DNA from: Patescibacteria group bacterium | GTDB lineage: Bacteria; Patescibacteriota; Microgenomatia; UBA12405 | Assembly: GCA_013387215.1 (NCBI GenBank) | Contig: WARW01000001.1 | Coordinates: 12,735-76,734 of the forward strand | Direction: 5' to 3' | DNA length: 64,000 nucleotides | Shown: one piece after another, positions 1 through 64,000 of the stretch | How the letters are laid out: every line of letters starts with the position of its first letter | Numbering within the stretch: the first letter of the stretch is position 1 | Program-made: the position numbers and the translations under genes | The notes under the pieces: generated by a model | The model's database searches: none | The model's input: only the letters and a program-made list of their open reading frames with translations | Told to the model about the DNA's origin: nothing

Positions 1-77
1 AAAAGGTCAAAGTTCTGTTTTACATCATTGCTATTCCCTCGTTTTTGTTTGGGTTACTTTGTCTTTTAGTAAGATAA

Positions 78-593
78 ATGAAAAACAAAAAACATCAAAA
101 CAAAGCCGTTTGGACCTGTGACTTTTGTGAGCAAGAGTTTGGAACTAAAAATGAGGCCGATAAACATGAGTTAGGTTGCAAGAACAACTCTGCAAATCGA
201 GGGTCAAAATGGAATTTAGTCATGATTATTGGGAGTGTTATTTTAATTCTGATTATGGTGGGATTCTTTTTTTCCAGTGCCAATGAAAGTGGTAATGATA
301 AAATTTCTCCCACCCCCACTATTGACCCAGATCCAATTGTTAAATGTTCTTGGAAAAATGATCAAAATCCCAACCAGCCCAATTGTGCCGATAAAATGAT
401 GAAAAGTTCAGAATGTTTCGATTCCGTCTGTTGTAATTTGTTAAACGGTTCCTGGACTCCGCTTTCTAAAATTGAATGTGCTAAATTTCAAGCGCAAGTA
501 AGAGGAAGTAAACCTGCAATTTCTGTACCTTTACCTCAAACTACTCACTGTTATCCAGATTTACTGGGAGGAGTTACCTGTACTACTCAGTAA
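78..593 (+). CDS. Hypothetical membrane-anchored Cys-rich protein. N-terminal C2H2-like zinc-finger motif, one TM helix, Cys-rich C-terminal domain.
   Basis: ORF track. Motif CDFCEQEF...HELGC. Hydrophobic stretch LVMIIGSVILILIMVGFFF. 12 Cys in the C-terminal part. Confidence 0.4.
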   Translation: MKNKKHQNKAVWTCDFCEQEFGTKNEADKHELGCKNNSANRGSKWNLVMIIGSVILILIMVGFFFSSANESGNDKISPTPTIDPDPIVKCSWKNDQNPNQPNCADKMMKSSECFDSVCCNLLNGSWTPLSKIECAKFQAQVRGSKPAISVPLPQTTHCYPDLLGGVTCTTQ

Positions 594-596
594 TAT

Positions 597-1163
597 ATGA
601 AGTTTAAAATAATCTGCTTAATCTTAATCGTTGCCATTATTTTCGTTTTGAGACATGGTATCCCTTATTACCCGCCAGAAGATCAAACGGTTAATATCAA
701 GCCAGAAACCTTACCTTCCGACAGGGTTGAAAAGGATCTAAATGGTGATGAGGTCAAGGAAATCCTTATAGCTGATAACAGCCTAAAACTGGACCATTTA
801 TTTGATAAATCCTTTAATCCTGTTCACAGTAAGATCTTAACTTTAAAAGATGGAAAATATGTTGACGCCAGTGGTGATTTTAAGTCTTACTATCAAGACG
901 AAATTAAATTTTTTGAAGGTTATTTGGACACGCTAAAAAACAAACTCGATAATCCTCGACCTCAAGAAATCTTGGCTATTTCGGTTATGAGTTATCTAGA
1001 TTATGCTGAAATCGGCCAAAAGGATATTGGCTTTGATAAGTTTTGGCGTCAAACCGATATTAAAAATTGGCCGTCAAGAATCGTGGTTGATGAGGCTGAT
1101 AGGCAAATGGTTGATAAAGTTCGACAGAGAGTCAAAGAAATTTGTCTAACCCCTATTCATTAA
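597..1163 (+). CDS. Hypothetical secreted or membrane-anchored protein
   Basis: ORF begins 3 nt after the previous stop. N-terminal signal/TM (KIICLILIVAIIFVL). No recognisable domain. Confidence 0.4.
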   Translation: MKFKIICLILIVAIIFVLRHGIPYYPPEDQTVNIKPETLPSDRVEKDLNGDEVKEILIADNSLKLDHLFDKSFNPVHSKILTLKDGKYVDASGDFKSYYQDEIKFFEGYLDTLKNKLDNPRPQEILAISVMSYLDYAEIGQKDIGFDKFWRQTDIKNWPSRIVVDEADRQMVDKVRQRVKEICLTPIH

Positions 1164-1802
1164 AAAGAATGAACACCAATCACCATTAAACGATTCTAAA
1201 AGATTAAAACTTGTTCATCTTTCAAAGAAAATATGTTAAATAATTTCCTAATTTTACTGATAAATCAACTAAATGCTATTAAGTTAATCAGGACTTAAAA
1301 GGTTCATCAATGGCGTCAAATTGGAGGATAGTTTTATTATCTAAAATTAATAAATTTGATTAAAATTATTTGGAATTTAGTTAAAATTAATGTATTATTG
1401 AATAATATTATTGTACTTTTTATTATTAGTGTTCATGATAATAAAATAATTTAGTAGACGGCACTCCTAACTTGGGAATCATGCCTGTTTCTTCCAATAA
1501 AACAGAGACACAAATCATAATCGCTGTAGCTCTTTTGGGTTCCCATAAAGCGGGTGTCTGTTGTCGTGAAGTGATAAAAGTTAATGACGCCATGAAGTTT
1601 TGTTCTCAACGACACTAGTGTTTAGGTATAAATTGCCTCTTGACAAGAAATGCACAACCTTAGGGAATAATTATAAACTGAGTACTTGACTTTTATACCC
1701 CGTCTAATTTATCACTGAGGTAGACAGGTAAAGTTTCGAAATAGCACTAGAATCAAATCCTATCCAGTCATTGCCGGACTTTAGTGCGGCTAAAAACTAA
1801 AA

Positions 1803-2258
1803 ATGAAATCTACATTCGTAAAATTTATTCGCAATTCAGAAAGCTACTTTAAGCTAATTAAAAAGAGGCCAAGCGCTTTTGTCCTACTAAGTTTAATTGC
1901 TATCCGAGCTAGACGAACTAGTGAAAAGAATTTACCAATCGATTTAGAAATTGGAGGAGCCTTAATTGGGGACCATGATACTTATAAAGTCACCGAGGCG
2001 GTTTATCGGACTGATAAAAAATATCTTGAAAAAAATGGTTTTATTGTAACGACCAAAACGAATAGAAGGGGAACAATAGTTAAGCTCATAAACAAGGATA
2101 TATTTGATATCTGTCCTGAAACGATTCCATCAGACAACACGAGTAACAAAAGAAATATATCACTTGAGAAAACAAATAACACTATAGAACATTTCACCGG
2201 CGATCAAATTAAAACTTATTTACCTCATGAGGAAGATAACAAGGAGGGTAAAAGGTGA
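1803..2258 (+). CDS. Hypothetical protein, first gene of a putative mobile element
   Basis: 4-nt overlap with the downstream primase gene indicates an operon. No recognised domain. Confidence 0.4.
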   Translation: MKSTFVKFIRNSESYFKLIKKRPSAFVLLSLIAIRARRTSEKNLPIDLEIGGALIGDHDTYKVTEAVYRTDKKYLEKNGFIVTTKTNRRGTIVKLINKDIFDICPETIPSDNTSNKRNISLEKTNNTIEHFTGDQIKTYLPHEEDNKEGKR

Positions 2259-3169
2259 CTTCAGATCAAATTAAAGAATTAAAAAACAGAAATAAGATTT
2301 TCGTAGTAGCTAATAGGTTAGGTTTATTTAAAAGAAGTATTAGTGAAAATTATCAATCAACTTATTGTGTTAGCTGTCCAAATGTAAGTGTTCACAAAAA
2401 TAATGATCGTTCGCCCTCTCTAGCTTTATTACCCAGAATAAATAAATTCAAATGTTACACCTGTGGTATTGAGGGTGATGTCATTGAGTTGGTGCGAAAG
2501 GTCAGGAATTGCAGCTTTCAGGAAGCCATTCTTTGGCTTGATCCAAACGCAATTCTATCATCAGTCAAAAACCCTAAGGCTAAAGCCTATTTGAATAAAA
2601 AAGGTTTGTCTGTTGAAACCATAAAAAAGTTTTCAGTCTTTACTGGGGAATATTGGCATGATGGTCAAAAGTATGAGTGTGTTTATTTTCCCATCAAAAC
2701 AGGATTAAAGTATCGATTAATTGATTGTCCAGATTGTAAATACAAAAATGGTGTTAACGCCTTTCATTGTTTATTTAAAACAATTGAAGACTCGCCATAT
2801 GACTTAGTAGTTTTATGCGAAGGCGAGCTTGATAGTATGGTAGGTTGGCAAAACACCGGTTATCCATTTTGGAGTTCAACTGGTGGAACTAATACCTTTG
2901 ATCCTAGTTGGGTTAACGAACTTAAGAGATTCCATCAAATAATTATTGGTTATGACAATGACGATGCTGGAAAAGAAGGGGCTCAAAATACAATTAAAAC
3001 CCTTATAGATGGAGGGATTAATCGAGAAAACATTATTCAGATAGAAGTTCCCGAACTATTGGGCAAAGATTGGTCTGATTTTTTTACGGCAGGAATGAAG
3101 AAAGCGGATTTTGATGAATTAATTGAGATTGAACTAAATAAGAGAGGTAATCATGAATTTGTCAGATAA
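2255..3169 (+). CDS. DNA primase, phage/plasmid type (CHC2 zinc finger plus TOPRIM)
   Basis: CHC2 zinc-finger pattern YCVSCPNVSVH...KFKCYTCGIEGDVIELV. TOPRIM-like acidic motifs VVLCEGELDSM and GYDNDDAGKEG. Confidence 0.65.
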   Translation: MTSDQIKELKNRNKIFVVANRLGLFKRSISENYQSTYCVSCPNVSVHKNNDRSPSLALLPRINKFKCYTCGIEGDVIELVRKVRNCSFQEAILWLDPNAILSSVKNPKAKAYLNKKGLSVETIKKFSVFTGEYWHDGQKYECVYFPIKTGLKYRLIDCPDCKYKNGVNAFHCLFKTIEDSPYDLVVLCEGELDSMVGWQNTGYPFWSSTGGTNTFDPSWVNELKRFHQIIIGYDNDDAGKEGAQNTIKTLIDGGINRENIIQIEVPELLGKDWSDFFTAGMKKADFDELIEIELNKRGNHEFVR

Positions 3170-3402
3170 GACCGTAACCGATTTTCAAGAATTGTACTTT
3201 CGTAAAACAGGCCAAAAAATTTCTGATGAGGAAGCCAATGAAAAAGCATTAAATTTACTAACCTTTATGAAGTTAATTTATAAACCAATAAAATTCGACA
3301 AACAAAATTAGAAAAATAAATTATGTTAGTATTTAATTGCAACCAGAAAAATTCGTTGAAGTTTTTTAATGCCCTCATTGGACAGGACTTCAACGGTTCT
3401 GG

Positions 3403-5319
3403 TTGCACCAGTGGGGGCATTTAAGTATGGATAATACAAGCAAAATTGAAACAGGATCAAGATATTTTATTTATTGCCGCAAGTCATCAGACTCCGAAGA
3501 TAAACAAATAGCTTCATTGCCCGACCAAATAAAAGTGATGACTGAGTTGGCACACAAACTAAAATTAAAAATAGTTGATTCTCTCCAAGAGAAAAAATCT
3601 GCCTTTAAAATAGGAAGACCAGTATTTAATCAAATGATTGAAAGAATAAGTAGAGGTGAGGCCGACGCTGTTTTATGTTGGGATCCATCAAGAATTGCTC
3701 GCAATAGTAAAGATAGTGGCAACTTTATTTATCTTATGGATGAAGGAAAACTAAAAGAACTTAGAACTCCAAACAAGACTTTTTACAACACCGCTGATGA
3801 TAAGATGATGCTTAACGTTGAATTTACTATGACTAAAAAATATTCGGATGATTTAAGTGTTAATGTGCACCGCGGTAATCGCCATAAATTTTTTGATCTT
3901 AAGGAATGGGGTGGAGTCGCAAAACCAGGATACCTTAATTACACTGATCCATTGACCAAAGAAAATCATATAAAAACAGACCCTGATAGATTCGAGATGA
4001 TTCAAAAAGCAATCCTTCGGATTTTAGATGGAACTCATACCCCCATGGAATCACTGCGTGAACTTAATAACAAAGGGTATACAACCAGAAAAACAAAGAG
4101 TCTGGGTGGTAGACATTTAAGTAGGGCATCATTTTACAGAATATTAGCTGATAGTTTTTATTGTGGAGTTATGAAAAGAAAAGTAGGTGATAATCGTGAG
4201 GTAGGGAAAGGTTCCCATGAACCAATGATTTCAGAAGCTCAATTTGATTTATTGCAGATAAGACTCGGTAAAAAAGGTAAGCCTAGATATGGTAAAAATA
4301 ATTTTCCATATAAAAATTTATTGAAATGTGGTGAATGTGGTGGATCCGTTACCTGCGAAGAAAAATATCAGATTATCTGTCCTACTTGTAAAACTAAATT
4401 CCATAAAGGCAAAAAAACGGATGAATGTCCGAATTGTCATATGAAGATAGAGGAAATGAAGGATCCAAAACTACTACATTATATTTTTTATCACTGTACA
4501 AAGAGGGTTCATAAAGATTGTAGTCAAGGGAGTATAACTTTGGAAAATATGGAAAAAGAAATCGACTACAAACTGCAAAAGTTTGAGATTGATCAAGATT
4601 ATCGCGATTTTGCCATCGACCATCTGAAGGAATTGAACACCGCCGAGGAACAAGAACAGGAGACTTTAAGGGACAGGCTGAATAAGAGACTGGAAGAAAC
4701 CAACTGGAGCATCAATAACTTGATTAGATTGAGAACCAGAAGAGAAAATGTAAATGACTATGAAAACGAGGACAAACAAAAAGCCTACGATGAAGAAGAA
4801 GATAGATTATTGGCTGAAAAGAAATTACTTAAAAAACAAATAGATGAGGTGGACGGTCAACAGATCGAAAGACTTGAAATGGCGAAAGAAACTTTCGATT
4901 TTGCTTACTATGCCCGCCACTACTTTGCTACTGGAGACGTCCTTACTAAAACCAAAATTCTGGCGAGACTTGGTTCGAACCTAACTATTAAAGATAAAGA
5001 ATTCCATATAGAAGGGGAAAATGCGTTTTTCTTAATCGAGAAAGGTAAGAAGGAGATTGCCGATATCATAAATTCGTTAGAACCTGAAGAAATACCGAAT
5101 AATTCCAAGGGATTATTAGCACTCGAACCAGTTTGTCAATCTTGGCGGAGGAGGTGGGATTCGAACCCACGAGTCCTTTCGAACACACGCTTTCCAGGCG
5201 TGCGCCATAAACCACTAGGCGACTCCTCCTTAGGTGAGAGTATTATATCTTATTACTCTATTTCTTCCAAAGACTCAAAAGAATTTACTGTTTTATTAGG
5301 GCTTCAAGCTGGTTTTTAG
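3403..5319 (+). CDS. Large serine recombinase (resolvase/invertase N-terminal domain, recombinase domain, Cys-rich zinc ribbon, coiled-coil C-terminus).
   Basis: N-terminal YFIYCRKSSDSEDKQ...SLPDQ (catalytic Ser context) and GEADAVLCWDPSRIARN. Central recombinase domain. CGECGG...CPTCKTK...CPNCH zinc-ribbon cluster. Lys/Glu-rich coiled coil. The last ~60 codons run antisense through a tRNA and are probably not real. The true start is probably M at 3427. Confidence 0.7.
   Translation: MHQWGHLSMDNTSKIETGSRYFIYCRKSSDSEDKQIASLPDQIKVMTELAHKLKLKIVDSLQEKKSAFKIGRPVFNQMIERISRGEADAVLCWDPSRIARNSKDSGNFIYLMDEGKLKELRTPNKTFYNTADDKMMLNVEFTMTKKYSDDLSVNVHRGNRHKFFDLKEWGGVAKPGYLNYTDPLTKENHIKTDPDRFEMIQKAILRILDGTHTPMESLRELNNKGYTTRKTKSLGGRHLSRASFYRILADSFYCGVMKRKVGDNREVGKGSHEPMISEAQFDLLQIRLGKKGKPRYGKNNFPYKNLLKCGECGGSVTCEEKYQIICPTCKTKFHKGKKTDECPNCHMKIEEMKDPKLLHYIFYHCTKRVHKDCSQGSITLENMEKEIDYKLQKFEIDQDYRDFAIDHLKELNTAEEQEQETLRDRLNKRLEETNWSINNLIRLRTRRENVNDYENEDKQKAYDEEEDRLLAEKKLLKKQIDEVDGQQIERLEMAKETFDFAYYARHYFATGDVLTKTKILARLGSNLTIKDKEFHIEGENAFFLIEKGKKEIADIINSLEPEEIPNNSKGLLALEPVCQSWRRRWDSNPRVLSNTRFPGVRHKPLGDSSLGESIISYYSISSKDSKEFTVLLGLQAGF
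5143..5229 (-). tRNA. tRNA-Ser (anticodon GGA) with long variable arm; CCA encoded
   Basis: Reverse complement reads GGAGGAGTCGCCTAGTGG...CTGGAAAG...GGGTTCGAATCCCACCTCCTCCGCCA. 7-bp acceptor stem, T-loop TTCGAATCC, anticodon loop CTGGAAA. Confidence 0.8.
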
Positions 5320-5803
5320 CTTTTTTCAGCAATATTTTTTCAGAATCGTAAGCCAATTTTTGGTTGGCTTCATCAAACGTAAACCAATCTCTTTCCAACA
5401 CCAGTTCCTTGTCGTAATATTTCAAATTGCTTGGCTCCAAATATTCCATCAAAAAGAAAGTTACTTTTTTGACAATTTTTTTTCTCAATTCTTTATCCCA
5501 GATAATATAATTGTTTGATCCCAATTTAATTACCACTTTAGCTTTTACTCGGCCTTCTTCTTCCACTTCTCTCAAAGCGGCTTGTTTTAAAAATTCATTT
5601 TTTTGCAAATGGCCTTTGGGAAATTTGTACACCGACTTTAATTCTTTACCTGTCATTCGGCCAATATTCTCCGTCCGGTTGTTGGTTGAAGTTTTAATTA
5701 AAAGCCAATATACTTTTCCGTTCTCAATTTTATAGACCAGTCCACCCGCGGATCGTTCATCGAAGTTCACTTCGTCATTGGTTTTAATTATTTCGGGTTT
5801 CAT
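5285..5803 (-). CDS. NUDIX hydrolase
   Basis: Nudix box GHLQKNEFLKQAALREVEEEGRV matches GX5EX7REUXEEXGU. Confidence 0.7.
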   Translation of the reverse strand: MKPEIIKTNDEVNFDERSAGGLVYKIENGKVYWLLIKTSTNNRTENIGRMTGKELKSVYKFPKGHLQKNEFLKQAALREVEEEGRVKAKVVIKLGSNNYIIWDKELRKKIVKKVTFFLMEYLEPSNLKYYDKELVLERDWFTFDEANQKLAYDSEKILLKKAKNQLEALIKQ

Positions 5804-5844
5804 TTTTATAAATAGTTTCTGATTTTACCAGGTTTATTGCAATG

Positions 5845-5918
5845 TGTGTTCGAGAGGATTTGAACCTCCAATCACTCCCTTCGGAGGGGAGTACTCTATC
5901 CAGTTGAGCTACGAACAC
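5845..5918 (-). tRNA. tRNA-Arg (anticodon CCG)
   Basis: Reverse complement reads GTGTTCGTAGCTCAACTGGATAGAGTACTCCCCTCCGAAGGGAG...GGAGGTTCAAATCCTCTCGAACACA. Anticodon loop CTCCGAA. Confidence 0.8.
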
Positions 5919-5935
5919 AAATACTGTATTTTACC

Positions 5936-8536
5936 TTAATCCATCAGATTAACTTCCAGCTTGTTGCCTTTTTCATCTACCACCACTCCAGTCACATCAT
6001 CAGCATTTTCTTCTTTATCTAATAATATTAAGGCTAATTTATCTAGTATTTCTGTTTGGATTAACCTCTTAAGCGGTCTGACTCCAAAAATAGGATCATA
6101 AGCTTTCTTGGCTAAATATTTTTTAGCTTTTTCGCTCACTGTCATCACTACATTTTGATCTTTAAGTTGATTAATAATTCTTCCGAGCTGTATATCAACA
6201 ATCTTAGTTAATTCGTCTGGTGTCAATTTTTTAAATATTATGACTTGATCCAAACGGTTTAAAAATTCTGGTTTGAAACCGCGTCTTAAAATTTCCCAAA
6301 CTTCCAGCTCCAAAAGATCTTCTTTTTTCTTCGACACATTATCTTGAATTATTCCCGACGCAATATTGGAAGTCATAATAATAACCGTGTTGGTGAAATC
6401 AACAGTTCTACCCTTACCATCGGTTAATCTTCCTTCATCCAGTACTTGTAAAAACAAACTGAATATTTGTGGATTTGCTTTCTCGATTTCATCTAAAAGT
6501 ACCACTGTGTATGGTCTTCTCCTGACCGCCTCTGTTAATTGTCCGCCTTCTTCAAAACCGACATAACCTGGAGGCGCCCCAATTAATCTGGCGACCGTAT
6601 GAGGTTCGCTGTATTCACTCATATCGATTCTTACCAATGCTTTTTCATCATTGAATAATTGTTCTGCCAACGCTTTTGCTGTTTCGGTTTTACCAACTCC
6701 TGTGGGTCCTAAAAATAAGAATGTGGCAATTGGTCTGGTCTGTTCACCCAAATGTAATCGTGATCTTCTGACTGCATTTGCCACTGCCGAGATTGCCTCA
6801 TCTTGTCCTACCACTCTTAATTTTAAAATTGCTTCTAGTTTCTTTAATTTTTCTGATTCTGATTTCAACATTCTGTTGGCTGGAATTCCGGTCCATTTAG
6901 CGACTATTTTTGCAATATCGTCTACATCAACTTCTTGTTTAATTAACTTTTCTTCTATCGGAATTTCATTCCATTTCTTTTCTGCCTTTTCCAATTTTTT
7001 TTGATTTTCAGGAATTAATCCATATTTAATTTCTGCTGCCTTATCTAGTTCCAAATTTCTTTCGGCAACCCCTAAATCATATTTTAATTTATCTAAATTT
7101 TCTTTTAAGCTTTGAACCTCATTTAAAGTGGCTTTTTGTTGTTTCCATTTTAAGTTCATTCCTTGCATTTTTTCCCTATATTCGGCTAATTCTTTTCTGA
7201 CTTCATCCAATCTTTTCTCTGTGTTTGGATTATTTTCTTTGGATAATGCTTTTTCTTCTATTTCTAGCTGTCGGACTTTTCGGTTCAAGTTATCAATAAT
7301 TGCTGGTGCCGATTCCATTTCAATTCTTAAACCAGATGCTGCCTCATCAATTAAATCTATTGCCTTGTCTGGCAAAAATCTGTCCCTAATATATCGATCG
7401 GACAGTTTGGCTGCTGCCACCAAAGCCGCATCAGTTATTTTTATTCCATGATGAATTTCATATTTTTCTTTTAAACCTCTTAAAATTGAAATTGTGCTTT
7501 CTACATTTGGTTCATTCACCATCACCGGTTGAAATCTTCTTTCCAATGCTGCATCTCTTTCAATATATTTTCGATATTCATTTAAAGTAGTGGCTCCAAT
7601 TACTCTCAAAACTCCTCGGGCCAGTCCAGGTTTCAGCATATTTGAGGCATCGACTGCGCCCTCTGCTCCGCCAGCCCCAACGATTGTATGTAATTCATCA
7701 ATAAATAAAATTACCTGACCTTCGCTTTTAATTACTTCATCAATCACACTTTTCAATCTTTCTTCAAACTCTCCTCTAAATTTAGCACCAGCCAAAATTG
7801 TGGAAATTTCCAAAGTTAAAAGTTTTTTATTTTTTAAAGATTCAGGCACATCGCCGCTGACAATTCTTGAGGCCAGTCCTTCCACGATGGCAGTTTTACC
7901 AACTCCAGGATCTCCCACTAAAACCGGATTATTTTTGGTCCGGCGCGACAACACTTGCATCACCCTTCTGATTTCTTCTTCGCGGCCAATTACTGGATCT
8001 AATTTTCCTGATTTAGCCAAGCTTGTTAGATCGATTGTGTATTTTTGCAACGCTTTATACGTTGTTTCTTTTGTTTCTGTATCCACGGTTTTTCCTTGTC
8101 TTAAATCAATAATTGCTTCATTTATTTTATTATCATTTACTTCATTGTCTTCTAAAATTCGTCTGACTTCATAAGCACCCCGGTTGCTCACTGCTTTTAA
8201 AAGCATTTCTTGTGGCACAAAACTATCCCCAAATTTTCGGCTTTCATTAATAGCGGTTTGAAGGGTTTCTTGGAGTTTCCTGGAAATTTGAGGTTCTGGT
8301 GTTGGACCCTCAAAAACCGGCATTCTGTTTAAGGCATAGGCAATATCTTCTTTTAATTTATTAAAGCTCAAAGCTTCCTGTTTTAAAATTTCCCGGCTGA
8401 TTCCTTCGCCTTCCGATAATGCCCAAAGTAGGTGCAATTCATCTACTTCTGGGTTTCTTCTGGCAGCAGCTTCTGTAACTGCTTTTTGAAGAGTCTCAAG
8501 TGACAGTTGAGTGAATTGAGTCTGATCCATATTCAA
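5936..8536 (-). CDS. clpB: ATP-dependent chaperone ClpB (Clp N-domain, two AAA+ modules, middle coiled coil).
   Basis: Two Walker A motifs ([16 protein letters not shown]). Clp_N repeats. Long coiled-coil insert. 866 aa. Confidence 0.9.
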
Positions 8537-8601
8537 ATTTTAATCCATTTAGCACTAAAATGCAACGAGTGCTAAATGCTAAAAAATAATCAAAATTAAA
8601 C

Positions 8602-9504
8602 CTATTTTTTCCGGGCTATTATCAATTGAAGGGGAATCAAAAGGAAATTATTGGCGATAGTGTACAAAATGGCTGGCAGGGCTGTTAACGGATTAAAAAG
8701 TGATAATGCCACTAAAGTTGCCAATGTGTAATTTTTATAGCTCGAAGAAATTGCAAAAGTAATTTTTTCTGAATATTTTTTCCCCAATAAAAAACCCAAT
8801 GAAAAATCAAAAACTATCAAAAAAACAACAAACATTGCTAACCCGATTGATCTTGATAAATCAGCCAATACCACATTTCTGATTGGCGACACGATTCCCA
8901 TAATTATTAAAAATAATATACCCACCGAAAGACTTGGACTGTATTTGCTCAATGGTTTGCCGATTCCAATCCATCTGGCGATAATAGCCGCAATAATTGG
9001 CACCACTACCAGCCATAAAATAGTCGATCCCATTTCAATTGGATTCATTTCGATTGTTGTTCTGGCAAACACCCAGGCCACCAATGGCACAATCACTGGA
9101 CTGATAATATTTGAAATTGAAGTCACGACTAAGGCTTTGGTTGGTTCGCCGCCATAAATATTACATAAAAAAACGGCGCTTCTTCCAGCAGGAATTGTGG
9201 ATGCTAATATTAATCCTAAAAATATTTCTGGAGAAAAATAATCTTTTAAAAACAAGACGATTAATGGAGATGCAAAGTGGACAATTAAAAGGACAATTAT
9301 TTGTTTATTAAATCCAGTCAAGCTTTCGAGTACTTCTTTTGCATTAATATCCAAGCAGCTCAAAAACATCATTGCCATCAAAAGATAGCTTAAAATTGGT
9401 TTCAAATTTAATCCTAAAAACGGAAAACAAAAACTGACTGCAATCGCAATAAAAATTATTAGCCAAGTGTATTGCTTAACCATATAAACCGCTCCTTTTA
9501 GCAT
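8602..9504 (-). CDS. Polytopic membrane transporter, BASS/AEC-like (bile acid:Na+ symporter superfamily)
   Basis: About 9 predicted TM helices. Motif ASTIPAGRSAVFLCNIYGGEPTKAL resembles the SBF-family signature. Confidence 0.4.
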   Translation of the reverse strand: MLKGAVYMVKQYTWLIIFIAIAVSFCFPFLGLNLKPILSYLLMAMMFLSCLDINAKEVLESLTGFNKQIIVLLIVHFASPLIVLFLKDYFSPEIFLGLILASTIPAGRSAVFLCNIYGGEPTKALVVTSISNIISPVIVPLVAWVFARTTIEMNPIEMGSTILWLVVVPIIAAIIARWIGIGKPLSKYSPSLSVGILFLIIMGIVSPIRNVVLADLSRSIGLAMFVVFLIVFDFSLGFLLGKKYSEKITFAISSSYKNYTLATLVALSLFNPLTALPAILYTIANNFLLIPLQLIIARKK

Positions 9505-9585
9505 GATTATATTTTTTCATAAAAATCAATCCAATAACACCCCAAAATATGTGTTACTATTATTACAGAGAGGTTAGAAATCAAA

Positions 9586-9894
9586 ATGACTTTTAACGAA
9601 ATTAAAGAAAAAATTAAATCTTTATTTCCTGGAGTTTATTCTGAAGTCGGTATCAGTGCTATTTTGCAGGAATTAATTTCTATGGATAAGGAAATCAGAA
9701 ATGAGTTTGAAAATTATCTTTCTGGCAAGCCGGTAAAAGATTTAAAATTTGCCGGCTACACTCTTAAAAAATTAGAACTTGAACATGGCATGAATCCCAT
9801 TGCTGGATTTTTAACCTTAGATTGGATCAAAAGAAGTCCAAAAGATGCCACCGAATCCCTCAAAAGAGGTCACGACACATTTAAATTTCGCTAA
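9586..9894 (+). CDS. Hypothetical protein
   Basis: ORF with no recognised motif. Confidence 0.4.
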   Translation: MTFNEIKEKIKSLFPGVYSEVGISAILQELISMDKEIRNEFENYLSGKPVKDLKFAGYTLKKLELEHGMNPIAGFLTLDWIKRSPKDATESLKRGHDTFKFR

Positions 9895-11090
9895 AGATTG
9901 TTGATATAAGGAAATTCTTCCAAAAGCTCGCCTGAATAATAAAATTCATACGAAAGTCTGCCAAAACTATATTGGTTTTGTCCGATTTTAACCGAAGACC
10001 CACCCACCTTTGGATTCGCATTTGGTCTAGATTGGGGAAATCCCACATTAAAAAGCGTTCCCACAATTTCCGGTCTGTCTGTAATATCAAATCCTGCATC
10101 CTTCCATTGTTTCATCATTTGCTTCAAATAAAGCCCCGCATACAAATAACTGTAATAATGAGTATTTTCCGTTAATCGCTTATATCTTTCGGCTGCTACA
10201 TCTTCGCCTTCTTTGTAATCTAAAATATTTTCATATTCTGGCCCCAAATAATACGGTGAACTTTTGTCTTTTAAATGATTTTCAATTTGAATGGCTGTGT
10301 CTTCTTTTATTGCCATTACTCCTAAAGAAATTTTATTTGAATTAGATAATATTTTTAATGGCTCGAAATATTGTTTATAAAGTTCTCGGGCTGAATAAAA
10401 TATTCTCAATTGTTCCACCATTAAATCTGAAACAATCAACCGTGGTTCAATATTAGCCGCAATAGCCGCATTATTAATTACTTTTTGATCTTTTTTGATT
10501 GATTCTGAGACTGCTTTCCATTCTTCCTGATCAGGCCACACAAATATATTTTGTCCCGTAGTGCTTTTAACTCTGTTTTCAATCTGCTCTTCAGAAATAT
10601 TTTTTGCAGAAAAATTATTCATACAACCCATCACGTTTTTGTCGTAGTCATCTTTATTGGTCAAATATGTTTCCACCGCAAAAATCATTTGCGCCACAAT
10701 TGAATCTGATTTTATATTCTTTTTAGCCATCAAAATTCTGTCTACATTTTTTGGAGCCGTATAGCTTAATTCTTCCAGTTTGCATAAATTTTGGGTTTTT
10801 AAATTTCTTTCGGCCGTTAATTTATTTATTTCTGTTTCAATGTTTGCCACTTCACCATTATTCTCTTTTATTTGAGCGCTGGTGCTGGCACCTAAAACCT
10901 GGCTTTGGTTAATTTGGCTTTGAAATGAATCGCTTAAATTATCGATACTGCCTTTAACATTGGTAAGTTTAAGTCTAATGGCAAAAAACACTCCCACAAA
11001 AATTATCCCGATAATTGCAAAAACGTGAATTCCAATTAAATACCCGATTTTCACTGGCTTACAAATTTTAGGCCGCTTAAACCGCAACAT
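9891..11090 (-). CDS. Hypothetical membrane-anchored protein (N-terminal TM, coiled coil, extracytoplasmic domain)
   Basis: TM helix IGYLIGIHVFAIIGIIFVGVFFAI near the N-terminus. No catalytic motif recognised. Confidence 0.4.
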   Translation of the reverse strand: MLRFKRPKICKPVKIGYLIGIHVFAIIGIIFVGVFFAIRLKLTNVKGSIDNLSDSFQSQINQSQVLGASTSAQIKENNGEVANIETEINKLTAERNLKTQNLCKLEELSYTAPKNVDRILMAKKNIKSDSIVAQMIFAVETYLTNKDDYDKNVMGCMNNFSAKNISEEQIENRVKSTTGQNIFVWPDQEEWKAVSESIKKDQKVINNAAIAANIEPRLIVSDLMVEQLRIFYSARELYKQYFEPLKILSNSNKISLGVMAIKEDTAIQIENHLKDKSSPYYLGPEYENILDYKEGEDVAAERYKRLTENTHYYSYLYAGLYLKQMMKQWKDAGFDITDRPEIVGTLFNVGFPQSRPNANPKVGGSSVKIGQNQYSFGRLSYEFYYSGELLEEFPYINNL

Positions 11091-11120
11091 ATTTTCCAGT
11101 ATAGCAAGGGATTCTTTATT

Positions 11121-11678
11121 TTATCTCACCAAACCGATTGGCATATACCATCCCATTGGTTTTTTGCATAAAGGACAAACTTGTGGTGGTTGTTTGCCCT
11201 TATGAATATAGCCGCAGTTGACGCATTTCCACTCAAGCTCCACGTCTTGATTATAAAGTGTGTTGCTGTCCATACATTTGGAGATGATAATATACCTTTC
11301 TTCGTGGTCAGCTTCGACTTCTTTTAGTTTCGAAAATAATCTTTCTGCATCTGTTTCTCCATCAATTTTTGCTTGTTCTTCAAAATTTGGATACATTGTG
11401 GTCCATTCAAATTTTTCTCCAGCTGCTGCCATTCTTAAATTTTCCAAAGTAGATTTAAATGGTCCTATTTCCAAATCTCCAGTCGTAACCACAGGTTCAG
11501 AAATTAATTCGAAAAGTTCCTGAGCATGTATCTTTTCATTTTCAGCCGTTTCTTCAAAAACTCTAGCAACCCATTCCAAATTTTCTTTTCTGGCAATTTT
11601 AGCGAATACTGAATATTTATTTCTGGCTTGGCTTTCACCCGCAAACGCTTTCAAAAGATTCTCTTGTGTTTTTGTCAT
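11121..11678 (-). CDS. Rubrerythrin (ferritin-like diiron domain plus C-terminal rubredoxin-like CxxC...CxxC)
   Basis: EExxH-type ferritin-like motifs. C-terminal WKCVNCGYIH...VCPLCKKP. Confidence 0.85.
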   Translation of the reverse strand: MTKTQENLLKAFAGESQARNKYSVFAKIARKENLEWVARVFEETAENEKIHAQELFELISEPVVTTGDLEIGPFKSTLENLRMAAAGEKFEWTTMYPNFEEQAKIDGETDAERLFSKLKEVEADHEERYIIISKCMDSNTLYNQDVELEWKCVNCGYIHKGKQPPQVCPLCKKPMGWYMPIGLVR

Positions 11679-11744
11679 AACTAATATTACACTATTTAAA
11701 TTTCTCAGTTATTTCTCAGTTGTGAGCTATAATATGGAAAGCAA

Positions 11745-12431
11745 ATGAAAGTACTTGTGGTTGAAGATGAACATAAAATAGCCAATTCCATCAAAAAAGG
11801 ACTCGAGCAAGAATCTTATGCCGTCGATGTGGCCTATGATGGCAATGATGGCTATGATTTGGCTTCCTCTGAAAGTTATGACTTAATGATTTTGGATTTA
11901 ATGTTGCCTGGTCTGAGTGGAATTGAAATCTGCAAAAAACTTCGTACCAATAGTATTCATACCCCAATTTTAATTCTTACTGCCAAAGGTCAATTAAAAG
12001 ACAAAGTCGATGGGCTTGATTCAGGTGCCGATGATTACTTAACAAAACCTTTTGCTTTTGAAGAACTTTTAGCCAGATCTCGGGCATTAATTAGACGCCC
12101 CCATGCCACTTCCGGCACTGTTTTGTGCTTAGATGATTTAAGTCTTAACACCCTTACTTATGAAGTCAAAAGGGGAGCCAAATCCATCCAGCTTTCCAGC
12201 AAAGAGTACGCTCTTTTGGAATATTTATTGCGCCATATTGGTAAAACTATTACTAAAGAACAAATTATTAATCATGTTTGGAATTATGATTCTGACGTTT
12301 TACCCAACACTGTTGAAGTCTATGTGGGTTATTTAAGAAATAAGATTGATAAGCCTTTTCCTGAAAAAACCAATTTAATCCACACCATCAGAGGATTTGG
12401 ATATAAATTAGAAAAGAAACTAAATGTTTAA
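11745..12431 (+). CDS. Two-component response regulator, OmpR/PhoB family (receiver plus winged helix)
   Basis: KVLVVEDE..., phospho-acceptor context ILDLMLPGLSGIE, ILILTAKG. C-terminal winged-helix motif VYVGYLRNKID. Confidence 0.85.
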   Translation: MKVLVVEDEHKIANSIKKGLEQESYAVDVAYDGNDGYDLASSESYDLMILDLMLPGLSGIEICKKLRTNSIHTPILILTAKGQLKDKVDGLDSGADDYLTKPFAFEELLARSRALIRRPHATSGTVLCLDDLSLNTLTYEVKRGAKSIQLSSKEYALLEYLLRHIGKTITKEQIINHVWNYDSDVLPNTVEVYVGYLRNKIDKPFPEKTNLIHTIRGFGYKLEKKLNV

Positions 12432-13482
12432 GCAAGCTCGGATCAAATTAACTGTCCAATACCTCATGATCATTATGATCATTAGTATTTTTTTTAGTTT
12501 AGTTATTTATCGGGCCTTAACTTTCGAATTAACTCGAATCGAAAACGCTCAAAGACTGAGAATTGAGCTTGGTTTGCCTTTCGGTATCAGTCTTCCGCCT
12601 GCATCAGGAACTGATTTTCCTCGTCGCTTATACATCGATCCTGAACTAATTCAGGACACCAAAAACAGAATCGGTTTATTGTTGCTCATAATAAATGTTG
12701 TTATATTAAGTGGTTCTTCGGCCGCAGCTTATTATTTGGCTGGAATTACTCTTAAGCCAATTAAAGACATGCTTGATGAACAAAATCGCTTTATTACTGA
12801 CGCCTCTCACGAACTCAGAACTCCAATTACGGCTTTAAAATCTGAAATTGAAGTTAATTTAAGGGATAAAAATTTAAAGCTTTCCGATGCCAAAGCGCTT
12901 CTCAAAAGTAATTTGGAAGAAACCAATCATCTGCAGTCTCTAACGGATGAATTGATAAAATTAACCCAATATCAAGGCAAAAACGATGAACACAAAATTG
13001 TCATGTCTAGTGTTTCTTTAGGATTAATTTTAGATGAATCGATTAATCAGGTTAAAAGTATGGCTAAAAATAAAAAAATTACTTTAACTAATACAGCCGC
13101 CGACTTTAATATTGAAGCCAACGCTCCATTATTATCCGAACTTTTTATTATTTTTCTTGATAATGCCATTAAATATAGTCCCAAAAATAGCGAAATAAAA
13201 ATAAGCGACAAAAAAACCGATGGTCATGTTATTGTTTCTATTGCTGACTCTGGTATGGGGATTTCCAAAGAAGACATCTCCCATATTTTTGATCGTTTTT
13301 ATCGAACTGATAAATCACGTTCTAAAACTAACACCTCTGGCTATGGTTTAGGTTTATCAATCGCCAAACAAATCATCGATAAACACCACGGGTTTATAAA
13401 AGTTCAAAGTCAGGTAGACAAAGGCACTACTTTTTTAATCGAACTTCCCCTAAAACAACCTAAGAAAATAATTAATATTTAA
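12424..13482 (+). CDS. Sensor histidine kinase (HisKA plus HATPase_c). Overlaps the response regulator by 8 nt.
   Basis: H-box ASHELRTPIT. N/G boxes (LDNAIKYS, DSGMGIS, GYGLGLSIAK). Two N-terminal TM helices. Confidence 0.8.
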   Translation: MFKQARIKLTVQYLMIIMIISIFFSLVIYRALTFELTRIENAQRLRIELGLPFGISLPPASGTDFPRRLYIDPELIQDTKNRIGLLLLIINVVILSGSSAAAYYLAGITLKPIKDMLDEQNRFITDASHELRTPITALKSEIEVNLRDKNLKLSDAKALLKSNLEETNHLQSLTDELIKLTQYQGKNDEHKIVMSSVSLGLILDESINQVKSMAKNKKITLTNTAADFNIEANAPLLSELFIIFLDNAIKYSPKNSEIKISDKKTDGHVIVSIADSGMGISKEDISHIFDRFYRTDKSRSKTNTSGYGLGLSIAKQIIDKHHGFIKVQSQVDKGTTFLIELPLKQPKKIINI

Positions 13483-13510
13483 GCTTCTTCTCAGTTGCCT
13501 TTTGTAAATT

Positions 13511-14794
13511 ATGGCCATGACCAATCAAAATAGTGCAAAAAAAGGCAATAACTTTTTTAAAGGTCGCGAAATAATCATCTTTGCCCTTGTTATTATTGCC
13601 CTCGGTTTTGGGGCTTTCAAATTATTTTTTCCTAAAAAAGCCGCTGTTCAATATCAAACTTCTACTGCTGAAAAGGGAACTTTAATTTCCAGTGTTTCTT
13701 CCTCAGGAAGTATTTCTTCTGGTAATAATCTTTCTATTTCCACGGCCGCTACCGGGGTTATTGATAAAGTTTTTGTTAAGAATGGCGACAAGGTCAGACA
13801 AGGCCAAACTATCGCTACTATTTTGCCAGATCAAGATTCCAAACAAAAACAAATAGCCGCCTGGGGAGCTGTTGTCTCTGCTCAAAATCAATTAAGCTCA
13901 GCTCAAACTGCTATGTATCAACTCCAGTCCACCGCAGCTAAGGCCGATCAAGTCTTTCATGATCAAGCTCAGTCTCAAAATCTTTCTCCTGACGATATCA
14001 CTTATATTACCCAAAAAGCCAACAAAGATCAGGCTGATGCTCAATTAGCTAACCAGCCAAGCGTTATTAATGCCGCTCAAATTTCTCTTACCAACGCCCA
14101 GCTTTCATATCAAAAATTATCAAATAGTATTATTGCTCCTTCTGCTGGCACTGTTTCCAATTTAATTATTGCTCCTGGTACTATTATCAGCCAGCAGTCC
14201 AGTTCTAATTCAAATTCCAGCGGAACTCAGCAAATTGGAACAATAACCAGGCAGCAAAATAACCTTCAAGCCGCTGTCAATCTAAGTGAAATGGATGTCA
14301 CTAAAGTAAAAGTAGGCCAAAAAGTAACAATTTCTCTTGATGCTTTTCCCAATAAAACATTTACTGGCAAAGTGCTTTTAGTCAATACTAACGGCCAGGT
14401 TAGTTCCGGCGTTACCAATTATCCGACTATTATTGGTTTTGACACTGATCCAGGTAATATTTATCCCAATATGGGTGTTAGTACCGATATTATTACTAAT
14501 ATTAAAAACGATGTTGTTTTAGTTCCTTCAACTGCAGTCAAAACCTCAAATGGTCAATCAATGGTTCAAGTTATGAAAAATGGTCAAGTAAGTTCTGTTC
14601 CAGTTGAAATAGGTGATTCCAATGATACTCAAACAGAAATCACTTCCGGTATTAATGAAGGCGACGTTGTTGTTACTAACACCTCTAATTCTTCGGCCGC
14701 CAAAGCTTCAACTAGCACCAGTTCTGTTTTTAGCAATATTGGCCGTGGTGGCGGTGGAAATGCAGTTAGAATTCAAGGCGGATTTGGCCGTTAA
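13511..14794 (+). CDS. Periplasmic adaptor subunit (HlyD/MacA family) of a tripartite or ABC efflux system
   Basis: N-terminal TM anchor, biotinyl/lipoyl-like motif, long coiled-coil region, beta-barrel C-terminus. Immediately upstream of the ABC ATPase and permease. Confidence 0.65.
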   Translation: MAMTNQNSAKKGNNFFKGREIIIFALVIIALGFGAFKLFFPKKAAVQYQTSTAEKGTLISSVSSSGSISSGNNLSISTAATGVIDKVFVKNGDKVRQGQTIATILPDQDSKQKQIAAWGAVVSAQNQLSSAQTAMYQLQSTAAKADQVFHDQAQSQNLSPDDITYITQKANKDQADAQLANQPSVINAAQISLTNAQLSYQKLSNSIIAPSAGTVSNLIIAPGTIISQQSSSNSNSSGTQQIGTITRQQNNLQAAVNLSEMDVTKVKVGQKVTISLDAFPNKTFTGKVLLVNTNGQVSSGVTNYPTIIGFDTDPGNIYPNMGVSTDIITNIKNDVVLVPSTAVKTSNGQSMVQVMKNGQVSSVPVEIGDSNDTQTEITSGINEGDVVVTNTSNSSAAKASTSTSSVFSNIGRGGGGNAVRIQGGFGR

Positions 14795-14798
14795 AGCT

Positions 14799-15518
14799 AT
14801 GACAGATAAAGCAATTATTAAAGCTAGTCATTTAACTAAAGTTTACAAAACAGATCTTTTGGAAACTGTTGCCTTGTCTGACGTTTCATTTACCATCAAT
14901 AAAGGGGAATTTGTGGCTATTATGGGGCCATCTGGCTCTGGCAAATCAACTCTAATGCATATCTTGGGAGCCCTAGATAAACCTACTTCTGGGGAATATA
15001 TTCTTGATGGCGAAAATGTTGAAAATCTTTCCGATGACGAACTTGCCGACATTCGTAATCGTAAAATCGGTTTTGTTTTTCAGGCTTTTAATTTATTGCC
15101 TCGTACCAGTACTTTAAAAAATGTCATATTACCAATGACATATGCCGGTATTCCCAAAGATGAAGCCGAAAAAACCGCAATTAAATATTTAAAAATGGTT
15201 GGCCTCAACGATCGTTTAAACCACACTTCCAATCAAATTTCAGGTGGTCAGCAGCAGCGTGTGGCCATAGCTAGAGCTTTAGTTCTGAATCCTGCCATTA
15301 TTCTTGCAGATGAACCGACTGGAAATATTGCCTCTGCCCAGGCCAATGAAATTATGGCCATATTTCAGGACTTAAATAACAAAGGCCATACCATTGTCAT
15401 GATTACCCACGAACCGGATATCGCCGAACATGCCAAAAGAATTATTCACATTCGCGATGGCAAGATAGCCCAGGATTCTAATGGGCACAAACAACTCTTA
15501 GTTAAAAAAAATAAATAA
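14799..15518 (+). CDS. ABC transporter ATP-binding protein (MacB/LolD-like)
   Basis: Walker A GPSGSGKST, signature LSGGQQQRVAIARAL, Walker B ILADEPTG, H-loop. The listed ORF starts at 14613. The biologically plausible start is ATG 14799, 4 nt after the upstream stop. Confidence 0.85.
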   Translation: MTDKAIIKASHLTKVYKTDLLETVALSDVSFTINKGEFVAIMGPSGSGKSTLMHILGALDKPTSGEYILDGENVENLSDDELADIRNRKIGFVFQAFNLLPRTSTLKNVILPMTYAGIPKDEAEKTAIKYLKMVGLNDRLNHTSNQISGGQQQRVAIARALVLNPAIILADEPTGNIASAQANEIMAIFQDLNNKGHTIVMITHEPDIAEHAKRIIHIRDGKIAQDSNGHKQLLVKKNK

Positions 15519-15519
15519 T

Positions 15520-16740
15520 ATGAACCTAATTAATTTATTTTTAGAAAGCCTCAGCACACTGACTTTAAACAAAACCAGAACTGGCTTGGCTATCTTGGGT
15601 ATTATTATTGGCATCGGCAGCGTTATTGCTCTTGTTTCTCTGGGTCAAGCCACTCAAAAATCAATCCAAAATCAAATTCAATCTCTTGGTTCTAACCTGT
15701 TAACCGTATCGCCTGGTGCTGTCAATCAGGGTGGAGTTAGAGGTGCTTCGGGTGGCGGTACCACTCTAACTCTTGAAGATGCTAAAACTATTGAGTCTTC
15801 ACCTCAAATCACTACCATTCAAACTGTTTCCCCTGAACTGTCAAAACGTACCCAAATTACCACTGGCGCCAGTAATACCAATGTTCAAGTCATCGGTGTT
15901 ACTCCGGCTTATTCAGATGTTCACAAAATTGCCGTAGATTCAGGTAATTTTATAACCCAACACGATGTTGATGCTATGACTAAAGTAGCTGTAATTGGTC
16001 CTCAAGTTGCCACTGATTTATTTGGCACTTCATCTCCTATCGGTCAAAAAATTAGGGCTGGCGGTCAAACATTAACTGTTGTTGGTGTCACCGTTTCAAA
16101 AGGAGGAACTGGATTTCAAAATCAAGACGACATTGTTTTTGTGCCCCTATCTACCGCTCAAAAACAAATGTTTGGTTCGGATTATTTAAGTTCCATCGCG
16201 CTTGAAGCCAAAAGTTCCGATCAGATGCTTGCTGCCCAAGATGAAGTTGGCTATTTTCTTCTAGCTCGCCATAAAATTACCGATCCGACCTTGGCCGATT
16301 TTTCCATATTTTCTCAACAGGATATTTTAAACACCGCCTCGTCAGTCACTGGCACTTTCACCACTCTTCTTTCTGGTGTAGCCGCTATTTCACTTTTAGT
16401 CGGTGGTATTGGCATTATGAATATCATGCTGGTTACTGTCACCGAAAGAACTCGCGAAATTGGTTTAAGAAAAGCCTTGGGCGCCAAGAAAAAAATCATT
16501 ATCACCCAATTTTTAAGTGAATCCATTATTCTGACTTTTACTGGTGGATTATTTGGTATTGTCCTAGGTATCTTAGCTTCTTTTATAATTTCTAAAATTT
16601 CTAATTCACTTTTTGTTGTTTCACCATCATCCATTCTTTTGGCTTTTGCAGTTTCAGCTGCGATTGGTATTATTTTTGGCTGGTATCCGGCCCAGCGCGC
16701 TTCCAATCTTCAGCCGATTGAAGCTCTCCGTTATGAATAA
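15520..16740 (+). CDS. ABC transporter permease, MacB/FtsX-like (MacB periplasmic domain plus 4 TM)
   Basis: N-terminal TM, large periplasmic domain, C-terminal FtsX-like TM bundle. Starts 1 nt after the ATPase stop. Confidence 0.8.
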   Translation: MNLINLFLESLSTLTLNKTRTGLAILGIIIGIGSVIALVSLGQATQKSIQNQIQSLGSNLLTVSPGAVNQGGVRGASGGGTTLTLEDAKTIESSPQITTIQTVSPELSKRTQITTGASNTNVQVIGVTPAYSDVHKIAVDSGNFITQHDVDAMTKVAVIGPQVATDLFGTSSPIGQKIRAGGQTLTVVGVTVSKGGTGFQNQDDIVFVPLSTAQKQMFGSDYLSSIALEAKSSDQMLAAQDEVGYFLLARHKITDPTLADFSIFSQQDILNTASSVTGTFTTLLSGVAAISLLVGGIGIMNIMLVTVTERTREIGLRKALGAKKKIIITQFLSESIILTFTGGLFGIVLGILASFIISKISNSLFVVSPSSILLAFAVSAAIGIIFGWYPAQRASNLQPIEALRYE

Positions 16741-16782
16741 ACAATTTACTCAATTTATTAATTTATATAAAAGGAAAAAAGT

Positions 16783-17271
16783 ATGTTGAACGAAGAGAAA
16801 TCCAGCTCTGCTGGAAAAAATAATTCAATAATAATCACCGTTGTTCTAGTTTTAGCAGTTGGTGCCAGTGCTTTCTTTGGCGGCATGAAATATCAGCAAA
16901 GCAAAGCTCCCAGTTTTACATCGTTCAATGGTCAAGGTGGCGCTAGAATGCAGGGTGGCCAGGGTAGAGGAACTCAAGGAGGTGGAAACCGTGCCAATGG
17001 TGGATTCCGCCCCATATTAGGTGAAATAGTTAGCTCTGATGATAAATCAATTACTGTTAAACTCCAAGACGGTTCGAGTAAGATAGTTATTCTTTCTACT
17101 TCCACCAATATCAATAAAGCCTCAACTGCCGCAAAAACTGATTTAACCACTGGTCAAACAGTTTCTGTTTTTGGTCAAGCCAATCAAGATGGAAGCGTTA
17201 CTGCTCAAAATATCCAGCTTAATCCCATCATCAGAAACAATCCTTCAGTTTCACCAGCTCCGCAGCAATAA
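16783..17271 (+). CDS. Hypothetical secreted protein with a Gly/Gln/Asn-rich repeat region
   Basis: Signal/TM at the N-terminus followed by NGQGGARMQGGQGRGTQGGGNRANGG. Confidence 0.4.
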   Translation: MLNEEKSSSAGKNNSIIITVVLVLAVGASAFFGGMKYQQSKAPSFTSFNGQGGARMQGGQGRGTQGGGNRANGGFRPILGEIVSSDDKSITVKLQDGSSKIVILSTSTNINKASTAAKTDLTTGQTVSVFGQANQDGSVTAQNIQLNPIIRNNPSVSPAPQQ

Positions 17272-17324
17272 ACTATTTAGCCAACTGCACACTCTGGGCA
17301 ATTTGCCATAAAGTAATTTTTATC

Positions 17325-18464
17325 TTATTTTTTATACAAATAGAAAAAATCTTTATTATATTTCGATAAATACTGTTTAGATCCGTCTTGAAGACTTTTG
17401 TTTAGGGTTGTACTTTTATATCGTCCATTTCCGATCGAGTCGAAAAAATTGAATCGTACCCAATATGGATTAATATCTAATTGAATTGCGTCCTGGGCTC
17501 CGGCCATTTTCAAAGCCTTTGCTAAAGTTGCAGGTGTTAAATTATTTCCAACGGCAAACAATAAATTACCATTTTTGTTTAAACCTAAACCTGACCTCCA
17601 GGTATAAGTATCTGATGTCAAAGTTCTGCCCCATAAATTTTTATTTCTTGAATCCAGAACTGCCATACTTCCGTTTTCAATAAGTATTGGACAGTTTTGT
17701 CGCACAAAAATCATGTCACTTCCAATTTCTTGACCAGTATAATTTACAATTCTGAGTGTTCCGTTTTTAAATCCCACCAAAGTTCCTGTGTCATTTTTAA
17801 GCGGCAAGTAGCTGACATTATCCACAATCATTCCATATTCTCCATCCCGATATTGAAATCCTCCGTCAAATGCCGCCACTAATTTTCCGCTCTCTATAAT
17901 ATCTTTTGGTATTGATCCTGGACCTGGTTTACCCACTGCCCCTCCGGGTTCTTTGGTTCCAGCCACTAATCCCAAACGTAATGCTTTCATATCTATTTGG
18001 ACTACACTGACCACTGCAAACGGTCTTGCCGGATCTGGCCTTACAAAAGTATACGCAGCTACTTCTTCATCAGGAAACAAGCTAATTGGTTTATTTTTCC
18101 AAGCCCCTTCATTATTTACCGGCGTTAAATTTTTATCTACTGGTATTGTTTTCAAATCTAATCTAGTTTTTATATTAATACTGCTAAACTGTAAACCTTG
18201 ATCTTCAAATTGGGGATCAGAGGCGATTTTGTTATTGTAAGTTAGTCTTTCCACATTATCCGAAAAATTATAAAATACCTTTTCTAGCCATACAATCGTT
18301 TTAGCCCCAAATATCGGTCTTAAATAATTATCTGTTATTTCTGCTGCATCAGCTGCATCTACTTTAATAAATATTCCTAGGCCAATAACCAGAAAAACCG
18401 GCACTAATAATATCCACCAAAACTTTTTTATAATTTTTAACCCTCTCTTCTGTTTAAAATGCAT
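17325..18464 (-). CDS. Membrane-anchored extracytoplasmic protein, possibly phosphodiester-glycosidase-like (DUF2233 family)
   Basis: N-terminal TM. Weak resemblance of the motif AAFDGGFQYRDGEYGMIV. Low confidence. Confidence 0.3.
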   Translation of the reverse strand: MHFKQKRGLKIIKKFWWILLVPVFLVIGLGIFIKVDAADAAEITDNYLRPIFGAKTIVWLEKVFYNFSDNVERLTYNNKIASDPQFEDQGLQFSSINIKTRLDLKTIPVDKNLTPVNNEGAWKNKPISLFPDEEVAAYTFVRPDPARPFAVVSVVQIDMKALRLGLVAGTKEPGGAVGKPGPGSIPKDIIESGKLVAAFDGGFQYRDGEYGMIVDNVSYLPLKNDTGTLVGFKNGTLRIVNYTGQEIGSDMIFVRQNCPILIENGSMAVLDSRNKNLWGRTLTSDTYTWRSGLGLNKNGNLLFAVGNNLTPATLAKALKMAGAQDAIQLDINPYWVRFNFFDSIGNGRYKSTTLNKSLQDGSKQYLSKYNKDFFYLYKK

Positions 18465-18518
18465 AGAAAATTAATAATTGATACTTTATTATATAGTTAG
18501 TAATAAACTAATTCCAGA

Positions 18519-19394
18519 TTATTGATTATTGTTCGCTTCCAATATCTTTGCTTTTTTATGAAGCTCAAAAGTTTTATTGATAGCTAAAATATCTTTATTA
18601 ATTACCGCCTTAATTGTCTTGGCAGTAGCTTGACTGGCAGTTAAATCAGTCGAAGTTTCTAATTTTTGTATTCGGTCGGATTGTAAGTTTAGATCATCCA
18701 AAATTCTTTGAGCGGCCGTTGTGTCATAACCTTTTGTTTTTTGATCATTTATTCTTTTGGAAAAATTCAAAATTTTTATATTTAAATCATTGTTTGCTGT
18801 TTTAAGGCTGTTTTTAAATGCTATATTTTTGTAAGCCTGTTCAATTGCCTTGTTGGCTTCAACAAAGTCCTTTTGCACAATAGTTTTTACCGAATTTATG
18901 CTTTTTCGAATCGCATTAATATTTTCAGTATTCGATTCTGCTGGAACTTTTATATTTTTTAAAATTTCAATTTGATTTTCCAAATCATTGATTATTGTTT
19001 TAATATTCTCAGACTCGGTTCCTTTTATCTTAGATAATTTTTTGCTTAATACTAAATTCTTATTTTGGGCATCTTTAATTGCATTTTCTATTTCTAATTT
19101 AACTTGGGTATTTTTAACTTTTGGTGGATTTGTTTTATTTGTAGTTGCTGCTTTTTTTGTTGTTGTTTCTGCATTTGCAATTAAACCGCTGCAGGCGCAA
19201 GTTTGGCTGTCAGTGCCATCAAAACATTTCAGTCTATTTGTTGCTTTGTTGCAAACCACAATTCCGCCGTGTCCGCCGCAGCATTTATCAGCTGCTTGTG
19301 CCGGCATTGGCATTATAAAAACAAAGGCTGACAAAACTGCTACGCTCAAAATTTTTTTGATTTTCATACGTGTAATTATTATTTTATTATGCAA
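18519..19394 (-). CDS. Hypothetical secreted protein: Cys-rich N-terminal module plus long coiled coil
   Basis: Signal peptide, CCGGHGGIVVCNKATNRLKCFDGTDSQTCAC, then Lys/Asn/Glu-rich heptad-like sequence. Confidence 0.4.
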   Translation of the reverse strand: MHNKIIITRMKIKKILSVAVLSAFVFIMPMPAQAADKCCGGHGGIVVCNKATNRLKCFDGTDSQTCACSGLIANAETTTKKAATTNKTNPPKVKNTQVKLEIENAIKDAQNKNLVLSKKLSKIKGTESENIKTIINDLENQIEILKNIKVPAESNTENINAIRKSINSVKTIVQKDFVEANKAIEQAYKNIAFKNSLKTANNDLNIKILNFSKRINDQKTKGYDTTAAQRILDDLNLQSDRIQKLETSTDLTASQATAKTIKAVINKDILAINKTFELHKKAKILEANNNQ

Positions 19395-19397
19395 TCT

Positions 19398-19982
19398 CTA
19401 ATAAGTCGATATCCTCTCGCCTAAACTTTGAGCTTTAATTTCCCACATCTTTTTTTTGGCTTCATCTGCTTTTCTGACTGGCGTAAAGTAGTTGAATTTG
19501 ACCGGTTTTACCCCGCAAAATCCTAAAATTGATTTTCTCATTAACAACTCCAAAGGTCGGCCCATAAAAACTTTGTAATAAACCAAAGGGGAGTCCATAG
19601 TCGCCAAAACTTCAGCACTTTTATTTTTCATTAATTGAATAGGCAGTGGAGAACCGCTTTGATATTTATACATTATCCCCGATAAAAAGGTTCTATCAAT
19701 AAACCCTTTCAATAAAGCTGGCATTGCTCCCCACCATATTGGCGTCACAAAAAGCCAATGGTCTGCCCACAATAAATCATCCACTGCCATTTTTAAGTCA
19801 GGCTCCCATTTTTGTTCTTGCCGATAACCGTTTTTCAAAATCGGATCGAATTTTAAATCTCCCAAATATAAAATTCTAACTTCTGCTCCCTTCATTTCTG
19901 CACCCTTTTTGTAGGCTTCAGCCAACATTCCTGATGTGCTGTCTTTTAAAGGATGGCCAACAATAATGCTTATCTTTTTCAT
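19398..19982 (-). CDS. NAD(P)H dehydrogenase (quinone), flavodoxin-like fold (Flavodoxin_2 / NQO1-like)
   Basis: ISIIVGHP...SGMLAEAY..., FVTPIWWGAMPALLKGFIDR, typical of FMN-dependent NAD(P)H:quinone oxidoreductases. Confidence 0.7.
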   Translation of the reverse strand: MKKISIIVGHPLKDSTSGMLAEAYKKGAEMKGAEVRILYLGDLKFDPILKNGYRQEQKWEPDLKMAVDDLLWADHWLFVTPIWWGAMPALLKGFIDRTFLSGIMYKYQSGSPLPIQLMKNKSAEVLATMDSPLVYYKVFMGRPLELLMRKSILGFCGVKPVKFNYFTPVRKADEAKKKMWEIKAQSLGERISTY

Positions 19983-20722
19983 TACTTAATTCTACTCGTT
20001 ATTTGGCAATTATTAGTAAAACAGCCATAACCAATCTCATCACATTTCACTTTTATTCTTTTCCAATCTTCATCTTTATTTATTAAAGCTAAAACACTTG
20101 GATAAATTAAATTATTTTCCTTATATATGTGATAGCTCATTTTTTTAACGATTTGATCGGTTAAAATTCCAAAATTTTTCTTAAACTTATCAAACTCTTG
20201 GCTGATATTAGATTCGATTAATTCCAAAAGTTTATCCTTGTTTTCCCTCATTTTTTTATGCTCCTCTTCCATGATTTTCAATTTGTAGAAAGTGGCGATT
20301 TGTTTAAATTCCTCAAAAATAACCAATTCTTCTCTTAAATCATGAGTATTTGTTTCTTTTAATTTCATAACCACATTATTTAAAGTCGTCTTAAGGCCTT
20401 TGCTCATATTCTCATAAGTTTTTGTGTTTTGGACTTTTTCATTTACCAATTCAAGTTCATCCAAAAGATACATCATTTCTTCGTGTTCCAGGGCTAAAGT
20501 TTTGATCGGATGTTCTTCTGGCAGATCGGTAAATATTTCATTCATCCTGTCGCTTAAAGTGTTGATGTGGGCTGCATGCAGACTGTCCAGATCATCTTCT
20601 CCCAGTTTCCCCAAATCCGCTTCAATTTTCTTTAAAAGTTTTGAGTCCAGCTTCTGTTTGCTGGTAAATTTATTTAATTTGTCTACTAATTTTTTTAAGT
20701 CGTTTAAATTTAGTTTTATCAT
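19982..20722 (-). CDS. Hypothetical protein, possibly a hemerythrin-like/RIC-type metal-binding protein
   Basis: His/Glu-rich helical segments (HAAHIN, EHEEMMYLLDE, EEEHKKM). C-terminal Cys cluster. Sits downstream of the Rrf2 regulator. Low confidence. Confidence 0.3.
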   Translation of the reverse strand: MIKLNLNDLKKLVDKLNKFTSKQKLDSKLLKKIEADLGKLGEDDLDSLHAAHINTLSDRMNEIFTDLPEEHPIKTLALEHEEMMYLLDELELVNEKVQNTKTYENMSKGLKTTLNNVVMKLKETNTHDLREELVIFEEFKQIATFYKLKIMEEEHKKMRENKDKLLELIESNISQEFDKFKKNFGILTDQIVKKMSYHIYKENNLIYPSVLALINKDEDWKRIKVKCDEIGYGCFTNNCQITSRIK

Positions 20723-20726
20723 AATT

Positions 20727-21125
20727 TTATTGGTTCATCATTCTTTCTAATGTTGTATTTTTAAGCGTCACGTCGATTTCGTTTTCCAAAGTTTTAATTA
20801 TATTTTTCATATAACATTTCTTTGGGTTGCAGTAGAGTGCCTTGCCGTTAAAGCACTTCATCAATTTGGTTTCTCCCTGAATTGAATCCATGATTTGAAA
20901 TAAAGTCACTTCTTGGGGCTGCTTTATCAACTTAAATCCGCCAGTTGGTCCAAACTTGGAGTCAATAATTTTATCCTTCGCTAATTTTTGAAAAATCTTT
21001 GACAAGAGACTAATTGATAATCCCAATTTATTGGCTAAATTCTTGACATCAGTATATTCTTCTTTTTGATTAGCCAACCCAATTAATCCCAAAACAGCGT
21101 ACTCAGTTTCTTTCGTTATGATCAT
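20727..21125 (-). CDS. Rrf2-family transcriptional regulator (IscR/NsrR-like)
   Basis: N-terminal wHTH YAVLGLIGLA...LANKLGLSISLLSKIFQKLAK. Three C-terminal Cys (C..C..C) typical of the FeS-binding Rrf2 family. Confidence 0.75.
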   Translation of the reverse strand: MIITKETEYAVLGLIGLANQKEEYTDVKNLANKLGLSISLLSKIFQKLAKDKIIDSKFGPTGGFKLIKQPQEVTLFQIMDSIQGETKLMKCFNGKALYCNPKKCYMKNIIKTLENEIDVTLKNTTLERMMNQ

Positions 21126-21205
21126 ATATTTTTTAAATAAATAATCTAAGAGTAATTTACTCCTAGATTATTAACGAGTCAAGAGCTTAGTTATCTTTAA
21201 AACAA

Positions 21206-22351
21206 TTACTCTCTAATCGCTTGGGCAATCACACTAACCACACCTCGATCCAAAGGACTTGGCAAAATAAAATCGACTGTTAGTTCATTTTCTTTAACGT
21301 AATTTGCCAAAGCCACAGCGGCCGCTAGTTTCATTTTATCCGTTATCTTTCTGACCTTGTTGTCCAAAGCACCTCGAAAAACTCCCGGGAAAGCCAAGAC
21401 ATTGTTAATTTGATTTGGATGATCGCTTCTGCCCGTGCCCACAATAAAAGCTCCCGCTGACTTTGCCATTACTGGATCAATTTCAGGAATCGGATTTGCC
21501 ATGGCAAAAATAATTGGCTTTTCCGCCATCGAATTAACCATTTCCTCAGTGGCCACATTTGGCCCGCTGACCCCAATAAAAACATTTCGATTTTTCATTG
21601 CCGTTGCCAAATCTCCGCTCAAATTTTCCTTATTAGTAAATTCCAAAAATTCTTTTTTCTCGTTATTCAAATCAGTTCTGTCTTTGCTGATTATTCCTTT
21701 TGAATCGACCACAATTAAATCTTCAAAACCATACGCACACAAAAGTTTTGTGATTGCCGTTCCGGCTGCTCCCGCTCCGCACACCACAATTTTTGTATCT
21801 TTTGGTATCTTATTTGCCAATTTACAGGCATTAATCAATGCCGCTAAAACTACAATTGCCGTCCCGTGTTGATCGTCATGCATGACAGGGATATTCAAAA
21901 TTTCTTTTAATTTATTTTCAATATAAAAACATTTTGGTGCCGAAAAATCTTCCAAATTAATTCCGCCCAACCCTGGCGCAATATTTTTGACAATATTAAT
22001 AATTTCATCTGGGTCTTGAGTGTCCAAAACAATAGGGAAGGCGTCAACATTTCCAAACTCTTTAAACAATAAAGCTTTTCCTTCCATAACAGGAAGCGCT
22101 CCGTATGGCCCGATATTCCCGAGTCCCAAAACCGCCGATCCGTCCGAAACCACCGCTACCGTGTTACTTTTAATTGAATATTCGGAAGCTAGTTCTGGGT
22201 GTTGTCCCAAAAGTGTCGACACTGCCGCCACCCCAGGGGTGTATGCCACGCTCAAATCTTCTTTTGTTTTCAGTTCTTCAAATTTGCTTGCGATTGCAAT
22301 TTTACCTTTAAATTGTTTGTGTTTTTCGAGTGAAGTTTGAGAGTAATCCAT
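21206..22351 (-). CDS. NAD(P)-dependent malic enzyme (small-form malate dehydrogenase, decarboxylating)
   Basis: AYTPGVA, VVSDGSAVLGLGNIGP, Rossmann motif VVCGAGAAG. About 380 aa small-type malic enzyme. Confidence 0.85.
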   Translation of the reverse strand: MDYSQTSLEKHKQFKGKIAIASKFEELKTKEDLSVAYTPGVAAVSTLLGQHPELASEYSIKSNTVAVVSDGSAVLGLGNIGPYGALPVMEGKALLFKEFGNVDAFPIVLDTQDPDEIINIVKNIAPGLGGINLEDFSAPKCFYIENKLKEILNIPVMHDDQHGTAIVVLAALINACKLANKIPKDTKIVVCGAGAAGTAITKLLCAYGFEDLIVVDSKGIISKDRTDLNNEKKEFLEFTNKENLSGDLATAMKNRNVFIGVSGPNVATEEMVNSMAEKPIIFAMANPIPEIDPVMAKSAGAFIVGTGRSDHPNQINNVLAFPGVFRGALDNKVRKITDKMKLAAAVALANYVKENELTVDFILPSPLDRGVVSVIAQAIRE

Positions 22352-22380
22352 AATTGATTATACCTATTATTAATATTGCT

Positions 22381-24714
22381 TCATGGGTGAATTGGAACTG
22401 TACTAGAACCATTATTTTCAGTTTTTAATGGTTCCTCTAAAATTTTGTAATGTTCAGGGAATGTTACTTCTATCATTTCAAGAAGATATTTTATAATTTT
22501 CTGAGATTCAGGTATTAAACAAGGGTCAAATCCTTTACCTGTTATATGAGATTGGTCATTTACAAATTTATAAATAGCAGTAAGTTTGTTTTCGTCATTA
22601 AATTTATCTTTTAATGTTTCAAGTTTTTTGTACATATTATCATTGTTTGGAACTCTAAACATTAAAAAAGTATCAAGTAGTTTTCTTGCTATATTTGGTA
22701 AGTTATAAACAGAGGCGATCGTCCCATCTGATTTAAAAGTGTAAAGAGTTTTAAACAAATAAGTATATTCTGTCTCATGATCCTTTAAATCCTTATCTAA
22801 AATTGAAATGTAAGCAACCCGTCCCAGAGTAGAATCAGAATTATTAACCATATAATAACTCTTTGACCCTTGAACATTTGAGTTTTTCAACCAGTTTAAT
22901 AACAATCTCAAAAAATCAAAATTATGAGTTAATAAAAATACTTGGTGTGCATCTTTTACTGCATTTTTAAGGAAAGAAAAAGCTTGAAACAAAGAATTGG
23001 AATCTAGACTGGAAATTGGATCATCTATAACCACAATTCCATTTGATACATCAAAACTTTGATCTTTTAAATGAATTATAAAATAAACAAAAGCTATAGC
23101 GGTTTTTTCACCTTCACTTAAATATTTTGCAATTTGTCCATTTCTTTTAATTAAATATCCATCGTCAATTTCTTTTTGAATTCCGTTTTCTATTATTTTT
23201 CTAGTGCTCGGTTCAAATATTAGCTCATTTCTACCTAAATATATTTCTAGAAATTTATTGATTTCGTTACAAGCCTTATAAGAAGATGATATTAGGTTTC
23301 TATTGGTATCAATTCTTTCTTTTAGCTTTAAAACACCTATGTTATTTGGAATATTTTCATCACCATTGTTTAATATTGTTATCTCTGCATAGTAATCATT
23401 TATTTTGGAAGATATCTTATTAATATCATTATAGATAGAACTTAAATAATGAGTTTCTAATAATTTCTGTGCAGATTCTTTATTTAGCTTAAAGTTTTTA
23501 GTTTTATCATTGTGTTTGTTTATCTCGTCGTTTATTTTTTTTATCGACTCTGTATATTCAACAGTATTAATATCCATTTCAAATTTAATTAATTCTGCAG
23601 TCTTAGTTTTTTTACTTTTTAAAATTTCAATAATTTTATCTAAGTTATCTAATAAATTTTGTTTTTCAGTTTCATATAATTTTACTGATGACTGATAAGA
23701 AACTTGTAGTTCATCATATAAATTAGCCTTATCAATAGCCCTGATTTGATTTAATGAGTACTGAATATTAAGGATACGTTCTATTAAACCGTCTATCTTA
23801 CTTTTAAGTTCTAAATCTGCCTCATTAAAATATTTTGACAATTCTTTTACTCGTTCTTCCAATAAAGGTTGAGAACAAAACTCACACACTTTTGAATGGT
23901 GAATTTTGTGTAGCTCTATTCCTTTTTCAACCCATACTGACAAATCATTATTGATTCTTAGTCTTTCGATAATGATAGTATCAATTTTTGTTAAACATAT
24001 TTTTTTTGCATCTTCAAATATTTCTTTTAAAACATTTGCTAGTGTGATAGGTTTATTTTCTAGGTCGATCCATTTTATTTCCTTTAATTCTTCTAGGCAA
24101 TTTTTTTCTAGTTGTTTTAAAGTTAACAAATGAATTTTCAACTCTTTTTCAGTTAAAATTTTTGGTTCTTTTATTAATTCAAAGGATTTTTCCGCATCAG
24201 GTTTTCTATAGTTTCTACTTAATAGTCCTCCAGTATTTATACTAATTAAAGACGCAATGTCAGTAAACATTTTTCCTTTTTGTTTTTCTAAATCCAATAT
24301 TTTAGTATTATCTTCATTAATCTTTGCAGATTTTTCATTTAGTAATTTTTCATCAATATCAATTTGTTCAGCAATTAATTTATTTTCTTCACCAAGTATA
24401 TATATTGATTTAGCCCTTCCTGTAAGAACTTGGATGTTATTAGTTATATAGTCTTGATTAAAAACTCTAACTAATTGAGGAAATTTAGAACCATTCTTAA
24501 AAGTACCAATATCTGTTTCAATCTCATATTCTAAGTTAGGAAATTTTTGAGAGTATCCATTTTCTAAAGACTCAAAAAGGTTGGTTAATGTAGTTTTTCC
24601 GCTGCCATTCCATCCATAAAATAAATTGTATTTACTAAATTCTGGTAATGTTGAATTAACCAGATAGTCAGAAAATATTCCTAAGCCTTTTATCTTTTTT
24701 ATTTTTTTAATCAC
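22381..24714 (-). CDS. RloC/PrrC-like AAA_13 family ATPase. ABC-like ATPase head with coiled-coil insertion carrying a CxxC zinc hook. Putative defence or anticodon-nuclease-like protein.
   Basis: N-terminal IKKIKGLGIFSDY...FYGWNGSGKTTL (Walker A). Coiled coil with HHSKVCEFCSQPL hook. C-terminal signature-like LSEGEKTAIAFVYF, Walker B VVIDDPISSLD, H-loop LLTHNFDF. Confidence 0.6.
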   Translation of the reverse strand: MIKKIKKIKGLGIFSDYLVNSTLPEFSKYNLFYGWNGSGKTTLTNLFESLENGYSQKFPNLEYEIETDIGTFKNGSKFPQLVRVFNQDYITNNIQVLTGRAKSIYILGEENKLIAEQIDIDEKLLNEKSAKINEDNTKILDLEKQKGKMFTDIASLISINTGGLLSRNYRKPDAEKSFELIKEPKILTEKELKIHLLTLKQLEKNCLEELKEIKWIDLENKPITLANVLKEIFEDAKKICLTKIDTIIIERLRINNDLSVWVEKGIELHKIHHSKVCEFCSQPLLEERVKELSKYFNEADLELKSKIDGLIERILNIQYSLNQIRAIDKANLYDELQVSYQSSVKLYETEKQNLLDNLDKIIEILKSKKTKTAELIKFEMDINTVEYTESIKKINDEINKHNDKTKNFKLNKESAQKLLETHYLSSIYNDINKISSKINDYYAEITILNNGDENIPNNIGVLKLKERIDTNRNLISSSYKACNEINKFLEIYLGRNELIFEPSTRKIIENGIQKEIDDGYLIKRNGQIAKYLSEGEKTAIAFVYFIIHLKDQSFDVSNGIVVIDDPISSLDSNSLFQAFSFLKNAVKDAHQVFLLTHNFDFLRLLLNWLKNSNVQGSKSYYMVNNSDSTLGRVAYISILDKDLKDHETEYTYLFKTLYTFKSDGTIASVYNLPNIARKLLDTFLMFRVPNNDNMYKKLETLKDKFNDENKLTAIYKFVNDQSHITGKGFDPCLIPESQKIIKYLLEMIEVTFPEHYKILEEPLKTENNGSSTVPIHP

Positions 24715-24854
24715 AGTAATTCAATAATAATTATTTTTCACAAAAGTATCTCATATTTAAAAATAATAAATACAAGGAAAAATACGCCAAAGTTGTTCAT
24801 TTTTTGTTCATAATTCAGTGATATACAAAATATAAATTACAAATTAAATATACT

Positions 24855-25175
24855 GTGGTTAATATAAAAAAGTTTAAATGTGATCTGTGTGATAAAGAGA
24901 TAGAAATAAATTTCCTCGGAGATATGGAAAATTTTAATAAAGACCCAAAACTTTTAGAAGAATTAATAGATAAAGGAAAACATTATCATTGGATTTATAA
25001 TCATAGAAGATGTGCAATTTGTGGAAAATTAATAGAGTCTGAAGATTTAGATTTAATCAAAAATCAGCATGGAATTCGGATAAGTGAGAATTATATAAAA
25101 GAGACATTGCCAAAAGAAAGTAATGGTGAATTGCTCATTATACATAAAAAATGCTTTAAAAATCGGTCTAAATAA
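24855..25175 (+). CDS. Small zinc-ribbon protein (two CxxC pairs)
   Basis: CDLCDKEIE...CAICGKLIE...HKKCF. Confidence 0.4.
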   Translation: MVNIKKFKCDLCDKEIEINFLGDMENFNKDPKLLEELIDKGKHYHWIYNHRRCAICGKLIESEDLDLIKNQHGIRISENYIKETLPKESNGELLIIHKKCFKNRSK

Positions 25176-25203
25176 TAAAGTTAAAAAATAACTTTAATAA
25201 GAT

Positions 25204-25539
25204 TTACATTCTTCTCCACACCACCAACGCCAATCCAATCACAAAAATAATCGAAAAAATCGTTTTATTATTTCTAGCCACAAATTTTGGCAGGAAAATA
25301 TCAAATCCATCCTCATGATTTTTCGTATATTTATAAGCCACCAAAGTCAGAGGGCAGTGCCATTTGAAAAACAGCAAAACTAAAGATTCTCCTAAAATTG
25401 TCGCAATTGAAATATAAACCAAAAGATTTTGAATATTAAAAATTCCGGCGATCAAAATATAAACAATCATTGAAGCCATCACTGCCCAAATAGAAGTGTG
25501 CAGAATTTTTATTAACAACAGCTTTGTTTTAATATTCAT
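25204..25539 (-). CDS. Small integral membrane protein (3 TM)
   Basis: Hydrophobic helices. No other motif. Confidence 0.4.
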   Translation of the reverse strand: MNIKTKLLLIKILHTSIWAVMASMIVYILIAGIFNIQNLLVYISIATILGESLVLLFFKWHCPLTLVAYKYTKNHEDGFDIFLPKFVARNNKTIFSIIFVIGLALVVWRRM

Positions 25540-25578
25540 TTTTCTGAAAAATTAAATAAATAATTTAATAATTCGATA

Positions 25579-26442
25579 TTAAATTTCGTATTCTAGGGCC
25601 AATATCTTGAAACAAGTACCATATCTGGTCCCAACTCCAAATTGTTTTTTTACCGTACTATCGCCCATTTCCACAATAGGCATTATTACACCAAACTCTT
25701 CTTGTGAATTAAAATCTTTTTGACCGTCTGAATTTTCAATGGCATATTTTATAGAAGGATTTAATATAACTTTTCTACCCTTTGGGTCAGGAACTCTTGG
25801 AGCAATAGAAATTGTCATTTCTGTTTTTAAATCTGGTGTGTCACTCAACCAATCTTGTACTTGGCTTTTATTATCTTTATTGTATAAACGAATTGTCTTT
25901 AAATCACTATCAAAAACACTTAATCGATAATATGGTTGTGGGGCTAAACCAAATTTATATGACCCATATGTTAAGGCTAATGTAGGTGGTTTTTTGTTGT
26001 CAGGTTTAATTTGTACGCGAATTTTTAAGTTTGTTAATTGGGCAGGAAATTCTTCTTTTGTCCACATACTCCAAAATTCAAAGTTTTTTACAGTCGGACA
26101 ATAAAAGCCATCATTATCCATTCTAAAATTATCAATTATCCAATTCTTTTCATTAAAACTAGCCTTTACACCTTCTAAATTTTTTGGACCAGGTGTTTCT
26201 GGCGTACCAAGCACTTGGGGATTATTTGGACAAAATTGTTGTATTATCTGAGTTTGGTTTGAAACGAAAGCAGTAAATTTTTTTTCCAAATCTTTACTAT
26301 TCCAGTAATGAGCTAATATTATTAATCCAATAATAGGTATGTAATAAACAAAAATATAAAATAAAATCGTTTTAACCCAACCATACTTTTTTATGGAATT
26401 TTGAACCTCCTCTATTTTTGGCATTTGTAAATTGTCCACCAT
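25579..26442 (-). CDS. Hypothetical membrane-anchored extracytoplasmic protein
   Basis: N-terminal TM (ILFYIFVYYIPIIGLIILAHYW), then a soluble domain. Confidence 0.4.
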   Translation of the reverse strand: MVDNLQMPKIEEVQNSIKKYGWVKTILFYIFVYYIPIIGLIILAHYWNSKDLEKKFTAFVSNQTQIIQQFCPNNPQVLGTPETPGPKNLEGVKASFNEKNWIIDNFRMDNDGFYCPTVKNFEFWSMWTKEEFPAQLTNLKIRVQIKPDNKKPPTLALTYGSYKFGLAPQPYYRLSVFDSDLKTIRLYNKDNKSQVQDWLSDTPDLKTEMTISIAPRVPDPKGRKVILNPSIKYAIENSDGQKDFNSQEEFGVIMPIVEMGDSTVKKQFGVGTRYGTCFKILALEYEI

Positions 26443-26796
26443 TAATATAACTATATCTTATAAAATATTCTATTAACACCGACTGTTCATAATTGATACA
26501 ATAAATATCATTTAAATATATTACAAGTTATATTTTATTAAACACCAAAAAAATCCCCTCAATATAATTCCTGTCTTACGATACAAAATACCAAAGGACA
26601 ACAGAAATAGAATCAATAATATTTTGCGATTTAATCGATATTCAGTTTCTCAATGATTTCTATAACTTTATTAACAACAACTTTATCAATTTATTCATTA
26701 AATTATTGTAAATTATATATTTTTAAATTTTTCCAAAAAAATACCCGTCAAATATTTTGTCCGAAGACAAAACACCCAAACGGGTTTTCAAAAATT

Positions 26797-27279
26797 TCAA
26801 GAGTTTTCAATTTTCAGTTTTTTGATGGTTCTTTCCACCGCATCGGCCACCTTATCAACGTAAGAGAAAAACTTCTCATTTTCATTGAAAGTTGCATCCT
26901 GCAATCCTTCATCCACATATTGTCTTAATAATGGATTGGAAGTTGTTTTATCAAGCAATATTGGTCCACCGATCATGGCGATTGGATAAACATCAATTAA
27001 AGCTGTTTTTGTTGTCACCCAGGAATGTCTGTATGGTCCATAAACAAAATGTCCATCATGGACGGTCACTGGAAAAAATCTGGCAATGGCTCGGGCCAGC
27101 ATATGGCAGGAGACCAAAACTGGAATATTTCTGGCATCCAACCCTAAATTAACTTCCGGCATTTCCCAGATTACCTTTTGGATATTTGCAAAAAGTTTCT
27201 GGTCTTCTTGGTTAACCAATTTACATGCGTATGGTTTCATCGCATCTACCTCCTCAAATTTTTGATTATCAAAGTACAA
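26797..27279 (-). CDS. Hypothetical protein. The ORF begins with TTG.
   Basis: The reverse-complement start reads TTG TAC TTT GAT, so the true start is TTG or the internal Met. No domain recognised. Confidence 0.4.
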   Translation of the reverse strand: MYFDNQKFEEVDAMKPYACKLVNQEDQKLFANIQKVIWEMPEVNLGLDARNIPVLVSCHMLARAIARFFPVTVHDGHFVYGPYRHSWVTTKTALIDVYPIAMIGGPILLDKTTSNPLLRQYVDEGLQDATFNENEKFFSYVDKVADAVERTIKKLKIENS

Positions 27280-27295
27280 TCTTGTTTAAAATTAT

Positions 27296-27343
27296 TTTTA
27301 GAGATTTTTCTAAAACCTTCTTAAACAGGAATGCCGTATTATA
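27296..27343 (-). promoter_or_regulatory. Promoter (-10 TATAAT at 27338-27343 on the minus strand; -35-like TTGATC) plus palindromic operator TTTTAGA-N6-TCTAAAA (27296-27315). Copy 1 of 3.
   Basis: The reverse complement of ggaatgccgtattatacacc gives gGTGTATAATacggcattcc. A perfect 7-bp inverted repeat with 6-bp spacer lies between the -10 and the start codon. Confidence 0.5.
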
Positions 27344-27440
27344 CACCAAATTAAAAATAATGATCAAAAAAAAGCCCCGATTTGTATTTATTGTTTTTTA
27401 CAATAAAACCGCGATCGGAGCAGTCAATTTTAAAAGAGAT

Positions 27441-28235
27441 CTAAATGAATTCCTGATTCTGCAAACTTCCTAAAAGTTTATATACTGCCTCCTCGTACAG
27501 GGGATGATCATCACCCAACGTCTTCATTCTGGTAATAAATTCTTGGGTTTCTTCCTCAGTCGGAATTTCACATTTTGTCACATTCCTGTCATATGGAAAA
27601 TAAATTCTATTGGCTGAATCTTCGGTAAGCTTCAAAGCATTTTCCGGGCAGCCCTCAAACTCGACAAGAAATTGTCCCAAAAGTTTGGTTGTTCCTTCAA
27701 CAGGGCCGGGTATTAAAGACTTAATGTAATACAATTCCTGTTGTCCTTCTTGGGCGTTTTTAATATACCCGTAAGCATTTGTGCCTCTGGCGCTCAAAGT
27801 TACTTTAATAATTGCATTGTCTTTTGGTAATTTGACCTCTTCAATCTCTAAACTTTCCTCTGGAGCGCTTCTTTGTTTGTCTACGTCTAAAAGTATTTTT
27901 TCGATTAATTCCTTATACTGGGGATTATATTCTTCCATTGTTTCCATATGGCTCACAAATTCGCCGATTTCCTTTTTTGTTGGTTGGCTGTAAAACTTTA
28001 CTCTGGAATCTCCGGGGAAATAAACTCGATTTGTGCTGCCTGGTGCCAGCTTTAAAGCTAGCTCTGGGCACTCAATAAACTCGTGTAAAAACTGTCCTAA
28101 AAGCATGGTTTCTTGGGTAATCGAACCCTCACGTACTTGGTCAATAAAATAAGCTTCTTTCCGATCCCTCATTGTTAAAACCACCAATGTTCTTTGCTTT
28201 GGTATAAACGGATTTTTCCTTACCATTTTATCCAT
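27441..28235 (-). CDS. Hypothetical protein composed of two tandem homologous domains
   Basis: Internal duplication: FLHEFIECPELALKLAPGSTNRVYFPGDSRVKFY...KKEIGEFVSHMETMEEYNPQYKELIEKIL is echoed by FLVEFEGCPENALKLTEDSANRIYFPYDRNVTKC...EEETQEFITRMKTLGDDHPLYEEAVYKLL. Confidence 0.45.
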   Translation of the reverse strand: MDKMVRKNPFIPKQRTLVVLTMRDRKEAYFIDQVREGSITQETMLLGQFLHEFIECPELALKLAPGSTNRVYFPGDSRVKFYSQPTKKEIGEFVSHMETMEEYNPQYKELIEKILLDVDKQRSAPEESLEIEEVKLPKDNAIIKVTLSARGTNAYGYIKNAQEGQQELYYIKSLIPGPVEGTTKLLGQFLVEFEGCPENALKLTEDSANRIYFPYDRNVTKCEIPTEEETQEFITRMKTLGDDHPLYEEAVYKLLGSLQNQEFI

Positions 28236-28313
28236 TCAAATATCTCCTTTCATTTTAAAAGTGCTGACCTCAATTTTTGCTTTCAAAAATCGTTTCCTTT
28301 TAAGGAATGCCGT

Positions 28314-28385
28314 ATTATACATCAAAAAAAAGCCCCAAAAACTAATTGTAAAAATACAATTAATTGTTCAGGGCTAATGCTGCAA
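28314..28385 (-). promoter_or_regulatory. Terminator hairpin (GC clamp plus T-run) of the downstream phosphatase gene, followed by copy 2 of the conserved -10 element (ggaatgccgtattatacatc).
   Basis: The minus strand reads agccc...ggggcttttttttgat. The same 20-nt promoter block appears as in copies 1 and 3. Confidence 0.4.
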
Positions 28386-28406
28386 TTAAAAAGAGAAACC
28401 GTTCAA

Positions 28407-28895
28407 TTAAATTAATGACAAAGTTTTATTTTCGCAGTCAATAAGCCAGGCTCTGCCTTTATCAATCATATGCGATTGTAAACCGATGCCGAATTCTTCT
28501 TTGGAAAAATAATAGGGAAATCCTTCCGCAAGTCCGCAATGAGTCACCAACACCAGCACTTCAGTTTCGTTGGCATATTCTCTGACCAGTTTCAGTGTAC
28601 TTGGGAAATCATCTTCAGGGCTTAAGTCCGCCAATAAAGTACTTTTCTCTTCAATATCACATCCGGTAAATAGACCGATAATTAAAGCAGTTTCTTTGGT
28701 TCGGATAGACGGTGAGCAGAGTATCGTTATTTTTTTATCCTGTTCGAGCGCTAATATTTTATCTGCCAGTGCCATAACTTTAAGTTTTCCATCATTGCTC
28801 AAATGTCCATTTTCTTGAAAATCACCATGTCTCGCAACTATTAAATACTTCATAACCCATTCTCCTTTCAGTTTTGCCTCTCTTTTTATTGTCAA
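28407..28895 (-). CDS. Histidine phosphatase family protein (phosphoglycerate-mutase-like / SixA-like)
   Basis: RHG catalytic motif LIVARHGDF. SPSIRTKETA. The likely true start is MKYLIV (about 28853). Confidence 0.6.
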   Translation of the reverse strand: MTIKREAKLKGEWVMKYLIVARHGDFQENGHLSNDGKLKVMALADKILALEQDKKITILCSPSIRTKETALIIGLFTGCDIEEKSTLLADLSPEDDFPSTLKLVREYANETEVLVLVTHCGLAEGFPYYFSKEEFGIGLQSHMIDKGRAWLIDCENKTLSLI

Positions 28896-28923
28896 AGATC
28901 TCTTTCTAATCTAAAAATAATAT

Positions 28924-28971
28924 TTTAGAGTTTTTTCTAAAACTATCTTTAAAAAGATTATCGGTATTATA
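28924..28971 (-). promoter_or_regulatory. Promoter (-10 TATAAT at 28966-28971 on the minus strand) plus palindromic operator TTTTAGA-N6-TCTAAAA (28924-28943). Copy 3 of 3.
   Basis: Same motif block as copy 1: ttttagagttttttctaaaa ... ttatcggtattatacacc. Confidence 0.5.
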
Positions 28972-29041
28972 CACCAAATTGTTTGATATTGCCGAGATTA
29001 TAGGATATAATAACGAACTTAAATAAGCTTACACAGCATTT

Positions 29042-30853
29042 ATGTCAAGAAACATTGAGAGTCCAAGTTTCGTACAAATCAAAGAAGCTTTGGCTTGTCC
29101 GCATATTCAAAAAACCGCTCGCCCTATTGGTGTCGACTTGTTTTATTCGGATCTGGAAAGTGCTAAGGAAAGAAGACAGCTTTTGGAAAAAATGAGCCAT
29201 CTTTTTGATCAGATTCCAGACCTAAACATGGATGTCGATACCGCTTTAAAAAATAATTTAATTAGCTCTGAAAACTTATCTAATGTTTATCAGGATTTAT
29301 CTGATTTCATCAGCTCAGATTCCAATCATTCTCGTTTAGCTTTATATCTGCCTTTCCAAATTATTCCCAATTTAAATCCAGACAATTCAAAAAATATAAC
29401 CGAATCTCAGGTTAAATTTGCTAACGTCTATAAAAATGCTTGGATGCAATTGTTGTTTGAAAGTGATATTCGGGCGGATTTTTTAAACGGAGACACATTA
29501 GAACCAGGCCTAGGCGAACCAGCTCGAGTCAGAAAAGCAGCCCATTTAATACCGGAAATTTTAAAAAAGGGAATTATTGATAAAGAAGATATTGACTTAA
29601 TATTAGAAATAAATAAATCAGATGATGAATTATGCCATTCAATTAACGAAGGAGTAATTGCCTACGAGAAATTAAATAAATCAGAAAAATCTGAGGAAAC
29701 TTCAGAAATTTTTGATTTAGATAATTTAAAAAAAGAACTGGCTCTTATTGATAAAAATTACGGACCAAATTCAGAAAATATTTCCAAATTAAGTCTAAAG
29801 GAAAAATACGATTCGCCCAATCTGCTTGATTCAAAAATCAGCCAAGAAAGAGCTGCTTGGATAAGAAGAACTAAATATGGAGAAACTTTAAATAAATATG
29901 CCCAAAAAATTCATAATTTTAATACCATTGATTCTTTATTAGAAGCAGATGAACCAGTCTATAAAATACTTGGCTTAAAAGCGATTTTTAATCAAAATCA
30001 ACCGACTGATATCTTTGATAAATTAATTGAGGAACAGTGGTTGACTGGTAATAATCAAATCAAGGAAGCAATAATTACCGGCCTAAGTTATTGGCAAAAA
30101 AATAATCTAATTTCTTCACATTACCTAGATCGATTCGGAATTAAAATTCCTGATTTATCACAACCGTTTTCAGTTGATTTAGATAAATTAATTTTGTCCG
30201 ACCTTAAAAATATGACAGAGGCTGTAGAAGGAATTAAAAATGAATCAATTCTTTCTGAAAATATTTATCCAACCATATTAGTATTTGGATCAAGAGTCAA
30301 AGGATATTCTGGTCTTGATTCTGATTATGATATCGCTGTCTTTTTTAAACCAAACGCCTTAATTGATAACCGGAATTCAATTCTTCAATCAATCAAAGCG
30401 ATTCCTTCATTAAAAGAAGTAGGGAAGATATGTGAATTTTGGACAACCGAAAATGATGGAAAAATAGGTCTTAGACCAATCTCAGAAAAAGTTTGGGGCA
30501 TGATTGGACCGGAACAAATTCACTTTTTATTTGGAGGTGCTTGGATTGGTGATAAAACCGATATAAATAAAATACAGCAGGATCTTTTGGAAAAATATTG
30601 TGATTTATCAAGATTTGACCATCAAAAAGATTTGGTACGATCTCGCTTGCTGGGTAATTTAGAATACGATATTCTTCAATGCCGTCTTATGCATAAGGGG
30701 TATCGAAAATTTTATCCTGATAAAATTGATCCGAAAATTAAAAGTATAAACGCTATTGATGGAAATAGTGCCTTTTGGGATCCTGGGTTTAGACGAGTGG
30801 CAACGCAACTTTTTTTGAGTAGAGTATTTTTACCTGATTTATCGGGTAAATAA
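29042..30853 (+). CDS. Large protein with a C-terminal Pol-beta-superfamily nucleotidyltransferase domain. The N-terminal ~400 aa are unknown.
   Basis: GS-x9-DxD motif ILVFGSRVKGYSGLDSDYDIAVFF (MNT/KNTase-like). Convergent with the PurA-like operon, with a 15-nt overlap. Confidence 0.55.
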   Translation: MSRNIESPSFVQIKEALACPHIQKTARPIGVDLFYSDLESAKERRQLLEKMSHLFDQIPDLNMDVDTALKNNLISSENLSNVYQDLSDFISSDSNHSRLALYLPFQIIPNLNPDNSKNITESQVKFANVYKNAWMQLLFESDIRADFLNGDTLEPGLGEPARVRKAAHLIPEILKKGIIDKEDIDLILEINKSDDELCHSINEGVIAYEKLNKSEKSEETSEIFDLDNLKKELALIDKNYGPNSENISKLSLKEKYDSPNLLDSKISQERAAWIRRTKYGETLNKYAQKIHNFNTIDSLLEADEPVYKILGLKAIFNQNQPTDIFDKLIEEQWLTGNNQIKEAIITGLSYWQKNNLISSHYLDRFGIKIPDLSQPFSVDLDKLILSDLKNMTEAVEGIKNESILSENIYPTILVFGSRVKGYSGLDSDYDIAVFFKPNALIDNRNSILQSIKAIPSLKEVGKICEFWTTENDGKIGLRPISEKVWGMIGPEQIHFLFGGAWIGDKTDINKIQQDLLEKYCDLSRFDHQKDLVRSRLLGNLEYDILQCRLMHKGYRKFYPDKIDPKIKSINAIDGNSAFWDPGFRRVATQLFLSRVFLPDLSGK

Positions 30854-32290
30854 GTATTCGTATCCTGATCTTATTTTTCTATCTTTTGCTTTTGGTCCCC
30901 ATCCTTCAGCCACTACTGGAATTTGGATCTTTTCTTCAACATAATCCAAAAAAGTATCGACCATTGTTTTGTTATTTTCGGGTTTAAGGGTAGATAAAAT
31001 TGGCTGGCATTGATTAAGTAATTTAGTCAATTGCAGTTGGTGTTTATAATGAGCTTCGTCTTGAGTATTAGGATAAATTTTAATTCCAGTAATGATATCG
31101 TTTTCCATTTCAAAGTAGTCTTCCAAATTAGTATTTTCTCCATTAAATTTATAGCCCTCACAAATCTGCCACTCATTTTTTTGAGATAAAACATCAAGAT
31201 AACTGATCATTAGACCGTCAAAAGATTTCTTTCCGCCGCTAATTTCAACAGCATATTTCATGGCCACAATATCATAATTACCATTTCTAAATTCTCCCAG
31301 CCATTCAGTCCAATTATTGTGAGTTTCCTGAATTGAATCAGTCATTTCTCGATTAAAACTAACCAGTGGGCCGGCTCCATGGCGGGTCATATAGCATCGG
31401 CTAACACCAATTCGGACTATCTCCCCTGAATAATTTTGTTTTTGAAGAGTGCCAAGAATATCTTGAGAAGTTGGATCGATTTGAGTAGTGTGAGGAATAA
31501 AGCCGTACCATGGGTGTAAAAGTGCACCATGAGAAGTTTCGCAGACCACTAAACCTTCTTGTGACAGCATTTCATTTAAATAATTATCGTCAACAATTTT
31601 GAACAAATCGGCAGTGTATTTGAATGATTTGGCAGTTGATCCAACAAAACTTTGATCATAAAGTATTTCCAATTGTTCATATGCTTCTTCCGGCAATTGA
31701 TCTAATCCAAGAATTAGTTTTTGAGCTTGTTGAATTTTATTTTGCCGGATATTTTCTATTTTTTGGCACAAAGTTTCTTCATCATCGCTAAAATCGCCGG
31801 CTCTGATTGTTAGTTGTGGATCTTTTGAATCTTTTATGGCTTCGCCAACCCCCATACCAACTGTTCCTTTCTTGTCTTTACCTCGCATAATTTCGCGAAG
31901 TCGGCTTATAGCCCGGTGAAACGGAGTTATGGAAATACATTCTTTATCGATAGTTATTAAATCGAATGGATTTTTTACTCCCTTTTCTTCAACCTCAATA
32001 GCCTCATTAAAGAGATCAGTCGGGCAGATTACCATGTGTTTTAAGTGAGTTTTAGCGCCGTCAAAAGTACCAGCCCCAAAATGGCTAAACATTTGTTCTC
32101 GCCCATCTTCGGCTGTAATATGGTGTCCGGATTGGCAGCCTCCTGATCGCCAAACAGTATGAGCATTAAGCATTTTAGTAAAAGCTTCAACTGTGTTGCC
32201 TTTGGTTTCTTCGCCAATACCTAAACCAGTAACCACAATGACTTTATTTTTGGGCTTTTCAAAATTAATATTTGAAATTATTTCTTTCAT
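30839..32290 (-). CDS. Adenylosuccinate synthetase (PurA)-family protein, divergent paralog 1
   Basis: PurA-like P-loop GLGIGEETKGN (compare GDEGKGK), GGCQSGHH (compare GGHNAGHT), TVGMGVGEAI (compare TTGRGIGP), RHGAGPL (compare RVGAGPFP). The catalytic Asp is replaced by Glu in the P-loop. Confidence 0.65.
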   Translation of the reverse strand: MKEIISNINFEKPKNKVIVVTGLGIGEETKGNTVEAFTKMLNAHTVWRSGGCQSGHHITAEDGREQMFSHFGAGTFDGAKTHLKHMVICPTDLFNEAIEVEEKGVKNPFDLITIDKECISITPFHRAISRLREIMRGKDKKGTVGMGVGEAIKDSKDPQLTIRAGDFSDDEETLCQKIENIRQNKIQQAQKLILGLDQLPEEAYEQLEILYDQSFVGSTAKSFKYTADLFKIVDDNYLNEMLSQEGLVVCETSHGALLHPWYGFIPHTTQIDPTSQDILGTLQKQNYSGEIVRIGVSRCYMTRHGAGPLVSFNREMTDSIQETHNNWTEWLGEFRNGNYDIVAMKYAVEISGGKKSFDGLMISYLDVLSQKNEWQICEGYKFNGENTNLEDYFEMENDIITGIKIYPNTQDEAHYKHQLQLTKLLNQCQPILSTLKPENNKTMVDTFLDYVEEKIQIPVVAEGWGPKAKDRKIRSGYEYLFTR

Positions 32291-32291
32291 A

Positions 32292-32342
32292 AACCTTTCG
32301 TCCTTTTGGACTCATCAGTATCGATACGCATCGATAGAGGTT
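32292..32342 (-). ncRNA. Type III hammerhead ribozyme motif (copy A), immediately 5' of and overlapping the SD of the PurA-like gene
   Basis: The minus strand reads aaccUC | UAUCGAUgcguAUCGAUA CUGAUGA GUCC-AAAA-GGAC GAAA GGUU u AUG. The conserved CUGAUGA and GAAA cores are present. Stem I hairpin 7 bp, stem II 4 bp, stem III 4-5 bp. Cleavage site is UC. Confidence 0.6.
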
Positions 32343-32404
32343 GAATAGCTAAAAGCCAGTCTTTAAATTAATAAAGATAGCTTTCAGCTATTCTGTAAAG
32401 AGTG

Positions 32405-33556
32405 TTAGAACTTATTCCAATTGATTCCGCTTCCAGGCTGTTCATCCTTTATTGGTTGCTCTACAACAGTAGTTGCATCGTGCCCGATAGGCCAAATGTC
32501 GCGAAGATTGGCGAATTTGTCTCCAGGTTTGGGGATTTTATTATATCCGGGTAACTTCGCCTGGGCGCCAAAAAGCGGTTTTGCAACCTGCAGCCATCCC
32601 CATAGACGATTAACATCGCGTTGTGAAATATGATCATTGGAATTGCCAGCCAGCAAGAATTTGTTTAAACCGTCTTCGGTAGGTTGCAGAGTCTCTGTAA
32701 CATAAATTAGCCCTGCTTGAGCTTCGGCAAGTAGGTCAGGGTCAGGAATTGAAATAACTCTGTCTTCACCTAAATATTGCTGCCACCAGTAGATATTTGA
32801 ATTATTATGGCCAACATTAAGGTAAAACAAATGCCATTTTGATATCAGGCTTTCACAAACCTTTTTCAATGAAACCTTTTCGCTTTGCATGGTATGACCT
32901 AAATATCTTTCAACATCATGTTTGGTTACATACTCCCTGCAATCAGCATCAGCACCTAAGAAGAAATAACCTTTAAGACCGTAGTTTATAATGTCGACTT
33001 CTGTCTGATTATCGACATACCACAAACCAAGTTGATAATCTTCTGTCCAATCATCGCCATCTTTATCGGGAACCAATAACTCAACATGTTCAACGGCGCG
33101 ATTATCAGATTCAAATTCGGCCATTTGGAATGGAGGGTGGTCATCTTTTACATCCTGCAGAACGGCAACGGACAGATCTATTTGATATCTATCCTGTAAT
33201 TCTGACAGCATACAATAGACCTTCCCCATTGCCTTAAGAGCAAGTGCTACTTTTTCGCCCATTGAACCGGTTCCGTCTGTTCCTAAGATAGTCGGTAATT
33301 TAATACCTTTTGCCAATATATATATTTTTTTTCCAGCCTCATCCAACAGCACCATCGCGTTACGAGAAAGACGTTTAACACCAAAAATATTAACATTTTG
33401 ATGTAATTTGCCAGTTTTTTTGAAAACTTCATGACCTTTCTCATGAACAGTTTCGGTAAATCTCACCCCTTTCGTTGTTGCTCTTTCTTCCATTTTTCTA
33501 ACGGTTTCTACATGCTTCACTGCATTAAAAGTAGAGGTATCTTGCTTCCTTGCCAT
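32405..33556 (-). CDS. von Willebrand factor A (vWA) domain protein
   Basis: MIDAS motif ILGTDGTGSMG. Size and position are paralogous to the 38215-39762 vWA protein. Confidence 0.55.
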   Translation of the reverse strand: MARKQDTSTFNAVKHVETVRKMEERATTKGVRFTETVHEKGHEVFKKTGKLHQNVNIFGVKRLSRNAMVLLDEAGKKIYILAKGIKLPTILGTDGTGSMGEKVALALKAMGKVYCMLSELQDRYQIDLSVAVLQDVKDDHPPFQMAEFESDNRAVEHVELLVPDKDGDDWTEDYQLGLWYVDNQTEVDIINYGLKGYFFLGADADCREYVTKHDVERYLGHTMQSEKVSLKKVCESLISKWHLFYLNVGHNNSNIYWWQQYLGEDRVISIPDPDLLAEAQAGLIYVTETLQPTEDGLNKFLLAGNSNDHISQRDVNRLWGWLQVAKPLFGAQAKLPGYNKIPKPGDKFANLRDIWPIGHDATTVVEQPIKDEQPGSGINWNKF

Positions 33557-33587
33557 TTAAATCAACCCTTTCTTTTTTTAATTTTTT

Positions 33588-34553
33588 TTACCTTGGATAC
33601 GTCCGAAATTCATGAAATTGTCTTTTTAACCCTTTTCCATCCCAAGTCGGTTCTTTTGGCCAAATTTCATCAGATAGTTTGTAAAGATCATCAAACTCCT
33701 CCCCAGCAGCTTTAGCATCACCATCCATAATTCTTCGTAAGAAAGAAACATACTTATCGTAAGCATCTTTACTCATAATTTCCGAATCATAAGGCGGATT
33801 TGATTTTTCAGTGCCTCCGGCTGCTTCCCAGGCTATTTTTGCCGCTGCCACAACTTCTCGAATCTTATCGGCATAACTCGGATCTCCCTTAGTATTGGAA
33901 AAATCCAGTATAAATACTCCATGAAGTGCAGTTTCGACAAGTTCATTGTCGGCATTAACCAATCCAACCGTTAAATCAAAACTGTGGACAAAATACAGCA
34001 ACTTCAAAAGTTTTCCAAATATCCATTGGACACTTTTCAAATCAACCCTTTCCGTTGCTGTTATTACCGATAGTGGTGTTAATTGTTTATAAGAATTTAT
34101 ATTCTCGTGGTATCCCAAAAACAAAGCTGTTCTGTCTCCGGCGTCAATTTTTTCAATTAACTTCGGAAACATCGATCCGTAAAATGCTGGAGTTTCGTTT
34201 TTGCTTATCGCTTCCTGATCTAGTTCATGAGCAATTCGTTGAAGCTTTTTGAGCGTTAATGCTTCATTGTTAAGAACATTATTGCGCTCACTGCTGTTAA
34301 CGATTTTCATTAATCCGAATTGACTTGATGGTAATTTTGCTGCATAAACTCTAAATACGCTTGTTTGGGCTATTGGTAATGGATTTGGGTTATCTCCGGA
34401 TTTTAAACCGAAAATTTCATACTGGCCATTCAATCCATCGTAAAAACCCATGCTGATTAAATTAGATTCAGCTGGATTTTCACTTGGAACTAATAAGGCG
34501 ACATTTAACACTAAATCCGTTAGCCATCCTGTTGAAGAATCATTTTTTGGCAT
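33588..34553 (-). CDS. Protein-kinase-like protein (Hanks/APH-like fold) with the shared N-terminal WLTDLVL peptide
   Basis: HSFDL...N catalytic-loop-like segment and ILDFSN (DFG-like). N-terminal MPKNDSSTGWLTDLVLNVALLVPSE. Confidence 0.45.
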   Translation of the reverse strand: MPKNDSSTGWLTDLVLNVALLVPSENPAESNLISMGFYDGLNGQYEIFGLKSGDNPNPLPIAQTSVFRVYAAKLPSSQFGLMKIVNSSERNNVLNNEALTLKKLQRIAHELDQEAISKNETPAFYGSMFPKLIEKIDAGDRTALFLGYHENINSYKQLTPLSVITATERVDLKSVQWIFGKLLKLLYFVHSFDLTVGLVNADNELVETALHGVFILDFSNTKGDPSYADKIREVVAAAKIAWEAAGGTEKSNPPYDSEIMSKDAYDKYVSFLRRIMDGDAKAAGEEFDDLYKLSDEIWPKEPTWDGKGLKRQFHEFRTYPR

Positions 34554-34556
34554 TTT

Positions 34557-34754
34557 TCACACCCCTCTCATTAATTCATTCATAAAATATTTCTTAACGT
34601 TTTTTCGTTCTCTAAAGTATTCATGGATGTAGCTTCTTTCTTTAACTTTAAACTCCTTTCTCACCTGACTGATGTCTGACTCTTCAGAAACAGGTAATAA
34701 TGAAGCAAAACATAAAACTAATCCAGTCAGCCATTCCTCAGGTGTTTTTCTCAT
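34557..34754 (-). CDS. Small protein consisting of the shared N-terminal WLTGLVL peptide plus a basic tail
   Basis: MRKTPEEWLTGLVLCFASLLPVSEE matches the N-termini of the two kinase-like proteins. Confidence 0.4.
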   Translation of the reverse strand: MRKTPEEWLTGLVLCFASLLPVSEESDISQVRKEFKVKERSYIHEYFRERKNVKKYFMNELMRGV

Positions 34755-34851
34755 TCCGATTCACCCTTTCTATTACTAACACTTTATTGTTAAAGAACTT
34801 TTAATAAGATCATGACCGCTTTGACCAAGATCTTACCCAGATATCATCCCA

Positions 34852-34905
34852 AATTCCTTTCGTCCTTTTGGACTCATCAGTATCGATACACATCGACAGA
34901 GGATT
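34852..34905 (-). ncRNA. Type III hammerhead ribozyme motif (copy B)
   Basis: The minus strand reads aauccUC | UGUCGAUguguAUCGAUA CUGAUGA GUCC-AAAA-GGAC GAAA GGAAUU. 47/50 identity to copy A in the core. An a-to-g change in stem I makes a G-U wobble. Confidence 0.55.
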
Positions 34906-34975
34906 GGGGGAGTTTGTTTTTTTTATTGAGTATTGATACTCAAAACAAACTCCGCCCGGGACTATCATTTGATTT

Positions 34976-35476
34976 TTAGATTCTAATCCGTGAATCAGCA
35001 GGCCTGATGCCTTTTTGGTAAACCAATTGCATTAGTACCTTTAGTTGCGGACCAAAATCCTTTTTCAGATCTTCAGGCATAGTATTAAGAAACTGGTAGT
35101 CATCCTTGAAAAGAAAGCTAGATAAACTAGTCAATTCCGGATTTTTTTCAACCAGACTCAAATATGCCTCCCTGGTGGCGGTTGTAAACACTTCTTTGGG
35201 AGCACAGGCACGCAGGGTTAAGATGTGAACAGGTTTCATCGTATTCCAACCAGTCTTATGTTCGGAAAACATGTTGGCATCCATACGTTCTGCATTCTCA
35301 AATAACCAAGTGGCAACTTTGGAAACATCTTCCTCTTGAATTATCCTCAGATAATCCCTCAGGAAATCATTACTTGCGAAAGGAATTGCCTCCAGCGGGT
35401 CGGTCCTCCTTAGACAGTTTTTCCCATGGAATCGATGTACCGAGTTGTAACAGGGCAGCAAGATATGCATATTCAT
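34976..35476 (-). CDS. Hypothetical protein. Overlaps the upstream gene by 107 nt in a different frame, so it may be a frameshifted continuation or start at internal Met 35284.
   Basis: ORF track. Protein-like composition continues on both sides of the overlap. Confidence 0.3.
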   Translation of the reverse strand: MNMHILLPCYNSVHRFHGKNCLRRTDPLEAIPFASNDFLRDYLRIIQEEDVSKVATWLFENAERMDANMFSEHKTGWNTMKPVHILTLRACAPKEVFTTATREAYLSLVEKNPELTSLSSFLFKDDYQFLNTMPEDLKKDFGPQLKVLMQLVYQKGIRPADSRIRI

Positions 35477-36521
35477 ATTGGCCAGCTGTTACTTTCGGAT
35501 ATTCCATAATGGACAAAGCATACCTGGTGATACTACGCTCCATTCTGACATAATCAGCTGAAACATTCACATCAAGCATTTTGAGCATCTGTTCTTTGTT
35601 GGCGGCGCCAATTTGAGCTGGTAGGGCTGAATTTTCCAAAACCTCTTTGATTCTGTTGGCATCCAATGCTAAAGCCCTGGCAATCACGATACCTGTGCCG
35701 GCAAAAACCTTGTTGATCTTATCAATCACACCTTCAGCTCCATCGCGCAATGCGCTTGTATCGGGTGGCTGCTGCATCATACCTGCTGGCATTCCTGCTT
35801 GGCCTCCTGTTGCATAAATAGCAAGAGCCATCATTGCTGTAGGAGCTACTCCTTGCTGGTACGAATTAACCCATGACACAACCTGCTGGTTGTACTCGTA
35901 GAGTGCTGGCCAGAGATTCGTCCTGAGTTTATTGAGCAACGCGTCTTTCTTTCCCTGGGTTACGCTGGCACTGTCGATGTCGAGAGCCTGGAAGATTTCT
36001 GCATAATTACGTTTGGTAACCAGTTTCTGCAGCTTGTAGAAATCTTCTCCGCACGGTTCTTCCTGTTCTTCGGCAAATTTTTCCATCCGGTCCATAATGA
36101 TTTTGGGCAATTCGTAAAGACCGCTTTTGTCTGCCAATGTTGCCCTGATGGCTGCAATAATTTCAGTTATGCCGATTTTCAGCTCTCCACCTATTTTCAG
36201 CATGGCTAAAAATGAGGTATCGTCCGGAACCTGTGGCAGAACGTCCATTGACGGTTGAGCTGCTGCTGTTGCAGTTGCTTCAATTTTCGGTTTTTCCTCC
36301 TCTTTGGGTTTGAATGCTGCCGCAATTTTTTTTGCTACCACAGCACCGCATCCGGCATAAGATTTGATCTCGTCGGCTGACAATAAAACCATGTCCGCTT
36401 CAGTCATTACCCCTTCAGTTTCCAGTTTTGCAATTTGGTCTTCTTTAAGTCCGAGCTCGGTTAGCCTCAGTTTCAATGTTTCTTCCATAACAAAATCTCC
36501 CTTCATCTTTGAAATCACCAC
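35370..36521 (-). CDS. Hypothetical Ala/Gln-rich protein with N-terminal helix-hairpin-helix-like module. First gene of the second transcription unit.
   Basis: LTELGLKEDQIAKLETEGVMTEADMVLLSADEIKSYAGCGAVVAKKI (HhH-like). Local GC is noticeably higher than the surroundings. Confidence 0.4.
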   Translation of the reverse strand: MVISKMKGDFVMEETLKLRLTELGLKEDQIAKLETEGVMTEADMVLLSADEIKSYAGCGAVVAKKIAAAFKPKEEEKPKIEATATAAAQPSMDVLPQVPDDTSFLAMLKIGGELKIGITEIIAAIRATLADKSGLYELPKIIMDRMEKFAEEQEEPCGEDFYKLQKLVTKRNYAEIFQALDIDSASVTQGKKDALLNKLRTNLWPALYEYNQQVVSWVNSYQQGVAPTAMMALAIYATGGQAGMPAGMMQQPPDTSALRDGAEGVIDKINKVFAGTGIVIARALALDANRIKEVLENSALPAQIGAANKEQMLKMLDVNVSADYVRMERSITRYALSIMEYPKVTAGQYEYAYLAALLQLGTSIPWEKLSKEDRPAGGNSFRK

Positions 36522-36805
36522 TATACAGTCATATCCATATTTATGACTAATGGCTTGCTGGACACAAATTTTGTACCCAAAAAGCCACTAGTCATTTATA
36601 TTCAAATGATAGTCTTTGTAAAAATTTTTTTCTTTCACCAGCTTTTGGTGTAAATCAAAAAATCCTTACTTTGTTAAAGTGCAAATTTAGCCTATAGCTT
36701 AGCACAAGGGATTGCTGTAGTCAATCAAAAATTATTGATCATTACCGTAATATTTTTCGTAATCATAAAATATAATCATAAACTTATAATAATTAAAATT
36801 TTTAC

Positions 36806-36860
36806 CAAAAAAAACCTCAATTTAGAAATTAATTAGCATTCGCTAAAAAATTTCACCATT
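36806..36860 (-). terminator. Rho-independent terminator after PurA-like paralog 2
   Basis: The minus strand reads accucaaugg...(inner hairpin uagcgaaugcua)...auugaggu followed by UUUUUUUU. Confidence 0.45.
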
Positions 36861-36866
36861 GAGGTA

Positions 36867-38213
36867 TTAAATATCAATCGAAATCTTTTGATCTCGATCA
36901 GGGCCAACTGAAATTAAACCGATAGGAACGCCTAATTGTCCCTCGATATACTCCAGTAAGCTTCTAGTTTTAGAAGGTAAGTCTAAATAATTTTTGATAT
37001 TTGAAATATCATCTTCCCATCCTGGAAGGGTAGTGTAGACAGGCTGGCAGTTCCAAAGCAATTTCGACATTACTTCATCCTGCTTTTGCAGTTTCACTCC
37101 TACAATCTGATTATTGGGCCCGAAATCAAAGTATTTGTTTAAGGTTTCTTCGCTCTCTTTGCCGATATATCGGTAAGAATTTGCAAATTTGATTTCTTTT
37201 AAACCAGACATTTTGTCCAAGCAGGACACTACCAGTTTGTCGATTCTTTTGTTCACTTGAAGCGAATATCTAAGCAGTACAAAATCTAGCCAGCCTTGTC
37301 TGACAAATCTTTGCCAAGGAGTATAAACGTTATGAGTTTCTTCCAGATTTAAGTTTTCATCTACTGTTGGAAATGGTCCTGCCCCATGTCGGACACTGTA
37401 TGGTCTTAATAATCCTAGTATAACCGCTTCTTTTTCTCCAAGAAGTTCCAATGCATTAGCTATGGATGTCCTAGTCTGGGTGATATTTGGTTTAAAACCA
37501 TAATCGCAATCCAAAATTGTGCCCTGAGCTGCCTCAAAAATATTATTTTGAGTTTGGATTATCTTTTGTATTTCTTCATCACTTAAAATACCCACCCTTT
37601 TGGTAAGTTCCAAATAAATTTTAGCCAATCCTTTTGGTGAGTACATTTCAAACTCTTCTAAAAGTATTTTTGTTTCTTCGTTACTGGCTAGCTGTTCTAT
37701 CTGGTCAAGTTTTAACATCTTTAGTGTTTTTAGCTTGTATTCCAGATCAGGTCTCAACAGATCTTTCGCTCTAATACTAAATGCAGGATTTGTCCTTTCA
37801 TCTATAACCGTTTCTCCAACACCTCTTCCGCAAGTTCCTTTTTTGGTTGTTCTTAGTATTTCTTTTATCTTTCCGCAGATTATTTGGTAGGGGGTAATTA
37901 CTAAAGAGTTTTCTGATATCAATAATTTTTCAAATGGATCAGAAATACCCTTAGTTTCTAGTTTTTCTCCCTCTACCAAAATTCCGATTGGATCAATCAA
38001 AGTAAACTTTGAAATTATAGTTTTTAAACCAACAAAGGTTCCGGATCCGAATTGGGAAAAGGTGTGGTGGATCCCACTCGACACCACATTGTGAGCACAC
38101 TGAGATCCACCGCAATATCTGACCACATTTCCTCCATATTTTGAGGCTAAAAAATCAACCATTGATCCTTTACATTCGTCACCTTTATCTAGGCCCACAG
38201 TTATCCAATCCAT
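36867..38213 (-). CDS. Adenylosuccinate synthetase (PurA)-family protein, paralog 2 (closer to canonical)
   Basis: GLDKGDECKGSMVD (P-loop GDEGKGK), CGGSQCAHNV (GGHNAGHT), TCGRGVGETV (TTGRGIGP), VRHGAGPFPTVDE (RVGAGPFPTE). Confidence 0.7.
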   Translation of the reverse strand: MDWITVGLDKGDECKGSMVDFLASKYGGNVVRYCGGSQCAHNVVSSGIHHTFSQFGSGTFVGLKTIISKFTLIDPIGILVEGEKLETKGISDPFEKLLISENSLVITPYQIICGKIKEILRTTKKGTCGRGVGETVIDERTNPAFSIRAKDLLRPDLEYKLKTLKMLKLDQIEQLASNEETKILLEEFEMYSPKGLAKIYLELTKRVGILSDEEIQKIIQTQNNIFEAAQGTILDCDYGFKPNITQTRTSIANALELLGEKEAVILGLLRPYSVRHGAGPFPTVDENLNLEETHNVYTPWQRFVRQGWLDFVLLRYSLQVNKRIDKLVVSCLDKMSGLKEIKFANSYRYIGKESEETLNKYFDFGPNNQIVGVKLQKQDEVMSKLLWNCQPVYTTLPGWEDDISNIKNYLDLPSKTRSLLEYIEGQLGVPIGLISVGPDRDQKISIDI

Positions 38214-38214
38214 C

Positions 38215-39762
38215 TTAAAGTCTCCTTGTCTTTGACCCTGTTGTCTTGTTTACAGGTTTATTGTCGGGCATTTTCATATCGACTGTAATTTCTGGCACCA
38301 AACTATTGTCCAGTGGCCTTAAAGCAGTTTCGATGTCATTTTGCCGTTCTATGGTTTGATCTCTATCACGCATATCCTTGATGTAGTCTGACAATTCTCG
38401 GCCTCCGTATCTTGCCAAAACTCCGATAATCAAATCAACAATTCCTTTTGGATCTTTCAATCTTAAAACATGATCCTCGGGAATTACCGATGACCATTGC
38501 GCCACGATCACGTCGTCTTGGTAGTTAGCATATTTATCCTTTGTTTCCGTTATTCTTTGTTCTGGATCATAATCAAACTCCAGAATTAGTATATTACTGT
38601 TTTCCCTTGTCTTATAAGCTGGCATTACCTTTTCAAAATGCTGTATTTCACCATTGATTTCAACTTCCACAGTAAACTGTGTTTCTATACTTTCTGATTG
38701 GTGAAAAGCATAGTTTTGAACATACACTTTATAGTGTCCTTTTCTGGCTCTGCCTTTTTCCCATCTGATATTTTCCACAGGTTTTGTTGTTTCCCCGTGC
38801 ACATTCATATCTACATCCAAAAAACCTCCACACGGAGCCTTTTTGTTCTCACTTGGATAGTAAATATGAAAACCAGATGGGGTAATCACATGTAAGTCCA
38901 AGTCATTGGTGTTGTGCCAAATCAGTGAAACCCTAATATCGACTCCCTCATACAAGCCCCCGGCTCTTTCGACTCTCTTTTTGATCTCATTATCAATATC
39001 AGTTTTTCTTTTTTCCCATGTTTTTTGCGGGAAAATAAAGAATACTTCATATTTATCCTGAAGATCAGCAAAAACTTTCTTTGAGTCTAGGTCTTCGGGA
39101 ATATCATCGCCGATTATTCTTTTGACTTCATCTTTCGATACTTTGTCATAAAATCCTTCATCGCCAATGAAAAAAAGATAACCTTTTTCTCCGCGGTCAT
39201 TAGCCTCCAACGTTGAGTGATAAGCATAAAAATAACCCATCAATTCATAGGATTCTTGCCCGGTGCCGCCGCCGCCTTTTTCTGGCCACATGCATGAAAG
39301 CACTTCATCAATTTTGTCGTCATAATAAAATTTGCCGACTTGAATTGGTGCTTTGTCAAACTTAGCGTCGCCCAAACCAGCAAAACTAATCACTGGATTA
39401 AGAACGTAGCCCTTCATATTTATTTGGCCAATGAGCATTGGGACTTTTTTGTCGATTATTTCAATATCCTTTCCGCGTGAATCGGTAAAATCTGAAACCA
39501 CTACGATTGGTGTTACTTTTGCTGCTATGTTACGGATAAAATCCAAACACTGTCGAAATGCATTTTTTGGATCAAGACTAGCATGAACCACTCTTTCTTT
39601 TGTAGCATTTTTACCCACCACATCATATTGATATTCTGTATTCACACTGCTTGTTCCCACGCTTCTTTCGTAAAAAACCATATCAGATGGTCCATCGCCG
39701 TCTCCGCCTCCCATTAAAAATGGTGCCAAAAAAGCACAACGCAGTATTCTTAAAAATTTCAT
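38215..39762 (-). CDS. vWA domain protein with additional C-terminal beta-rich domain (possibly TerD-like, acidic Ca-binding-like motif)
   Basis: MIDAS-variant VVVSDFTDS and LFFIGDEGFYD (vWA beta4 hhhhTDG motif). The C-terminal segment DLDLHVITP...IYYP...GGFLDVDMN...PVENIRW resembles the TerD pattern. Uncertain. Confidence 0.5.
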   Translation of the reverse strand: MKFLRILRCAFLAPFLMGGGDGDGPSDMVFYERSVGTSSVNTEYQYDVVGKNATKERVVHASLDPKNAFRQCLDFIRNIAAKVTPIVVVSDFTDSRGKDIEIIDKKVPMLIGQINMKGYVLNPVISFAGLGDAKFDKAPIQVGKFYYDDKIDEVLSCMWPEKGGGGTGQESYELMGYFYAYHSTLEANDRGEKGYLFFIGDEGFYDKVSKDEVKRIIGDDIPEDLDSKKVFADLQDKYEVFFIFPQKTWEKRKTDIDNEIKKRVERAGGLYEGVDIRVSLIWHNTNDLDLHVITPSGFHIYYPSENKKAPCGGFLDVDMNVHGETTKPVENIRWEKGRARKGHYKVYVQNYAFHQSESIETQFTVEVEINGEIQHFEKVMPAYKTRENSNILILEFDYDPEQRITETKDKYANYQDDVIVAQWSSVIPEDHVLRLKDPKGIVDLIIGVLARYGGRELSDYIKDMRDRDQTIERQNDIETALRPLDNSLVPEITVDMKMPDNKPVNKTTGSKTRRL

Positions 39763-39785
39763 TTTAAAAACCCCTTTCCTTATTC

Positions 39786-40739
39786 TTAAAATTCAAACAC
39801 TTGGAATCCGATATCTCCCCATATTTCTTTCCTCAATTCGTACAGTTTTTTTGCCATATCCCATGCATCCCTAGCCCTTTGTATTGGACTGGAGATTAAA
39901 AAGTTTTCTATAAATCTTTGGAATCGGGGGTCAACAGTATCAGGAAGACTATTATCCTCAAGATTGCCACCCAAAAGGTAAATCATACATTTACCAATGG
40001 AATACATATCTGAAGATTCTTTTGGTTCGTCTTTTTTCTGCACCTCCGGAGCGCTGTAATCATCATTTACTGCCCTAAAACCAGCCTTATTTATTGAAGC
40101 ATAACTCCAATCAATCAAACAGGCATTATGGTCATCTTTATGATTAGTCAGCAAATCCACAGGTTTTATGAGAATGTGTGCCGGTTCAATATTGCAATGA
40201 AATATTCCTTTACTATGGGCATATCCCACTGCTGCTAAAATTCGGCACAGCATCCAGGCGGCATGATAATCGGGAACTCCCGACACATACAATGGATGTT
40301 CTCTGATTTGGTTAAGGTTGAAACCCTCAAACTTCTGAAGAATTATCCCCACCGTCTTTTCTTTTGTTTTAAATCTATCCAGGAATTTTGGCAAATGAAC
40401 TTGGTTTTGGTTTTCTTCTGCAAATAATGCATTTAAGATTTTTATCTCATTATTTGCAAACTTATTGTCGATTTCTTCTTTGATTACTTTAACAATGATG
40501 TTTATGCTTTCGCTTTCATTGGCAAAATAACCCTCATAAATCATCGACAAGTCGCCCTCACCAATAACTTTGTTGACGTGGTATTCACGATTTTTAATCG
40601 TTATTACCCAGTCCAGTTTCTCAGATTCATTTGTTGCATTTGAAGCCCCTAAAACTACACCAGTCAACCAGCTTTGAGGATTTTTTTCATCCATTTTTAT
40701 CACCCTTTCTTTATTAATCAGTTTCGATTTTGATATCAA
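39786..40739 (-). CDS. Hanks-type protein-kinase-like protein, probable pseudokinase
   Basis: Gly-rich loop VIGEGDLSMIYEG, VAIK-like IIVKVIK, catalytic-loop HCNIEPAHILI (HRD Asp replaced by Asn), DFG-like IDWSYA, APE motif YSAPEV. The likely start is M at 40694, giving N-terminus MDEKNPQSWLTGVVLG. Confidence 0.55.
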   Translation of the reverse strand: MISKSKLINKERVIKMDEKNPQSWLTGVVLGASNATNESEKLDWVITIKNREYHVNKVIGEGDLSMIYEGYFANESESINIIVKVIKEEIDNKFANNEIKILNALFAEENQNQVHLPKFLDRFKTKEKTVGIILQKFEGFNLNQIREHPLYVSGVPDYHAAWMLCRILAAVGYAHSKGIFHCNIEPAHILIKPVDLLTNHKDDHNACLIDWSYASINKAGFRAVNDDYSAPEVQKKDEPKESSDMYSIGKCMIYLLGGNLEDNSLPDTVDPRFQRFIENFLISSPIQRARDAWDMAKKLYELRKEIWGDIGFQVFEF

Positions 40740-41319
40740 ACTTTTGCTTTTCTATACACAGCTTTTGAGCAATTTCCACCTGGTCGTAAAAATTCTTTTT
40801 TATTATTTTTTCATTCATCCCAAATTCTTCTACATCCCTTTTAATCCTCCTTTCCAATCTCGTTTTTGAACTCGCCGACATAAAAATATTTACTTTTTGC
40901 TCAAGATTTCCAATAGCTTCGCTGATCATTGAAGCATATAATCCTTCAACGATAATGTATTTTTGGGAAACTATCGCTTTTGTACCTACTCTCATGTTTG
41001 TTCTAATATCGTAATCAGGAAACATAACTTCTTTTTCTACTGAAAGTTTTTTGATATAACCTTTCATTTCTTCAATATGATAAGAGCTTGGCATATCAAA
41101 CGATCGATAACCGCTTATTATTGGCAAAGAATTATCGTTTTTGTTTTTAAAGCAATCATCCATTTCTACAACCACACTCTCATCATTCAAAAACTCTTTA
41201 AGTAATTTAGCTAAATATGTTTTGCCTGAACAACTGCCGCCGCTGATAAAAATAAAATAGGGGAAAACTGAAGCCTCTTTAATTTTGCTTATTAACCAAT
41301 CTACATTCAAATCAATCAC
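40714..41319 (-). CDS. P-loop nucleoside/nucleotide kinase-like protein (uridine kinase / PRK family)
   Basis: Walker A FISGGSCSGKTYLAKLL resembles the uridine kinase motif GIAGGSGSGKTT. Confidence 0.55.
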   Translation of the reverse strand: MIDLNVDWLISKIKEASVFPYFIFISGGSCSGKTYLAKLLKEFLNDESVVVEMDDCFKNKNDNSLPIISGYRSFDMPSSYHIEEMKGYIKKLSVEKEVMFPDYDIRTNMRVGTKAIVSQKYIIVEGLYASMISEAIGNLEQKVNIFMSASSKTRLERRIKRDVEEFGMNEKIIKKNFYDQVEIAQKLCIEKQKFDIKIETD

Positions 41320-41468
41320 TTCCTTTCTAAAATTAGTTTTTAAAGTGCTGTCATCATAAAATCTTGCGATTTTTACAATGCGACCGATTGTAACATTTAC
41401 AAGCTAATTCCTCAAAGTTTTGGCTTATTTATCTTGGAAATTAAATTTAGTCTCACTCAAAGCTGGAT

Positions 41469-41939
41469 TTACTGTTTTATTCTCTTGCAAAAATTATCAA
41501 ACTTTTCTTGATAAATTTTTTTGTCTTTTAATTCTTTTGTATTCCACCCTTCAAAAATATCAATCTTTTTATCTACCAATTTTTGCAAGCTAGCCACTGT
41601 TTTCTCTGGTTTAGTATCGCCGGAAGTAATAAAAATTATTACTTTTTTAAATTGTTTTTTAAATTTATCAATATAAGTCCTTACTGCTGGAGTTGAATTC
41701 CAACCCCATACTGGTGTGCCGACAATAACGACATCATAATCTTTTGGATCTTTACAGGTTTTTATTTCAGTTAAATATTCTTTCATTCCATCTCTTCCGC
41801 TCAAAAGCCAGCCTTTTATTCCGCTTCTGTCTTTTAAATCGATTATTTCATCAACATCTGCTTTTAAATTTTCAGCCAAATCCAAAGCTACCCTTTTAGT
41901 ATTTCCTGTTTTTGAATAATAGGTGATTAAGTATTTCAT
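41469..41939 (-). CDS. Flavodoxin
   Basis: Signature MKYLITYYSKTGNTKRVA (T/SxTGxT FMN-phosphate loop). About 156 aa. Confidence 0.8.
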   Translation of the reverse strand: MKYLITYYSKTGNTKRVALDLAENLKADVDEIIDLKDRSGIKGWLLSGRDGMKEYLTEIKTCKDPKDYDVVIVGTPVWGWNSTPAVRTYIDKFKKQFKKVIIFITSGDTKPEKTVASLQKLVDKKIDIFEGWNTKELKDKKIYQEKFDNFCKRIKQ

Positions 41940-42061
41940 AACTTTATTTTACCTTAACTTTCTACGCATCTATCGACTCAATTGATCTGAATGATCATAT
42001 ATGATACATTACTTCACTCGCATGGTTGTGAGAATTTGCACCTTAAAAAGGAGAAAGACGC

Positions 42062-43120
42062 ATGAATAAATTGTTTGATTTTGAAGCGCATCCGCAAGCT
42101 GCTTGGCTAACCACCAACAGAGATTGTGATGCCAGGTGTCCACATTGTTATGCCCAAGGAACTCATTATGATCCTGCTGATGATATGACTATCGAAACTG
42201 CCAAATCACTTCTGGCTTTACTTGTTAGTATCGACATAAAGCTTGTCACTACTTTAGGAGGAGAGCCGCTGCTTTGGAAGCCGTTGTTGGAATTCAATCG
42301 GATTGCCAAAAGCTTGGGTATTACTACCAAAATGGCAACAAATGCATTTCGTTTTGGTGATAATGAATTTTGGCAAAGATATCTAAAAAATCCTTGTGAT
42401 TCCGTCGGTATCTCTATCAAAGGAGTCGGCGCCGAAATGCTCAAAAGATTGGCTAATGTCACAGATTATGAAAAAGCTGAAAAAGGTATTAAACGAGCCA
42501 TGAATTTTTACAAAAATGGCGTTGGTACGGTTTTTAGCAGCTTGATGACTCTCGACGACCTGTGGAAAATTGCCGAAACTACCCACGAATGGGGAGCAAA
42601 AACATTTTCCATTGGATTTGCCTGTGCCACTTTGGACTCAGAAGGTTGCCCTTCGAAGAAAAACTATATGATTAAGCTCGACAAAATCGAGGAGTTCATC
42701 CAAGTATACGAAAGAATCGATGAGCTTTTTGAAGGCAGTGTTGGTTTTGAACCCCAGCTTCCGTTTTGTTTATTCAGGGAAGATTTTATTGATAAGTTGA
42801 TTGATAAGGGTCAGCTGTCGAATGGTTGTTTTGTCAACAGCCGCGGCGGATTTACCTTCGATAAAGATGGTAATGTTTTGATCTGCAACTCGATTTATCA
42901 TGAACCTATCGGAAGAATCGGCAAAGATTTCACCGATGGCTCCACCCTGATTAATCATCTTAATAGTGAACCTATCAAAGATATTTTCAGGGAGCTTTTG
43001 CGTTATCCGTCCGATGTTTGCCTGGCCTGCCGCTACAACAAATACTGTCGTGGAGGCTGTGTTATCAATTGGACTGCTTTAACGCCAGACATATTACAGC
43101 CTGTTTTAAAGGAGGTGTAA
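42062..43120 (+). CDS. Radical SAM enzyme with C-terminal SPASM domain (peptide-modifying maturase)
   Basis: CxxxCxxC CDARCPHC. SPASM Cys cluster CFVNSRGG...ICNS...CLACRYNKYCRGGC. Confidence 0.85.
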   Translation: MNKLFDFEAHPQAAWLTTNRDCDARCPHCYAQGTHYDPADDMTIETAKSLLALLVSIDIKLVTTLGGEPLLWKPLLEFNRIAKSLGITTKMATNAFRFGDNEFWQRYLKNPCDSVGISIKGVGAEMLKRLANVTDYEKAEKGIKRAMNFYKNGVGTVFSSLMTLDDLWKIAETTHEWGAKTFSIGFACATLDSEGCPSKKNYMIKLDKIEEFIQVYERIDELFEGSVGFEPQLPFCLFREDFIDKLIDKGQLSNGCFVNSRGGFTFDKDGNVLICNSIYHEPIGRIGKDFTDGSTLINHLNSEPIKDIFRELLRYPSDVCLACRYNKYCRGGCVINWTALTPDILQPVLKEV

Positions 43121-43122
43121 TC

Positions 43123-43368
43123 ATGGATAAATTTTTAAACAGTTTAAACAAAATTGGTTCGAAAGAAACCGAACCTGTCCAACCCTTATCTCCAACCTGT
43201 GCCAAATCCCATTGCGCTTGTGAACATTGCGAATGTCAATGTCAGTGTCAATGCCAATGCAGCCCGAGTCAAAAAGATATCGAAGATATTGTCAAAAAAA
43301 CAGTCAAAGAAGTTAGTAAGGAACAGAAAAAAGACAATAATAACGATAACAACGATAACAACAAATGA
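43123..43368 (+). CDS. Cys-repeat precursor peptide (putative RiPP core, or metal-binding peptide). Starts 2 nt after the rSAM stop.
   Basis: MDKFLNSLNKIGSKETEPVQPLSPT leader-like N-terminus, then CAKSHCACEHCECQCQCQCQCS (9 Cys, CxC repeats), then a Lys/Asn/Asp-rich tail. Confidence 0.55.
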   Translation: MDKFLNSLNKIGSKETEPVQPLSPTCAKSHCACEHCECQCQCQCQCSPSQKDIEDIVKKTVKEVSKEQKKDNNNDNNDNNK

Positions 43369-43375
43369 ATTACGG

Positions 43376-43412
43376 GCCCACCCGCTGAATCTATGAGACC
43401 AGCGGGTTTTTT
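43376..43412 (+). terminator. Rho-independent terminator
   Basis: cccgctgaatctatgagaccagcggg followed by a T9 run. Confidence 0.7.
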
Positions 43413-43454
43413 TTTTGCCCAAAATCAGGAAATTTATTACAAAATGCAATTTTG

Positions 43455-43538
43455 CGGAGAGAGAGGGACTCGAACCCCCAAGCCCTTGCGGGCGGCAACT
43501 TTCGAGGTTGCTGCCTTACCAATTCGGCGCATCTCTCC
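43455..43538 (-). tRNA. tRNA-Ser (anticodon CGA), long variable arm
   Basis: Reverse complement reads GGAGAGATGCGCCGAATTGGTAAGGCAGCAACCTCGAAAGTTGC...GGGGTTCGAGTCCCTCTCTCTCCG. Anticodon loop CTCGAAA. Confidence 0.75.
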
Positions 43539-43563
43539 AAAGAAGATTACAGGGAAACTGCTG

Positions 43564-43635
43564 TGCGCCTACCAGGAATCGAACCTGGATCAACGGTTCC
43601 GCAAACCGCTATTCTATCCATTAAACTATAAGCGC
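43564..43635 (-). tRNA. tRNA-Arg (anticodon GCG)
   Basis: Reverse complement reads GCGCTTATAGTTTAATGGATAGAATAGCGGTTTGCGGAACCGTTGATCCAGGTTCGATTCCTGGTAGGCGCA. Anticodon loop TTGCGGA. Confidence 0.7.
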
Positions 43636-43671
43636 GAATAATCAGTGAATTATATCAGACAATCCTCTCTA

Positions 43672-44232
43672 TTACTTTTTCTCTTCTTTATTTTCCAAAG
43701 GCAACCTGTCGGCAAACCATTTGCTGACTTTATCAACGAAAGTAGGTGAACTTTCCAGCATTGGGATTCTTTTAACTATCAGAGTTTTAATCTTTTCTTT
43801 ATCTTTAGGATCAATCACTAAAGAAATTTGTCTTGGAAATCTTAAATTTGTTTCAAACTGCAAAAGTTCGCTGTTTAAGCTGCTTTTAAACCAAAATCTT
43901 AGCAATAATTCCCATTCATATCTTAATTCGCCAAAATAAACCGCCCTGTTGGTAATTTTATTTTTAATATTTCTTGGCGGAACAGTCGAAAGAACATAAT
44001 ACAAAAAAAGAACCGATATTAAGGCAATAATTAAGAAAAACTCTTTGATGAACATTAAAATAACAGCTGTTAAAACTAAAATTGCAATCACTGTAATCCA
44101 AAAATCCTTATCTCTGGTTTTGAACGATCTTTCGGCAGCTTCCCATTCAAACCATACTTTTTCTTCATTAAGGTCAATATCTCTCAGACTTTCATTTGGT
44201 GATATTTCTTGCGGATCATTTTTTACAGCCAT
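43672..44232 (-). CDS. Hypothetical membrane protein (2 TM)
   Basis: ORF with hydrophobic helices (FWITVIAILVLTAVILMFI...). Confidence 0.4.
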   Translation of the reverse strand: MAVKNDPQEISPNESLRDIDLNEEKVWFEWEAAERSFKTRDKDFWITVIAILVLTAVILMFIKEFFLIIALISVLFLYYVLSTVPPRNIKNKITNRAVYFGELRYEWELLLRFWFKSSLNSELLQFETNLRFPRQISLVIDPKDKEKIKTLIVKRIPMLESSPTFVDKVSKWFADRLPLENKEEKK

Positions 44233-44284
44233 TTATTATTATAATAAAGCATTTGAGAAAAATTTGATATACTAAAAAGCACTA

Positions 44285-44367
44285 GGAAGGATGCGGCGAA
44301 TGGTAAGCCACAGGTTTGCTAAACCTGCGCCCGAAAGGACATGAGGGTTCGACTCCCTCTCCTTCCG
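44285..44367 (+). tRNA. tRNA-Ser (anticodon GCU), long variable arm
   Basis: GGAAGGATGCGGCGAATGGTAAGCCACAGGTTTGCTAAACCTG...GAGGGTTCGACTCCCTCTCCTTCCG. Anticodon loop TTGCTAA. Confidence 0.7.
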
Positions 44368-44374
44368 CTCAAAA

Positions 44375-44400
44375 TTAATCCCCGTTTGGGGATTTTTTTA
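44375..44400 (+). terminator. Rho-independent terminator after tRNA-Ser
   Basis: tccccgtttgggga followed by a T7 run. Confidence 0.6.
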
Positions 44401-44419
44401 TTCCCTTTAAGATATCCTC

Positions 44420-44707
44420 TTATTCAGCCTGTTTGCTTTTTTTCAAAAAACTCCACACTAAAAACGCGGAAAATATCATCGCCATAACCACAATTGAAAG
44501 AATATTGCTCAAAATTCCTTGTGTAATTCTTGGAAAAAATGCATTCAAATCCAAAATCCCAAAATAATTTAAATCTTGAAGCCCTCGATCTTTAAAACTT
44601 TTTATTATTAAAATTCCAATATGAATCAAAGCCGTAATTAAAACGAACTTCAAAAAACTGGAATATACATTTTTGCTGATTTTTAAAAACATATTTGAGA
44701 ATAACAC
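44420..44707 (-). CDS. Small membrane protein
   Basis: ORF with 2-3 TM helices. Confidence 0.35.
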   Translation of the reverse strand: MLFSNMFLKISKNVYSSFLKFVLITALIHIGILIIKSFKDRGLQDLNYFGILDLNAFFPRITQGILSNILSIVVMAMIFSAFLVWSFLKKSKQAE

Positions 44708-44776
44708 AACTTTAAACTAATCTCTTGACAAAAAAGTTAAATAGATCTAACATACAGTTAGAAATAATTAACAATT

Positions 44777-44968
44777 ATGAAAACAAAAATTAAAGAATAT
44801 CGAGCCAAAAACAATCTGACTCAATTGGAGCTAGCCGATAAGGTTGGTGTTCGCCGGGAAACAATTGTTTTTCTGGAACAGGGGAAATACAACCCCTCTC
44901 TAAAACTAGCCTATGATGTGGCTAAAGTCCTTAAAACATCTATAGATGAATTATTTATATTTGAATAA
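44777..44968 (+). CDS. XRE-family helix-turn-helix transcriptional regulator
   Basis: [39 protein letters not shown] (Cro/C1-type HTH). Confidence 0.75.
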
Positions 44969-44992
44969 AAATTATTTATTGAATTAAAAAAT

Positions 44993-45415
44993 ATGTTTGC
45001 AAATCCAAATTGGTTTAACCAAAGAAAATATAGTGGTTGGGGATTAACTCCTAACTGTTGGCAAGGTTGGCTTTATATGGCCGTTGCTATTTCGCCCTTA
45101 GTTATTTTAAGCAATTTAAGCTTGCCAGGTATGCTTTCTCCAATATTTATGTCTGTTTGGGCTTTTATTTTTATCGCTGATTTCATTGATATCTTCAGAA
45201 AAATTAAAAAAGATGAACGCGATTTGGCTCATGAGGCCATTGCCGAAAGAAATGCTATGTGGGTCATGATTGCCGCTTTGGGTGCTGGCATTGCCTACCA
45301 AGTTGCTGTCGGCATGATTAATAAAACTAATCAAGTTGACCCGGTAATTTTAGTTGCTCTTGCTGGTGCTGTTATCACTAAAGCCATTACTCATTTTTTT
45401 CTGAGGAATAGATAA
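44993..45415 (+). CDS. Membrane protein paired with the XRE regulator (4 TM)
   Basis: Hydrophobic helices. Immediately downstream of the HTH gene. Confidence 0.4.
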   Translation: MFANPNWFNQRKYSGWGLTPNCWQGWLYMAVAISPLVILSNLSLPGMLSPIFMSVWAFIFIADFIDIFRKIKKDERDLAHEAIAERNAMWVMIAALGAGIAYQVAVGMINKTNQVDPVILVALAGAVITKAITHFFLRNR

Positions 45416-46634
45416 GGAAAACCTTATCGTTAACCCGGACTTTTTCTGAAACTTTAAAAGTGATAGAGTCGCCCTTAATGGCTCTATCACTTTTTTCGTC
45501 ATTAACCAACAAATCTTCAAATTTGCCCTTTAGCGTTCCTGTCGTTGGCCCGGTAATCATCAACTGATCTCCTTGTCTTATTTCAACATCATTATTTATT
45601 GTCATCAAAATAACTCCAATCTTGGGATAATAATGTTCAATTTGACCAATTAATTGTTTCTTTTCTGTGGCCATATTATTTTCCCCATTTGACCACTCTT
45701 CGATTTTCCTGCCCATATAATATCCGGTCGAAAAATTGCGGTTAAAAACTTTCTTTAAATTAAAAAGCCAAGTTGTAACTTTTTCCTGAGAATAATTTCC
45801 GTTTTCAATCGTCGTTAATGCTTCTTTGTAAGTTCTTATTACCGTATCAACATATTCAGGGCCACGGCCTCTGCCTTCAATTTTTAACACACTAATTCCG
45901 CTGGCAACTAATTTATCAAGCATTCCGATCGTACAAAGATCGCTTCGGCTCATCACAAAATTATTATCAATCACCAGTTCTTGATTTGTGTCCATATCAA
46001 TTACCTGATATTTTCTTCGGCAGACTTGGGTGCATTTGCCGCGGTTGGCCGACAAATTGTAATGATAAAGACTCATGGCGCATCGGCCGCTTTGAGCCAC
46101 ACACATCGCTCCATGTGCAAAAATTTCAATTTCTACCAACTTTCCGCTTGGTCCGCAAATATTTTCTTTCTTAATATCCTCAATAATTTTTTGGACTTGT
46201 TCTAAATCCAATTCGCGGGCTAAAACAATTCGGTCGGCAAACTTAGAAAAGAATCTGACCGATTCAGTGTTGGAAACAGACATTTGGGTGGAAATATGGA
46301 CTTCAACTCCAATTTTTCTAGCATATTCGATTACTGCCAAATCTGAAGCAATTATGGCGTCAATTCCATATAATTTGACTTGATCAATTATTTCTCTTAT
46401 CTTTTCTAGTTCCTGATTATAAACAACAGTATTTAAGGTAATGTAAGCTCTAATTTTATTTTCATGGCAAATATCAGCAATCTTTTTCAAATCGCTTATC
46501 TGAAAATTAATAGCCGCGCTTGCTCGCATATTCAAATCGCCTACGCCAAAATAAACCGCATCAGCACCGGCATTAATTGCCGTCATCAATGTTTCAAAAG
46601 AACCAGCAGGAGCTAATAATTCCACTTTTTTCAT
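45387..46634 (-). CDS. Peptidase U32 family protein (collagenase-like / RNA-modification-associated U32)
   Basis: N-terminal VELLAPAGSFETLMTAINAGADAVYFGV and Cys cluster CVAQSGRCAMS...C typical of U32. Confidence 0.7.
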   Translation of the reverse strand: MKKVELLAPAGSFETLMTAINAGADAVYFGVGDLNMRASAAINFQISDLKKIADICHENKIRAYITLNTVVYNQELEKIREIIDQVKLYGIDAIIASDLAVIEYARKIGVEVHISTQMSVSNTESVRFFSKFADRIVLARELDLEQVQKIIEDIKKENICGPSGKLVEIEIFAHGAMCVAQSGRCAMSLYHYNLSANRGKCTQVCRRKYQVIDMDTNQELVIDNNFVMSRSDLCTIGMLDKLVASGISVLKIEGRGRGPEYVDTVIRTYKEALTTIENGNYSQEKVTTWLFNLKKVFNRNFSTGYYMGRKIEEWSNGENNMATEKKQLIGQIEHYYPKIGVILMTINNDVEIRQGDQLMITGPTTGTLKGKFEDLLVNDEKSDRAIKGDSITFKVSEKVRVNDKVFLIYSSEKNE

Positions 46635-46652
46635 CCAAGGGATTATAGCAAA

Positions 46653-48185
46653 TTACTTCTCAATTAAACTTTCTCCTGTCATTTCTAATGGTTTTTCTAT
46701 TCCCATTAATTCCAAGATAGTGGGTGCTACATCTTTAAGTCCGCCGTTTGGCTTAAATTTAATTCCTTCCAAATCTTTACCCACCAAACTATAAATTACC
46801 GGGTTAAAGCCGTGGGAAGCATCAACTTCACCATTGGCATAAAGCATGTTTTCAGCATTGCCATGGTCTGCTCCAACAATAACATAATAATCATTTTCCA
46901 AAGCTTTACTGACAATTTTTCCAACCTGATTATCCACGACTTCACAGGCTTTTACTGCTGCTTCAAAAACACCGCTGTGACCAACTAAATCCGGATTGGC
47001 AAAGTTCACTAAAATAAAATCGTATTTACCCACATTCTCCAATACTTTTTCACACACTTCCGGTGCCGACATCTCAGGTTGCAAATCATAAGAAGGAACT
47101 TTAGGACTTGGCACCATAATTCTGTCTTCGCCCGAATACACTTTTTCCTGTTGTGAATTAAAGAAAAAAGTCACATGGGCATATTTTTCGGTTTCTGCCA
47201 CTCTTAAATCAGTTTTAAAATTATTTGCCAAAACTTCGGCTAAATTATTACTTATTTTTTCTTGTTCAAAAGCGACTGGCAAAGTCCATGATTCATCGTA
47301 ACGGCACATTCCTACATAATAAGGATTAATTTCACCCCAAAACTCTGCAGGGCACAGTTCAGTCTTTTCCATCATGGCTGTAATTTGTCTTGATCTGTCG
47401 GTTCTAAAATTAAACCACACAAATGAATCTTCATTTTTAATTAAAGCTACTGGCTTACCGTGTTCAACTATTACTGTCGGCTGCACATAATAATCAGTTT
47501 TATCGCCGCGCTCATACGCTTTTTCAATTGCTTCTTTAGCAGTTTGAGCAGTAAAACCAACACCTTTAGCCATTACCTCATAACCTTCTTTGGTTCTGTC
47601 CCAATTTGTATCTCTGTCCATTGTATAGTATCTACCTGCTACAGAGGCAATTTTTCCAACTCCGACTTCTTCGATTTTTTGATTTAATTTTTCCAAATAA
47701 TCAAGCGCACATTTTTCCGGAACATCTCTACCGTCTAAAACCAAATGAATAAAAACATTGTTCAGTTTATTTTCTTTAGCTAATTTCAAAAGAGAATACA
47801 AATGGTTTACGTCAGAATGAACGCCGGCATCAGAAAATAATCCGGCTAAGTGTAAAGAAGAATTGTTGCGTAAACAGTTATCAATTGCCGAAAGTAAAGC
47901 TCTATTTTCAAAAAAAGAACCGTTTTCAATTGCTTGATTAATTAGTTCTTGGGGTTGCCAAACCACTCTTCCAGCCCCCAAAGTTAAATGTCCAACTTCA
48001 CTGCCGCCTTGTGCTGATTCTGGATTACCAACCTCTCGACCGATACATTTTAAAAGGGAACTAGGGTAATTCTTAACATAATTTTCATGATTGGGAACGT
48101 GGGCGGCTTTAATTGCATTTCCTTTAACAATTGAACTCTCACCCCAGCCATCTCTAACAATTAGAATTACTCTTTTGTTTTTCAT
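46653..48185 (-). CDS. gpmI: 2,3-bisphosphoglycerate-independent phosphoglycerate mutase
   Basis: GGSEVGHLTLGAGR, LDGRDVPEK, VAETEKYAHVTFFF, NFANPDLVGHSG and ADHGNAE all match iPGM motifs. Confidence 0.85.
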   Translation of the reverse strand: MKNKRVILIVRDGWGESSIVKGNAIKAAHVPNHENYVKNYPSSLLKCIGREVGNPESAQGGSEVGHLTLGAGRVVWQPQELINQAIENGSFFENRALLSAIDNCLRNNSSLHLAGLFSDAGVHSDVNHLYSLLKLAKENKLNNVFIHLVLDGRDVPEKCALDYLEKLNQKIEEVGVGKIASVAGRYYTMDRDTNWDRTKEGYEVMAKGVGFTAQTAKEAIEKAYERGDKTDYYVQPTVIVEHGKPVALIKNEDSFVWFNFRTDRSRQITAMMEKTELCPAEFWGEINPYYVGMCRYDESWTLPVAFEQEKISNNLAEVLANNFKTDLRVAETEKYAHVTFFFNSQQEKVYSGEDRIMVPSPKVPSYDLQPEMSAPEVCEKVLENVGKYDFILVNFANPDLVGHSGVFEAAVKACEVVDNQVGKIVSKALENDYYVIVGADHGNAENMLYANGEVDASHGFNPVIYSLVGKDLEGIKFKPNGGLKDVAPTILELMGIEKPLEMTGESLIEK

Positions 48186-48507
48186 AGCTCTATTTTAGTC
48201 TGGCGCTTCATTTAAATCACTATTTTGATATTTAATATTATAAATGCTATACTCCGGCGTTCATTTATAATCGGACCTTAGGCAAAAAAAGAAAGGAAGT
48301 GAGTTTTATGATGCGTGATGATGAGAATCCAAGACCACCGTTGTTTTTGATTATCATATTTATCATTGTTATTGTCGGCATAATAATTAGCCCGTCGCCT
48401 TGGGGAAATTAGTAAAACATCAAAGCGATGTTAATTCGAAAGATAATCAACCGTTTATAAATATACGTACCTTGAAAAATGAAAATTATTTAATGGAGGT
48501 GATTTAA

Positions 48508-49068
48508 GTGGATAAATACATGGAAATGAAGGAACTAATATTATTGATTGATCCGCCTAACCGTTTTATTTGTTATCAAATTTTTCTTGATAACGAAACA
48601 CTTTTTAAACAGGCGCAAGGCTCTACTCATCTTCATCAAGCTTGGATGGGTGGCTATTATGATCATGTTTGCGAAGTTATGAACATCGCGGTGGTTCAAT
48701 ATGCCGGCTTATCAAGATTAAGACCTTTACCTTTTACCTTACCCGATGCACTTCTGGTGTTATTCTTTCACGATATCGAAAAACCATGGAAATATAAACT
48801 TGTCGACGGTCAAATTCAACAAGTCGAGGAACTAAAAGACAAAAAAGCTCAGCGCGAATATCGTGACAGAAAACTAAAAGAATATGGAATAATTTTGACT
48901 CCAGCACAGCTTAATGGTCTAGAATACACAGAAGGGGAACTTCATAACTATAGTAATACCCAAAGAACGATGAATGGGCTTGCCGCTTTTTGCCATACCT
49001 GCGATGTCATATCAGCACGTATTTGGTACGATTATCCTAAACGTGACTCTTGGCTTAACGCTAAATAA
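48508..49068 (+). CDS. HD-domain phosphohydrolase-like protein
   Basis: H...HD pattern (HLHQAWMGGYYDH..., LLVLFFHDIEKPW). Confidence 0.4.
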   Translation: MDKYMEMKELILLIDPPNRFICYQIFLDNETLFKQAQGSTHLHQAWMGGYYDHVCEVMNIAVVQYAGLSRLRPLPFTLPDALLVLFFHDIEKPWKYKLVDGQIQQVEELKDKKAQREYRDRKLKEYGIILTPAQLNGLEYTEGELHNYSNTQRTMNGLAAFCHTCDVISARIWYDYPKRDSWLNAK

Positions 49069-49159
49069 TTTTCGTTTTGTACTTTTACAATTCGGGGTCA
49101 TGAAATAGCTAAATTACATAACTACCGTCGACTTAGTTAGATTTGTCGAAAATGTATTA

Positions 49160-49564
49160 ATGAAAGGAAGAGATTTCATGATTAAATTTAAAATTTTTCT
49201 CAAAAAAATTTCCAGGATTTTACTCCAAACCCTAATTATTTTAATTGTAATTGGAGTTATTTGCGGCACTTATTATGTCGTCTTTCCACGTTGCTATGAA
49301 ACTCCAACGACAATCGTTGGGATAATTGATGATCGAGTCATCAACGAACCCAACAAAGACCTCATGATAATAATTTTTACGCCGGAAAATAATACTGTAG
49401 CTCTAAAAAACAACGATGCATCAGGACAAGATAAAAAATATCAGCAAAATAATTACAAAGAAATTTCTCAACTGGAAGTTGGTAAAACTTACGTTTTTAA
49501 AGTTTTCCGTTCTTTCAAAACTAAGGAGCTTCGCATCATTGATTATTCTTTAGCCTTTAAATAA
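49160..49564 (+). CDS. Hypothetical membrane-anchored protein
   Basis: N-terminal TM (LLQTLIILIVIGVICGTYYVVF). Confidence 0.35.
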   Translation: MKGRDFMIKFKIFLKKISRILLQTLIILIVIGVICGTYYVVFPRCYETPTTIVGIIDDRVINEPNKDLMIIIFTPENNTVALKNNDASGQDKKYQQNNYKEISQLEVGKTYVFKVFRSFKTKELRIIDYSLAFK

Positions 49565-49624
49565 ACCCCGGATTGTCGGCTCGTCATGAATGACAAAATC
49601 TTTCACGGCGAGCCTTTTTTTTGT

Positions 49625-50890
49625 TTAATTTTTTAATTCTTCTTCAATTCTCATCAATCGATTATATTTACAAACTCTTTCGCCTCTGGTTGGCCCGACT
49701 TTAATATATGCCGATCCTACGGCCACAGCTAAATCCACTAAAAATGTATCATTGGTTTCACCGCCGCCTCGATGGCTAGGCATGGTCATCAAATTATGTT
49801 CTCGGGCAAGTAAACAACAGTCAACAGTTTCAGTTAAAGTTCCAGCCTGATTTAATTTAATCAAAATTGCAGTGGCTGCCTTCATTTCAATCGCTTTTTT
49901 CCACAGATTAGTGTTTGTGACAGTCAAATCATCGGCAATTAATGGAAATTTTCCGCCGATTGCTTCAACAATTTTTGGCCAGTTGTCCCAATCAAATTCC
50001 GACAACATATCTTCCATGGTGGCAATTGGATATTTTTCAATCCATGGTTTGTAGTAGGCAATTAGTTCTTCAGATGTTAATTCTTTACCTTCCAATTTCA
50101 AATTATATTTTTTGGTTTCTTCACTGTAAAACTCAGAAGCAGCCGCATCAATACCAACACCTGCATCAACCCCTGGTTTATATCCTGCATTAGTAATAGC
50201 TTGGACTAAATATTCAATTGGTTTTTCGTTACTGGATATTCCATTTGGTGCAAAAGCGCCTTCATTGCCGACATTAGTTGATAATTTTTCAGCTTTTAAA
50301 ATTTTCTTTAAAGCGTCATAAATTTCCATTTCCATTCTTACGTTTTCTGCAGCCGATTTGTTGCCCATGGCACCAATCATAAATTCCTGTAAATCGGTAG
50401 TATCATCGGCATGTTTGCCGCCTTCGATCATCACAATCATTGGCTTAGGTAATACCCAGCCAATTTCGCCAATTCCGTAAACTTTTCTCAAATATTTATA
50501 AAGTGGCATGTTTTCCTCGCATGCCTCTGCTCTTGCTACTGCTAAAGAAACTCCTAACATGGCATTTCCGCCCAAGATTGCCTTATTAATAGTTCCGTCT
50601 AAATCAATCATTTTTTGATCAACAGTTCTCTGTTCTGCAGCTTCCATTCCAATTAAAGCCTCTTTGATTTTAGTATTGATATTCGCGATTGCATTTAACA
50701 TTCCTTTGCCGTTATAACGGGTTTTATCTCCATCCAATAAAACCGTAGCTTCTTTTGATCCGGCCGATGCTCCATATGAAACTGATGCTTCTCCTGTCAC
50801 TCCCGATTCCAAAGTTACTGTAACTTCCAAGCTTGGTGCTCCACCGCTGGCTAATATTTCTCGAGCAAAAATGTTTTTTATTTTTGACAT
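49625..50890 (-). CDS. eno: Enolase (phosphopyruvate hydratase)
   Basis: SHRGGGETNDTFLVDLAVA, metal-binding and active-site segments, 421 aa. Confidence 0.9.
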   Translation of the reverse strand: MSKIKNIFAREILASGGAPSLEVTVTLESGVTGEASVSYGASAGSKEATVLLDGDKTRYNGKGMLNAIANINTKIKEALIGMEAAEQRTVDQKMIDLDGTINKAILGGNAMLGVSLAVARAEACEENMPLYKYLRKVYGIGEIGWVLPKPMIVMIEGGKHADDTTDLQEFMIGAMGNKSAAENVRMEMEIYDALKKILKAEKLSTNVGNEGAFAPNGISSNEKPIEYLVQAITNAGYKPGVDAGVGIDAAASEFYSEETKKYNLKLEGKELTSEELIAYYKPWIEKYPIATMEDMLSEFDWDNWPKIVEAIGGKFPLIADDLTVTNTNLWKKAIEMKAATAILIKLNQAGTLTETVDCCLLAREHNLMTMPSHRGGGETNDTFLVDLAVAVGSAYIKVGPTRGERVCKYNRLMRIEEELKN

Positions 50891-50933
50891 TCTTATTTTT
50901 AATCAATAACTTGTCTATTGCCCTTTTATATTA

Positions 50934-51449
50934 TCACTTGATCACTTTATAGCGAAGCTGAACAATATTGTCTGTTAGCTTTTTTGTTTCCATAAATTCC
51001 AGTTTCAAATCAAAATCTTGCGGTGAAAATATTGGTAACCCTTTGCCGATTAGAACCGGTTCAATATTAAAAATAATTTCATCTATCAAATTATCTTTAG
51101 CAAAAGAACTATTATTAATTGCTCCTCCACACAAAATTACTTCTTTGTAACCCATCTTTTCTAAAATTTCCAAAGCTCCTTGGGGTGAGTTAGCTAATTC
51201 GCAGCCTGTATCCAATTCAAATTTTTGATTTGAAACAATGACTTTTCTAACTTCTTTAATTTGATCCAAATAATTTTTATCCCAAGTTTTTACCACTTCA
51301 AAAGTTTTCCTTCCCCAAATCAAACACCCTGTCTTTCGGGTTAATTTCACAAAAGTTTCCCAGCTGTCGTCGGAAATAAAATCTTCATCATTATTCTCTC
51401 TGGCAACAATCCCATTTAAAGACATTGCCATAAAAAGTGTAGTCTTCAT
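50934..51449 (-). CDS. Dihydrofolate-reductase-like protein (RibD C-terminal domain family)
   Basis: MSLNGIVAREN...WGRKTF...ILCGGAINN pattern of DHFR/RibD_C reductases. Confidence 0.55.
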   Translation of the reverse strand: MKTTLFMAMSLNGIVARENNDEDFISDDSWETFVKLTRKTGCLIWGRKTFEVVKTWDKNYLDQIKEVRKVIVSNQKFELDTGCELANSPQGALEILEKMGYKEVILCGGAINNSSFAKDNLIDEIIFNIEPVLIGKGLPIFSPQDFDLKLEFMETKKLTDNIVQLRYKVIK

Positions 51450-52297
51450 TTATTTATATTTAAAATTTTTTTAATAACCTTTTTAATTCTAATATCTTTG
51501 AATTGTTCAAGCATATCTTTTATAGACAATTTATTTTTTACAAACAAATCAGCATATCCAGTTTTATTTATAGAGCAGATTTTATCAATTTTATTTTTAC
51601 TTAAAGCCCGGTAAATATAAAACCAATCATTAATAAAAAAGATTTTTCCATATATTTTTTTAAGACAATCCATCATCTGTTTTGAATTCATTTTGGCTTG
51701 TTTATAAGCCTCAGGCCAATATTCAAAAAATATAATTGGTTTATGTTTTTTAATTATATTTTTGCCTCCGGCAATTACTCCTGGCTCATGTCCCTGAGTA
51801 TCAATTTTTATAAAATCCACCCTATCAGTTCCTAAAAATTGATCCAAGGTTTTACAATTGACTCTAATTTTTTTTCTATTTTTATTATCTGAAAATAATC
51901 GGTGATCGCCATAATTTTCTTCCGATATAAAAAAATCGACTCTGCCGGATTTGTTGCTCAAAGCCGCTTGAACCGCAGTTACATTTTTCAAATTATTTTC
52001 TTCGATATTTTTTTTCAAAATCGAAAAATTGGTTGGATCTGGTTCGAATGCAAATACTCGACCTTTTTCTCCGACTTTATCGGCAAAAAGAATAGTATTA
52101 AAACCGATGTTCGCCCCCACATCCACCACCACATTTCCTTTTTTTATATTTCTAAGCATCAATTCAGTCTCATATGGTTCATATTTTTCTAAAGCCACTC
52201 TTTGCCCCACATATTTATCGTCTTCAAGATAAAAGAAAGTAAACTTGCCCCCAAGCACTTTTGATTTTGTTAAAATACTATTAGTCATTATTTCCAA
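51446..52297 (-). CDS. FkbM-family SAM-dependent methyltransferase
   Basis: VVDVGANIGFNTILFA (SAM motif I), FAFEPDPTNF. Confidence 0.65.
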   Translation of the reverse strand: MEIMTNSILTKSKVLGGKFTFFYLEDDKYVGQRVALEKYEPYETELMLRNIKKGNVVVDVGANIGFNTILFADKVGEKGRVFAFEPDPTNFSILKKNIEENNLKNVTAVQAALSNKSGRVDFFISEENYGDHRLFSDNKNRKKIRVNCKTLDQFLGTDRVDFIKIDTQGHEPGVIAGGKNIIKKHKPIIFFEYWPEAYKQAKMNSKQMMDCLKKIYGKIFFINDWFYIYRALSKNKIDKICSINKTGYADLFVKNKLSIKDMLEQFKDIRIKKVIKKILNINK

Positions 52298-52409
52298 TAT
52301 TTTAACAGTTCTCTTGCCCCCATCGTTGACCTCTTGACGCCAACTTTACTATTGCTAAAATATTAGCAGTCTCACTCGTTGAGTGATAATTATTAATTAA
52401 GCTTAAGCC

Positions 52410-52712
52410 ATGTCAGACACACAAACCAAAATCCATCCCGCCCCAGGTTACATTTTAGTCAAACCTCAAAAGAAAGAAACTACCACAGCTTCGGGAATAG
52501 TTTTACCATCAACCCACGAAGAAAAACCTCAGCAAGGTGTAGTTTTAGCAGTTGGGGGAGAGATGATTACTGATTTTGGCACCAAAAAAGATTCACCATG
52601 CCAAAAAGGGGACATTGTTATTTACCGCGAATGGGGTGGCAAAGAATATAAGGAAAACGACGCTGAACTTTTAATCCTAAAGTTCGACGATATTATGGCA
52701 TTAGTTAAATAA
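52410..52712 (+). CDS. groES: Co-chaperonin GroES
   Basis: IHPAPGYILVKP...ASGIVLP...GVVLAVG pattern. 100 aa. Immediately upstream of groEL. Confidence 0.9.
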   Translation: MSDTQTKIHPAPGYILVKPQKKETTTASGIVLPSTHEEKPQQGVVLAVGGEMITDFGTKKDSPCQKGDIVIYREWGGKEYKENDAELLILKFDDIMALVK

Positions 52713-52715
52713 TAG

Positions 52716-54395
<1,680 letters not shown>

Positions 54396-54418
54396 ATCAC
54401 TCAAAAAAAATAATAAAA

Positions 54419-54447
54419 AACCCTTCGAGAAATCGGAGGGTTTTTGT
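54419..54447 (+). terminator. Rho-independent terminator after groEL (may act bidirectionally)
   Basis: cccttcgagaaatcggaggg followed by tttttgttt. Confidence 0.65.
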
Positions 54448-54957
54448 TTAATGTTTGTTAAACTCTGCTAAAATCACTTTAAACCAAAATGTGTATTTAT
54501 CAGGATTTTCTAAAACATCTTTATTAAGCTCAATCATCGAAATCCATTTCCAACTCTCAGCTTCTTCTTTATTAATTTTTGGTTCCAAATTGTAATTACC
54601 CACAAACACATGATCATGTTCATTTTCGGTCAAATCATGATCTAGTGGGGCTGTGTAATTGAATGAAAATTTTTCTCTTAACTCGCAGTCGAACCCCATT
54701 TCTTCTTGAAGTCTTCGGTGAGCTGCTGCTTCTGTTTCTTCGCCAGGTCGGGGATGGCTGCAGCAAGTATTTGTCCAAAGTCCGCCGCAATGATATTTAC
54801 TCAATGCTCTTTGCTGAAGCATTAATTCGTTTTTATCATTGAAAATTAAAATCGAAAAAGCTCGGTGCCTTTTACCGCCATTTTGGTGGGCCGCTATTTT
54901 TTCTTCAACTCCAATTTGATTATCATTGTCATCAACAAGAATTACGTTTTCTGTCAT
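54448..54957 (-). CDS. idi: Isopentenyl-diphosphate delta-isomerase type 1 (Nudix fold)
   Basis: HRAFSILIFNDKNELMLQQRALSK..GLWTNTCCSHPRPGE...E..AAHRRLQEEMG matches the E. coli Idi motifs (WTNSVCGHP, catalytic Cys/Glu). Confidence 0.75.
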   Translation of the reverse strand: MTENVILVDDNDNQIGVEEKIAAHQNGGKRHRAFSILIFNDKNELMLQQRALSKYHCGGLWTNTCCSHPRPGEETEAAAHRRLQEEMGFDCELREKFSFNYTAPLDHDLTENEHDHVFVGNYNLEPKINKEEAESWKWISMIELNKDVLENPDKYTFWFKVILAEFNKH

Positions 54958-55050
54958 GTTAATAAAGTCGTAAATGTTAAAAAATTCATTCCTTTTTTAA
55001 TTATATAATTAGCTTTAATATTTGATAAAATAAGCTTACTTTGAAAATCT

Positions 55051-55121
55051 GACGCGGTAGTCAAGCGGTTAGACAGCGGTCTGCAAAACCGTATAGATGG
55101 GTTCAACTCCCATCCGCGTCT
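55051..55121 (+). tRNA. tRNA-Cys (anticodon GCA)
   Basis: GACGCGGTAGTCAAGCGGTTAGACAGCGGTCTGCAAAACCGTATAGATGGGTTCAACTCCCATCCGCGTCT. Anticodon loop CTGCAAA. Confidence 0.7.
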
Positions 55122-55126
55122 CAAAT

Positions 55127-55516
55127 TTATTTAGTCCAAATTTCTCCGACCCTTCCATATTCTTTTCTGGCAGGCCACACCTTGCCCACTTCTTGCCTAA
55201 TAGCTCCTCCTAATACTCTTGCCTCTGGTTTAACTTCTGCCCTAGAAACAAGTTCAGAAAATATTTCAAAAAAATCTTTTTCTATTTTTTCGTTGATTTC
55301 CCAATTTTCTCCCGTAAAAAATTTAATGTCTCCAGTCGGATCAATCACTCCTCTTAATTCTTTTTCAATAAAATCTTTTGCTTTATTTTCAGAAAATCCG
55401 AAATCTAAAAGCCAATCAAAATGACAGCCGCCATAGCCGCGATCAGCTAATACCAACTTTTTATCAATCATAAAAAACATTCTTCTGGCTTGATGATATG
55501 CTTTTTCTTTATTCAT
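55127..55516 (-). CDS. Hypothetical protein
   Basis: ORF with no recognised domain. Confidence 0.35.
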   Translation of the reverse strand: MNKEKAYHQARRMFFMIDKKLVLADRGYGGCHFDWLLDFGFSENKAKDFIEKELRGVIDPTGDIKFFTGENWEINEKIEKDFFEIFSELVSRAEVKPEARVLGGAIRQEVGKVWPARKEYGRVGEIWTK

Positions 55517-55640
55517 TCGTTGCTAATTATACATTATAAAATCTATCTATTGATTTAATATACTTCTGTACTATAATCCCGATAGTTAGAGCAATTCAAC
55601 GCTGCGTTGATTTATTTGCACTTTCCAAATTTGAAAGGAG

Positions 55641-55877
55641 TTGTTCGTTGTGAACAAAGACATTTTATTGCCGTTATTCTTCAGAGGAAGAGCCAAAGTT
55701 TGGTTTTTAACAATACTGATTGAAGTCCTTCTGGGCATCACTTTATTTTTCCCTGAGCATACAGCTGACAAAATTATATGCATGTCGATATTTTTTATTG
55801 CTATGATGTCTTACCTTTTATTTTTCACTTCTGGTATTAAAAAGCTAAATCAGCTAAAAGATAAAAAATCTAGATAA
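55641..55877 (+). CDS. Small membrane protein (2 TM)
   Basis: ORF with two hydrophobic helices, followed by a hairpin/T-run at about 55899-55950. Confidence 0.35.
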   Translation: MFVVNKDILLPLFFRGRAKVWFLTILIEVLLGITLFFPEHTADKIICMSIFFIAMMSYLLFFTSGIKKLNQLKDKKSR

Positions 55878-56021
55878 ACAGAAGCCAAAACCAAAACCGT
55901 CAGGTCTATGTAAAATTTATTTTTACATTTATCTGCCGGTTTTTTTTATTGTTAAATTTCAAAAATTTGAGCCATTAACGCATATTTAGTTTGAATATTT
56001 TGAGATGTACAATGTTTCCAT

Positions 56022-56702
56022 ATGTCAAAACAGAGGCAGCCAATTGTTGGTTTTGTCGGTCCCATGAATGCCCGAAAAACTTTATTATTGCTTGACCATA
56101 TATTTGCTGCCGAAGCTGTGGGAGAAACTGTATTAGTCTATAAGCCTCAAGTCGACGATCGTTTTGGAGTTGGCATCGTCAGGTCTCGTTGTGGTGGCAC
56201 TCACGAAGCCATTCCTGTTCCAGAGTCACCTCAGGGTGAATTAAAAGCTCAATCCAGCTTTATTTTGGATGATATTTTAAAAAATAATAAAAAACCCACT
56301 TTGGTAGCCATCGATGAAGTTATGATGTTTGATGATGACATTGCTGAAGTAGTTGTCAGTCTTAGTGAGGCTGGAATTCAAGTTGCTTACGCCGGTTTAA
56401 ATATGAATTATCGTGGAGAACCATTTTCCAGTGGCATAAAAGAATTAATGTCGATTTCTACTCGATTAGAAGTATTATCTGCCAGATGCACTTATTCTCA
56501 TGATGGCATTCACAAATGTGGAGCTCCGGCAACAATGACTCAGCGTTTAAAAAATGGAGAACCAGATTCTTATGATAGCCCTTTAATTGTTATCGAAAAG
56601 TTTGCCACGGAAGATCAAAAACCAGTCTTTACTTATGAAGCTAGATGTTTAACTCATTGGTCAATTTCCGGAACTCGTCCCCAAAAAACTACTCTCCCAT
56701 AA
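56022..56702 (+). CDS. tdk: Thymidine kinase-like protein
   Basis: P-loop IVGFVGPMNARKT, DDRFG, Walker B LVAIDEVMMFDD, C-terminal Cys/His zinc-ribbon-like region. Confidence 0.55.
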   Translation: MSKQRQPIVGFVGPMNARKTLLLLDHIFAAEAVGETVLVYKPQVDDRFGVGIVRSRCGGTHEAIPVPESPQGELKAQSSFILDDILKNNKKPTLVAIDEVMMFDDDIAEVVVSLSEAGIQVAYAGLNMNYRGEPFSSGIKELMSISTRLEVLSARCTYSHDGIHKCGAPATMTQRLKNGEPDSYDSPLIVIEKFATEDQKPVFTYEARCLTHWSISGTRPQKTTLP

Positions 56703-57144
56703 CTTGGATAATTATTTTTCTTTGTCTTGAACAATCCAATTCAATGGCAAACACTCTTTGCCAAGTTCCAAGCATTAATTTTCCCTCGATTATCGGAATT
56801 GTTTCTGAGTTTCTCATCAAAAGGTGAGTACAGTGCGAATGTCCATTTAAGCAATCAGAAGCTCCCGACTGACAGACTAAATTTTCAGTTCTGATACTCA
56901 AATCGTTGTGACGATAATATGAATCTTTTGGAATTATTTTTTTAAGCAAATCTTTAAAATCTTCAAAAAATCCTTTTTCTTTTTCATTAATGCAAATTGC
57001 TTGAGTGGTATGCATTGAATAAATCAGCACTGATCCATTTTTAACTCCTGATTCTTTTACGGCTGTTTCCACTTCTGATGAAATATCTTTAAATTCTAAA
57101 AAATCATTGCTTTTAATCGACAGGGTTTTGTTATGAACTTTCAT
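56689..57144 (-). CDS. YjbQ/UPF0047 family protein
   Basis: SVLIYSMHTTQAICINE...DSYYRHND...GHSHCTHLL pattern of the YjbQ family. Confidence 0.55.
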   Translation of the reverse strand: MKVHNKTLSIKSNDFLEFKDISSEVETAVKESGVKNGSVLIYSMHTTQAICINEKEKGFFEDFKDLLKKIIPKDSYYRHNDLSIRTENLVCQSGASDCLNGHSHCTHLLMRNSETIPIIEGKLMLGTWQRVFAIELDCSRQRKIIIQVMGE

Positions 57145-57203
57145 AAATAAAATAAATATTTGGTACTAATTAAGTCGCCAAATACTCTTTTATCATGCTG
57201 ATT

Positions 57204-57545
57204 TTATTTTTTTTTGAAAGCCCGATAAGTCCAATATCCCAAATACAAAAATACCAAAGTTTCCATACCAATAACTACTGCAAAAACCATTCCTACCGAG
57301 TTAATCATAAATCCATACCTATGAATATCCCAAATTATTCTGGCGCTGATATATCCAAAAATGGGCATAAAAATTGTGCCGGATAATAAAAATATTTGAG
57401 ATTTATCTTTTTCTCTAGCTAGATTTTTTATAGTCAGTAATGGTTGATTTAAAAGATTATATATATTGCAGATTAATTTCCAGGTCTGTCTAAAAAAAAT
57501 TAAAATCGATAATTGAAAAATTTTTTCGATTCTTTTTTTAATCAT
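57204..57545 (-). CDS. Membrane protein, putative anti-sigma factor. Overlaps the ECF sigma gene by 8 nt.
   Basis: Two or three TM helices. Genetic coupling to the sigma factor. Confidence 0.35.
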   Translation of the reverse strand: MIKKRIEKIFQLSILIFFRQTWKLICNIYNLLNQPLLTIKNLAREKDKSQIFLLSGTIFMPIFGYISARIIWDIHRYGFMINSVGMVFAVVIGMETLVFLYLGYWTYRAFKKK

Positions 57546-58029
57546 AATTCCATACTTCCTTAAATTTTTTCTTAGCTCTAATTAACTTTGATTCCACCGC
57601 CTTAGCACTTATTTCCAAAACTTCAGCAATTTGTCTGATTTTCAGCCCTTCTATATATTTAAGTCGTAATATTTTTATATAACCTGTGTTTAAGTCTTTT
57701 AAGGTATTTTTAATTTCCTCTTTTAGTTCATTTTTTAAAACATCTCTTTCCGGAGTCAAAGCCTTATCGGCAATTTCTTCAAACACTGGGCAGGCAGAAA
57801 ATAAAATAGTTTTTATTTTTTTCTTCCGGTAATAATCAATTATTTTATGTTTAGCAATACTGCAAAGCCAGCTAAATTCACTGCTTTTGCCATTAAAGCT
57901 GGAAATTGAAGTTATCCCCGCCATCATTATATCGTTTGTTAATTCCTCAGCCACTCCTTCATCATCGATTCTTTGTCGGACAAAACTATGAATACTGAAA
58001 TAATATTTTTTATAAAAATCCTCCATCAA
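57538..58029 (-). CDS. ECF-type RNA polymerase sigma-70 family factor
   Basis: Region 2 (FSIHSFVRQRIDDEGVAEELTNDIMMAG...IIDYYRK). Region 4 HTH (IRQIAEVLEISAKAVESKLIRAKKKF). Confidence 0.75.
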   Translation of the reverse strand: MMEDFYKKYYFSIHSFVRQRIDDEGVAEELTNDIMMAGITSISSFNGKSSEFSWLCSIAKHKIIDYYRKKKIKTILFSACPVFEEIADKALTPERDVLKNELKEEIKNTLKDLNTGYIKILRLKYIEGLKIRQIAEVLEISAKAVESKLIRAKKKFKEVWNYD

Positions 58030-58068
58030 TGCCTACTTTAACATATTTTAAGCTATACTTTTATTATT

Positions 58069-58860
58069 ATGATATTTAGCCGATCTGCCTCTCCGCTAGA
58101 AAAAATATCTCAAGAACTCCGCATTGATTTGCTGGATATGATTTATCGTTCTGGTGGTGGCCATATTGGCGGTTCGCTTTCTTCTTTGGATCTAATTACT
58201 ACTGCCTATTTTTCGGATATTTTCAATTTCAAAAAAGATCATTTCATTCTTTCTGCTGGTCATTTATGTCCGAGCTTGTATGTTGTTCTGGCTCGTCTCG
58301 GATTTTTTCATAAAAAAACTTTGGCCACATACTCTTCTTTTGGTTCAATTCTTCAAGGCCATGTTTCCAGTGGTGTTCCTGGAGTTGAATATTCTTCCGG
58401 TTCACTTGGTCAAGGGTTGTCTTTTGCTTGTGGTCTAGCCCTAGGGGATAAGAACAATCGCACAATCTGTTTGACTTCCGACGGTGAACATCAGGAAGGC
58501 CAAATTTGGGAAGCTGTTTTATTTGCCAAAAAATACAAGCTTGGCAATTTAATCAACATTGTCGATTACAATGGCTATCAAATTGACGGAAAAACTTCCG
58601 ATATTATGCCTCTTGGAAATTTAGCTGCCAAATATGTTCAGTTTGGCTGGACGGTCACTGCTGTCGATGGCCATGATTTTAATCAACTCCAAAACGCCTA
58701 TAAAAAGGCTCAAAATTCAGATTACCCCAACTGTATTATTGCTAAAACAGTTCTTGGAAAAGGCATTTCTTTTATGGAAAATAATTGTCAGTATCACGAT
58801 GTCAAAAACTTGCCTGAAAATTTGTTTCATAAAGCTTTATTAGAATTAAAAACGACATGA
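58069..58860 (+). CDS. Transketolase, N-terminal (TPP-binding) subunit
   Basis: GGGHIGGSLS, SAGH, GSLGQGLSFACGLAL and DGEHQEG are split-transketolase N-subunit motifs. Confidence 0.85.
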   Translation: MIFSRSASPLEKISQELRIDLLDMIYRSGGGHIGGSLSSLDLITTAYFSDIFNFKKDHFILSAGHLCPSLYVVLARLGFFHKKTLATYSSFGSILQGHVSSGVPGVEYSSGSLGQGLSFACGLALGDKNNRTICLTSDGEHQEGQIWEAVLFAKKYKLGNLINIVDYNGYQIDGKTSDIMPLGNLAAKYVQFGWTVTAVDGHDFNQLQNAYKKAQNSDYPNCIIAKTVLGKGISFMENNCQYHDVKNLPENLFHKALLELKTT

Positions 58861-59807
58861 GCAACTCATTTTTTTCCATCCGGGAAACTTTCGGAAAAAC
58901 TATTACAGAGCTTGGAAAACAAAATAAAAATCTTTATGTCGTCAATGCCGATCTAAAAACACCTTTATTTTTAAATGAATTTGCCAGGCGCTATAAAAAT
59001 CGTTTTATTGAATGTGGCGTGGCTGAAGCCAATGCTGCCGCTGTTGCCGCTGGTCTTGCTAAAACTGGAAAAACTGTCTTTTTGGTTTCTTTTGCCTGTT
59101 TTTCCCCAAGTATTAATTGGAACACCATAAAACAATCGATTTGCTATAACCACGCCAATGTTAAAATTATCGGTTCTCACGCTGGTCTCTTAAGCACCGA
59201 TCTTGGTGCTACCCATCAAATGCTAGAAGATGTTGCCCTAATGACTTCCATGCCTGGTATGGATGTCTTTGCCCCGGTTGATGCTTTTGAAACTGAAAAA
59301 ATAATTAATACTGTTTTTCGCAGCCCAAAGCCTGCCTATGTTCGTCTAGTCAGGCCAGCAACCCCCAGTATTTACCCCAAAACTTTAGGATTCACTATTG
59401 GCAGTTCAAAAGTTATTAAACCCGGTAAAGATCTAACCATAATTTCTTATGGCCCAATCCTAAACCAGGCTCTCGAAGCTCAAGCCAAGCTTGTTCTTGA
59501 ACTTGGCAAAAAAGCCCCATCAATAGAAATCATTAATTGTTCTTCAATAAAACCGCTTGATTTTGAAACGATCAAAAAAAGTGTTCAAAAAACTAAAAGA
59601 TTAATTTGTATTGAAGATCATCAACAAAACGGAGGCTTAGGCCAAATTGTTGCCTCACTCTTGTTAACTAACGGAATTTCTCCTAAATTTATTCACCTTG
59701 CAGTTGATAATCAATTTGGCCAATCAGGCAAATTTTCAGAAGAGTTGTATGATTATTATGGTATTGGTATTTCTAATTTAATAAGTTCCATTAAAAAACT
59801 TTTATGA
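58857..59807 (+). CDS. Transketolase, C-terminal (pyrimidine-binding) subunit
   Basis: IECGVAEANAAAVAAGLA..., SHAGL..DLGATHQMLED. 4-nt overlap with the N-subunit gene. Confidence 0.85.
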   Translation: MSNSFFSIRETFGKTITELGKQNKNLYVVNADLKTPLFLNEFARRYKNRFIECGVAEANAAAVAAGLAKTGKTVFLVSFACFSPSINWNTIKQSICYNHANVKIIGSHAGLLSTDLGATHQMLEDVALMTSMPGMDVFAPVDAFETEKIINTVFRSPKPAYVRLVRPATPSIYPKTLGFTIGSSKVIKPGKDLTIISYGPILNQALEAQAKLVLELGKKAPSIEIINCSSIKPLDFETIKKSVQKTKRLICIEDHQQNGGLGQIVASLLLTNGISPKFIHLAVDNQFGQSGKFSEELYDYYGIGISNLISSIKKLL

Positions 59808-60649
59808 AAACCCTAAAAGAAATCTTTGTTGAATACAAATCGAAAGGTTTAGCACTGCCTGCCTTTAACATTGATTCTTTTGAAATTTATCAAGCAGTAG
59901 AGGATGCCGTCAGAGAAACCTATTTGCCCTGTATTGTTCAATTGTCTCCCAGCGAAGATCAGTTTATTCAGGCGGAAAGATTATTCTTATTAGTCAAAAA
60001 AGCCCAACTTGATGGTTTGCCGATCTATTTGAATATGGATCACAATAAAGACATGCTTCGTTTGGAAAAACTAGTTGGTCTTGGTTTTGATATGGTTCAT
60101 TTTGATGGTTCCAGTCTAGATTACGATATCAATCTCAATGTGGCCCAAAAATTTATCAAAGACATCAAGCTTAAATATCCTGAAATCATGGTGGAAGTTG
60201 AATTTAATAAAATAAATTTAGTCAACGACAGTCTTTCTCTAAACAGTCTTACCACCCCTGAAAAAGCTCAAGAATTCATGACTGCAACAAATGCCGATCT
60301 TCTGGCAGTATCGATTGGCAATCTTCATGGTGTCAGCACTACTATTCCTGAACATATCGATCTTGATCTGCTCCAAAAAATTTTTGACAAACTTTCATTG
60401 AATAACTTTATAACTCTTCATGGTGGTTCAGGTATTGGTGATGATCAAATATCCAATGCCATAAAATTCGGCATCGTAAAAATTAATATCAACACTGATT
60501 TAAGATTGAAATTCAAAGAATCCCTAGATCGAAATTTAAAATCAATTTCTACTGAAAAAATCTACGAAATTTTATCTCCCACTATTGAGGAAGTAAAACA
60601 AATTATTAAACATAAATTAACTTTATTCTCTAGTTCTAACTATGTATGA
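59804..60649 (+). CDS. fba: Class II fructose/tagatose-bisphosphate aldolase
   Basis: ALPAFNI, NMDHNKD, HFDGS, LHGVS..., LHGGSGIGDDQ are class II aldolase metal/phosphate-binding motifs. Confidence 0.75.
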   Translation: MKTLKEIFVEYKSKGLALPAFNIDSFEIYQAVEDAVRETYLPCIVQLSPSEDQFIQAERLFLLVKKAQLDGLPIYLNMDHNKDMLRLEKLVGLGFDMVHFDGSSLDYDINLNVAQKFIKDIKLKYPEIMVEVEFNKINLVNDSLSLNSLTTPEKAQEFMTATNADLLAVSIGNLHGVSTTIPEHIDLDLLQKIFDKLSLNNFITLHGGSGIGDDQISNAIKFGIVKININTDLRLKFKESLDRNLKSISTEKIYEILSPTIEEVKQIIKHKLTLFSSSNYV

Positions 60650-61556
60650 TGTAATTTCTTTTGGTGCCGCTACAGTTGATATTTTTGCTAAATCTTCTGA
60701 TTTTGTTGTCAAAAACAATCAGCTTTCGGTCGAATATTCTTCAAAAAACGAAATTACTAACAGCTTAATTTGTTCGGGTGGAGGAGCCACTAATTCCTCA
60801 GTATCTTTCTCTCGTTTGGGTCTAAAATCTGCCTGTGTTTCCCTAGTTGGCGATGATCATTTAAATAATTTTATTTTGGATGACTTAAAACTCGATCACG
60901 TTTCAACTAGTTTATTGGTAAAATCTAGTCAGGACACCACTGATTTTTCCATTATTTTAGTAGCCAAAGATGGCGGTCGTTCAATTTTAACCAACAGAGG
61001 TGTTTCTCGGCTGGAAGAAAAACATATTAAATGGGAAAAACTAAAATCTCGTTGGTTTTATATAAGTTCTTTGGAAGGTAATATTGGTCTTTTGGAAAAA
61101 ATAATTGGTTACGCTTGTGAAAACAACATCAAAATTGCTCTTAATCCTGGCAATCGTGAACTAAAACAAAAAAAACTCTTAATTCCTCTCCTAAAATATG
61201 TCGATTTTTTACTTCTAAATAAAACCGAATCAGAAATTATTACTGATTCGCTCATGGGCGAGCCAAAATTTAAAGCTAAAATCGATAAATTTGATTCAAA
61301 GTTGGTGGCTGTTACCAATGGTCATGAAGGTGCCCATATTTTCGATGGCAAAAATCAATATTATTCGCCTATAATCAATGTTAAACCTGTTGATGAAACT
61401 GGAGCCGGTGATGCTTTTGGTTCTGCTTTTGTAGCTGGTTTAATCTATAAGTTGACACCTCAAAAATCACTTTCCTGGGCAATAAAAAATTCTGCTTCTG
61501 CAGTTTCGGTTTTAGGCGCTAAACCAGGTCTTTTGACATTCAATAAAATTAAATAA
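60642..61556 (+). CDS. PfkB-family carbohydrate kinase (ribokinase/fructokinase-like)
   Basis: GGGATNSSVSFSRLG, C-terminal DETGAGDAFGSAFVAG (PfkB signature 2). Confidence 0.75.
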   Translation: MYDVISFGAATVDIFAKSSDFVVKNNQLSVEYSSKNEITNSLICSGGGATNSSVSFSRLGLKSACVSLVGDDHLNNFILDDLKLDHVSTSLLVKSSQDTTDFSIILVAKDGGRSILTNRGVSRLEEKHIKWEKLKSRWFYISSLEGNIGLLEKIIGYACENNIKIALNPGNRELKQKKLLIPLLKYVDFLLLNKTESEIITDSLMGEPKFKAKIDKFDSKLVAVTNGHEGAHIFDGKNQYYSPIINVKPVDETGAGDAFGSAFVAGLIYKLTPQKSLSWAIKNSASAVSVLGAKPGLLTFNKIK

Positions 61557-62206
61557 TGCTACCAAAACCAGAAAAAATCAGAAAATCTGCCAGCAATGCC
61601 GAACAACTTGATTTGGTTGATACTCTATCTCATGATAAAAAAGTAAAAAATAAACGCCGTTTTGTTTTACTGTTTTTAATTTTAACAGTTGGACTTAGTA
61701 TTGGTTTTTGGACCTACCATTTCTTTAAAACTTTCACTTTTAAAAATCCGATATCTAATTTTAGTTTCAGTCTTCCTCAAATTAATCTTAATAATACCAA
61801 AGCCAGTCAAACTGATTTTGATAAAAATATTCAATCCGTAATTTCCGCCGATCCAAACACTTGGTCAATTTTTATTTACAGTGTTAATCCAGGCAACAAG
61901 ACCTTTACTTATGAAAAGAATGCTTCTGAAATATCTTCAAATTATTCTTCAATCGTTAATAGTTTATCTGCTCAAAAATATTCTTCTCAAAGTTCACTCA
62001 TGAAAGCTTTGCCGCAAGGCACTAAAATTCAAGAAATTGTCGATAAACAAAAAGAATCAATCTCTCAAGAATCATTAATTACTATTCCTCATCAAAATAT
62101 TTTATTTTATTTCAAAATCTCTGGGTCTAATCTCGATCAATCTGAAAAATTAATCCCAACCCTTGTAGAAAAAATCTATTGGCAGCTGATGGACCTAAAC
62201 CAATAA
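61556..62206 (+). CDS. Hypothetical membrane-anchored protein
   Basis: TM helix FVLLFLILTVGLSIGFWTYHFF. Ser/Asn-rich extracytoplasmic part. Confidence 0.35.
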   Translation: MLPKPEKIRKSASNAEQLDLVDTLSHDKKVKNKRRFVLLFLILTVGLSIGFWTYHFFKTFTFKNPISNFSFSLPQINLNNTKASQTDFDKNIQSVISADPNTWSIFIYSVNPGNKTFTYEKNASEISSNYSSIVNSLSAQKYSSQSSLMKALPQGTKIQEIVDKQKESISQESLITIPHQNILFYFKISGSNLDQSEKLIPTLVEKIYWQLMDLNQ

Positions 62207-62632
62207 TTTATTACTTTTAAATTCATTTGTATCCTCAACTATACTGATTAGTTTTGATTTTTTATCTAATCCTTTGAGCTTAATCATTGCTTCCAAATAA
62301 TCGCCGATTAATCTTTTGTATATTTTTATTTTTTCATCTTCATCTTTTAATTCTGATCTAATAATAATCACTGCCAGTTTGTCTTTAAAATCGCTTCTAA
62401 AGATATATTGAATCATATTTTTCAGCAAACAATATTGATTTTCATTTTCAAAATAATCATCAATAACCAAGACATCAGTAGAGTTTATATATTTTTTACA
62501 ATCAGCTAAATTACGGCATAAATATACACGTTTTGGTTTTTCCCGTTCTAGATAATCCAAAACGGATTGACGGATGCTGATATTCATAACAAATTTACCG
62601 GTCAAAGAAAAATCGTCATAAGTTGCTAACAT
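62195..62632 (-). CDS. Hypothetical protein
   Basis: ORF with no recognised domain. Confidence 0.35.
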   Translation of the reverse strand: MLATYDDFSLTGKFVMNISIRQSVLDYLEREKPKRVYLCRNLADCKKYINSTDVLVIDDYFENENQYCLLKNMIQYIFRSDFKDKLAVIIIRSELKDEDEKIKIYKRLIGDYLEAMIKLKGLDKKSKLISIVEDTNEFKSNKLLV

Positions 62633-62699
62633 AGTGTGTTATATGTCACAATTAATAACTAATTAATTATATGAAAAATAAAAATCGCTTGTCCAGTAC

Positions 62700-64000
62700 T
62701 TAGTTTGGTTGATGATTGGCACATGGATTATTTATTGCCACACCTTTGGAATAAAACTGATCTTGGCCACATGTATTTTCTTTATATAAATCATCAGGAA
62801 CTTCCCATTTTTCATCATCTTTGTTTTTCAAAACCTCACTTATTATTTTGTTCCAAACAGGAGTTGCTCCAGTCACCCCAGACGCCACCCAGCTCATTGG
62901 TGTTCCGTCATTGTTTCCCACCCAAGTCGCCACTAAAACGCTAGGTGACCAGCCGATACACCAATTATCTTTTAAATTATTGGTTGTTCCGGTTTTCACT
63001 GCCACTGTTTTTCCTGGAATCACTAATTTTGAACTGGTTCCAAATATCGGTGCTCTGGCAAAATTATCGCTTAATGCATCATTAATCAAAAAAGCATCTT
63101 CTTTTTTAACCACTTCTTTTTCCTCATTATGTTTTTCATATATAGTTTCGCCCAAATAGTTTTGGATTTTTAAAATTGGATTGACTTCAATTTTTTTACC
63201 GGAATTGGCAAAAATCGAATACGCTTGAGCTAGATCAGTCATTTTTACCTCAGCGCTCCCTAATGCCAAAGAAAGACCATATCTTGATCGGTCTTTCCAT
63301 GTAGTTATTCCCATTGATTCAGCCAAATTTATCATATTATCTACTCCGTTTTGAGACAGCAATTTAACTGATGGGACATTTAATGAAGAAGCTAAAGCTG
63401 TTTTTAGAGTTACTCTTCCCATAAATTTTCCTGTGTAATCTTGCGGTGAATATGGTTTTTGTCCGGGGACATAATAAGTCACTGGTGTATCATCAATGGT
63501 TGACGCCAAACTATATCCATTTTCCAAAGCTAATAAATAATTTATCGGTTTTATAGATGAACCTGGCTGTCTTAAACCAGTCGTAACATTAAATTGGCCG
63601 TCAATATCCTTAGCGTTATAATCTTTTGACCCCACCATTGCCAAAATATCTCCGTTTTTGACATCCAAAACTAACGCGGCTCCGTTACTGATTTTCAAAT
63701 TTTTAATATTATCGACTTCATCTTTGACTATTTTTTCTGACATTTTTTGAGTGTTCAAATCCAAGCTGGTGGTGATTGTTAATCCCAATTTTCCAAAATT
63801 TTCATAACCATATTTTTGTTCCAAAATACTTTTTACATAAAAAACAAAATGAGGTGCTTGGATTTTTTGATTTTCTTTGGTAATTTCCACTTTTTCCTTC
63901 AAAATATTATCTGCTGTTTCCTGGTTAATAAATTTAGCATTAACCATTTCTTCAATTACATGTTTTTGCCGATAAAACCCGTAATCTGGGTTATTGCCAA
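62700..64000 (-). CDS. Penicillin-binding protein, transpeptidase domain (class A PBP-like). Truncated at the window edge; the 5' end lies beyond 64000.
   Basis: SxxK GSSIKP, SxN-like, KTG KTGTTNN. The frame stays open upstream of the listed Met to the window end. Confidence 0.75.
   Translation of the reverse strand, partial: GNNPDYGFYRQKHVIEEMVNAKFINQETADNILKEKVEITKENQKIQAPHFVFYVKSILEQKYGYENFGKLGLTITTSLDLNTQKMSEKIVKDEVDNIKNLKISNGAALVLDVKNGDILAMVGSKDYNAKDIDGQFNVTTGLRQPGSSIKPINYLLALENGYSLASTIDDTPVTYYVPGQKPYSPQDYTGKFMGRVTLKTALASSLNVPSVKLLSQNGVDNMINLAESMGITTWKDRSRYGLSLALGSAEVKMTDLAQAYSIFANSGKKIEVNPILKIQNYLGETIYEKHNEEKEVVKKEDAFLINDALSDNFARAPIFGTSSKLVIPGKTVAVKTGTTNNLKDNWCIGWSPSVLVATWVGNNDGTPMSWVASGVTGATPVWNKIISEVLKNKDDEKWEVPDDLYKENTCGQDQFYSKGVAINNPCANHQPN

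Follow-up and report, generated by a model that had tools for sequence, protein, structure and literature searches.

The minus-strand gene listed first in Table 1 probably (at a probability of about 0.78, judged from sequence) encodes a stand-alone anticodon nuclease of the RloC family; the gene would have arrived by horizontal transfer and would act without a partner gene. It lies in the 64-kb stretch of DNA analysed here (the window). As read from its motifs and structure models, the protein joins a Rad50-like ATPase, bearing a predicted zinc hook, to a predicted tRNA-cutting nuclease. Members of the RloC family are nucleases serving bacteria as a suicide or stress defence, and the window gene is an ordinary new member of this known family.

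Family assignment and domain architecture

The initial annotation had taken the 777-aa product for an AAA_13 ATPase and had proposed an HMM search as a check. In that search the protein matched Pfam AAA_13 (PF13166) over the full length, scoring 433.3 bits where the cut-off is 36 (E=2.9e-129), with residues 12–744 aligned to model positions 3–711 of 713; the E-value excludes a chance match. Among the PADLOC profiles, model PDLC04894 (PDC-S06) aligns at 776 bits, pairing protein residues 1–761 with model positions 1–736 of 740, and seven further PDC-S06 models also match. The open reading frame is intact and full length, and the N-terminus (MIKKIKKIK.LGIF), which is read from a GTG start codon, agrees with the family consensus. 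Homologues of the protein number 382, and many of these, close relatives included, carry the JGI name 'wobble nucleotide-excising tRNase'. The family comprises well over a thousand clusters at 50% identity and is patchily distributed. Relatives were compared in two sets, one of 120 close and one of 80 broad sequences. PDB sequence searches, run both for the whole protein and for a profile of the C-terminal domain, returned only marginal ABC ATPase or spurious matches.

Table 1. Coordinates of the gene, its predicted domains and motifs, and its surroundings in the window.
Feature	Position	Strand	Remarks
RloC-family gene	22381..24714	minus	777 aa, GTG start; ATPase head, zinc-hook insert and C-terminal anticodon-nuclease-type domain
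Walker A / P-loop, G34-W-N-G-S-G-K-T41	24592..24615	minus	G34, G39 and K40 in 119/120 close relatives
Insert splitting N- and C-lobes of ATPase head, residues 109–493	23236..24390	minus	predicted coiled-coil arms
CxxC hook, C277-E-F-C280	23875..23886	minus	loop between helices 256–272 and 286–293
ABC signature, L532-S-E-G-E536	23107..23121	minus	S533 and E536 in 80/80 broad relatives
Walker B/D-loop, I560–D571, IVVIDDPISSLD	23002..23037	minus	D564, D565, P566, S568, S569, L570 and D571 in 80/80 broad relatives
H-loop / switch His, H597	22924..22926	minus	120/120 close and 80/80 broad relatives
C-terminal all-helical domain, residues ~640–767	22414..22797	minus	predicted anticodon-nuclease (HEPN-like) domain
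Triad part 1, R677-K-L-L-D681 (Arg-X3-Asp)	22672..22686	minus	R invariant (120/120 and 80/80)
Triad part 2, S722-H723, 41 residues past D681	22546..22551	minus	H in 120/120 and S in 118/120 close relatives; both in 80/80 broad relatives
Divergent intergenic spacer, 140 bp, AT-rich	24715..24854		presumed promoter(s)
Orphan 106-aa ORF, two CxxC motifs	24855..25175	plus	neighbour only
Low-GC patch, ~4.4 kb	22350..26800		GC 0.23–0.30 against ~0.35–0.41 in flanks; RloC-family gene and three singleton ORFs

All ABC ATPase motifs expected of an RloC protein are present, and both sets of relatives conserve them. Walker A had been placed near residue ~36, where GWNGSGKT is indeed found at 34–41. The signature, Walker B and H-loop had been placed near residues 560–620; this fits Walker B (IVVIDDPISSLD, 560–571) and H597, but the signature (LSEGE, 532–536) lies slightly N-terminal of that range. 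The best Foldseek matches of the AF2 model are SMC, Rad50 and RecN heads with coiled coils. These, together with weak SMC_N and RecF matches, could point to a housekeeping ATPase of the Rad50/SbcC/RecN/SMC type acting in DNA repair or chromosome maintenance, but the scores are far below threshold (SMC_N 18 bits vs a cut-off of 40; RecF 19.7 vs 172), there is no Mre11/SbcD-type partner nearby, and the protein carries an additional nuclease-type domain at its C-terminus, in which an R/D/SH triad is conserved. The patchy distribution, the low-GC island and the occurrence of relatives in restriction-modification (R-M) operons and on plasmids also argue against such a role, which is extremely improbable. 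The SMC/RecN identity was rejected on the HMM scores and on context.

The two lobes of the ATPase head are separated by an insert of ~385 residues, which is 73% helical in the AF2 model (pLDDT 81.7) and includes a 53-residue helix at 109–161. The CxxC motif is, by sequence and model, a predicted zinc hook at the turn of this helical insert. The hook string VCEFCSQP occupies residues 276–283 of a protein with six cysteines in total; C277 and C280 are kept in 120 of the 120 close relatives and in 79 of the 80 broad ones, and the region aligns with the hook region of Geobacillus kaustophilus RloC (GkaRloC) from the supplement of the original description (PMC2610378). The invariance of both cysteines in the close set and the mostly helical nature of the insert uphold the initial reading of a CxxC hook in a long coiled-coil insertion.

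The C-terminal domain is modelled by AF2 with seven helices (pLDDT 78.8, pTM 0.77). In a Foldseek search of the PDB, 13 of its 21 top matches were HEPN structures, with TM up to 0.50–0.55 and a best E of 0.75, which is not significant. A HEPN fold has been assigned to the C-terminal nuclease domain of RloC (Anantharaman et al., 2013, PMC3710099). The PADLOC PrrC model also aligns across the nuclease region (residues 550–752), in a partial and weak match of 29 bits (E 1e-7). With head motifs, a hooked helical insert and a C-terminal nuclease motif in place, the protein has the RloC-like architecture that had been read from the DNA.

Catalytic-triad pattern and relation to published RloC proteins

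The published RloC triad consists of Arg-X3-Glu followed at a spacing of X36–52 by His, which is usually preceded by Ser (PMC2610378). The window protein has the same pattern with Asp for Glu, R677-X3-D681-X41-S722-H723, and its X41 spacing falls within the published range. The check proposed earlier on the C-terminal nuclease motif thus came out positive: across the relatives the Arg and His are invariant, the Ser is near-invariant (118/120 in the close set), and the acidic site is filled by Asp or Glu. Column 681 is acidic in every relative, with 66 Asp and 54 Glu among the 120 close sequences and 68 Glu and 12 Asp among the 80 broad ones, and the two residues interchange freely between sequences ~50% identical. 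From these alignments, Asp681 is a conservative variant common in the family.

A degenerate copy, i.e., a decaying passenger gene with an intact ATPase sensor and a nuclease made weak or dead by the Glu-to-Asp change, is very unlikely. It could be argued from the Glu of the published motif, from the loss of activity in GkaRloC E696A, an E-to-A change being the sole substitution assayed at the triad Glu (PMC2610378), and from the labels 'suboptimal' or 'poor' which the RloC authors gave to the triads of some orthologues. Asp is, against this, the residue found in 66 of the 120 close relatives, and in the broad set it turns up again in clades separate from one another. Moreover, N674, R677, K678, F683, L684, P689, N719, S722 and H723 are strongly conserved, and such conservation round the triad indicates purifying selection on the site; a full-length, intact reading frame also speaks against decay.

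The window protein was connected to published RloC proteins indirectly, through its relatives. Machine-read fragments of published orthologues, including those of Marinobacter, Shewanella and others, were used as short BLAST queries and showed 65–85% identity to six loci of relatives (L053, L064, L080, L018, L024, and L027), to which the window protein is homologous over the full length (tblastn, E 1e-50 to 1e-93). The identity of the window protein to the clades holding the published orthologues is ~24–30%. Residues ~160–320 of GkaRloC, rebuilt from the machine-read supplement, gave no match in the protein database, the text probably being too corrupted.

At this distance the same architecture might have another output, with the HEPN-like RNase cutting other tRNA sites, rRNA or mRNA, or with a trigger other than DNA ends. 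Besides the 24–30% identity and the Asp for Glu in the triad, this reading can draw on the diversity of HEPN RNases and on the differing targets of known RloC proteins, since GkaRloC cuts tRNA-Lys in E. coli and the A. baylyi protein (AbaRloC) tRNA-Glu and tRNA-Gln. It is nevertheless unlikely, given that the triad and its spacing, the hook and all ATPase motifs are kept across a continuum with no break between the clade and the rest of the family, and given the free Asp/Glu interchange in ~50% identical sequences. The close clade is ~40–55% identical, with an invariant C-E-[FY]-C hook and Asp/Glu interchange in the triad, and many of its members bear the label of Patescibacteria/CPR or of another uncultured lineage. 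It is improbable that this clade would form a functionally distinct RloC subtype (with another tRNA target, cleavage chemistry or trigger), or that the surrounding patch would be a new multi-gene cassette round an RloC-like sensor-effector.

Genomic setting of the gene and of its relatives

The gene lies in a patch of low GC content with three other ORFs, one coding for the two-CxxC protein, one for a small membrane protein and one for a protein of 287 aa, and each of them is a singleton cluster. The patch is flanked by metabolic genes, and the neighbours of the RloC-family gene are a malic enzyme gene and orphan ORFs. The sharp drop in GC indicates that the patch is probably a horizontally acquired segment. 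A search for mobile-element boundaries found weak AT-rich repeats only, with no att-like direct repeats and no flanking repeats. The absence of an adjacent type I R-M system, stated in the initial annotation, was confirmed and extends to the whole 64-kb window, in which there were no R-M homologues, R-M-like genes or methylase motifs. Rfam matches in the window were tRNAs only.

The two-CxxC ORF had been described as a zinc-ribbon gene that follows the ATPase gene. It does not follow it: the ORF is on the plus strand, divergent, and lies upstream across the spacer. An association between the two genes is not supported either. A promoter and terminator scan of this spacer was uninformative; its one sigma-70-like match (24790–24763, minus strand) is not evidence of a promoter, since promoter-like matches were rarer than in shuffled sequences. 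The 106-aa product has no Pfam, PADLOC or NCBIfam match, and a search of 5.8 billion proteins returned only the self-match. No counterpart was found beside relatives by tblastn of 80 loci, and the small two-CxxC ORFs seen near relatives were only spurious GC-rich antisense frames. Divergent transcription and the lack of any homologue show that the ORF is not a conserved partner.

A two-gene system, in which this protein or other ORFs of the patch would act as regulator, antitoxin or effector partner, is accordingly highly improbable. In its favour are the adjacency of the ORF across only 140 bp, its equally very low GC (0.23) and the fact that 106 codons open in 23% GC DNA are unlikely to be random. 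Apart from the missing homologues and counterparts, it is contradicted by the varied contexts within the near clade and by RloC itself, which is documented with an internal switch and transfers without a partner.

The relatives are found in several kinds of loci. At least two type I R-M subunits surround the gene in 12 of 79 loci and at least one in 16 of 79; one relative is located in a DpnII operon, and others adjoin ParB-methylases or recombinases. Family members also occur on plasmids, 249 in all, of which 168 are conjugative, and prophage copies bear the annotation 'translation-disabling ACNase'. Near-clade contexts differ among themselves. Housekeeping SMC/RecN gene neighbourhoods, which the initial annotation had named as the location that would count against a defence role, were seen at none of the relatives' loci examined; the settings were instead R-M operons, recombinase neighbours and conjugative plasmids.

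Proposed mechanism and comparison with known systems

The mechanism proposed here is drawn by analogy from work on RloC of G. kaustophilus and A. baylyi (PMC2610378, PMC3458546, PMC3874168). While the dimer is at rest, the nuclease would be kept inactive by intramolecular zinc-hook joints. Once the heads bind DNA ends, as might happen after phage attack, on failure of restriction or at double-strand breaks, ATP hydrolysis would be turned on and the C-terminal RNase set free to cut certain tRNAs in their anticodon loop, probably excising the wobble nucleotide. Translation would halt, and the damaged cell would no longer allow a phage to multiply. The gene would have come in by horizontal transfer within the ~4.4-kb low-GC patch and would act with neither a linked restriction system nor a partner gene. 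Direct phage protection has, to our knowledge, not been demonstrated so far for any RloC.

Taken alone, the addition of another stand-alone RloC-type gene, here from an uncultured bacterium of low GC, carries little weight. Of modest use are the recognition that Asp often occurs naturally where RloC has its catalytic Glu and the embedding of relatives in DpnII-type type II as well as type I R-M operons. In addition, PDC-S06 appears identical with the RloC family as defined by biochemistry, which would give PDC-S06 a concrete, testable mechanism.

Among known systems, RloC, a zinc-responsive anticodon nuclease that excises the wobble nucleotide, is the nearest. The length of 777 aa compares with 683–895 in published members, the ABC ATPase motifs come in the same order, the single CxxC hook of the coiled-coil insert is at ~residue 280 (C291 in GkaRloC), and the C-terminal triad has the form Arg-X3-acidic-X36–52-Ser-His. 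Further shared traits are the GTG start, the usual lack of linked R-M, horizontal spread and a patchy phylogenetic distribution. In the original RloC survey, 8 of 72 genes were linked to an R-M locus, and rloC genes were noted for weak expression (PMC2610378), a trait with which the GTG start of the window gene is consistent. The differences are the Asp for the triad Glu, common to about half of the close clade, and an identity of only ~24–30% to the clades with published orthologues.

PDC-S06 is a single-gene phage defence candidate family, proposed from guilt-by-embedding and thus a bioinformatic label only (bioRxiv 10.1101/2024.01.29.577857). The window protein resembles it in the full-length PDLC04894 match and in the location of relatives within type I R-M operons, embedding of this kind being the basis on which PDC families were defined; the window copy differs in being embedded in no defence system.

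PrrC, the tRNA-Lys anticodon nuclease of the EcoprrI type Ic R-M locus, shares the ABC ATPase N-domain, a homologous C-terminal nuclease domain and the same triad logic. It has ~400 aa and no coiled-coil/zinc-hook insert, is always found inside a type I R-M operon, by which it is kept silent, and nicks its substrate, whereas RloC-type enzymes excise. The hooked insert and the missing R-M linkage make the window protein RloC-like rather than PrrC-like, as first proposed, and PrrC identity was rejected on the length of 777 aa, the 385-residue insert, the lack of hsdM, hsdS and hsdR in the window and the partial 29-bit PrrC match.

Rad50/SbcC, SMC, RecN, LmuB (Lamassu) and the PtuA-like retron ATPase share the ATPase head fold with an emerging coiled coil, and Rad50/SbcC also the apical CxxC zinc hook. 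None of them has an RNase fused at the C-terminus, and their nuclease or kleisin partners are separate proteins; in Rad50 and SMC the arms are much longer than those of the window protein, for which the corresponding sequence models stay below threshold.

Family membership, ATPase motifs and zinc-hook motif

The RloC-like protein is predicted to begin with MIKKIKKIKGLGIF, in agreement with the N-terminal consensus across its relatives, and the ORF boundaries are therefore sound. Residues 12–744 match Pfam AAA_13 (PF13166) at model positions 3–711 of 713 with 433 bits (E = 2.9e-129), far beyond chance, and the AAA_13 ATPase named in the initial annotation is real. The motifs listed there (Walker A, signature, Walker B/D-loop, switch His and hook) are all present. 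Conservation was followed in two sets. The close set aligns the 120 database relatives that matched best (47–55% identity). The broad set joins the window protein to 79 proteins (23–50% identity over full length) encoded in species-representative genomes that span many bacterial phyla and include one archaeon. The whole window protein has only six cysteines; C277 and C280 of the hook are invariant in the close set (120/120), and both are kept in 79/80 of the broad set. Walker B reads hhhhDD-P, where ABC proteins usually have hhhhDE. Since D564, D565 and P566 are kept in 80/80 of the broad set, DD-P characterises the family as a whole and is no defect of the window copy.

Features of the window, the RloC-like protein and two relatives' loci
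Feature	Position	Strand	Detail
Large serine recombinase ORF	3370-5319	+	
tRNA-Ser	5143-5229	-	
tRNA-Arg	5844-5918	-	
RloC-like stop to malic enzyme start	22351-22383	-	
RloC-like ORF	22381..24714	-	2,334 nt, 777 aa, GTG start
Walker A	residues 34-41		GWNGSGKT
ABC signature	residues 532-536		LSEGE
Walker B/D-loop	residues 560-571		IVVIDDPISSLD
Walker B D564-D565	23020-23025	-	hhhhDD-P
Switch histidine	H597		
Hook			V-C277-E-F-C280-S-Q-P
Two-CxxC ORF	24855..25175	+	106 aa
Membrane-like ORF and second ORF	25204-26442	-	111 aa and 287 aa
ORF with tandem duplication	27441-28235	-	264 aa
Pol-beta-type protein	29042-30853	+	603 aa
P0055 operon	L086 3222-8220; L087 127-5125		
HTH_17/MerR-like gene at P0003	L084 5820-6017; L085 439-636		65 aa

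When 1.84 billion cluster representatives were scanned exhaustively with HMMER, 1,220 clusters matched at E ≤ 1e-30. Identity among the full-length matches declines gradually, from 54% to about 30%, and no gap sets the window clade apart from the rest; many of the closest relatives carry the JGI label 'wobble nucleotide-excising tRNase'. The window gene adds one further member to a known, very large family.

An AlphaFold2 model derived from 30 relatives reaches a mean pLDDT of 81.7. It has a beta-rich ATPase head (residues 1–108 and 494–640) and an insert (residues 109–493) that is 73% helical with one 53-residue helix; the hook lies in a modelled loop flanked by helices 256–272 and 286–293. 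The model's best PDB structural matches are the coiled-coil-bearing heads of SMC, Rad50 and RecN, together with Lamassu LmuB and a retron-associated ATPase.

Genomic setting of the window copy and its relatives

By the initial annotation's own criterion, orthologues lying among SMC/RecN-type housekeeping genes would have refuted its reading; the opposite was seen, with relatives in R-M, recombinase and plasmid contexts. At least two type I R-M subunits surround the gene in 12 of 79 loci, typically as HsdM-HsdS-gene-HsdR, and at least one in 16 (neighbours confirmed by Pfam on representative loci). Other loci among the 79 have DEAD/ResIII helicases with N6_N4 methylases, serine recombinases or integrases. 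In the close clade, P0055 (about 50% identity) comes last in a type II DpnII-like R-M operon, which runs HTH, Dam methylase, DpnII endonuclease, N6_N4 methylase and AAA_13 gene; its start overlaps the N6_N4 methylase stop, and a serine recombinase adjoins. This linkage is to restriction, but not to type I. P0002 and P0003, of the same clade, adjoin ParB-N6_N4 methylases and small HTH genes. On each of two independent contigs, a HTH_17/MerR-like (excisionase-type) gene overlaps the P0003 start by 17 nt; the window has no such gene, which may be a regulator in the P0003 sub-lineage. The family was found by tblastn on 249 plasmids, 168 of them conjugative, one copy adjoining a restriction endonuclease and ATPase pair and another lying in a region with RadC, a PDDEXK nuclease and an integrase. 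In a few prophages the copy bears the annotation 'translation-disabling ACNase'.

The window copy stands alone. Where no adjacent type I R-M system had been noted before, queries for type I, type III-like, Dam, DpnII, N6_N4 and ParB-methylase genes found no R-M gene in the whole 64 kb, and methyltransferase signature motifs occur in none of the window ORFs of at least 150 aa. The gene lies in a low-GC patch (GC 0.23–0.30) with a sharp onset at the 3' end of the gene (~22.35 kb) and an end near 26.8 kb. One flank is a malic enzyme, Rrf2, hemerythrin and flavodoxin-like block, and on the other side more chromosomal genes follow, among them adenylosuccinate synthetase at ~31 kb; no flanking repeats marking the patch edges were found. 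This setting supports a stand-alone copy acquired recently by horizontal transfer. The RloC-like stop codon is separated by only 29 nt from the start codon of the malic enzyme gene, which lies downstream in the same orientation. No predicted terminator-like site falls in this gap, and transcription may read through into the housekeeping gene.

The zinc-ribbon ORF, earlier described as following the ATPase gene, is divergent from it across a 140-bp spacer. It has no family match, finds only itself among 5.8 billion proteins and gave no match when the 80 loci were searched by tblastn; small two-CxxC ORFs like it lie beside none of the relatives, the five motif matches being GC-rich antisense frames. 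The ORF is as low in GC as the rest of the patch and probably represents a genuine orphan gene; nothing in these searches points to it as a partner of the ATPase. This ORF and the two others that share the patch with the RloC-like gene, the 111-aa membrane-like protein and the 287-aa protein, are all singleton clusters in a 15-billion-protein collection, without family matches. A functionally distinct subtype, or a novel cassette including these orphan ORFs, is improbable. The RloC-type reading is supported, apart from the zinc-ribbon association. Domain architecture, the conservation of all catalytic and regulatory motifs, the stand-alone position and the association of relatives with defence genes and mobile elements are shown directly.

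Elsewhere in the window, the serine recombinase ORF is 31% identical to a resolvase/recombinase adjoining the relative L001 (E 5e-48), and its end adjoins or overlaps the tRNA-Ser gene; an integrated element may occupy the window start, ~18 kb from the RloC-like gene. The 264-aa ORF, without family match, is an internal tandem duplication (halves 36% identical over 126 aa, E 2e-24). In the 603-aa protein, residues 411–454 hold a Pol-beta-type nucleotidyltransferase motif (Pfam Polbeta 30.7 bits; MntA-like 31 bits, below cut-off; PADLOC PDC-S09 weak), outside which profile searches gave no family assignment.

Predicted nuclease triad and relation to RloC

RloC was defined by Davidov and Kaufmann by ABC ATPase motifs, a CXXC in a Rad50-like coiled-coil insert and a C-terminal triad, Arg-X3-Glu-X36-52-His, often with Ser just before His; in GkaRloC, the type protein from G. 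kaustophilus, Ala substitution of each of R692, E696 and H737 abolishes anticodon nuclease activity and toxicity (PMC2610378). The window protein has R677-K-L-L-D681, 41 residues, then S722-H723, with Asp681 where the published motif has Glu. R677 and H723 are invariant in the close set, S722 is kept in 118/120, and position 681 is Asp in 66 and Glu in 54; in the broad set R, S and H are kept in 80/80 and the acidic position is Glu in 68 and Asp in 12. Because these columns are conserved in both sets, the pattern is read from sequence as the RloC triad with a conservative, naturally common Glu/Asp alternation.

A separate model of residues 636–777 (pLDDT 78.8, pTM 0.77) has seven helices. No PDB match was significant (best E 0.75); HEPN-fold proteins make up 13 of the top 21 (TM up to 0.50–0.55), including HEPN toxins, Csm6', AbiV, AF_0298 and an SSO HEPN protein. 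These matches, not conclusive alone, fit a published classification that places the RloC/PrrC nuclease domains in the HEPN superfamily (PMC3710099).

By analogy with the RloC literature, free dimers would be silenced by intramolecular zinc-hook joints; DNA ends at the heads would turn on ATP hydrolysis and unleash the nuclease, which would then excise the wobble nucleotide. Hook mutations in RloC bypass the DNA-end/ATP switch (PMC3458546), and the excision is thought to resist phage tRNA repair (PMC2610378).

An approximate GkaRloC fragment, rebuilt from the machine-read supplement, gave no match. Supplementary-alignment fragments of other published RloC orthologues, including rows assigned to Marinobacter, Shewanella and others, match genome-set proteins (L053, L064, L080, L078, L018, L024, L015, L027) at 65–85% identity, and all of these are homologous to the window protein over the full length (E 1e-50 to 1e-93). 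The PADLOC model of PrrC, the related anticodon nuclease, covers residues 550–752, spanning the nuclease region (E = 1e-7). The top named match is PADLOC PDC-S06 (776 bits, full length), one of the PDC families of untested 'phage defence candidates' drawn from genes that lie inside BREX, DISARM or type I R-M systems (bioRxiv 10.1101/2024.01.29.577857). On the present evidence PDC-S06 and RloC overlap, and the closest label of the window protein, so far a candidate, is tied to RloC.

Follow-up and report, generated by a model that had tools for sequence, protein, structure and literature searches.

The locus raises the question of what two tandem gene triplets, each encoding a kinase-like, a vWA and a PurA-like protein, do together. 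The triplets lie on the minus strand of the window (the whole 64-kb stretch of DNA analyzed here). On one side they are bordered by a uridine-kinase-like gene and on the other by a convergent gene for a Pol-beta nucleotidyltransferase. The original prediction had proposed that they could make a modified nucleotide, either as a nucleoside-like metabolite or as an anti-phage effector or signal. All of the predicted ORFs were present where it had placed them (Table 1). We conclude that the region consists of two diverged copies of a conserved module, whose core is a MIDAS-containing vWA protein and a PurA-family ligase, and which is normally led by a pseudokinase that may carry a J-domain.

Table 1. 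Genes and intergenic elements of the locus (window coordinates)
Feature	Position	Strand	Characteristics
Uridine-kinase/PRK-family P-loop nucleoside kinase (201 aa)	40714..41319	-	First gene of module 1; Pfam PRK 3.5e-13
kin1, Hanks-fold pseudokinase	39786..40739	-	Pfam Pkinase 1e-15; catalytic loop HCNIEPAH
mid1, vWA with inserted beta-sandwich and C-terminal helical domain	38215..39762	-	MIDAS D-x-T-x-S
PurA1, divergent adenylosuccinate-synthetase-family ligase, probably GTP-dependent	36867..38213	-	Pfam Adenylsucc_synt 1e-73
Intrinsic-terminator-like hairpin and U-run	36807..36865 (hairpin 36814-36865)	-	Immediately 3' of the PurA1 stop codon
Inverted repeat I1	36529..36609	.	40-nt arms; upstream of the X gene
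X protein ("HhH383", 383 aa)	35370..36521	-	N-terminal RAD51-N/SAM-like (HhH)2; conserved all-alpha body
Small conserved ORF	34976..35476	-	Between X and module 2; homologues in L086, L087 and L021
kin2, highly diverged kinase-fold protein	33588..34553	-	Loop TVGLVNADN; LDF replaces DFG
mid2, vWA-only paralogue	32405..33556	-	MIDAS D-G-T-G-S; lacks the beta-sandwich
PurA2, more diverged PurA-family ligase	30839..32290	-	Pfam Adenylsucc_synt 6e-47
Pol-beta-superfamily nucleotidyltransferase	29042..30853	+	Pfam Polbeta 3.7e-7; core residues 405-455

Components of the two modules

The predicted paralogy of the triplets was borne out. PurA1 and PurA2 are 30% identical (E 2e-56), and mid1 and mid2 are 27% identical over 163 aa (E 4e-12). 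kin2 had no Pfam match and no direct BLAST similarity to kin1; it is assigned as kinase-like transitively, because kin1 and kin2 both match phrog_3043 (kin2 at 1e-6) and gp270 of Mycobacterium phage I3 (1.5e-24 and 3.8e-10, respectively). kin2 was also aligned with the kinase-like (KIN) family, and its orthologues at the loci L086-L088 are 40-58% identical to it. In an alignment of 64 KIN members, the VAIK Lys, the alpha-C Glu and the Asp at the DFG position were retained. The HRD loop invariably read H-G-N-x-x-P-x-H, such that the catalytic Asp is lost family-wide. Judged by these residues, kin1 is a catalytically dead pseudokinase, as had been predicted, and kin2 is presumed to be one. Approximately 25 of the 64 members contain a J-domain, which kin1, with a probable true start at the ATG at 40694, lacks.

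Pfam recognized no vWA domain in mid1 or mid2. The vWA assignment nevertheless holds, as the AF2 model of mid1 (pLDDT 76) matched integrin beta-I and SpaC vWA domains in Foldseek (E ~1e-7) and the MIDAS-type D-x-T-x-S was invariant in the vWA (MID) family alignment. The beta-sandwich inserted in mid1 is YfaP/DUF2135-like. Both proteins match phrog_2971 (mid1 at 1e-40, mid2 at 3e-12). Homologues of mid1 number more than 870 from many phyla, at ~50% identity, and bacterial and phage members share a conserved N-terminal motif, MG.G.(W/F/Y)....Y. M17 (39714) is the probable true start of mid1, yielding the conserved N-terminus MGGG, which was modelled as disordered (pLDDT ~30). mid2 lacks this motif; its 63 homologues, where the source is named, come from Patescibacteria or an unclassified "bacterium".

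The nucleoside kinase matched the NCBIfam uridine kinase model at 1e-22, below its cut-off, and its orthologues immediately precede the kinase-like gene at eight loci (L008, L020, L026, L036, L055, L056, L078 and L086), in agreement with the predicted P-loop kinase ahead of module 1. The nucleotidyltransferase, also correctly predicted, carries a 400-aa helical N-terminal extension, overlaps PurA2 convergently by 15 nt and matched the NCBIfam MntA-like model at 1.8e-7, again below cut-off. In L086, L087 and L088, orthologues with 39-46% identity are likewise convergent with the PurA2 gene and overlap it. Module 2 is restricted to Patescibacteria and always includes this gene, which is specific to it, a link that the original prediction had not made.

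The name "HhH protein" applies at most to a small part of X. A weak similarity to the (HhH)2 domain at the N-terminus of RAD51 covers residues 1-58 (probability 0.96, but with an E of 2.4), whereas the all-alpha remainder was unmatched and the AF2 model (pLDDT 81.5) gave no full-length fold match. X, whose start is probably 36488 or 36506 and whose body carries an MPPGMMQPP loop, has at least 168 homologues at ~50% identity. It adjoins the kinase-like, vWA, (pyruvate-kinase-like) and PurA-like genes in L026, L082, L086, L087 and L096-L098, and is a recurrent conserved component of the system, which the original prediction had not recognized. The neighbouring small ORF has homologues in L086 (54% identity), L087 (37%) and L021 (30%), and matched nothing in Pfam, NCBIfam or PHROG. 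As listed, this ORF has a 107-nt overlap with X, so that translation probably begins further downstream than the listed ATG.

The modules were said to be separated by a terminator and an inverted repeat, and both elements recur in L086. The hairpin behind PurA1, itself an inverted repeat (I2), has a dG of -22 kcal/mol (z -5.65), and its stem recurs at the syntenic L086 with compensatory changes. A consensus terminator scan did not list it; its inner-stem loop and few G-C pairs fall outside the scan rule. The repeat I1 (dG -33.9, z -7.2) may act as an operator or form a hairpin in a 5' UTR. Its core arms, ATGACTAGTGGCTT and AAGCCATTAGTCAT, are identical at L086, where the spacer differs by a 6-nt insertion.

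Active site of the PurA-like enzymes

We compared the active sites of 44 family members, PurA1 and phage I3 gp273, using E. coli PurA as the reference. D13, K16, H41, Q224 and D333 were retained in all of these, and PurA1 keeps the P-loop GDExKG together with D333, the guanine-specificity residue. Retention of these elements makes GTP-dependent activation of an oxo group by PurA1 likely. In contrast, ligands of aspartate and of the IMP phosphate have changed across the family. T300, T301 and R305 of the aspartate site are replaced by W, Q and F or V; the 300-302 segment reads W-Q-G in the 44 members, the W-Q pair being shifted one alignment column later in PurA1, and R305 is hydrophobic, mostly Phe, with Val in PurA1. 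R303 is lost in the 44-member alignment, although PurA1 has an Arg there in two other alignments. Among the IMP-phosphate ligands, N38 is Gln in every sequence compared, T129 is mostly Cys in the 44 members and R143 is unconserved. V273 is His throughout, and T128 is always Ser in the 44 members and retained in PurA1. PurA2 differs in having E13 for D13 and H224 for Q224, a signature common to its L086-L088 orthologues, which may reflect different chemistry or lost activity.

Consistent with the prediction that these are not ordinary PurA proteins, PurA1 and PurA2 scored 217 and 125 bits, respectively, against an NCBIfam equivalog cut-off of 402. Adenylosuccinate lyase genes did not emerge as a recurrent neighbour cluster among the module loci, and a PurB partner was not seen nearby.

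Distribution and genomic context

The predicted co-occurrence of the triad in other genomes was confirmed. Of 81 genome loci, 68 have a kinase-like gene directly upstream of the vWA gene, 52 have a PurA-like gene nearby and 23 have a pyruvate-kinase-like gene, whose product retains the motifs R-x-N, D-x-K, K-x-E, R-D-D and S/T of pyruvate kinase. Because the synteny recurs elsewhere (module 1 in dozens of loci spanning phyla, module 2 in L086-L088), the gene arrangement is far beyond chance. As predicted, no description of the module was found in the searched literature, nor in defence-system models.

Two further features were outside the original prediction. First, NAD-salvage genes (NadE-NMNAT, NMNAT, PncA, NAPRT) adjoin the module in 18 of the 81 loci, mostly co-oriented and directly upstream. 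These loci come from at least six lineages (Acidobacteria, Clostridia, Patescibacteria, Gammaproteobacteria, Omnitrophota and Holophagales), and usually contain a minimal pyruvate-kinase-like gene and often a uridine-kinase-like nucleoside kinase. One further locus, L098, reads NrtR-NadE-NMNAT-KIN-MID-PKL-PURA-X-...-PncA-NAPRT, PKL being the pyruvate-kinase-like gene. Within 8 kb of the module, NAD genes are absent from about three quarters of the loci. Neither a NAD gene nor a pyruvate-kinase-like gene is present in the window; therefore, the NAD link rests on orthologues. Second, the triad occurs in ~200 lytic Mycobacterium cluster C (Bixzunavirus) phages, such as I3 (gp270, 271 and 273). 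Phages of Rhizobium and Vibrio carry the vWA/PurA-like pair next to genes for PRTase, Nudix and ribonucleotide reductase, and actinobacterial megaplasmids of Rhodococcus and Tsukamurella carry a J-pseudokinase-vWA-PurA-like-Nudix operon. Nudix genes also neighbour the module in some genome loci. The module is thus shown to be real, ancient and widely transferred among bacteria, phages and plasmids.

A model for the module and its alternatives

We tentatively favour a regulated nucleotide amination or salvage module, not a defence system, giving this reading a probability of roughly 45%; the metabolite variant of the original prediction remains the best reading, while its anti-phage variant is disfavoured. 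The chemistry proposed here is deduced from residue changes. The nucleoside kinase would supply a nucleoside monophosphate, and the PurA-like enzyme would activate a purine-type nucleotide by phosphorylating one of its ring oxo groups at the expense of GTP, in the way that PurA activates IMP. The activated carbon would then be transferred to an amine other than aspartate, because a Trp/Gln/Phe pocket replaces the aspartate ligands; ammonia would give an adenine nucleotide without PurB, and a less acidic amine is the other option. The pyruvate-kinase-like partner, where present, would regenerate NTP from PEP. The pseudokinase, presumably nucleotide-binding and non-catalytic, and the vWA protein would act as regulatory or scaffold subunits, coupled to DnaK in the J-domain forms. 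This role for the pair is a guess, and the extreme conservation of the pair, with the invariant MG.G.(W/F/Y) N-terminus of the vWA protein, suggests something more specific than scaffolding. Module 2 is a Patescibacteria-specific derivative with altered catalytic residues and would be transcribed apart from module 1; its nucleotidyltransferase probably nucleotidylates the module 2 product or a partner protein.

The PurZ pathway (PurZ, MazZ, DatZ) offers a parallel, in which a phage-borne PurA homologue and nucleotide-hydrolysing or kinase helpers redirect the purine pool; PurZ and the module PurA-like proteins share phrog_1211. However, PurZ uses aspartate and needs the host PurB, whereas the aspartate site is gone here. 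Furthermore, datZ, mazZ and dpoZ are absent, the vWA protein and pseudokinase have no counterpart in that pathway, and the module is mainly chromosomal and bacterial.

Phage and plasmid carriage is also compatible with a conflict-related role. An overlapping explanation, which we regard as unlikely, is that the module acts in counter-defence or restores nucleotide pools for mobile elements and gives its advantage in host-phage conflict, bacterial copies serving the same homeostatic purpose. A Nudix or kinase step would feed NMP to the PurA-like enzyme to rebuild adenine nucleotides, for example from inosine nucleotides left by deaminating defences; alternatively, the module would help the cell to make NAD anew once immunity has depleted NAD or ATP. 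Carriage by lytic phages and megaplasmids, the Nudix neighbours and the NAD-salvage adjacency fit this idea, and NAD reconstitution is a published, established counter-defence of phages. The phage NAD+ reconstitution pathways NARP1, NARP2 and NARP3 likewise bring nucleotide salvage genes on mobile elements, and bacterial module loci are associated with NMNAT, NAPRT, PncA, PnuC and a NadR-like kinase. Nevertheless, Adps, Namat, Nampt and NadR-like/PnuC lie outside the conserved core, and the NARP1-3 papers make no mention of PurA-like, vWA or kinase genes. Moreover, bacterial copies belong to chromosomal operons of a housekeeping-like kind, and their sequence conservation far exceeds that of typical conflict genes.

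Anti-phage defence or signalling appears less probable still. By analogy to the TerY-P triad, the kinase/vWA pair would sense infection, and the PurA-like enzyme and nucleotidyltransferase would make a toxic or signalling nucleotide. TerY-P (TerY vWA, PP2C phosphatase and Ser/Thr kinase) emerged from comparative genomics of Ter systems and was later reported to be anti-phage. The likeness lies in a vWA gene with intact MIDAS adjoining a Hanks-fold gene. In Rhizobium phage RHph_TM2_3B, the module is near ComF-like PRTase_3 and HAD hydrolase genes, families tied to the Ter-associated "nucleoside-like metabolite" genes. In addition, kin1 generically matched the defence-associated kinases MkoA, mad6 and PD-T4-6, the nucleotidyltransferase weakly matched PDC-S09/MntA-like, a candidate defence ATPase (PDC-S06, 22381-24714) lies 4 kb from the region, and AbiEii is close to L098. 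Membership in the TerY-P type was nevertheless rejected: the window has no PP2C partner and no TerD or TerZ genes, a PurA-family ligase takes the third place in the triad, the kinase is dead (HGN loop), and the vWA protein matched no Pfam vWA, TerY or PADLOC model. Defence in general is disfavoured because PADLOC was silent on mid1, mid2, PurA1 and PurA2, ~50% identity between phyla is unusual in defence genes, the module lies among NAD-salvage and housekeeping genes rather than in defence islands, and lytic phages themselves encode the triad.

It is highly unlikely, in our judgement, that the PurA-like enzyme uses a protein amine in place of aspartate and links it to C6 of a purine nucleotide. 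The target could be the invariant flexible N-terminal Gly of the vWA partner after Met removal, with the modified protein then under the control of the pseudokinase and DnaK. The invariant vWA/PurA-like core in bacteria, phages and plasmids, the conserved, disordered vWA N-terminus and the loss of carboxylate-binding Arg/Thr from the aspartate pocket are in line with this. However, mid2 lacks the motif, the N-terminus could equally be a docking peptide, and we know of no PurA-family enzyme that modifies proteins.

Finally, although Patescibacteria depend on purine salvage and PurA1 shares the fold and family of PurA (EC 6.3.4.4, PF00709), with a strong Pfam match and the catalytic and GTP-specificity residues, ordinary synthetases converting IMP to adenylosuccinate beside chance neighbours are scarcely credible given the sub-threshold scores, the replaced ligands, the invariant His at V273, R303 lost in most members, the constant linkage to a vWA gene with synteny across phyla, phages and plasmids, and the missing lyase cluster.

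Under the favoured amination/salvage reading, the module would maintain or convert the adenine- or NAD-related nucleotide pool in streamlined bacteria and phage-infected cells. With relatives in NAD-salvage operons and phage genomes, it seems to belong to an unexplored part of nucleotide metabolism and not to anti-phage defence.

Gene content and surroundings of the two modules

ORF listing and translation confirmed the gene map of the original prediction, and the two paralogous kinase/vWA/PurA-like triplets that it had described were real, with an anatomy largely as stated. In the order of transcription, the minus strand carries the gene of a uridine-kinase-like P-loop protein, kin1, mid1 and PurA1 (module 1), a spacer, the gene of protein X and a small ORF, and then kin2, mid2 and PurA2 (module 2). 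PurA1 and PurA2 shared 30% identity (E 2e-56), and mid1 and mid2 shared 27% identity over 163 aa (E 4e-12). Direct BLAST similarity was absent between kin1 and kin2. Both matched the phage family phrog_3043 and gp270 of the Bixzunavirus mycobacteriophage I3 (1.5e-24 for kin1 and 3.8e-10 for kin2), indicating that they are distant paralogues. Kin2 is a predicted member of the Hanks-type kinase superfamily, by transitive similarity only.

Features of the window and of comparison loci (L numbers)
Feature	Position	Strand	Remarks
Large serine recombinase ORF	3403-5319	plus	overlaps an opposite-strand tRNA gene, adjoins another
tRNA genes	5146-5229; 5845-5918
AAA_13 ATPase, 777 aa	22381-24714	minus	PADLOC PDC-S06, E 1e-233
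ORFs flanking the AAA_13 ATPase	25579-28235
SixA-like histidine phosphatase, small	28407-28895	minus	weak matches
Pol-beta nucleotidyltransferase	29042-30853		convergent with minus-strand genes; Polbeta core residues 405-455, 3.7e-7
PurA2	30839-32290	minus	Pfam Adenylsucc_synt 6e-47
mid2	32405-33556	minus	no Pfam match
kin2	33588-34553	minus	no Pfam match
Small ORF	34976-35476	minus	between X and kin2
X, 383 aa	35370-36521	minus
Inverted repeat, 40-nt arms	36529-36609		upstream of X
Spacer, 345 nt			between PurA1 and X
Hairpin, then U-run	36814-36865		directly 3' of PurA1 stop codon
PurA1	36867-38213	minus	Pfam Adenylsucc_synt 1e-73
mid1	38215-39762	minus	no Pfam match
kin1	39786-40739	minus	Pfam Pkinase 1e-15
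P-loop protein, 201 aa	40714-41319	minus	Pfam PRK/uridine kinase 3.5e-13; NCBIfam uridine kinase 1e-22, below cut-off
Flavodoxin	41469-41939	minus	divergent from radical SAM gene
Radical SAM/SPASM-like	42062-43120	plus
Second tRNA cluster	43455-44367		2 kb upstream of module
PurA2/nucleotidyltransferase 3' overlaps	window 30839-30853; L086:12642-12659; L087:12638-12655; L088:12792-12809
vWA genes with N-terminal MG.G.(W/F/Y)....Y	window ~39714 downwards (mid1); L089:5869-6891; L095:7001-7924; L099:8001-8888; L100:7869-8855; L101:6366-7352
Large kinase-like genes	L007:1743-4085; L009:1660-4056; L098:11361-13394; others
Met/Gly-rich protein	L095:5774-6568; L099 ~7190-7990		ORF unannotated in Vibrio phage Va1 record (L099)
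HAD hydrolase, ComF-like PRTase_3, 190-aa Nudix	L095:1929-4265		Rhizobium phage, upstream of vWA/PurA-like pair; PRTase_3 Pfam 9e-46
Megaplasmid operons	L100:6798-10887; L101:5259-9404		pseudokinase without HRD and DFG aspartates

A terminator and an operator-like inverted repeat had been predicted between the modules, and both structures were recovered, as a hairpin (dG -22 kcal/mol, z -5.65) and an inverted repeat (dG -33.9, z -7.2). Compensatory changes were present in the terminator stem of L086, a syntenic metagenomic locus, and its repeat arms, ATGACTAGTGGCTT and AAGCCATTAGTCAT, were the same as those of the window, with a different spacer between them. As to function, we infer that the hairpin serves as a terminator and the repeat as an operator or 5'-UTR hairpin. 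An Rfam scan of the whole window returned tRNAs only, so that the conserved inverted repeat is not accounted for by any known riboswitch.

Several further features were observed around the modules. The AAA_13 ATPase, assigned to a PADLOC candidate defence family, is located where GC content is low (27-29% at 22-26 kb) and is parted from the nucleotidyltransferase gene by four ORFs without a family match. The histidine-phosphatase gene adjoins the nucleotidyltransferase gene, a position not conserved in the related loci L086-L088. The uridine-kinase-like gene has the flavodoxin and radical SAM genes immediately upstream of it. The radical SAM gene was considered as a viperin and rejected, as viperin models matched it over the generic radical-SAM core only and NirJ/SPASM-type models scored higher. 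The serine recombinase and its tRNA genes possibly mark an integrated element.

Distribution of the module and its neighbours

Relatives of mid1, at ~50% identity, exceeded 870 clusters (90% identity) and spanned Patescibacteria, Acidobacteriota, Myxococcota, Leptospirales, Planctomycetota, Pseudomonadota and others. When one genome was scanned for each species, 157 species gave a match. Neighbourhoods were then counted over 81 non-redundant loci, where a kin1-type gene (KIN) lay immediately upstream of the mid1-type gene (MID) in 68 and a PurA-like gene (PURA) occurred within the fetched flanks in 52. The triad, whose co-occurrence elsewhere had been proposed as a check, is conserved well outside this genome. 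A 311-aa minimal pyruvate-kinase-like protein (PKL) was encoded between MID and PURA in 23/81 loci, retaining the R-x-N, D-x-K, K-I-E-S, A-R-D-D-L and S/T motifs of pyruvate kinase; no such gene was present in the 64-kb window. Other recurrent partners were a uridine-kinase-like gene and, in myxobacteria, a zinc-ribbon coiled-coil protein. Nudix was set aside as a core partner, since a strict Nudix-box scan was positive in only 6/81 loci.

The module was directly beside NAD-salvage genes, mostly co-oriented, in 18/81 loci from at least six lineages. These neighbours were a NadE-NMNAT fusion (13 loci), NMNAT, PncA and NAPRT. One further locus, L098, was arranged as NrtR-NadE-NMNAT-KIN-MID-PKL-PURA-X-...-PncA-NAPRT. 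When representatives of NadE-NMNAT, NMNAT, NAPRT and PncA were searched by tblastn, none was detected in the window. The NAD-linked module often had a second, much larger Ser/Thr-kinase-like gene (~680-800 aa) next to it.

PHROG and tBLASTn searches revealed the vWA domain in ~220 phage records. Phage I3 has the order kinase gp270, vWA gp271, small gp272 and PurA-like gp273. The vWA/PurA-like pair was also carried by Rhizobium phages (Cuauhnahuacvirus) and Vibrio phages, where its neighbours were a ComF-like PRTase_3, a HAD hydrolase, Nudix, a Met-rich protein, or a nearby anaerobic ribonucleotide reductase. Rhodococcus and Tsukamurella megaplasmids harbored a four-gene operon of J-domain pseudokinase, vWA, PurA-like and Nudix genes. 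These phage and plasmid gene sets indicated that the vWA/PurA-like pair is the invariant core of the system. The phage homologues were obtained through an annotated phage collection; a viral-contig scan with the mid1 alignment returned isolated beta-sandwich domains only. Immediately upstream of the pair in Rhizobium and Vibrio phages, we observed a conserved Met/Gly-rich protein of ~260 aa with C-terminal runs such as MMMMKMMGG. A Rhizobium phage protein labelled 'bifunctional NMN adenylyltransferase/NUDIX' was evaluated as an NAD link and found to be a 190-aa Nudix only, so that the phage NAD link is weaker than the annotation suggests.

Protein X had at least 168 relatives (~50% identity), and members of several phyla had it adjoining KIN-MID-(PKL)-PURA, one of the genomes being labelled Nanoarchaeia; X is a component of the system. 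Its AF2 model was confident (pLDDT 81.5), and only the first 58 residues resembled a known fold, RAD51-N (HhH)2, weakly. The fold search gave no significant full-length match, and Pfam, NCBIfam and PADLOC gave none for X. By comparison with mid1, mid2 had only 63 relatives, and those with a named source were Patescibacteria or unclassified 'bacterium'; the closest named relatives were Candidatus Shapirobacteria, which makes a Patescibacteria origin of the window probable. Module 2 is a lineage-specific derivative. L086 repeated the whole window arrangement gene for gene, and L087 and L088 had module 2 without module 1. Module 2 was always accompanied by the convergent nucleotidyltransferase gene; in each of the four genomes, the 3' ends of this gene and the PurA2 gene overlapped by 15-18 nt, suggesting coupled or mutually interfering expression.

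Sequence features of the PurA-like, vWA and kinase-like proteins

The aspartate ligands of PurA are T301, R303 and R305, and its IMP-phosphate ligands are N38, T129 and R143. Using E. coli PurA as the reference and for numbering, we compared 44 aligned family members, PurA1 and I3 gp273. D13, K16, H41, Q224, T239 and the guanine-specificity residue D333 were retained in all of these, and PurA1 showed the PurA family fold with its GTP/phosphotransfer residues, including GDEGKG. PurA2 had E13 for D13 and H224 for Q224, both common to PurA2-type enzymes. N38 was replaced by Q and V273 by H throughout the family, PurA1 and gp273. In the 44 members, T128 was replaced by S, T129 mostly by C, and the 300-302 segment by W-Q-G, such that the aspartate-binding loop reads W-Q-G-x-F-R. 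PurA1 retained T128, and its W-Q pair was displaced one alignment column later. R303 was gone from the family alignment; two other alignments placed an Arg there in PurA1. The R305 position was hydrophobic (mostly F, and V in PurA1), R143 was not conserved, and K331 was replaced by N, C or H. The PurA combination of aspartate-loop residues (T300, T301, R303, R305) with IMP 5'-phosphate ligands (N38, T129, R143) was thus not found. Retained GTP residues together with changed aspartate and IMP-phosphate ligands suggest that GTP-dependent activation of the oxo group is kept and that the amine, possibly also the nucleotide, would differ from those of PurA.

The mid1 family alignment showed an invariant MIDAS-type D-x-T-x-S-R-G followed by GGGGTGQESYEL and GDEGFY, with D91-x-T93-x-S95 and G200-D201-E202 invariant. 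Mid2 and the phage forms had DGTGS, and DVTGS or DFSGS, respectively. Neither mid1 nor mid2 gave any match in Pfam, NCBIfam or PADLOC, and the mid1 alignment used as a profile matched no PDB sequence; the vWA fold was visible through structure prediction only. An exact look-up of the mid1 protein returned nothing. The AF2 model of mid1 (pLDDT 76) matched integrin beta-I and SpaC vWA domains with a Foldseek probability of 1.00 (E ~1e-7). As modelled, mid1 combines the Rossmann-like fold and MIDAS D-x-S/T-x-S that define the vWA superfamily. A YfaP/DUF2135-like beta-sandwich, inserted ahead of the C-terminal helical domain in mid1, was missing from mid2, phage and plasmid forms. The N-terminus of module-1-type vWA proteins, MG.G.(W/F/Y)....Y, was shared by the bacterial proteins, those of three phage groups and those of actinobacterial plasmids, and was disordered in the AF2 model. 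Mid2-type proteins lacked this motif and instead had a conserved C-terminal D-W-x-x-(F/L).

KIN proteins, including kin1, retained the VAIK Lys, the alpha-C Glu and the DFG-position Asp. Their catalytic loop was invariably H-G-N-x-x-P-x-H, and the bacterial members in which a motif search detected the loop (60/64) had Asn for the HRD Asp; the loop was HCNIEPAH in kin1 and HGAITPDN in phage I3. Phage and plasmid forms had Ala or Thr at the HRD Asp position, and the DFG Asp was also gone in actinobacterial plasmid forms. These residues, on sequence grounds, make KIN proteins members of the kinase fold and predicted pseudokinases, in agreement with what had been proposed for kin1. In ~25/64 members, kin1 not among them, the N-terminus carried a J-domain whose HPD motif was canonical; many of these pseudokinases are presumably DnaK-coupled.

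Proposed role and alternative explanations

The most likely reading is that the PurA-like enzyme performs a new PurA-family chemistry together with a vWA/pseudokinase partner dedicated to it, in connection with NAD/adenine-nucleotide salvage, and that phages have borrowed the system. In the best-supported model, which is partly inferred, a nucleoside kinase would supply an NMP, and the PurA-like ligase would draw on GTP and a non-aspartate amine to aminate a 6-oxopurine-type nucleotide. In loci that have it, the PK-like enzyme would regenerate NTP from PEP, and the pseudokinase/vWA pair would regulate or scaffold. Module 2 with the nucleotidyltransferase would be a variant that has diverged and is transcribed on its own. 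Ammonia could serve as the amine, in which case adenine nucleotides would be reached by an 'IMP aminase' route independent of aspartate and PurB. The most novel form, a new GTP-dependent ligase that joins the purine-nucleotide C6 to a non-aspartate amine under the control of a J-domain pseudokinase and DnaK, with a tie to NAD salvage and use by phages and plasmids, is unlikely (roughly 15%).

A conflict-related role in restoring nucleotide pools on mobile elements is a rival that the phage and megaplasmid carriage would fit. The module differs from the phage NAD+ reconstitution pathways NARP1-3 and the Preiss-Handler route, whose NAD-forming enzyme (Nampt, Namat, NMNAT, NadE or NadR) is absent from the window and stands in the flanks of those 18 orthologous modules. 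In another rival, the ligase would be protein-directed and act on the vWA N-terminus. This is the most radical version of the amine, the invariant N-terminal Gly, which could yield a protein-nucleotide adduct; mid2-type partners are without the motif. An ordinary PurA would account for the GTP residues, and is opposed by the replaced aspartate loop and by the scores of PurA1 (217 bits) and PurA2 (125 bits), which fall far short of the cut-off of 402 for the curated PurA equivalog NF002223; as predicted, both proteins are probably distinct from it. The PurZ/Z-genome pathway, with its aspartate-dependent dGMP amination, differs as well, with datZ, mazZ and dpoZ absent from the window and the related loci examined, and the aspartate site lost.

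A defence or signalling system, as originally suggested together with an analogy to the TerY-P triad of vWA, PP2C and kinase, was not supported. The analogy failed on a missing TerY-type profile match, on PP2C, for which the ORFs of 29042-41319 gave no match (PP2C-family genes occurred within ~8 kb in L001 and L004, outside the operon), and on a kinase whose replaced HRD Asp argues against catalytic competence. No PADLOC-DB v2 model matched mid1, mid2, PurA1, PurA2, X or kin2; kin1 gave generic kinase-domain matches, and only weak NTase matches were seen. The lack of defence models for the core proteins, the housekeeping and NAD-salvage neighbours, the high conservation and the carriage by lytic phages argue for nucleotide conversion or salvage tied to adenine/NAD pools.

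No description of the triad was found in full-text literature, including the NARP and Z-genome papers; subscription journals were thinly covered, and an earlier mention is possible. Direct tests of the system are possible in cultured carriers of the module, namely Rhodococcus, Nannocystis, Leptospira biflexa, and Mycobacterium smegmatis with Bixzunavirus. If the salvage reading holds, the module would represent a widespread, undescribed branch of nucleotide metabolism in many bacterial phyla, streamlined Patescibacteria, hundreds of sequenced mycobacteriophages and actinobacterial megaplasmids. The PurA enzyme family, so far limited to the PurA and PurZ chemistries, would gain a new reaction, and the highly conserved vWA/pseudokinase pair, which lacks a Pfam model, would be assigned a function. 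Furthermore, the module could reveal a hitherto unrecognised accessory arm of NAD/adenine-nucleotide homeostasis, whose metabolites are central to research on phage-bacterium conflict.

Follow-up and report, generated by a model that had tools for sequence, protein, structure and literature searches.

PurA-Like Genes Outside Canonical PurA

Two genes between positions 30839 and 38213 of the window, the whole 64-kb stretch of DNA analysed here, resemble adenylosuccinate synthetase (PurA), raising the question of whether they serve purine biosynthesis or have acquired another task. An original prediction had described them as PurA-fold paralogs with altered active sites, placed in an accessory-looking operon.

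30839-32290, minus strand: PURL_A (copy A; paralog 1 of the original prediction), 483 aa, intact ORF
36867-38213, minus strand: PURL_B (copy B; paralog 2), 448 aa, intact ORF, long-vWA type

Both reading frames are intact and match Pfam PF00709 end to end, copy A over profile positions 1-411 of 416 (E=5.8e-47, 160.8 bits) and copy B over positions 2-416 of 416 (E=1.3e-73, 248.6 bits), as expected from the predicted fold. The PURL family HMM scores PURL_A at 390 bits and PURL_B at 415 bits. Their mutual identity, predicted to be modest, amounts to 29% over 472 columns (E=3e-54). The 64-kb window contains no third PF00709-like ORF, and purB is absent from its Pfam matches.

Against the curated NCBIfam models of PurA, NF002223 (cut-off 402 bits) and TIGR00184 (cut-off 395.55 bits), copy A reaches 125 and 108 bits and copy B 217 and 197 bits, respectively. 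Identity to canonical PurA is 23-31%. A distance (NJ) tree was built from 54 sequences, in which PurZ, a Ralstonia PurZ-like protein and seven canonical PurAs stand outside PURL. All 200/200 bootstraps split the PURL family from the rest; the canonical PurA clade itself receives only 41% support. Placement with canonical PurA had been named in advance as the outcome that speaks against the original prediction, and the phylogeny puts PURL outside that clade. Within the family, PURL_B falls among the long-vWA-type PURLs, beside a Shapirobacteria locus (L025), and PURL_A forms a clade with the A copies of the related loci L001, L004 and L005 (100% bootstrap).

Canonical PurA was rejected for both copies on the basis of the failed equivalog cut-offs, the separate clade and a replaced aspartate-binding loop (see below). 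The likeness to PurA (EC 6.3.4.4; PF00709; E. coli 1ADE/1GIM) comprises the full-length fold, the P-loop, His41 and the guanine-specificity Asp333, but what always accompanies PURL is a vWA gene, not purine genes. Judged by sequence, neither window gene is a housekeeping purA.

PurZ identity was likewise rejected. PurZ, the N6-succino-2-amino-2'-deoxyadenylate synthase of Z-genome phages (Vibrio phage phiVC8 gp27), shares with PURL the character of a neofunctionalised PurA-fold ligase that is also phage-borne. However, the window copies are 19-20% identical to phiVC8 PurZ, a protein of ~343 aa with the P-loop GSTGKG (versus GDECKG/GEETKG here) and no (K/x)xD guanine motif, and position 13 is Ser in PurZ, Asp in copy B and Glu in copy A. 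In phiVC8, purZ adjoins genes for a dATP triphosphohydrolase and a DNA polymerase, neither of which is present here. The analogy to PurZ drawn earlier is therefore generic at most; the accompanying observation that DatZ, MazZ and DpoZ are missing agrees with the Pfam matches of the operon and the rest of the window.

Two Triad Subtypes in Tandem

Each PurA-like gene is the last member of a triad of adjacent, co-oriented genes encoding a kinase-like protein (KIN), a vWA protein (X) and PURL. The triad occurs twice in the window, at 40739-36867 and 34553-30839, and is accompanied by further genes.

40714..41319, minus strand: PRK/uridine-kinase-like P-loop nucleoside kinase, first gene of the block (Pfam PF00485, E=3.5e-13)
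39786..40739, minus strand: KIN_B, kinase-like protein of the long-vWA triad (Pfam Pkinase E=1.2e-15; KIN HMM 372 bits; phrog_3043)
38215..39762, minus strand: X_B, long vWA protein (Foldseek vWA match; phrog_2971)
35370..36521, minus strand: conserved protein of 383 aa without known fold, accessory gene that recurs beside long-vWA triads
34976..35476, minus strand: small conserved protein, ORF of 166 aa
34557..34754, minus strand: 65-aa ORF of uncertain status, with a WLTGLVL motif
33588..34553, minus strand: KIN_A, highly divergent kinase-like protein of the A-type triad (KIN HMM E=3.4e-6; phrog_3043 E=1e-6)
32405..33556, minus strand: X_A, short vWA protein of the A-type triad (X HMM E=8e-20; phrog_2971 E=3e-12)
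29042..30853, plus strand: 603-aa Pol-beta-type nucleotidyltransferase (Pfam Polbeta E=3.7e-7)

The B-type block extends from 41319 to 34976 and holds the nucleoside-kinase-like gene, KIN_B, the long vWA gene, PURL_B and two conserved unknown genes; the A-type block, from 34553 to 29042, holds KIN_A, the short vWA gene, PURL_A and the convergent nucleotidyltransferase. The copies are not local paralogs that diverged in place; they represent two old subfamilies, each with its own KIN and vWA partner. The tandem arrangement in the window thus combines two distinct triad subtypes and does not stem from a recent duplication: copy B is of the long-vWA type, whereas copy A belongs to a subtype of Patescibacteria whose altered site is conserved. 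The entire 10-gene block is conserved in L001-L005, and the block moves as a unit between differing flanks, consistent with the accessory-like operon proposed earlier.

When 80 genome loci are anchored on the vWA gene, KIN is found within 8 kb in 66 and PURL in 55, many of the misses being truncated contigs. Anchoring on PURL gives the same picture, with a vWA gene adjoining PURL in all six loci (L006, L090, L091, L092, L108 and L109).

The kinase-like family is atypical. HGN stands for HRD in 60 of its 64 members and DW[CS] for DFG; KIN_B has HCNIEPAH as its catalytic loop, from which the catalytic Asp is missing, and DWS takes the place of DFG. Judged by the HRD catalytic Asp, the catalytic-loop Asn and the DFG Asp, an active Ser/Thr protein kinase was rejected for KIN_B with these motifs. 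A kinase domain without this Asp is in itself no proof of inactivity. Most KIN members have a J-domain-like N-terminus (DnaJ match of 27.5 bits, E=3.4e-6, for L013; three others match more weakly at the same place), which KIN_B lacks. In L006 and L092, an AAA+ ATPase gene stands where the kinase-like gene would be. KIN_A has no Pfam match and no recognisable catalytic loop; phmmer nevertheless matches it directly to the kinase-like genes of L090 and to gp251 of phage Cali, and a second-round HMM retrieves 81 KIN proteins.

X_B has no match in Pfam, but its AF2 model (pLDDT 78.9) matches integrin beta-I/vWA domains in Foldseek (E=3.8e-9, probability 1.0). Its MIDAS (DxTxS...T...D) is intact, a beta-sandwich is inserted at roughly residues 254-400, and the C-terminal domain is helical. 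D91-x-T93-x-S95 and D201 of the MIDAS are invariant, with the Thr/Ser coming from a GGGG[TS]GQES loop. Translation probably begins at the conserved Met17 (39714), and homologs across phyla are ~50% identical. X_A is homologous to X_B (BLASTP E=5e-12), has the MIDAS residues (DGTGS) without the beta-sandwich insert, and has orthologs in L001, L004, L005, L108 and L109.

Among the remaining genes, the nucleoside-kinase-like product scores 80 bits against NCBIfam uridine kinase, under the 180 cut-off, and a member of its family precedes the kinase-like gene in 8 of the 80 related loci as well as in L001 and L004. The 383-aa protein matches nothing in Pfam, PHROG, PADLOC or PDB profiles, but is 47-69% identical to triad-side genes in L001, L004, L086 and L091 and 32% identical to one in L030, with more divergent homologs in L005 and L025. 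The small protein has no family match in Pfam or PHROG; its orthologs of 99-155 aa occupy the equal position in L001-L005 and lie close to the triad in L025, and its true start is probably further downstream. The WLTGLVL motif of the 65-aa ORF recurs at the N-termini of both kinase-like proteins of the window and in none of the related loci. The nucleotidyltransferase, whose PDB-profile match is confined to an MNT-type core (HI0073, E=0.0024), converges on PURL_A with a 15-bp overlap at the PURL_A 3' end. It is a fixed A-type partner, with equally convergent orthologs in L001-L004, L108 and L109.

Active Site of the PURL Family

Residues were mapped by sequence alignment and carry E. coli PurA numbering. 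The family alignment agrees with the original prediction that the substrate pocket is altered, and the largest deviation from PurA lies in the aspartate-binding loop. GATTGRRRR is replaced by TPWQRFVR in copy B and TEWLGEFR in copy A, and across 119 homologs the loop reads xN.WQ..[FV]R with an invariant Trp-Gln, so that Thr300, Thr301 and Arg305 are replaced throughout the family. The same homologs retain GDxGKG, His41, Gln224, Thr239, Asp333 and Ser414 and show the substitutions Asn38 to Gln, Thr129 to Cys and Val273 to His. At the ligands of the IMP 5'-phosphate, Gln38 and Cys/Val129 thus stand in place of Asn38 and Thr129, and there is no conserved Arg143.

Copy B carries this family signature (Gln38, Cys129, His273, Trp-Gln) together with all four catalytic residues, Asp13, Lys16, His41 and Gln224. 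Copy A has Glu13, Lys16, His41 and His224, as well as Asp333; Arg131 is changed to Met, Trp-Leu stands for Trp-Gln, and Ser414 is missing. The P-loops are those predicted, GEETKGN in copy A and GDECKGS in copy B, including the exchange of the P-loop Asp for Glu (Glu13) in copy A. A supposed loss of the conserved Lys proves wrong for the catalytic Lys16, which both copies retain; only the non-catalytic Lys18 is swapped. Three further motifs had been ascribed to both proteins and hold for one each: GGxxxGH for copy A (GGCQSGH; GGSQCAH in copy B), TxGRGxG for copy B (GTCGRGVG; GTVGMGVG in copy A) and RxGAGPFPT for copy B (RHGAGPLVS in copy A).

The signature of PURL_A (Glu13, His224, Trp-Leu) is present in 91 of ~120 database homologs, down to 42% identity, and every named homolog carrying it comes from Patescibacteria. 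This recurrence argues for a selected alternative site rather than decay. Glu13 together with His224 could signify lost catalysis instead of new specificity. PURL_A might accordingly be a catalytically dead paralog that acts as a nucleotide-binding sensor or scaffold, leaving PURL_B as the only enzyme; the loss of the catalytic base Asp13, of Gln224, Arg131 and Ser414, and the pairing with KIN_A, the most degenerate KIN member, fit such a role. Yet Lys16, His41 and Asp333 are kept, identical changes are shared by the homologs above, and Glu could act as a general base, so we regard a dead PURL_A as quite improbable.

The same residues bear on the simplest reading, that one or both copies are working adenylosuccinate synthetases evolving fast in a reduced, Patescibacteria-type genome, with neighbours that are unrelated or merely regulatory. 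The full-length fold, the retained P-loop, His41 and Asp333, the further Asp13, Lys16 and Gln224 of copy B and the lack of another PF00709-like ORF in the window are all compatible with it, and the A-type genes of Daviesbacteria, Shapirobacteria and Woesebacteria, found on contigs of up to 1.1 Mb, bear the annotation 'adenylosuccinate synthetase'. However, both copies fall far under every curated PurA cut-off, the aspartate-loop residues and IMP-phosphate ligands are replaced family-wide, and the family separates from canonical PurA in every bootstrap. PURL moreover always adjoins a vWA gene, also in phages and on Rhodococcus and Variovorax plasmids; the window has no purB; and PURL also occurs in large genomes (Nannocystis, Leptospiraceae and a 9.5-Mb planctomycete), where a normal purA is to be expected. 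A housekeeping function is in our judgement very unlikely.

Distribution and Genomic Context

The triad is found in Acidobacteria, Myxococcota, Leptospiraceae, Clostridia and Patescibacteria, on megaplasmids of Rhodococcus opacus and Variovorax, and in Bxz1-type mycobacteriophages, with 202 matching Mycobacterium phage records. In Mycobacterium phage Cali, gp251, gp252 and gp254 score 205, 224 and 378 bits against the KIN, vWA and PURL HMMs, respectively. Triads often lie within operons for NAD salvage, and Pfam confirms NadE, NMNAT, PncA, PncB, NrtR, Nudix and ARH genes near them. At least one NAD-salvage, Nudix or ARH gene lies within 8 kb in 20 of the 80 loci, and NrtR adjoins both the A-type triad of a Woesebacteria genome and the Rhodococcus triad. 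This link, seen in about a quarter of loci, could partly reflect synteny within few lineages; the 64-kb window itself contains neither NAD genes nor a pyruvate-kinase-barrel partner.

Such a distribution raises the possibility of a conflict system that would protect cells against phages and, when phage-borne, act as counter-defence. It would sense or repair depletion or modification of NAD or adenine nucleotides rather than form a constitutive metabolic pathway. Its presence in ~200 Bxz1-type phages and on megaplasmids, the mobility of the block between unrelated flanks, and the accessory character of this part of the window, where an AAA_13 ATPase gene and a segment of low GC are found, point in that direction. 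So does the presence of neighbours that typify conflict systems centred on nucleotides (genes for NAD salvage, Nudix, ARH, LOG/SLOG and nucleoside 2-deoxyribosyltransferase-like proteins), and so does another PurA-like family reported beside DarT-like ADP-ribosyltransferases (PMC12522546). In PADLOC-DB v2, however, the generic kinase domain of KIN_B is the only part of the core to be matched (MkoA, mad6, PD-T4-6), and no model matches PURL, either vWA protein or any accessory protein. The cross-phylum conservation of the long vWA protein is also unusually high for an immune gene, and nothing in the core is an obvious effector (nuclease, pore or NADase, for example). A conflict role is compatible with the explanation preferred below, and we hold it to be possible, if rather unlikely.

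Predicted Activity

Our preferred explanation, which we consider evenly balanced between right and wrong, is that each gene provides the catalytic member of a conserved kinase-like/vWA/PurA-like cassette and is not the adenylosuccinate synthetase of purine biosynthesis. Because the B-type retains Asp13, Lys16, His41, Gln224 and Asp333, the ligase is predicted to bind GTP and Mg2+ and to phosphorylate the 6-oxo group of a purine nucleotide. It would then join this nucleotide to some amine that is not free L-aspartate, since the aspartate loop is replaced by the invariant Trp-Gln, and the nucleotide would probably differ from IMP at its 5' end, since Asn38, Thr129 and Arg143 are changed. From these residues we infer a GTP-dependent C-N ligase acting on a 6-oxopurine nucleotide, with an amine other than free aspartate, as the most likely activity. 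PURL_A, with Glu13, His224 and Trp-Leu, may be a specialised version with another substrate or a regulatory role. The vWA protein and the J-domain-like pseudokinase (an AAA+ ATPase in sister subtypes) could serve as a regulatory or activase partner of PURL or as its client, and the pathway may feed into, or respond to, NAD/ADP-ribose nucleotide metabolism.

A more specific candidate for the amine is the vWA protein itself. PURL might be a protein-nucleotide ligase in which the alpha-amine of the invariant vWA N-terminal Gly, exposed by Met removal, replaces aspartate, creating an N6 nucleotide-protein link; the task of the pseudokinase, J-domain or AAA+ partner would be to present or remodel the protein thus modified. 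PurA chemistry indeed employs an amino-acid alpha-amine, it is the side-chain-binding part of the Asp pocket that has become Trp-Gln, and ligase and vWA are obligately co-encoded. A Met-Gly start is found in 110 of 120 long vWA partners and in most short forms, and the N-terminal ~50 residues are predicted to be disordered. The A-type vWA has no Met-Gly start, and the A-type ligase lacks the Gln and is changed at residues 13 and 224. On the other hand, this support is correlative, the co-variation being one clade-level event, a Met-Gly N-terminus may serve other purposes, and no PurA-fold enzyme is known to make nucleotide-protein conjugates linked through N6. We consider this ligation distinctly unlikely.

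On the boldest reading, the cassette could constitute a new enzyme system producing an N6-substituted purine nucleotide, either a new NAD/ADP-ribose-related metabolite or signal or a covalent tag on the vWA N-terminal Gly, under the control of a remodeller and manipulating nucleotide pools in infection; this broader proposal is tentative and rather improbable. If true, bacteria and large phages would use the triad to manipulate adenine-nucleotide or NAD pools in infection, with a pseudokinase/J-domain or AAA+ remodeller controlling the PURL reaction.

Relation to Known Systems

Pairing of vWA proteins with ATPases is familiar from activase/chaperone pairs of the MoxR-vWA type, such as CbbQ-CbbO, NorQ-NorD and the Mg-chelatase ChlI-ChlD. 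The triads resemble these pairs in that a MIDAS-bearing vWA gene lies beside the gene of a putative client enzyme, with an AAA+ ATPase in L006 and L092. In contrast, the partner in the window is a pseudokinase, and the AAA+ proteins of the sister loci are of the classical FtsH/Cdc48 type, not MoxR. PURL may stand in a client relationship to the vWA protein.

The TerY-P triad, said to have been described by Anantharaman, Iyer and Aravind in 2012, reportedly consists of the vWA protein TerY, a Ser/Thr kinase and a PP2C phosphatase. It likewise pairs a vWA with a kinase-fold protein, and a PP2C/SpoIIE gene adjoins the triad in one locus, L008. KIN, however, lacks the catalytic Asp, and the third member here is a PurA-like ligase. 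Membership in TerY-P was rejected, with PP2C absent from the window and found at L008 only, and with a kinase-like protein that has no catalytic Asp.

In the open-access papers searched, we found no work on the triad. The kinase-like/vWA/PurA-like triad, widespread across bacterial phyla, appears to be uncharacterised. A close counterpart is gp251-gp254 of Bxz1/Cali (phrog_3043, phrog_2971, phrog_1211), known from sequence alone, with the three triad families in identical order and Gln38, Cys129 and Trp-Gln in the ligase; in contrast to the long-vWA copy of the window, it is of a short-vWA subtype and phage-borne. In Cali, gp251 and gp252 are both annotated as 'kinase' and gp254 as 'PurA-like adenylosuccinate synthetase'; gp252 is actually the vWA protein.

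PurA-Like Ligases of the Window

Each of the two PurA-like genes belongs to a triad made up of a kinase-like gene (KIN), a vWA gene (X), and a gene of the PurA-like ligase family (PURL). An A-type and a B-type triad stand in tandem:

29042-30853, plus strand, convergent nucleotidyltransferase gene, overlapping the 3' end of PURL_A
30839-32290, minus strand, PURL_A (copy A), 483 aa
32405-33556, X_A, short vWA protein, 383 aa
33588-34553, KIN_A, kinase-like protein
34557-34754, minus strand, 65-aa ORF directly upstream of KIN_A
35370-36521, minus strand, a further 383-aa protein
36867-38213, minus strand, PURL_B (copy B), 448 aa
38215-39762, minus strand, X_B, long vWA protein, 515 aa
39786-40739, KIN_B, kinase-like protein

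Both ligase genes are intact ORFs, and their products, which share 29% identity, match Pfam PF00709 end to end with 160.8 bits (copy A) and 248.6 bits (copy B). Neither passes any of the five NCBIfam PurA equivalogs, the best scores being 125 bits for copy A and 217 bits for copy B versus a cut-off of 402 bits, and E. coli PurA (1ADE) matches copy B with just 148 bits. Identity of the two copies is 23–31% to canonical PurA and 19–20% to PurZ. The P-loops GEETKGN (copy A) and GDECKGS (copy B) were quoted correctly in the original prediction; a loss of the conserved Lys is also stated there for copy A, but the equivalent of the catalytic Lys16 (E. coli numbering) is kept in both copies. The signatures TxGRGxG and RxGAGPFPT, claimed for both proteins, do not apply to copy A, where the Arg and FPT are missing, and the supposed GGxxxGH of copy B in fact reads GGSQCAH.

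We placed the family in a distance-based neighbor-joining tree of 54 sequences, including seven canonical PurAs (E. coli, Legionella, Arthrobacter, Staphylococcus, Parabacteroides, Haladaptatus, and Eubacterium), phiVC8 PurZ, and a PurZ-like protein from Ralstonia. PURL splits from all other sequences in 200 of 200 bootstraps. Judged by sequence, both window genes fall outside canonical purA and outside PurZ. The suggestion of a neofunctionalised PurA is borne out by the missed cut-offs, the separate clade, and the altered pocket residues, while the analogy to PurZ breaks down on the low identity and on the position of PurZ outside PURL. A PurZ-type Z-base pathway was rejected upon comparison with the phiVC8 PurZ locus, in terms of tree position, identity, and active-site residues.

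Two Old Subtypes

In the same tree, copy B clusters with the PURLs encoded beside the long (~ 490 aa) vWA form, and the closest relative among genomes is a Shapirobacteria locus. Copy A forms a clade with the second copies of L001, L004, and L005 at 100% support, placed among the PURLs of short vWA forms. Database searching with copy A returned 245 homologs at E ≤ 1e-10, the named ones all from Patescibacteria (Daviesbacteria, Shapirobacteria, Woesebacteria), and Glu13, His224, and Trp-Leu occur together in 91 of the ~ 120 best of these. Two independent A-type loci, one in a complete 1.08-Mb Woesebacteria genome (L108) and the other L109, combine KIN_A-like and X_A-like genes with PURL_A and a convergent nucleotidyltransferase of ~ 620 aa; directly upstream, L108 additionally carries an NrtR regulator. 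The copies thus belong to separate old subfamilies, contrary to the picture of local paralogs, and a recent tandem duplication of purA was rejected on the basis of the tree and the copy A homolog survey.

All ten genes keep their arrangement in metagenome contigs L001–L004, and most of the block is also present in L005, up to the contig ends, with 39–69% identity per protein and differing flanks. Searches of Pfam, PHROGs, PADLOC, and the PDB gave no match for the 383-aa protein at 35370-36521. It recurs beside triads, and in pairwise BLAST with two related loci (L086, L091) it shows 52–55% identity versus 34–39% for the adjacent PURL. A PDB profile search with the nucleotidyltransferase gave no informative match.

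Distribution of the Triad

A profile of the long vWA protein, searched against 1.84 billion cluster representatives, gave 919 matches at E ≤ 1e-30 and 5117 at E ≤ 1e-10, some of them through the beta-sandwich alone. Scanning one genome per species revealed 157 vWA relatives, and the best 80 loci were mapped. These come from Acidobacteria, Myxococcota (including cultured Nannocystis), Leptospiraceae, Clostridia, Patescibacteria, Gammaproteobacteria, Ca. Uabimicrobium, and others. Of these 80 loci, 66 have a kinase-like gene at most 8 kb from the vWA gene, normally immediately upstream of it, and 55 have PURL inside the same distance; many of the loci without one or the other are truncated contigs. 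Conversely, the loci reached from PURL alone (L006, L090, L091, L092, L108, L109) all have an adjacent vWA gene. A plain kinase-like/vWA/PURL trio is present in a 4.7-Mb genome reached from vWA (L008), L006 and L092 have a classical AAA+ ATPase where the kinase-like gene would stand, and the triad also resides on megaplasmids of Rhodococcus opacus and Variovorax.

Phages carry the triad as well. In Mycobacterium phage Cali, gp251 matches KIN (205 bits), gp252 the short vWA protein (224 bits), although it is annotated as a "kinase", and gp254 PURL (378 bits, Trp-Gln present); 202 Mycobacterium phage records match. PHROGs lists the three components as separate families: phrog_3043 (KIN), phrog_2971 (vWA), and phrog_1211 (PURL).

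Partner Proteins

A kinase-fold gene lies upstream of each of the two vWA genes. KIN_B matches Pkinase (E = 1.2e-15). KIN_A has no Pfam match but belongs to phrog_3043 by match; with phmmer it directly matches the kinase-like genes of L090 and phage Cali, and a second HMM round extends this to 81 family members. HGN replaces HRD in 60 of 64 members, and DW[CS] replaces DFG. The same Asp-to-Asn state is found in HER3, and we therefore predict from these motifs that the family comprises pseudokinases or atypical enzymes. Most members possess a J-domain-like N-terminus with an HPD-type motif, recognized as DnaJ in L013 (27.5 bits, E = 3.4e-6) and, with weaker scores, in the corresponding position of three further members; this N-terminus is absent from KIN_B and its nearest relatives. 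The motif WLT[GD][LV]VL occurs three times in the window, at the N-termini of KIN_A and KIN_B and in the 65-aa ORF, and a regular-expression search found it in none of ~ 100 related loci.

X_B is homologous to X_A (E = 5e-12). An alignment-based AF2 model of X_B displays a vWA domain at a pLDDT of 78.9 (34 from the single sequence), with a beta-sandwich insert and a C-terminal helical domain, and Foldseek relates it to integrin beta-I domains (E = 3.8e-9, probability 1.0). MIDAS residues are invariant, and the long form is ~ 50% identical across phyla, yet it has no Pfam family, and a PDB profile search yielded no informative match. Family members almost always start with Met-Gly and end with Arg-Leu/Ile. 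Since the first 16 codons of the X_B ORF have no counterparts in any homolog, the conserved start being Met17 (MGGGDGDG), we place its start at ~ 39714.

A scan of viral contigs with a single vWA sequence gave no match; with the vWA alignment, four contigs were found, sharing the beta-sandwich insert alone. This insert (X_B ~ 254–400; YfaP/DUF2135-like according to JGI) stands by itself in IMG/VR contigs L093–L096 and in phrog_1735 and phrog_23228. Six Nannocystis loci (L039, L041, L042, L044, L048, L049) harbor a long vWA gene with neither a kinase-like gene nor PURL within 10 kb. In those loci lie the representatives of gene clusters for reverse transcriptase and SWIM-domain proteins, each cluster being found in six loci, which suggests that the long vWA protein has been recruited there to another system.

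Active Site and Proposed Chemistry

Mechanistic features were inferred from residue conservation among 119 database homologs of copy B, aligned with MAFFT and compared position by position with E. coli PurA, whose mechanism served as background. GDxGKG, His41, Gln224, Thr239, Asp333, and Ser414 are kept. Gln always replaces Asn38, His always replaces Val273, and Cys almost always replaces Thr129; conservation is lost at Arg143, and Lys331 gives way to Asn, His, or Cys. In place of the aspartate loop GATTGRRRR stands xN.WQ..[FV]R, in which Trp-Gln is invariant. B-type PURLs thus appear to retain the residues for binding GTP-Mg2+ and phosphorylating the purine 6-oxo group, while the aspartate side-chain pocket and part of the 5'-phosphate site seem to be rebuilt. 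Because of this combination, PURL may act as a GTP-dependent C–N ligase on a 6-oxopurine nucleotide, perhaps a dinucleotide or one with some other 5' substituent, and the amine would be other than free aspartate.

In a bolder variant, the invariant N-terminal Gly of the vWA protein would itself serve as the amine acceptor. An MGG start is present in 110 of 120 long-form vWA proteins, and A-type vWA proteins lack it just as the A-type ligase lacks the Gln of Trp-Gln; however, this amounts to a single co-variation.

The gene neighborhood hints at a metabolic context. Of the 80 loci, 20 have one or more NAD-salvage or ADP-ribose genes within 8 kb (NadE or a NadE-NMNAT fusion, NMNAT-like, PncA-like isochorismatase, NAPRTase, NrtR, Nudix, or ADP-ribosylglycohydrolase), in Acidobacteria, Clostridia, Gammaproteobacteria, and Patescibacteria; L091 has an additional PRPP synthetase. 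A ~ 310-aa pyruvate-kinase-barrel-like protein (PF00224) adjoins the triad in 25 of 80 loci, mostly between the vWA gene and PURL, and on direct reading has KIES and AARDDL motifs resembling the pyruvate kinase active site. LOG/SLOG and nucleoside deoxyribosyltransferase-like genes are likewise found near triads. The window contains none of these neighbors, only a uridine-kinase-like gene heading the block.

The system may thus be functionally tied to NAD/ADP-ribose metabolism. By analogy with AAA+/vWA activases, the vWA protein and its pseudokinase/J-domain or AAA+ partner could be a regulator, activase, or client of PURL. For the combined proposal, joining the ligase chemistry, the partner role, and the metabolic tie, we see the chances as evenly balanced, while its structural part, taken alone, is very probably correct.

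In 18 of the 80 loci, from Myxococcota (e.g., L063:6016-8436), the triad has a companion protein of ~ 800 aa that bears several zinc ribbons, and PURL is often upstream on the opposite strand.

Relation to Known Systems

Full-text searches of open-access literature revealed no description of the triad, and the Aravind-group papers checked do not mention it. The one related statement is from a 2025 survey, which describes an AdSS domain adjoining DarT-like ARTs and belonging to a different, PurZ-like AdSS family (PMC12522546). A 571-aa "adenylosuccinate synthetase" on a Ralstonia solanacearum megaplasmid (L105:5425-7140) is probably of that reported family. Its P-loop, GSEGKG, resembles that of PurZ, and in the tree it belongs neither to PurA nor to PURL. 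An AAA ATPase gene lies immediately upstream of it, and a second one ~ 2 kb further upstream on the opposite strand.

The three genes make up a tightly conserved, widely transferred unit in which a PurA-fold ligase, apparently re-tuned, has fixed partners in the vWA protein and the predicted pseudokinase, and whose vWA member has neither a Pfam family nor a solved structure. Such ligase genes, which hundreds of Patescibacteria, Chloroflexota, Acidobacteria, and Myxococcota genomes carry under the annotation "adenylosuccinate synthetase", probably do not encode enzymes of purine biosynthesis, and the same probably holds for the "PurA-like" genes of ~ 200 mycobacteriophages. This affects metabolic reconstructions of reduced genomes, for instance the claim "IMP to AMP present". 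With PurZ, the re-tuning of PurA has been shown to yield a new DNA base; a second such branch, with fixed partners and a recurring NAD-salvage/ADP-ribose link, offers a testable lead to new nucleotide chemistry, for which Bxz1/Cali phage and M. smegmatis form a tractable model.

Genomic Setting

The window, a bacterial chromosome segment of ~ 35% GC, encodes enolase, iPGM, GroEL, ClpB, a split transketolase, and six tRNAs. Rfam and tRNA scans detected tRNAs alone, none inside the operon, and the promoter/terminator signal was no higher than shuffled expectation. PADLOC, run on all ten operon proteins, gave generic kinase matches only and has no model for the triad. A few kb past the nucleotidyltransferase end of the PURL block (29042), a 777-aa AAA_13 ATPase (22381-24714, minus strand; 433 bits) adjoins a stretch of 27–29% GC (22000-26000), an arrangement resembling an accessory or defence-type insertion of its own. 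Next to tRNA-Ser and tRNA-Arg (5143-5229 and 5844-5918), genes for a DnaG-like primase (2255-3169) and a large serine recombinase (3403-5319) probably mark an integrated mobile element; as listed, the ORF of the recombinase overlaps the oppositely oriented tRNA-Ser.
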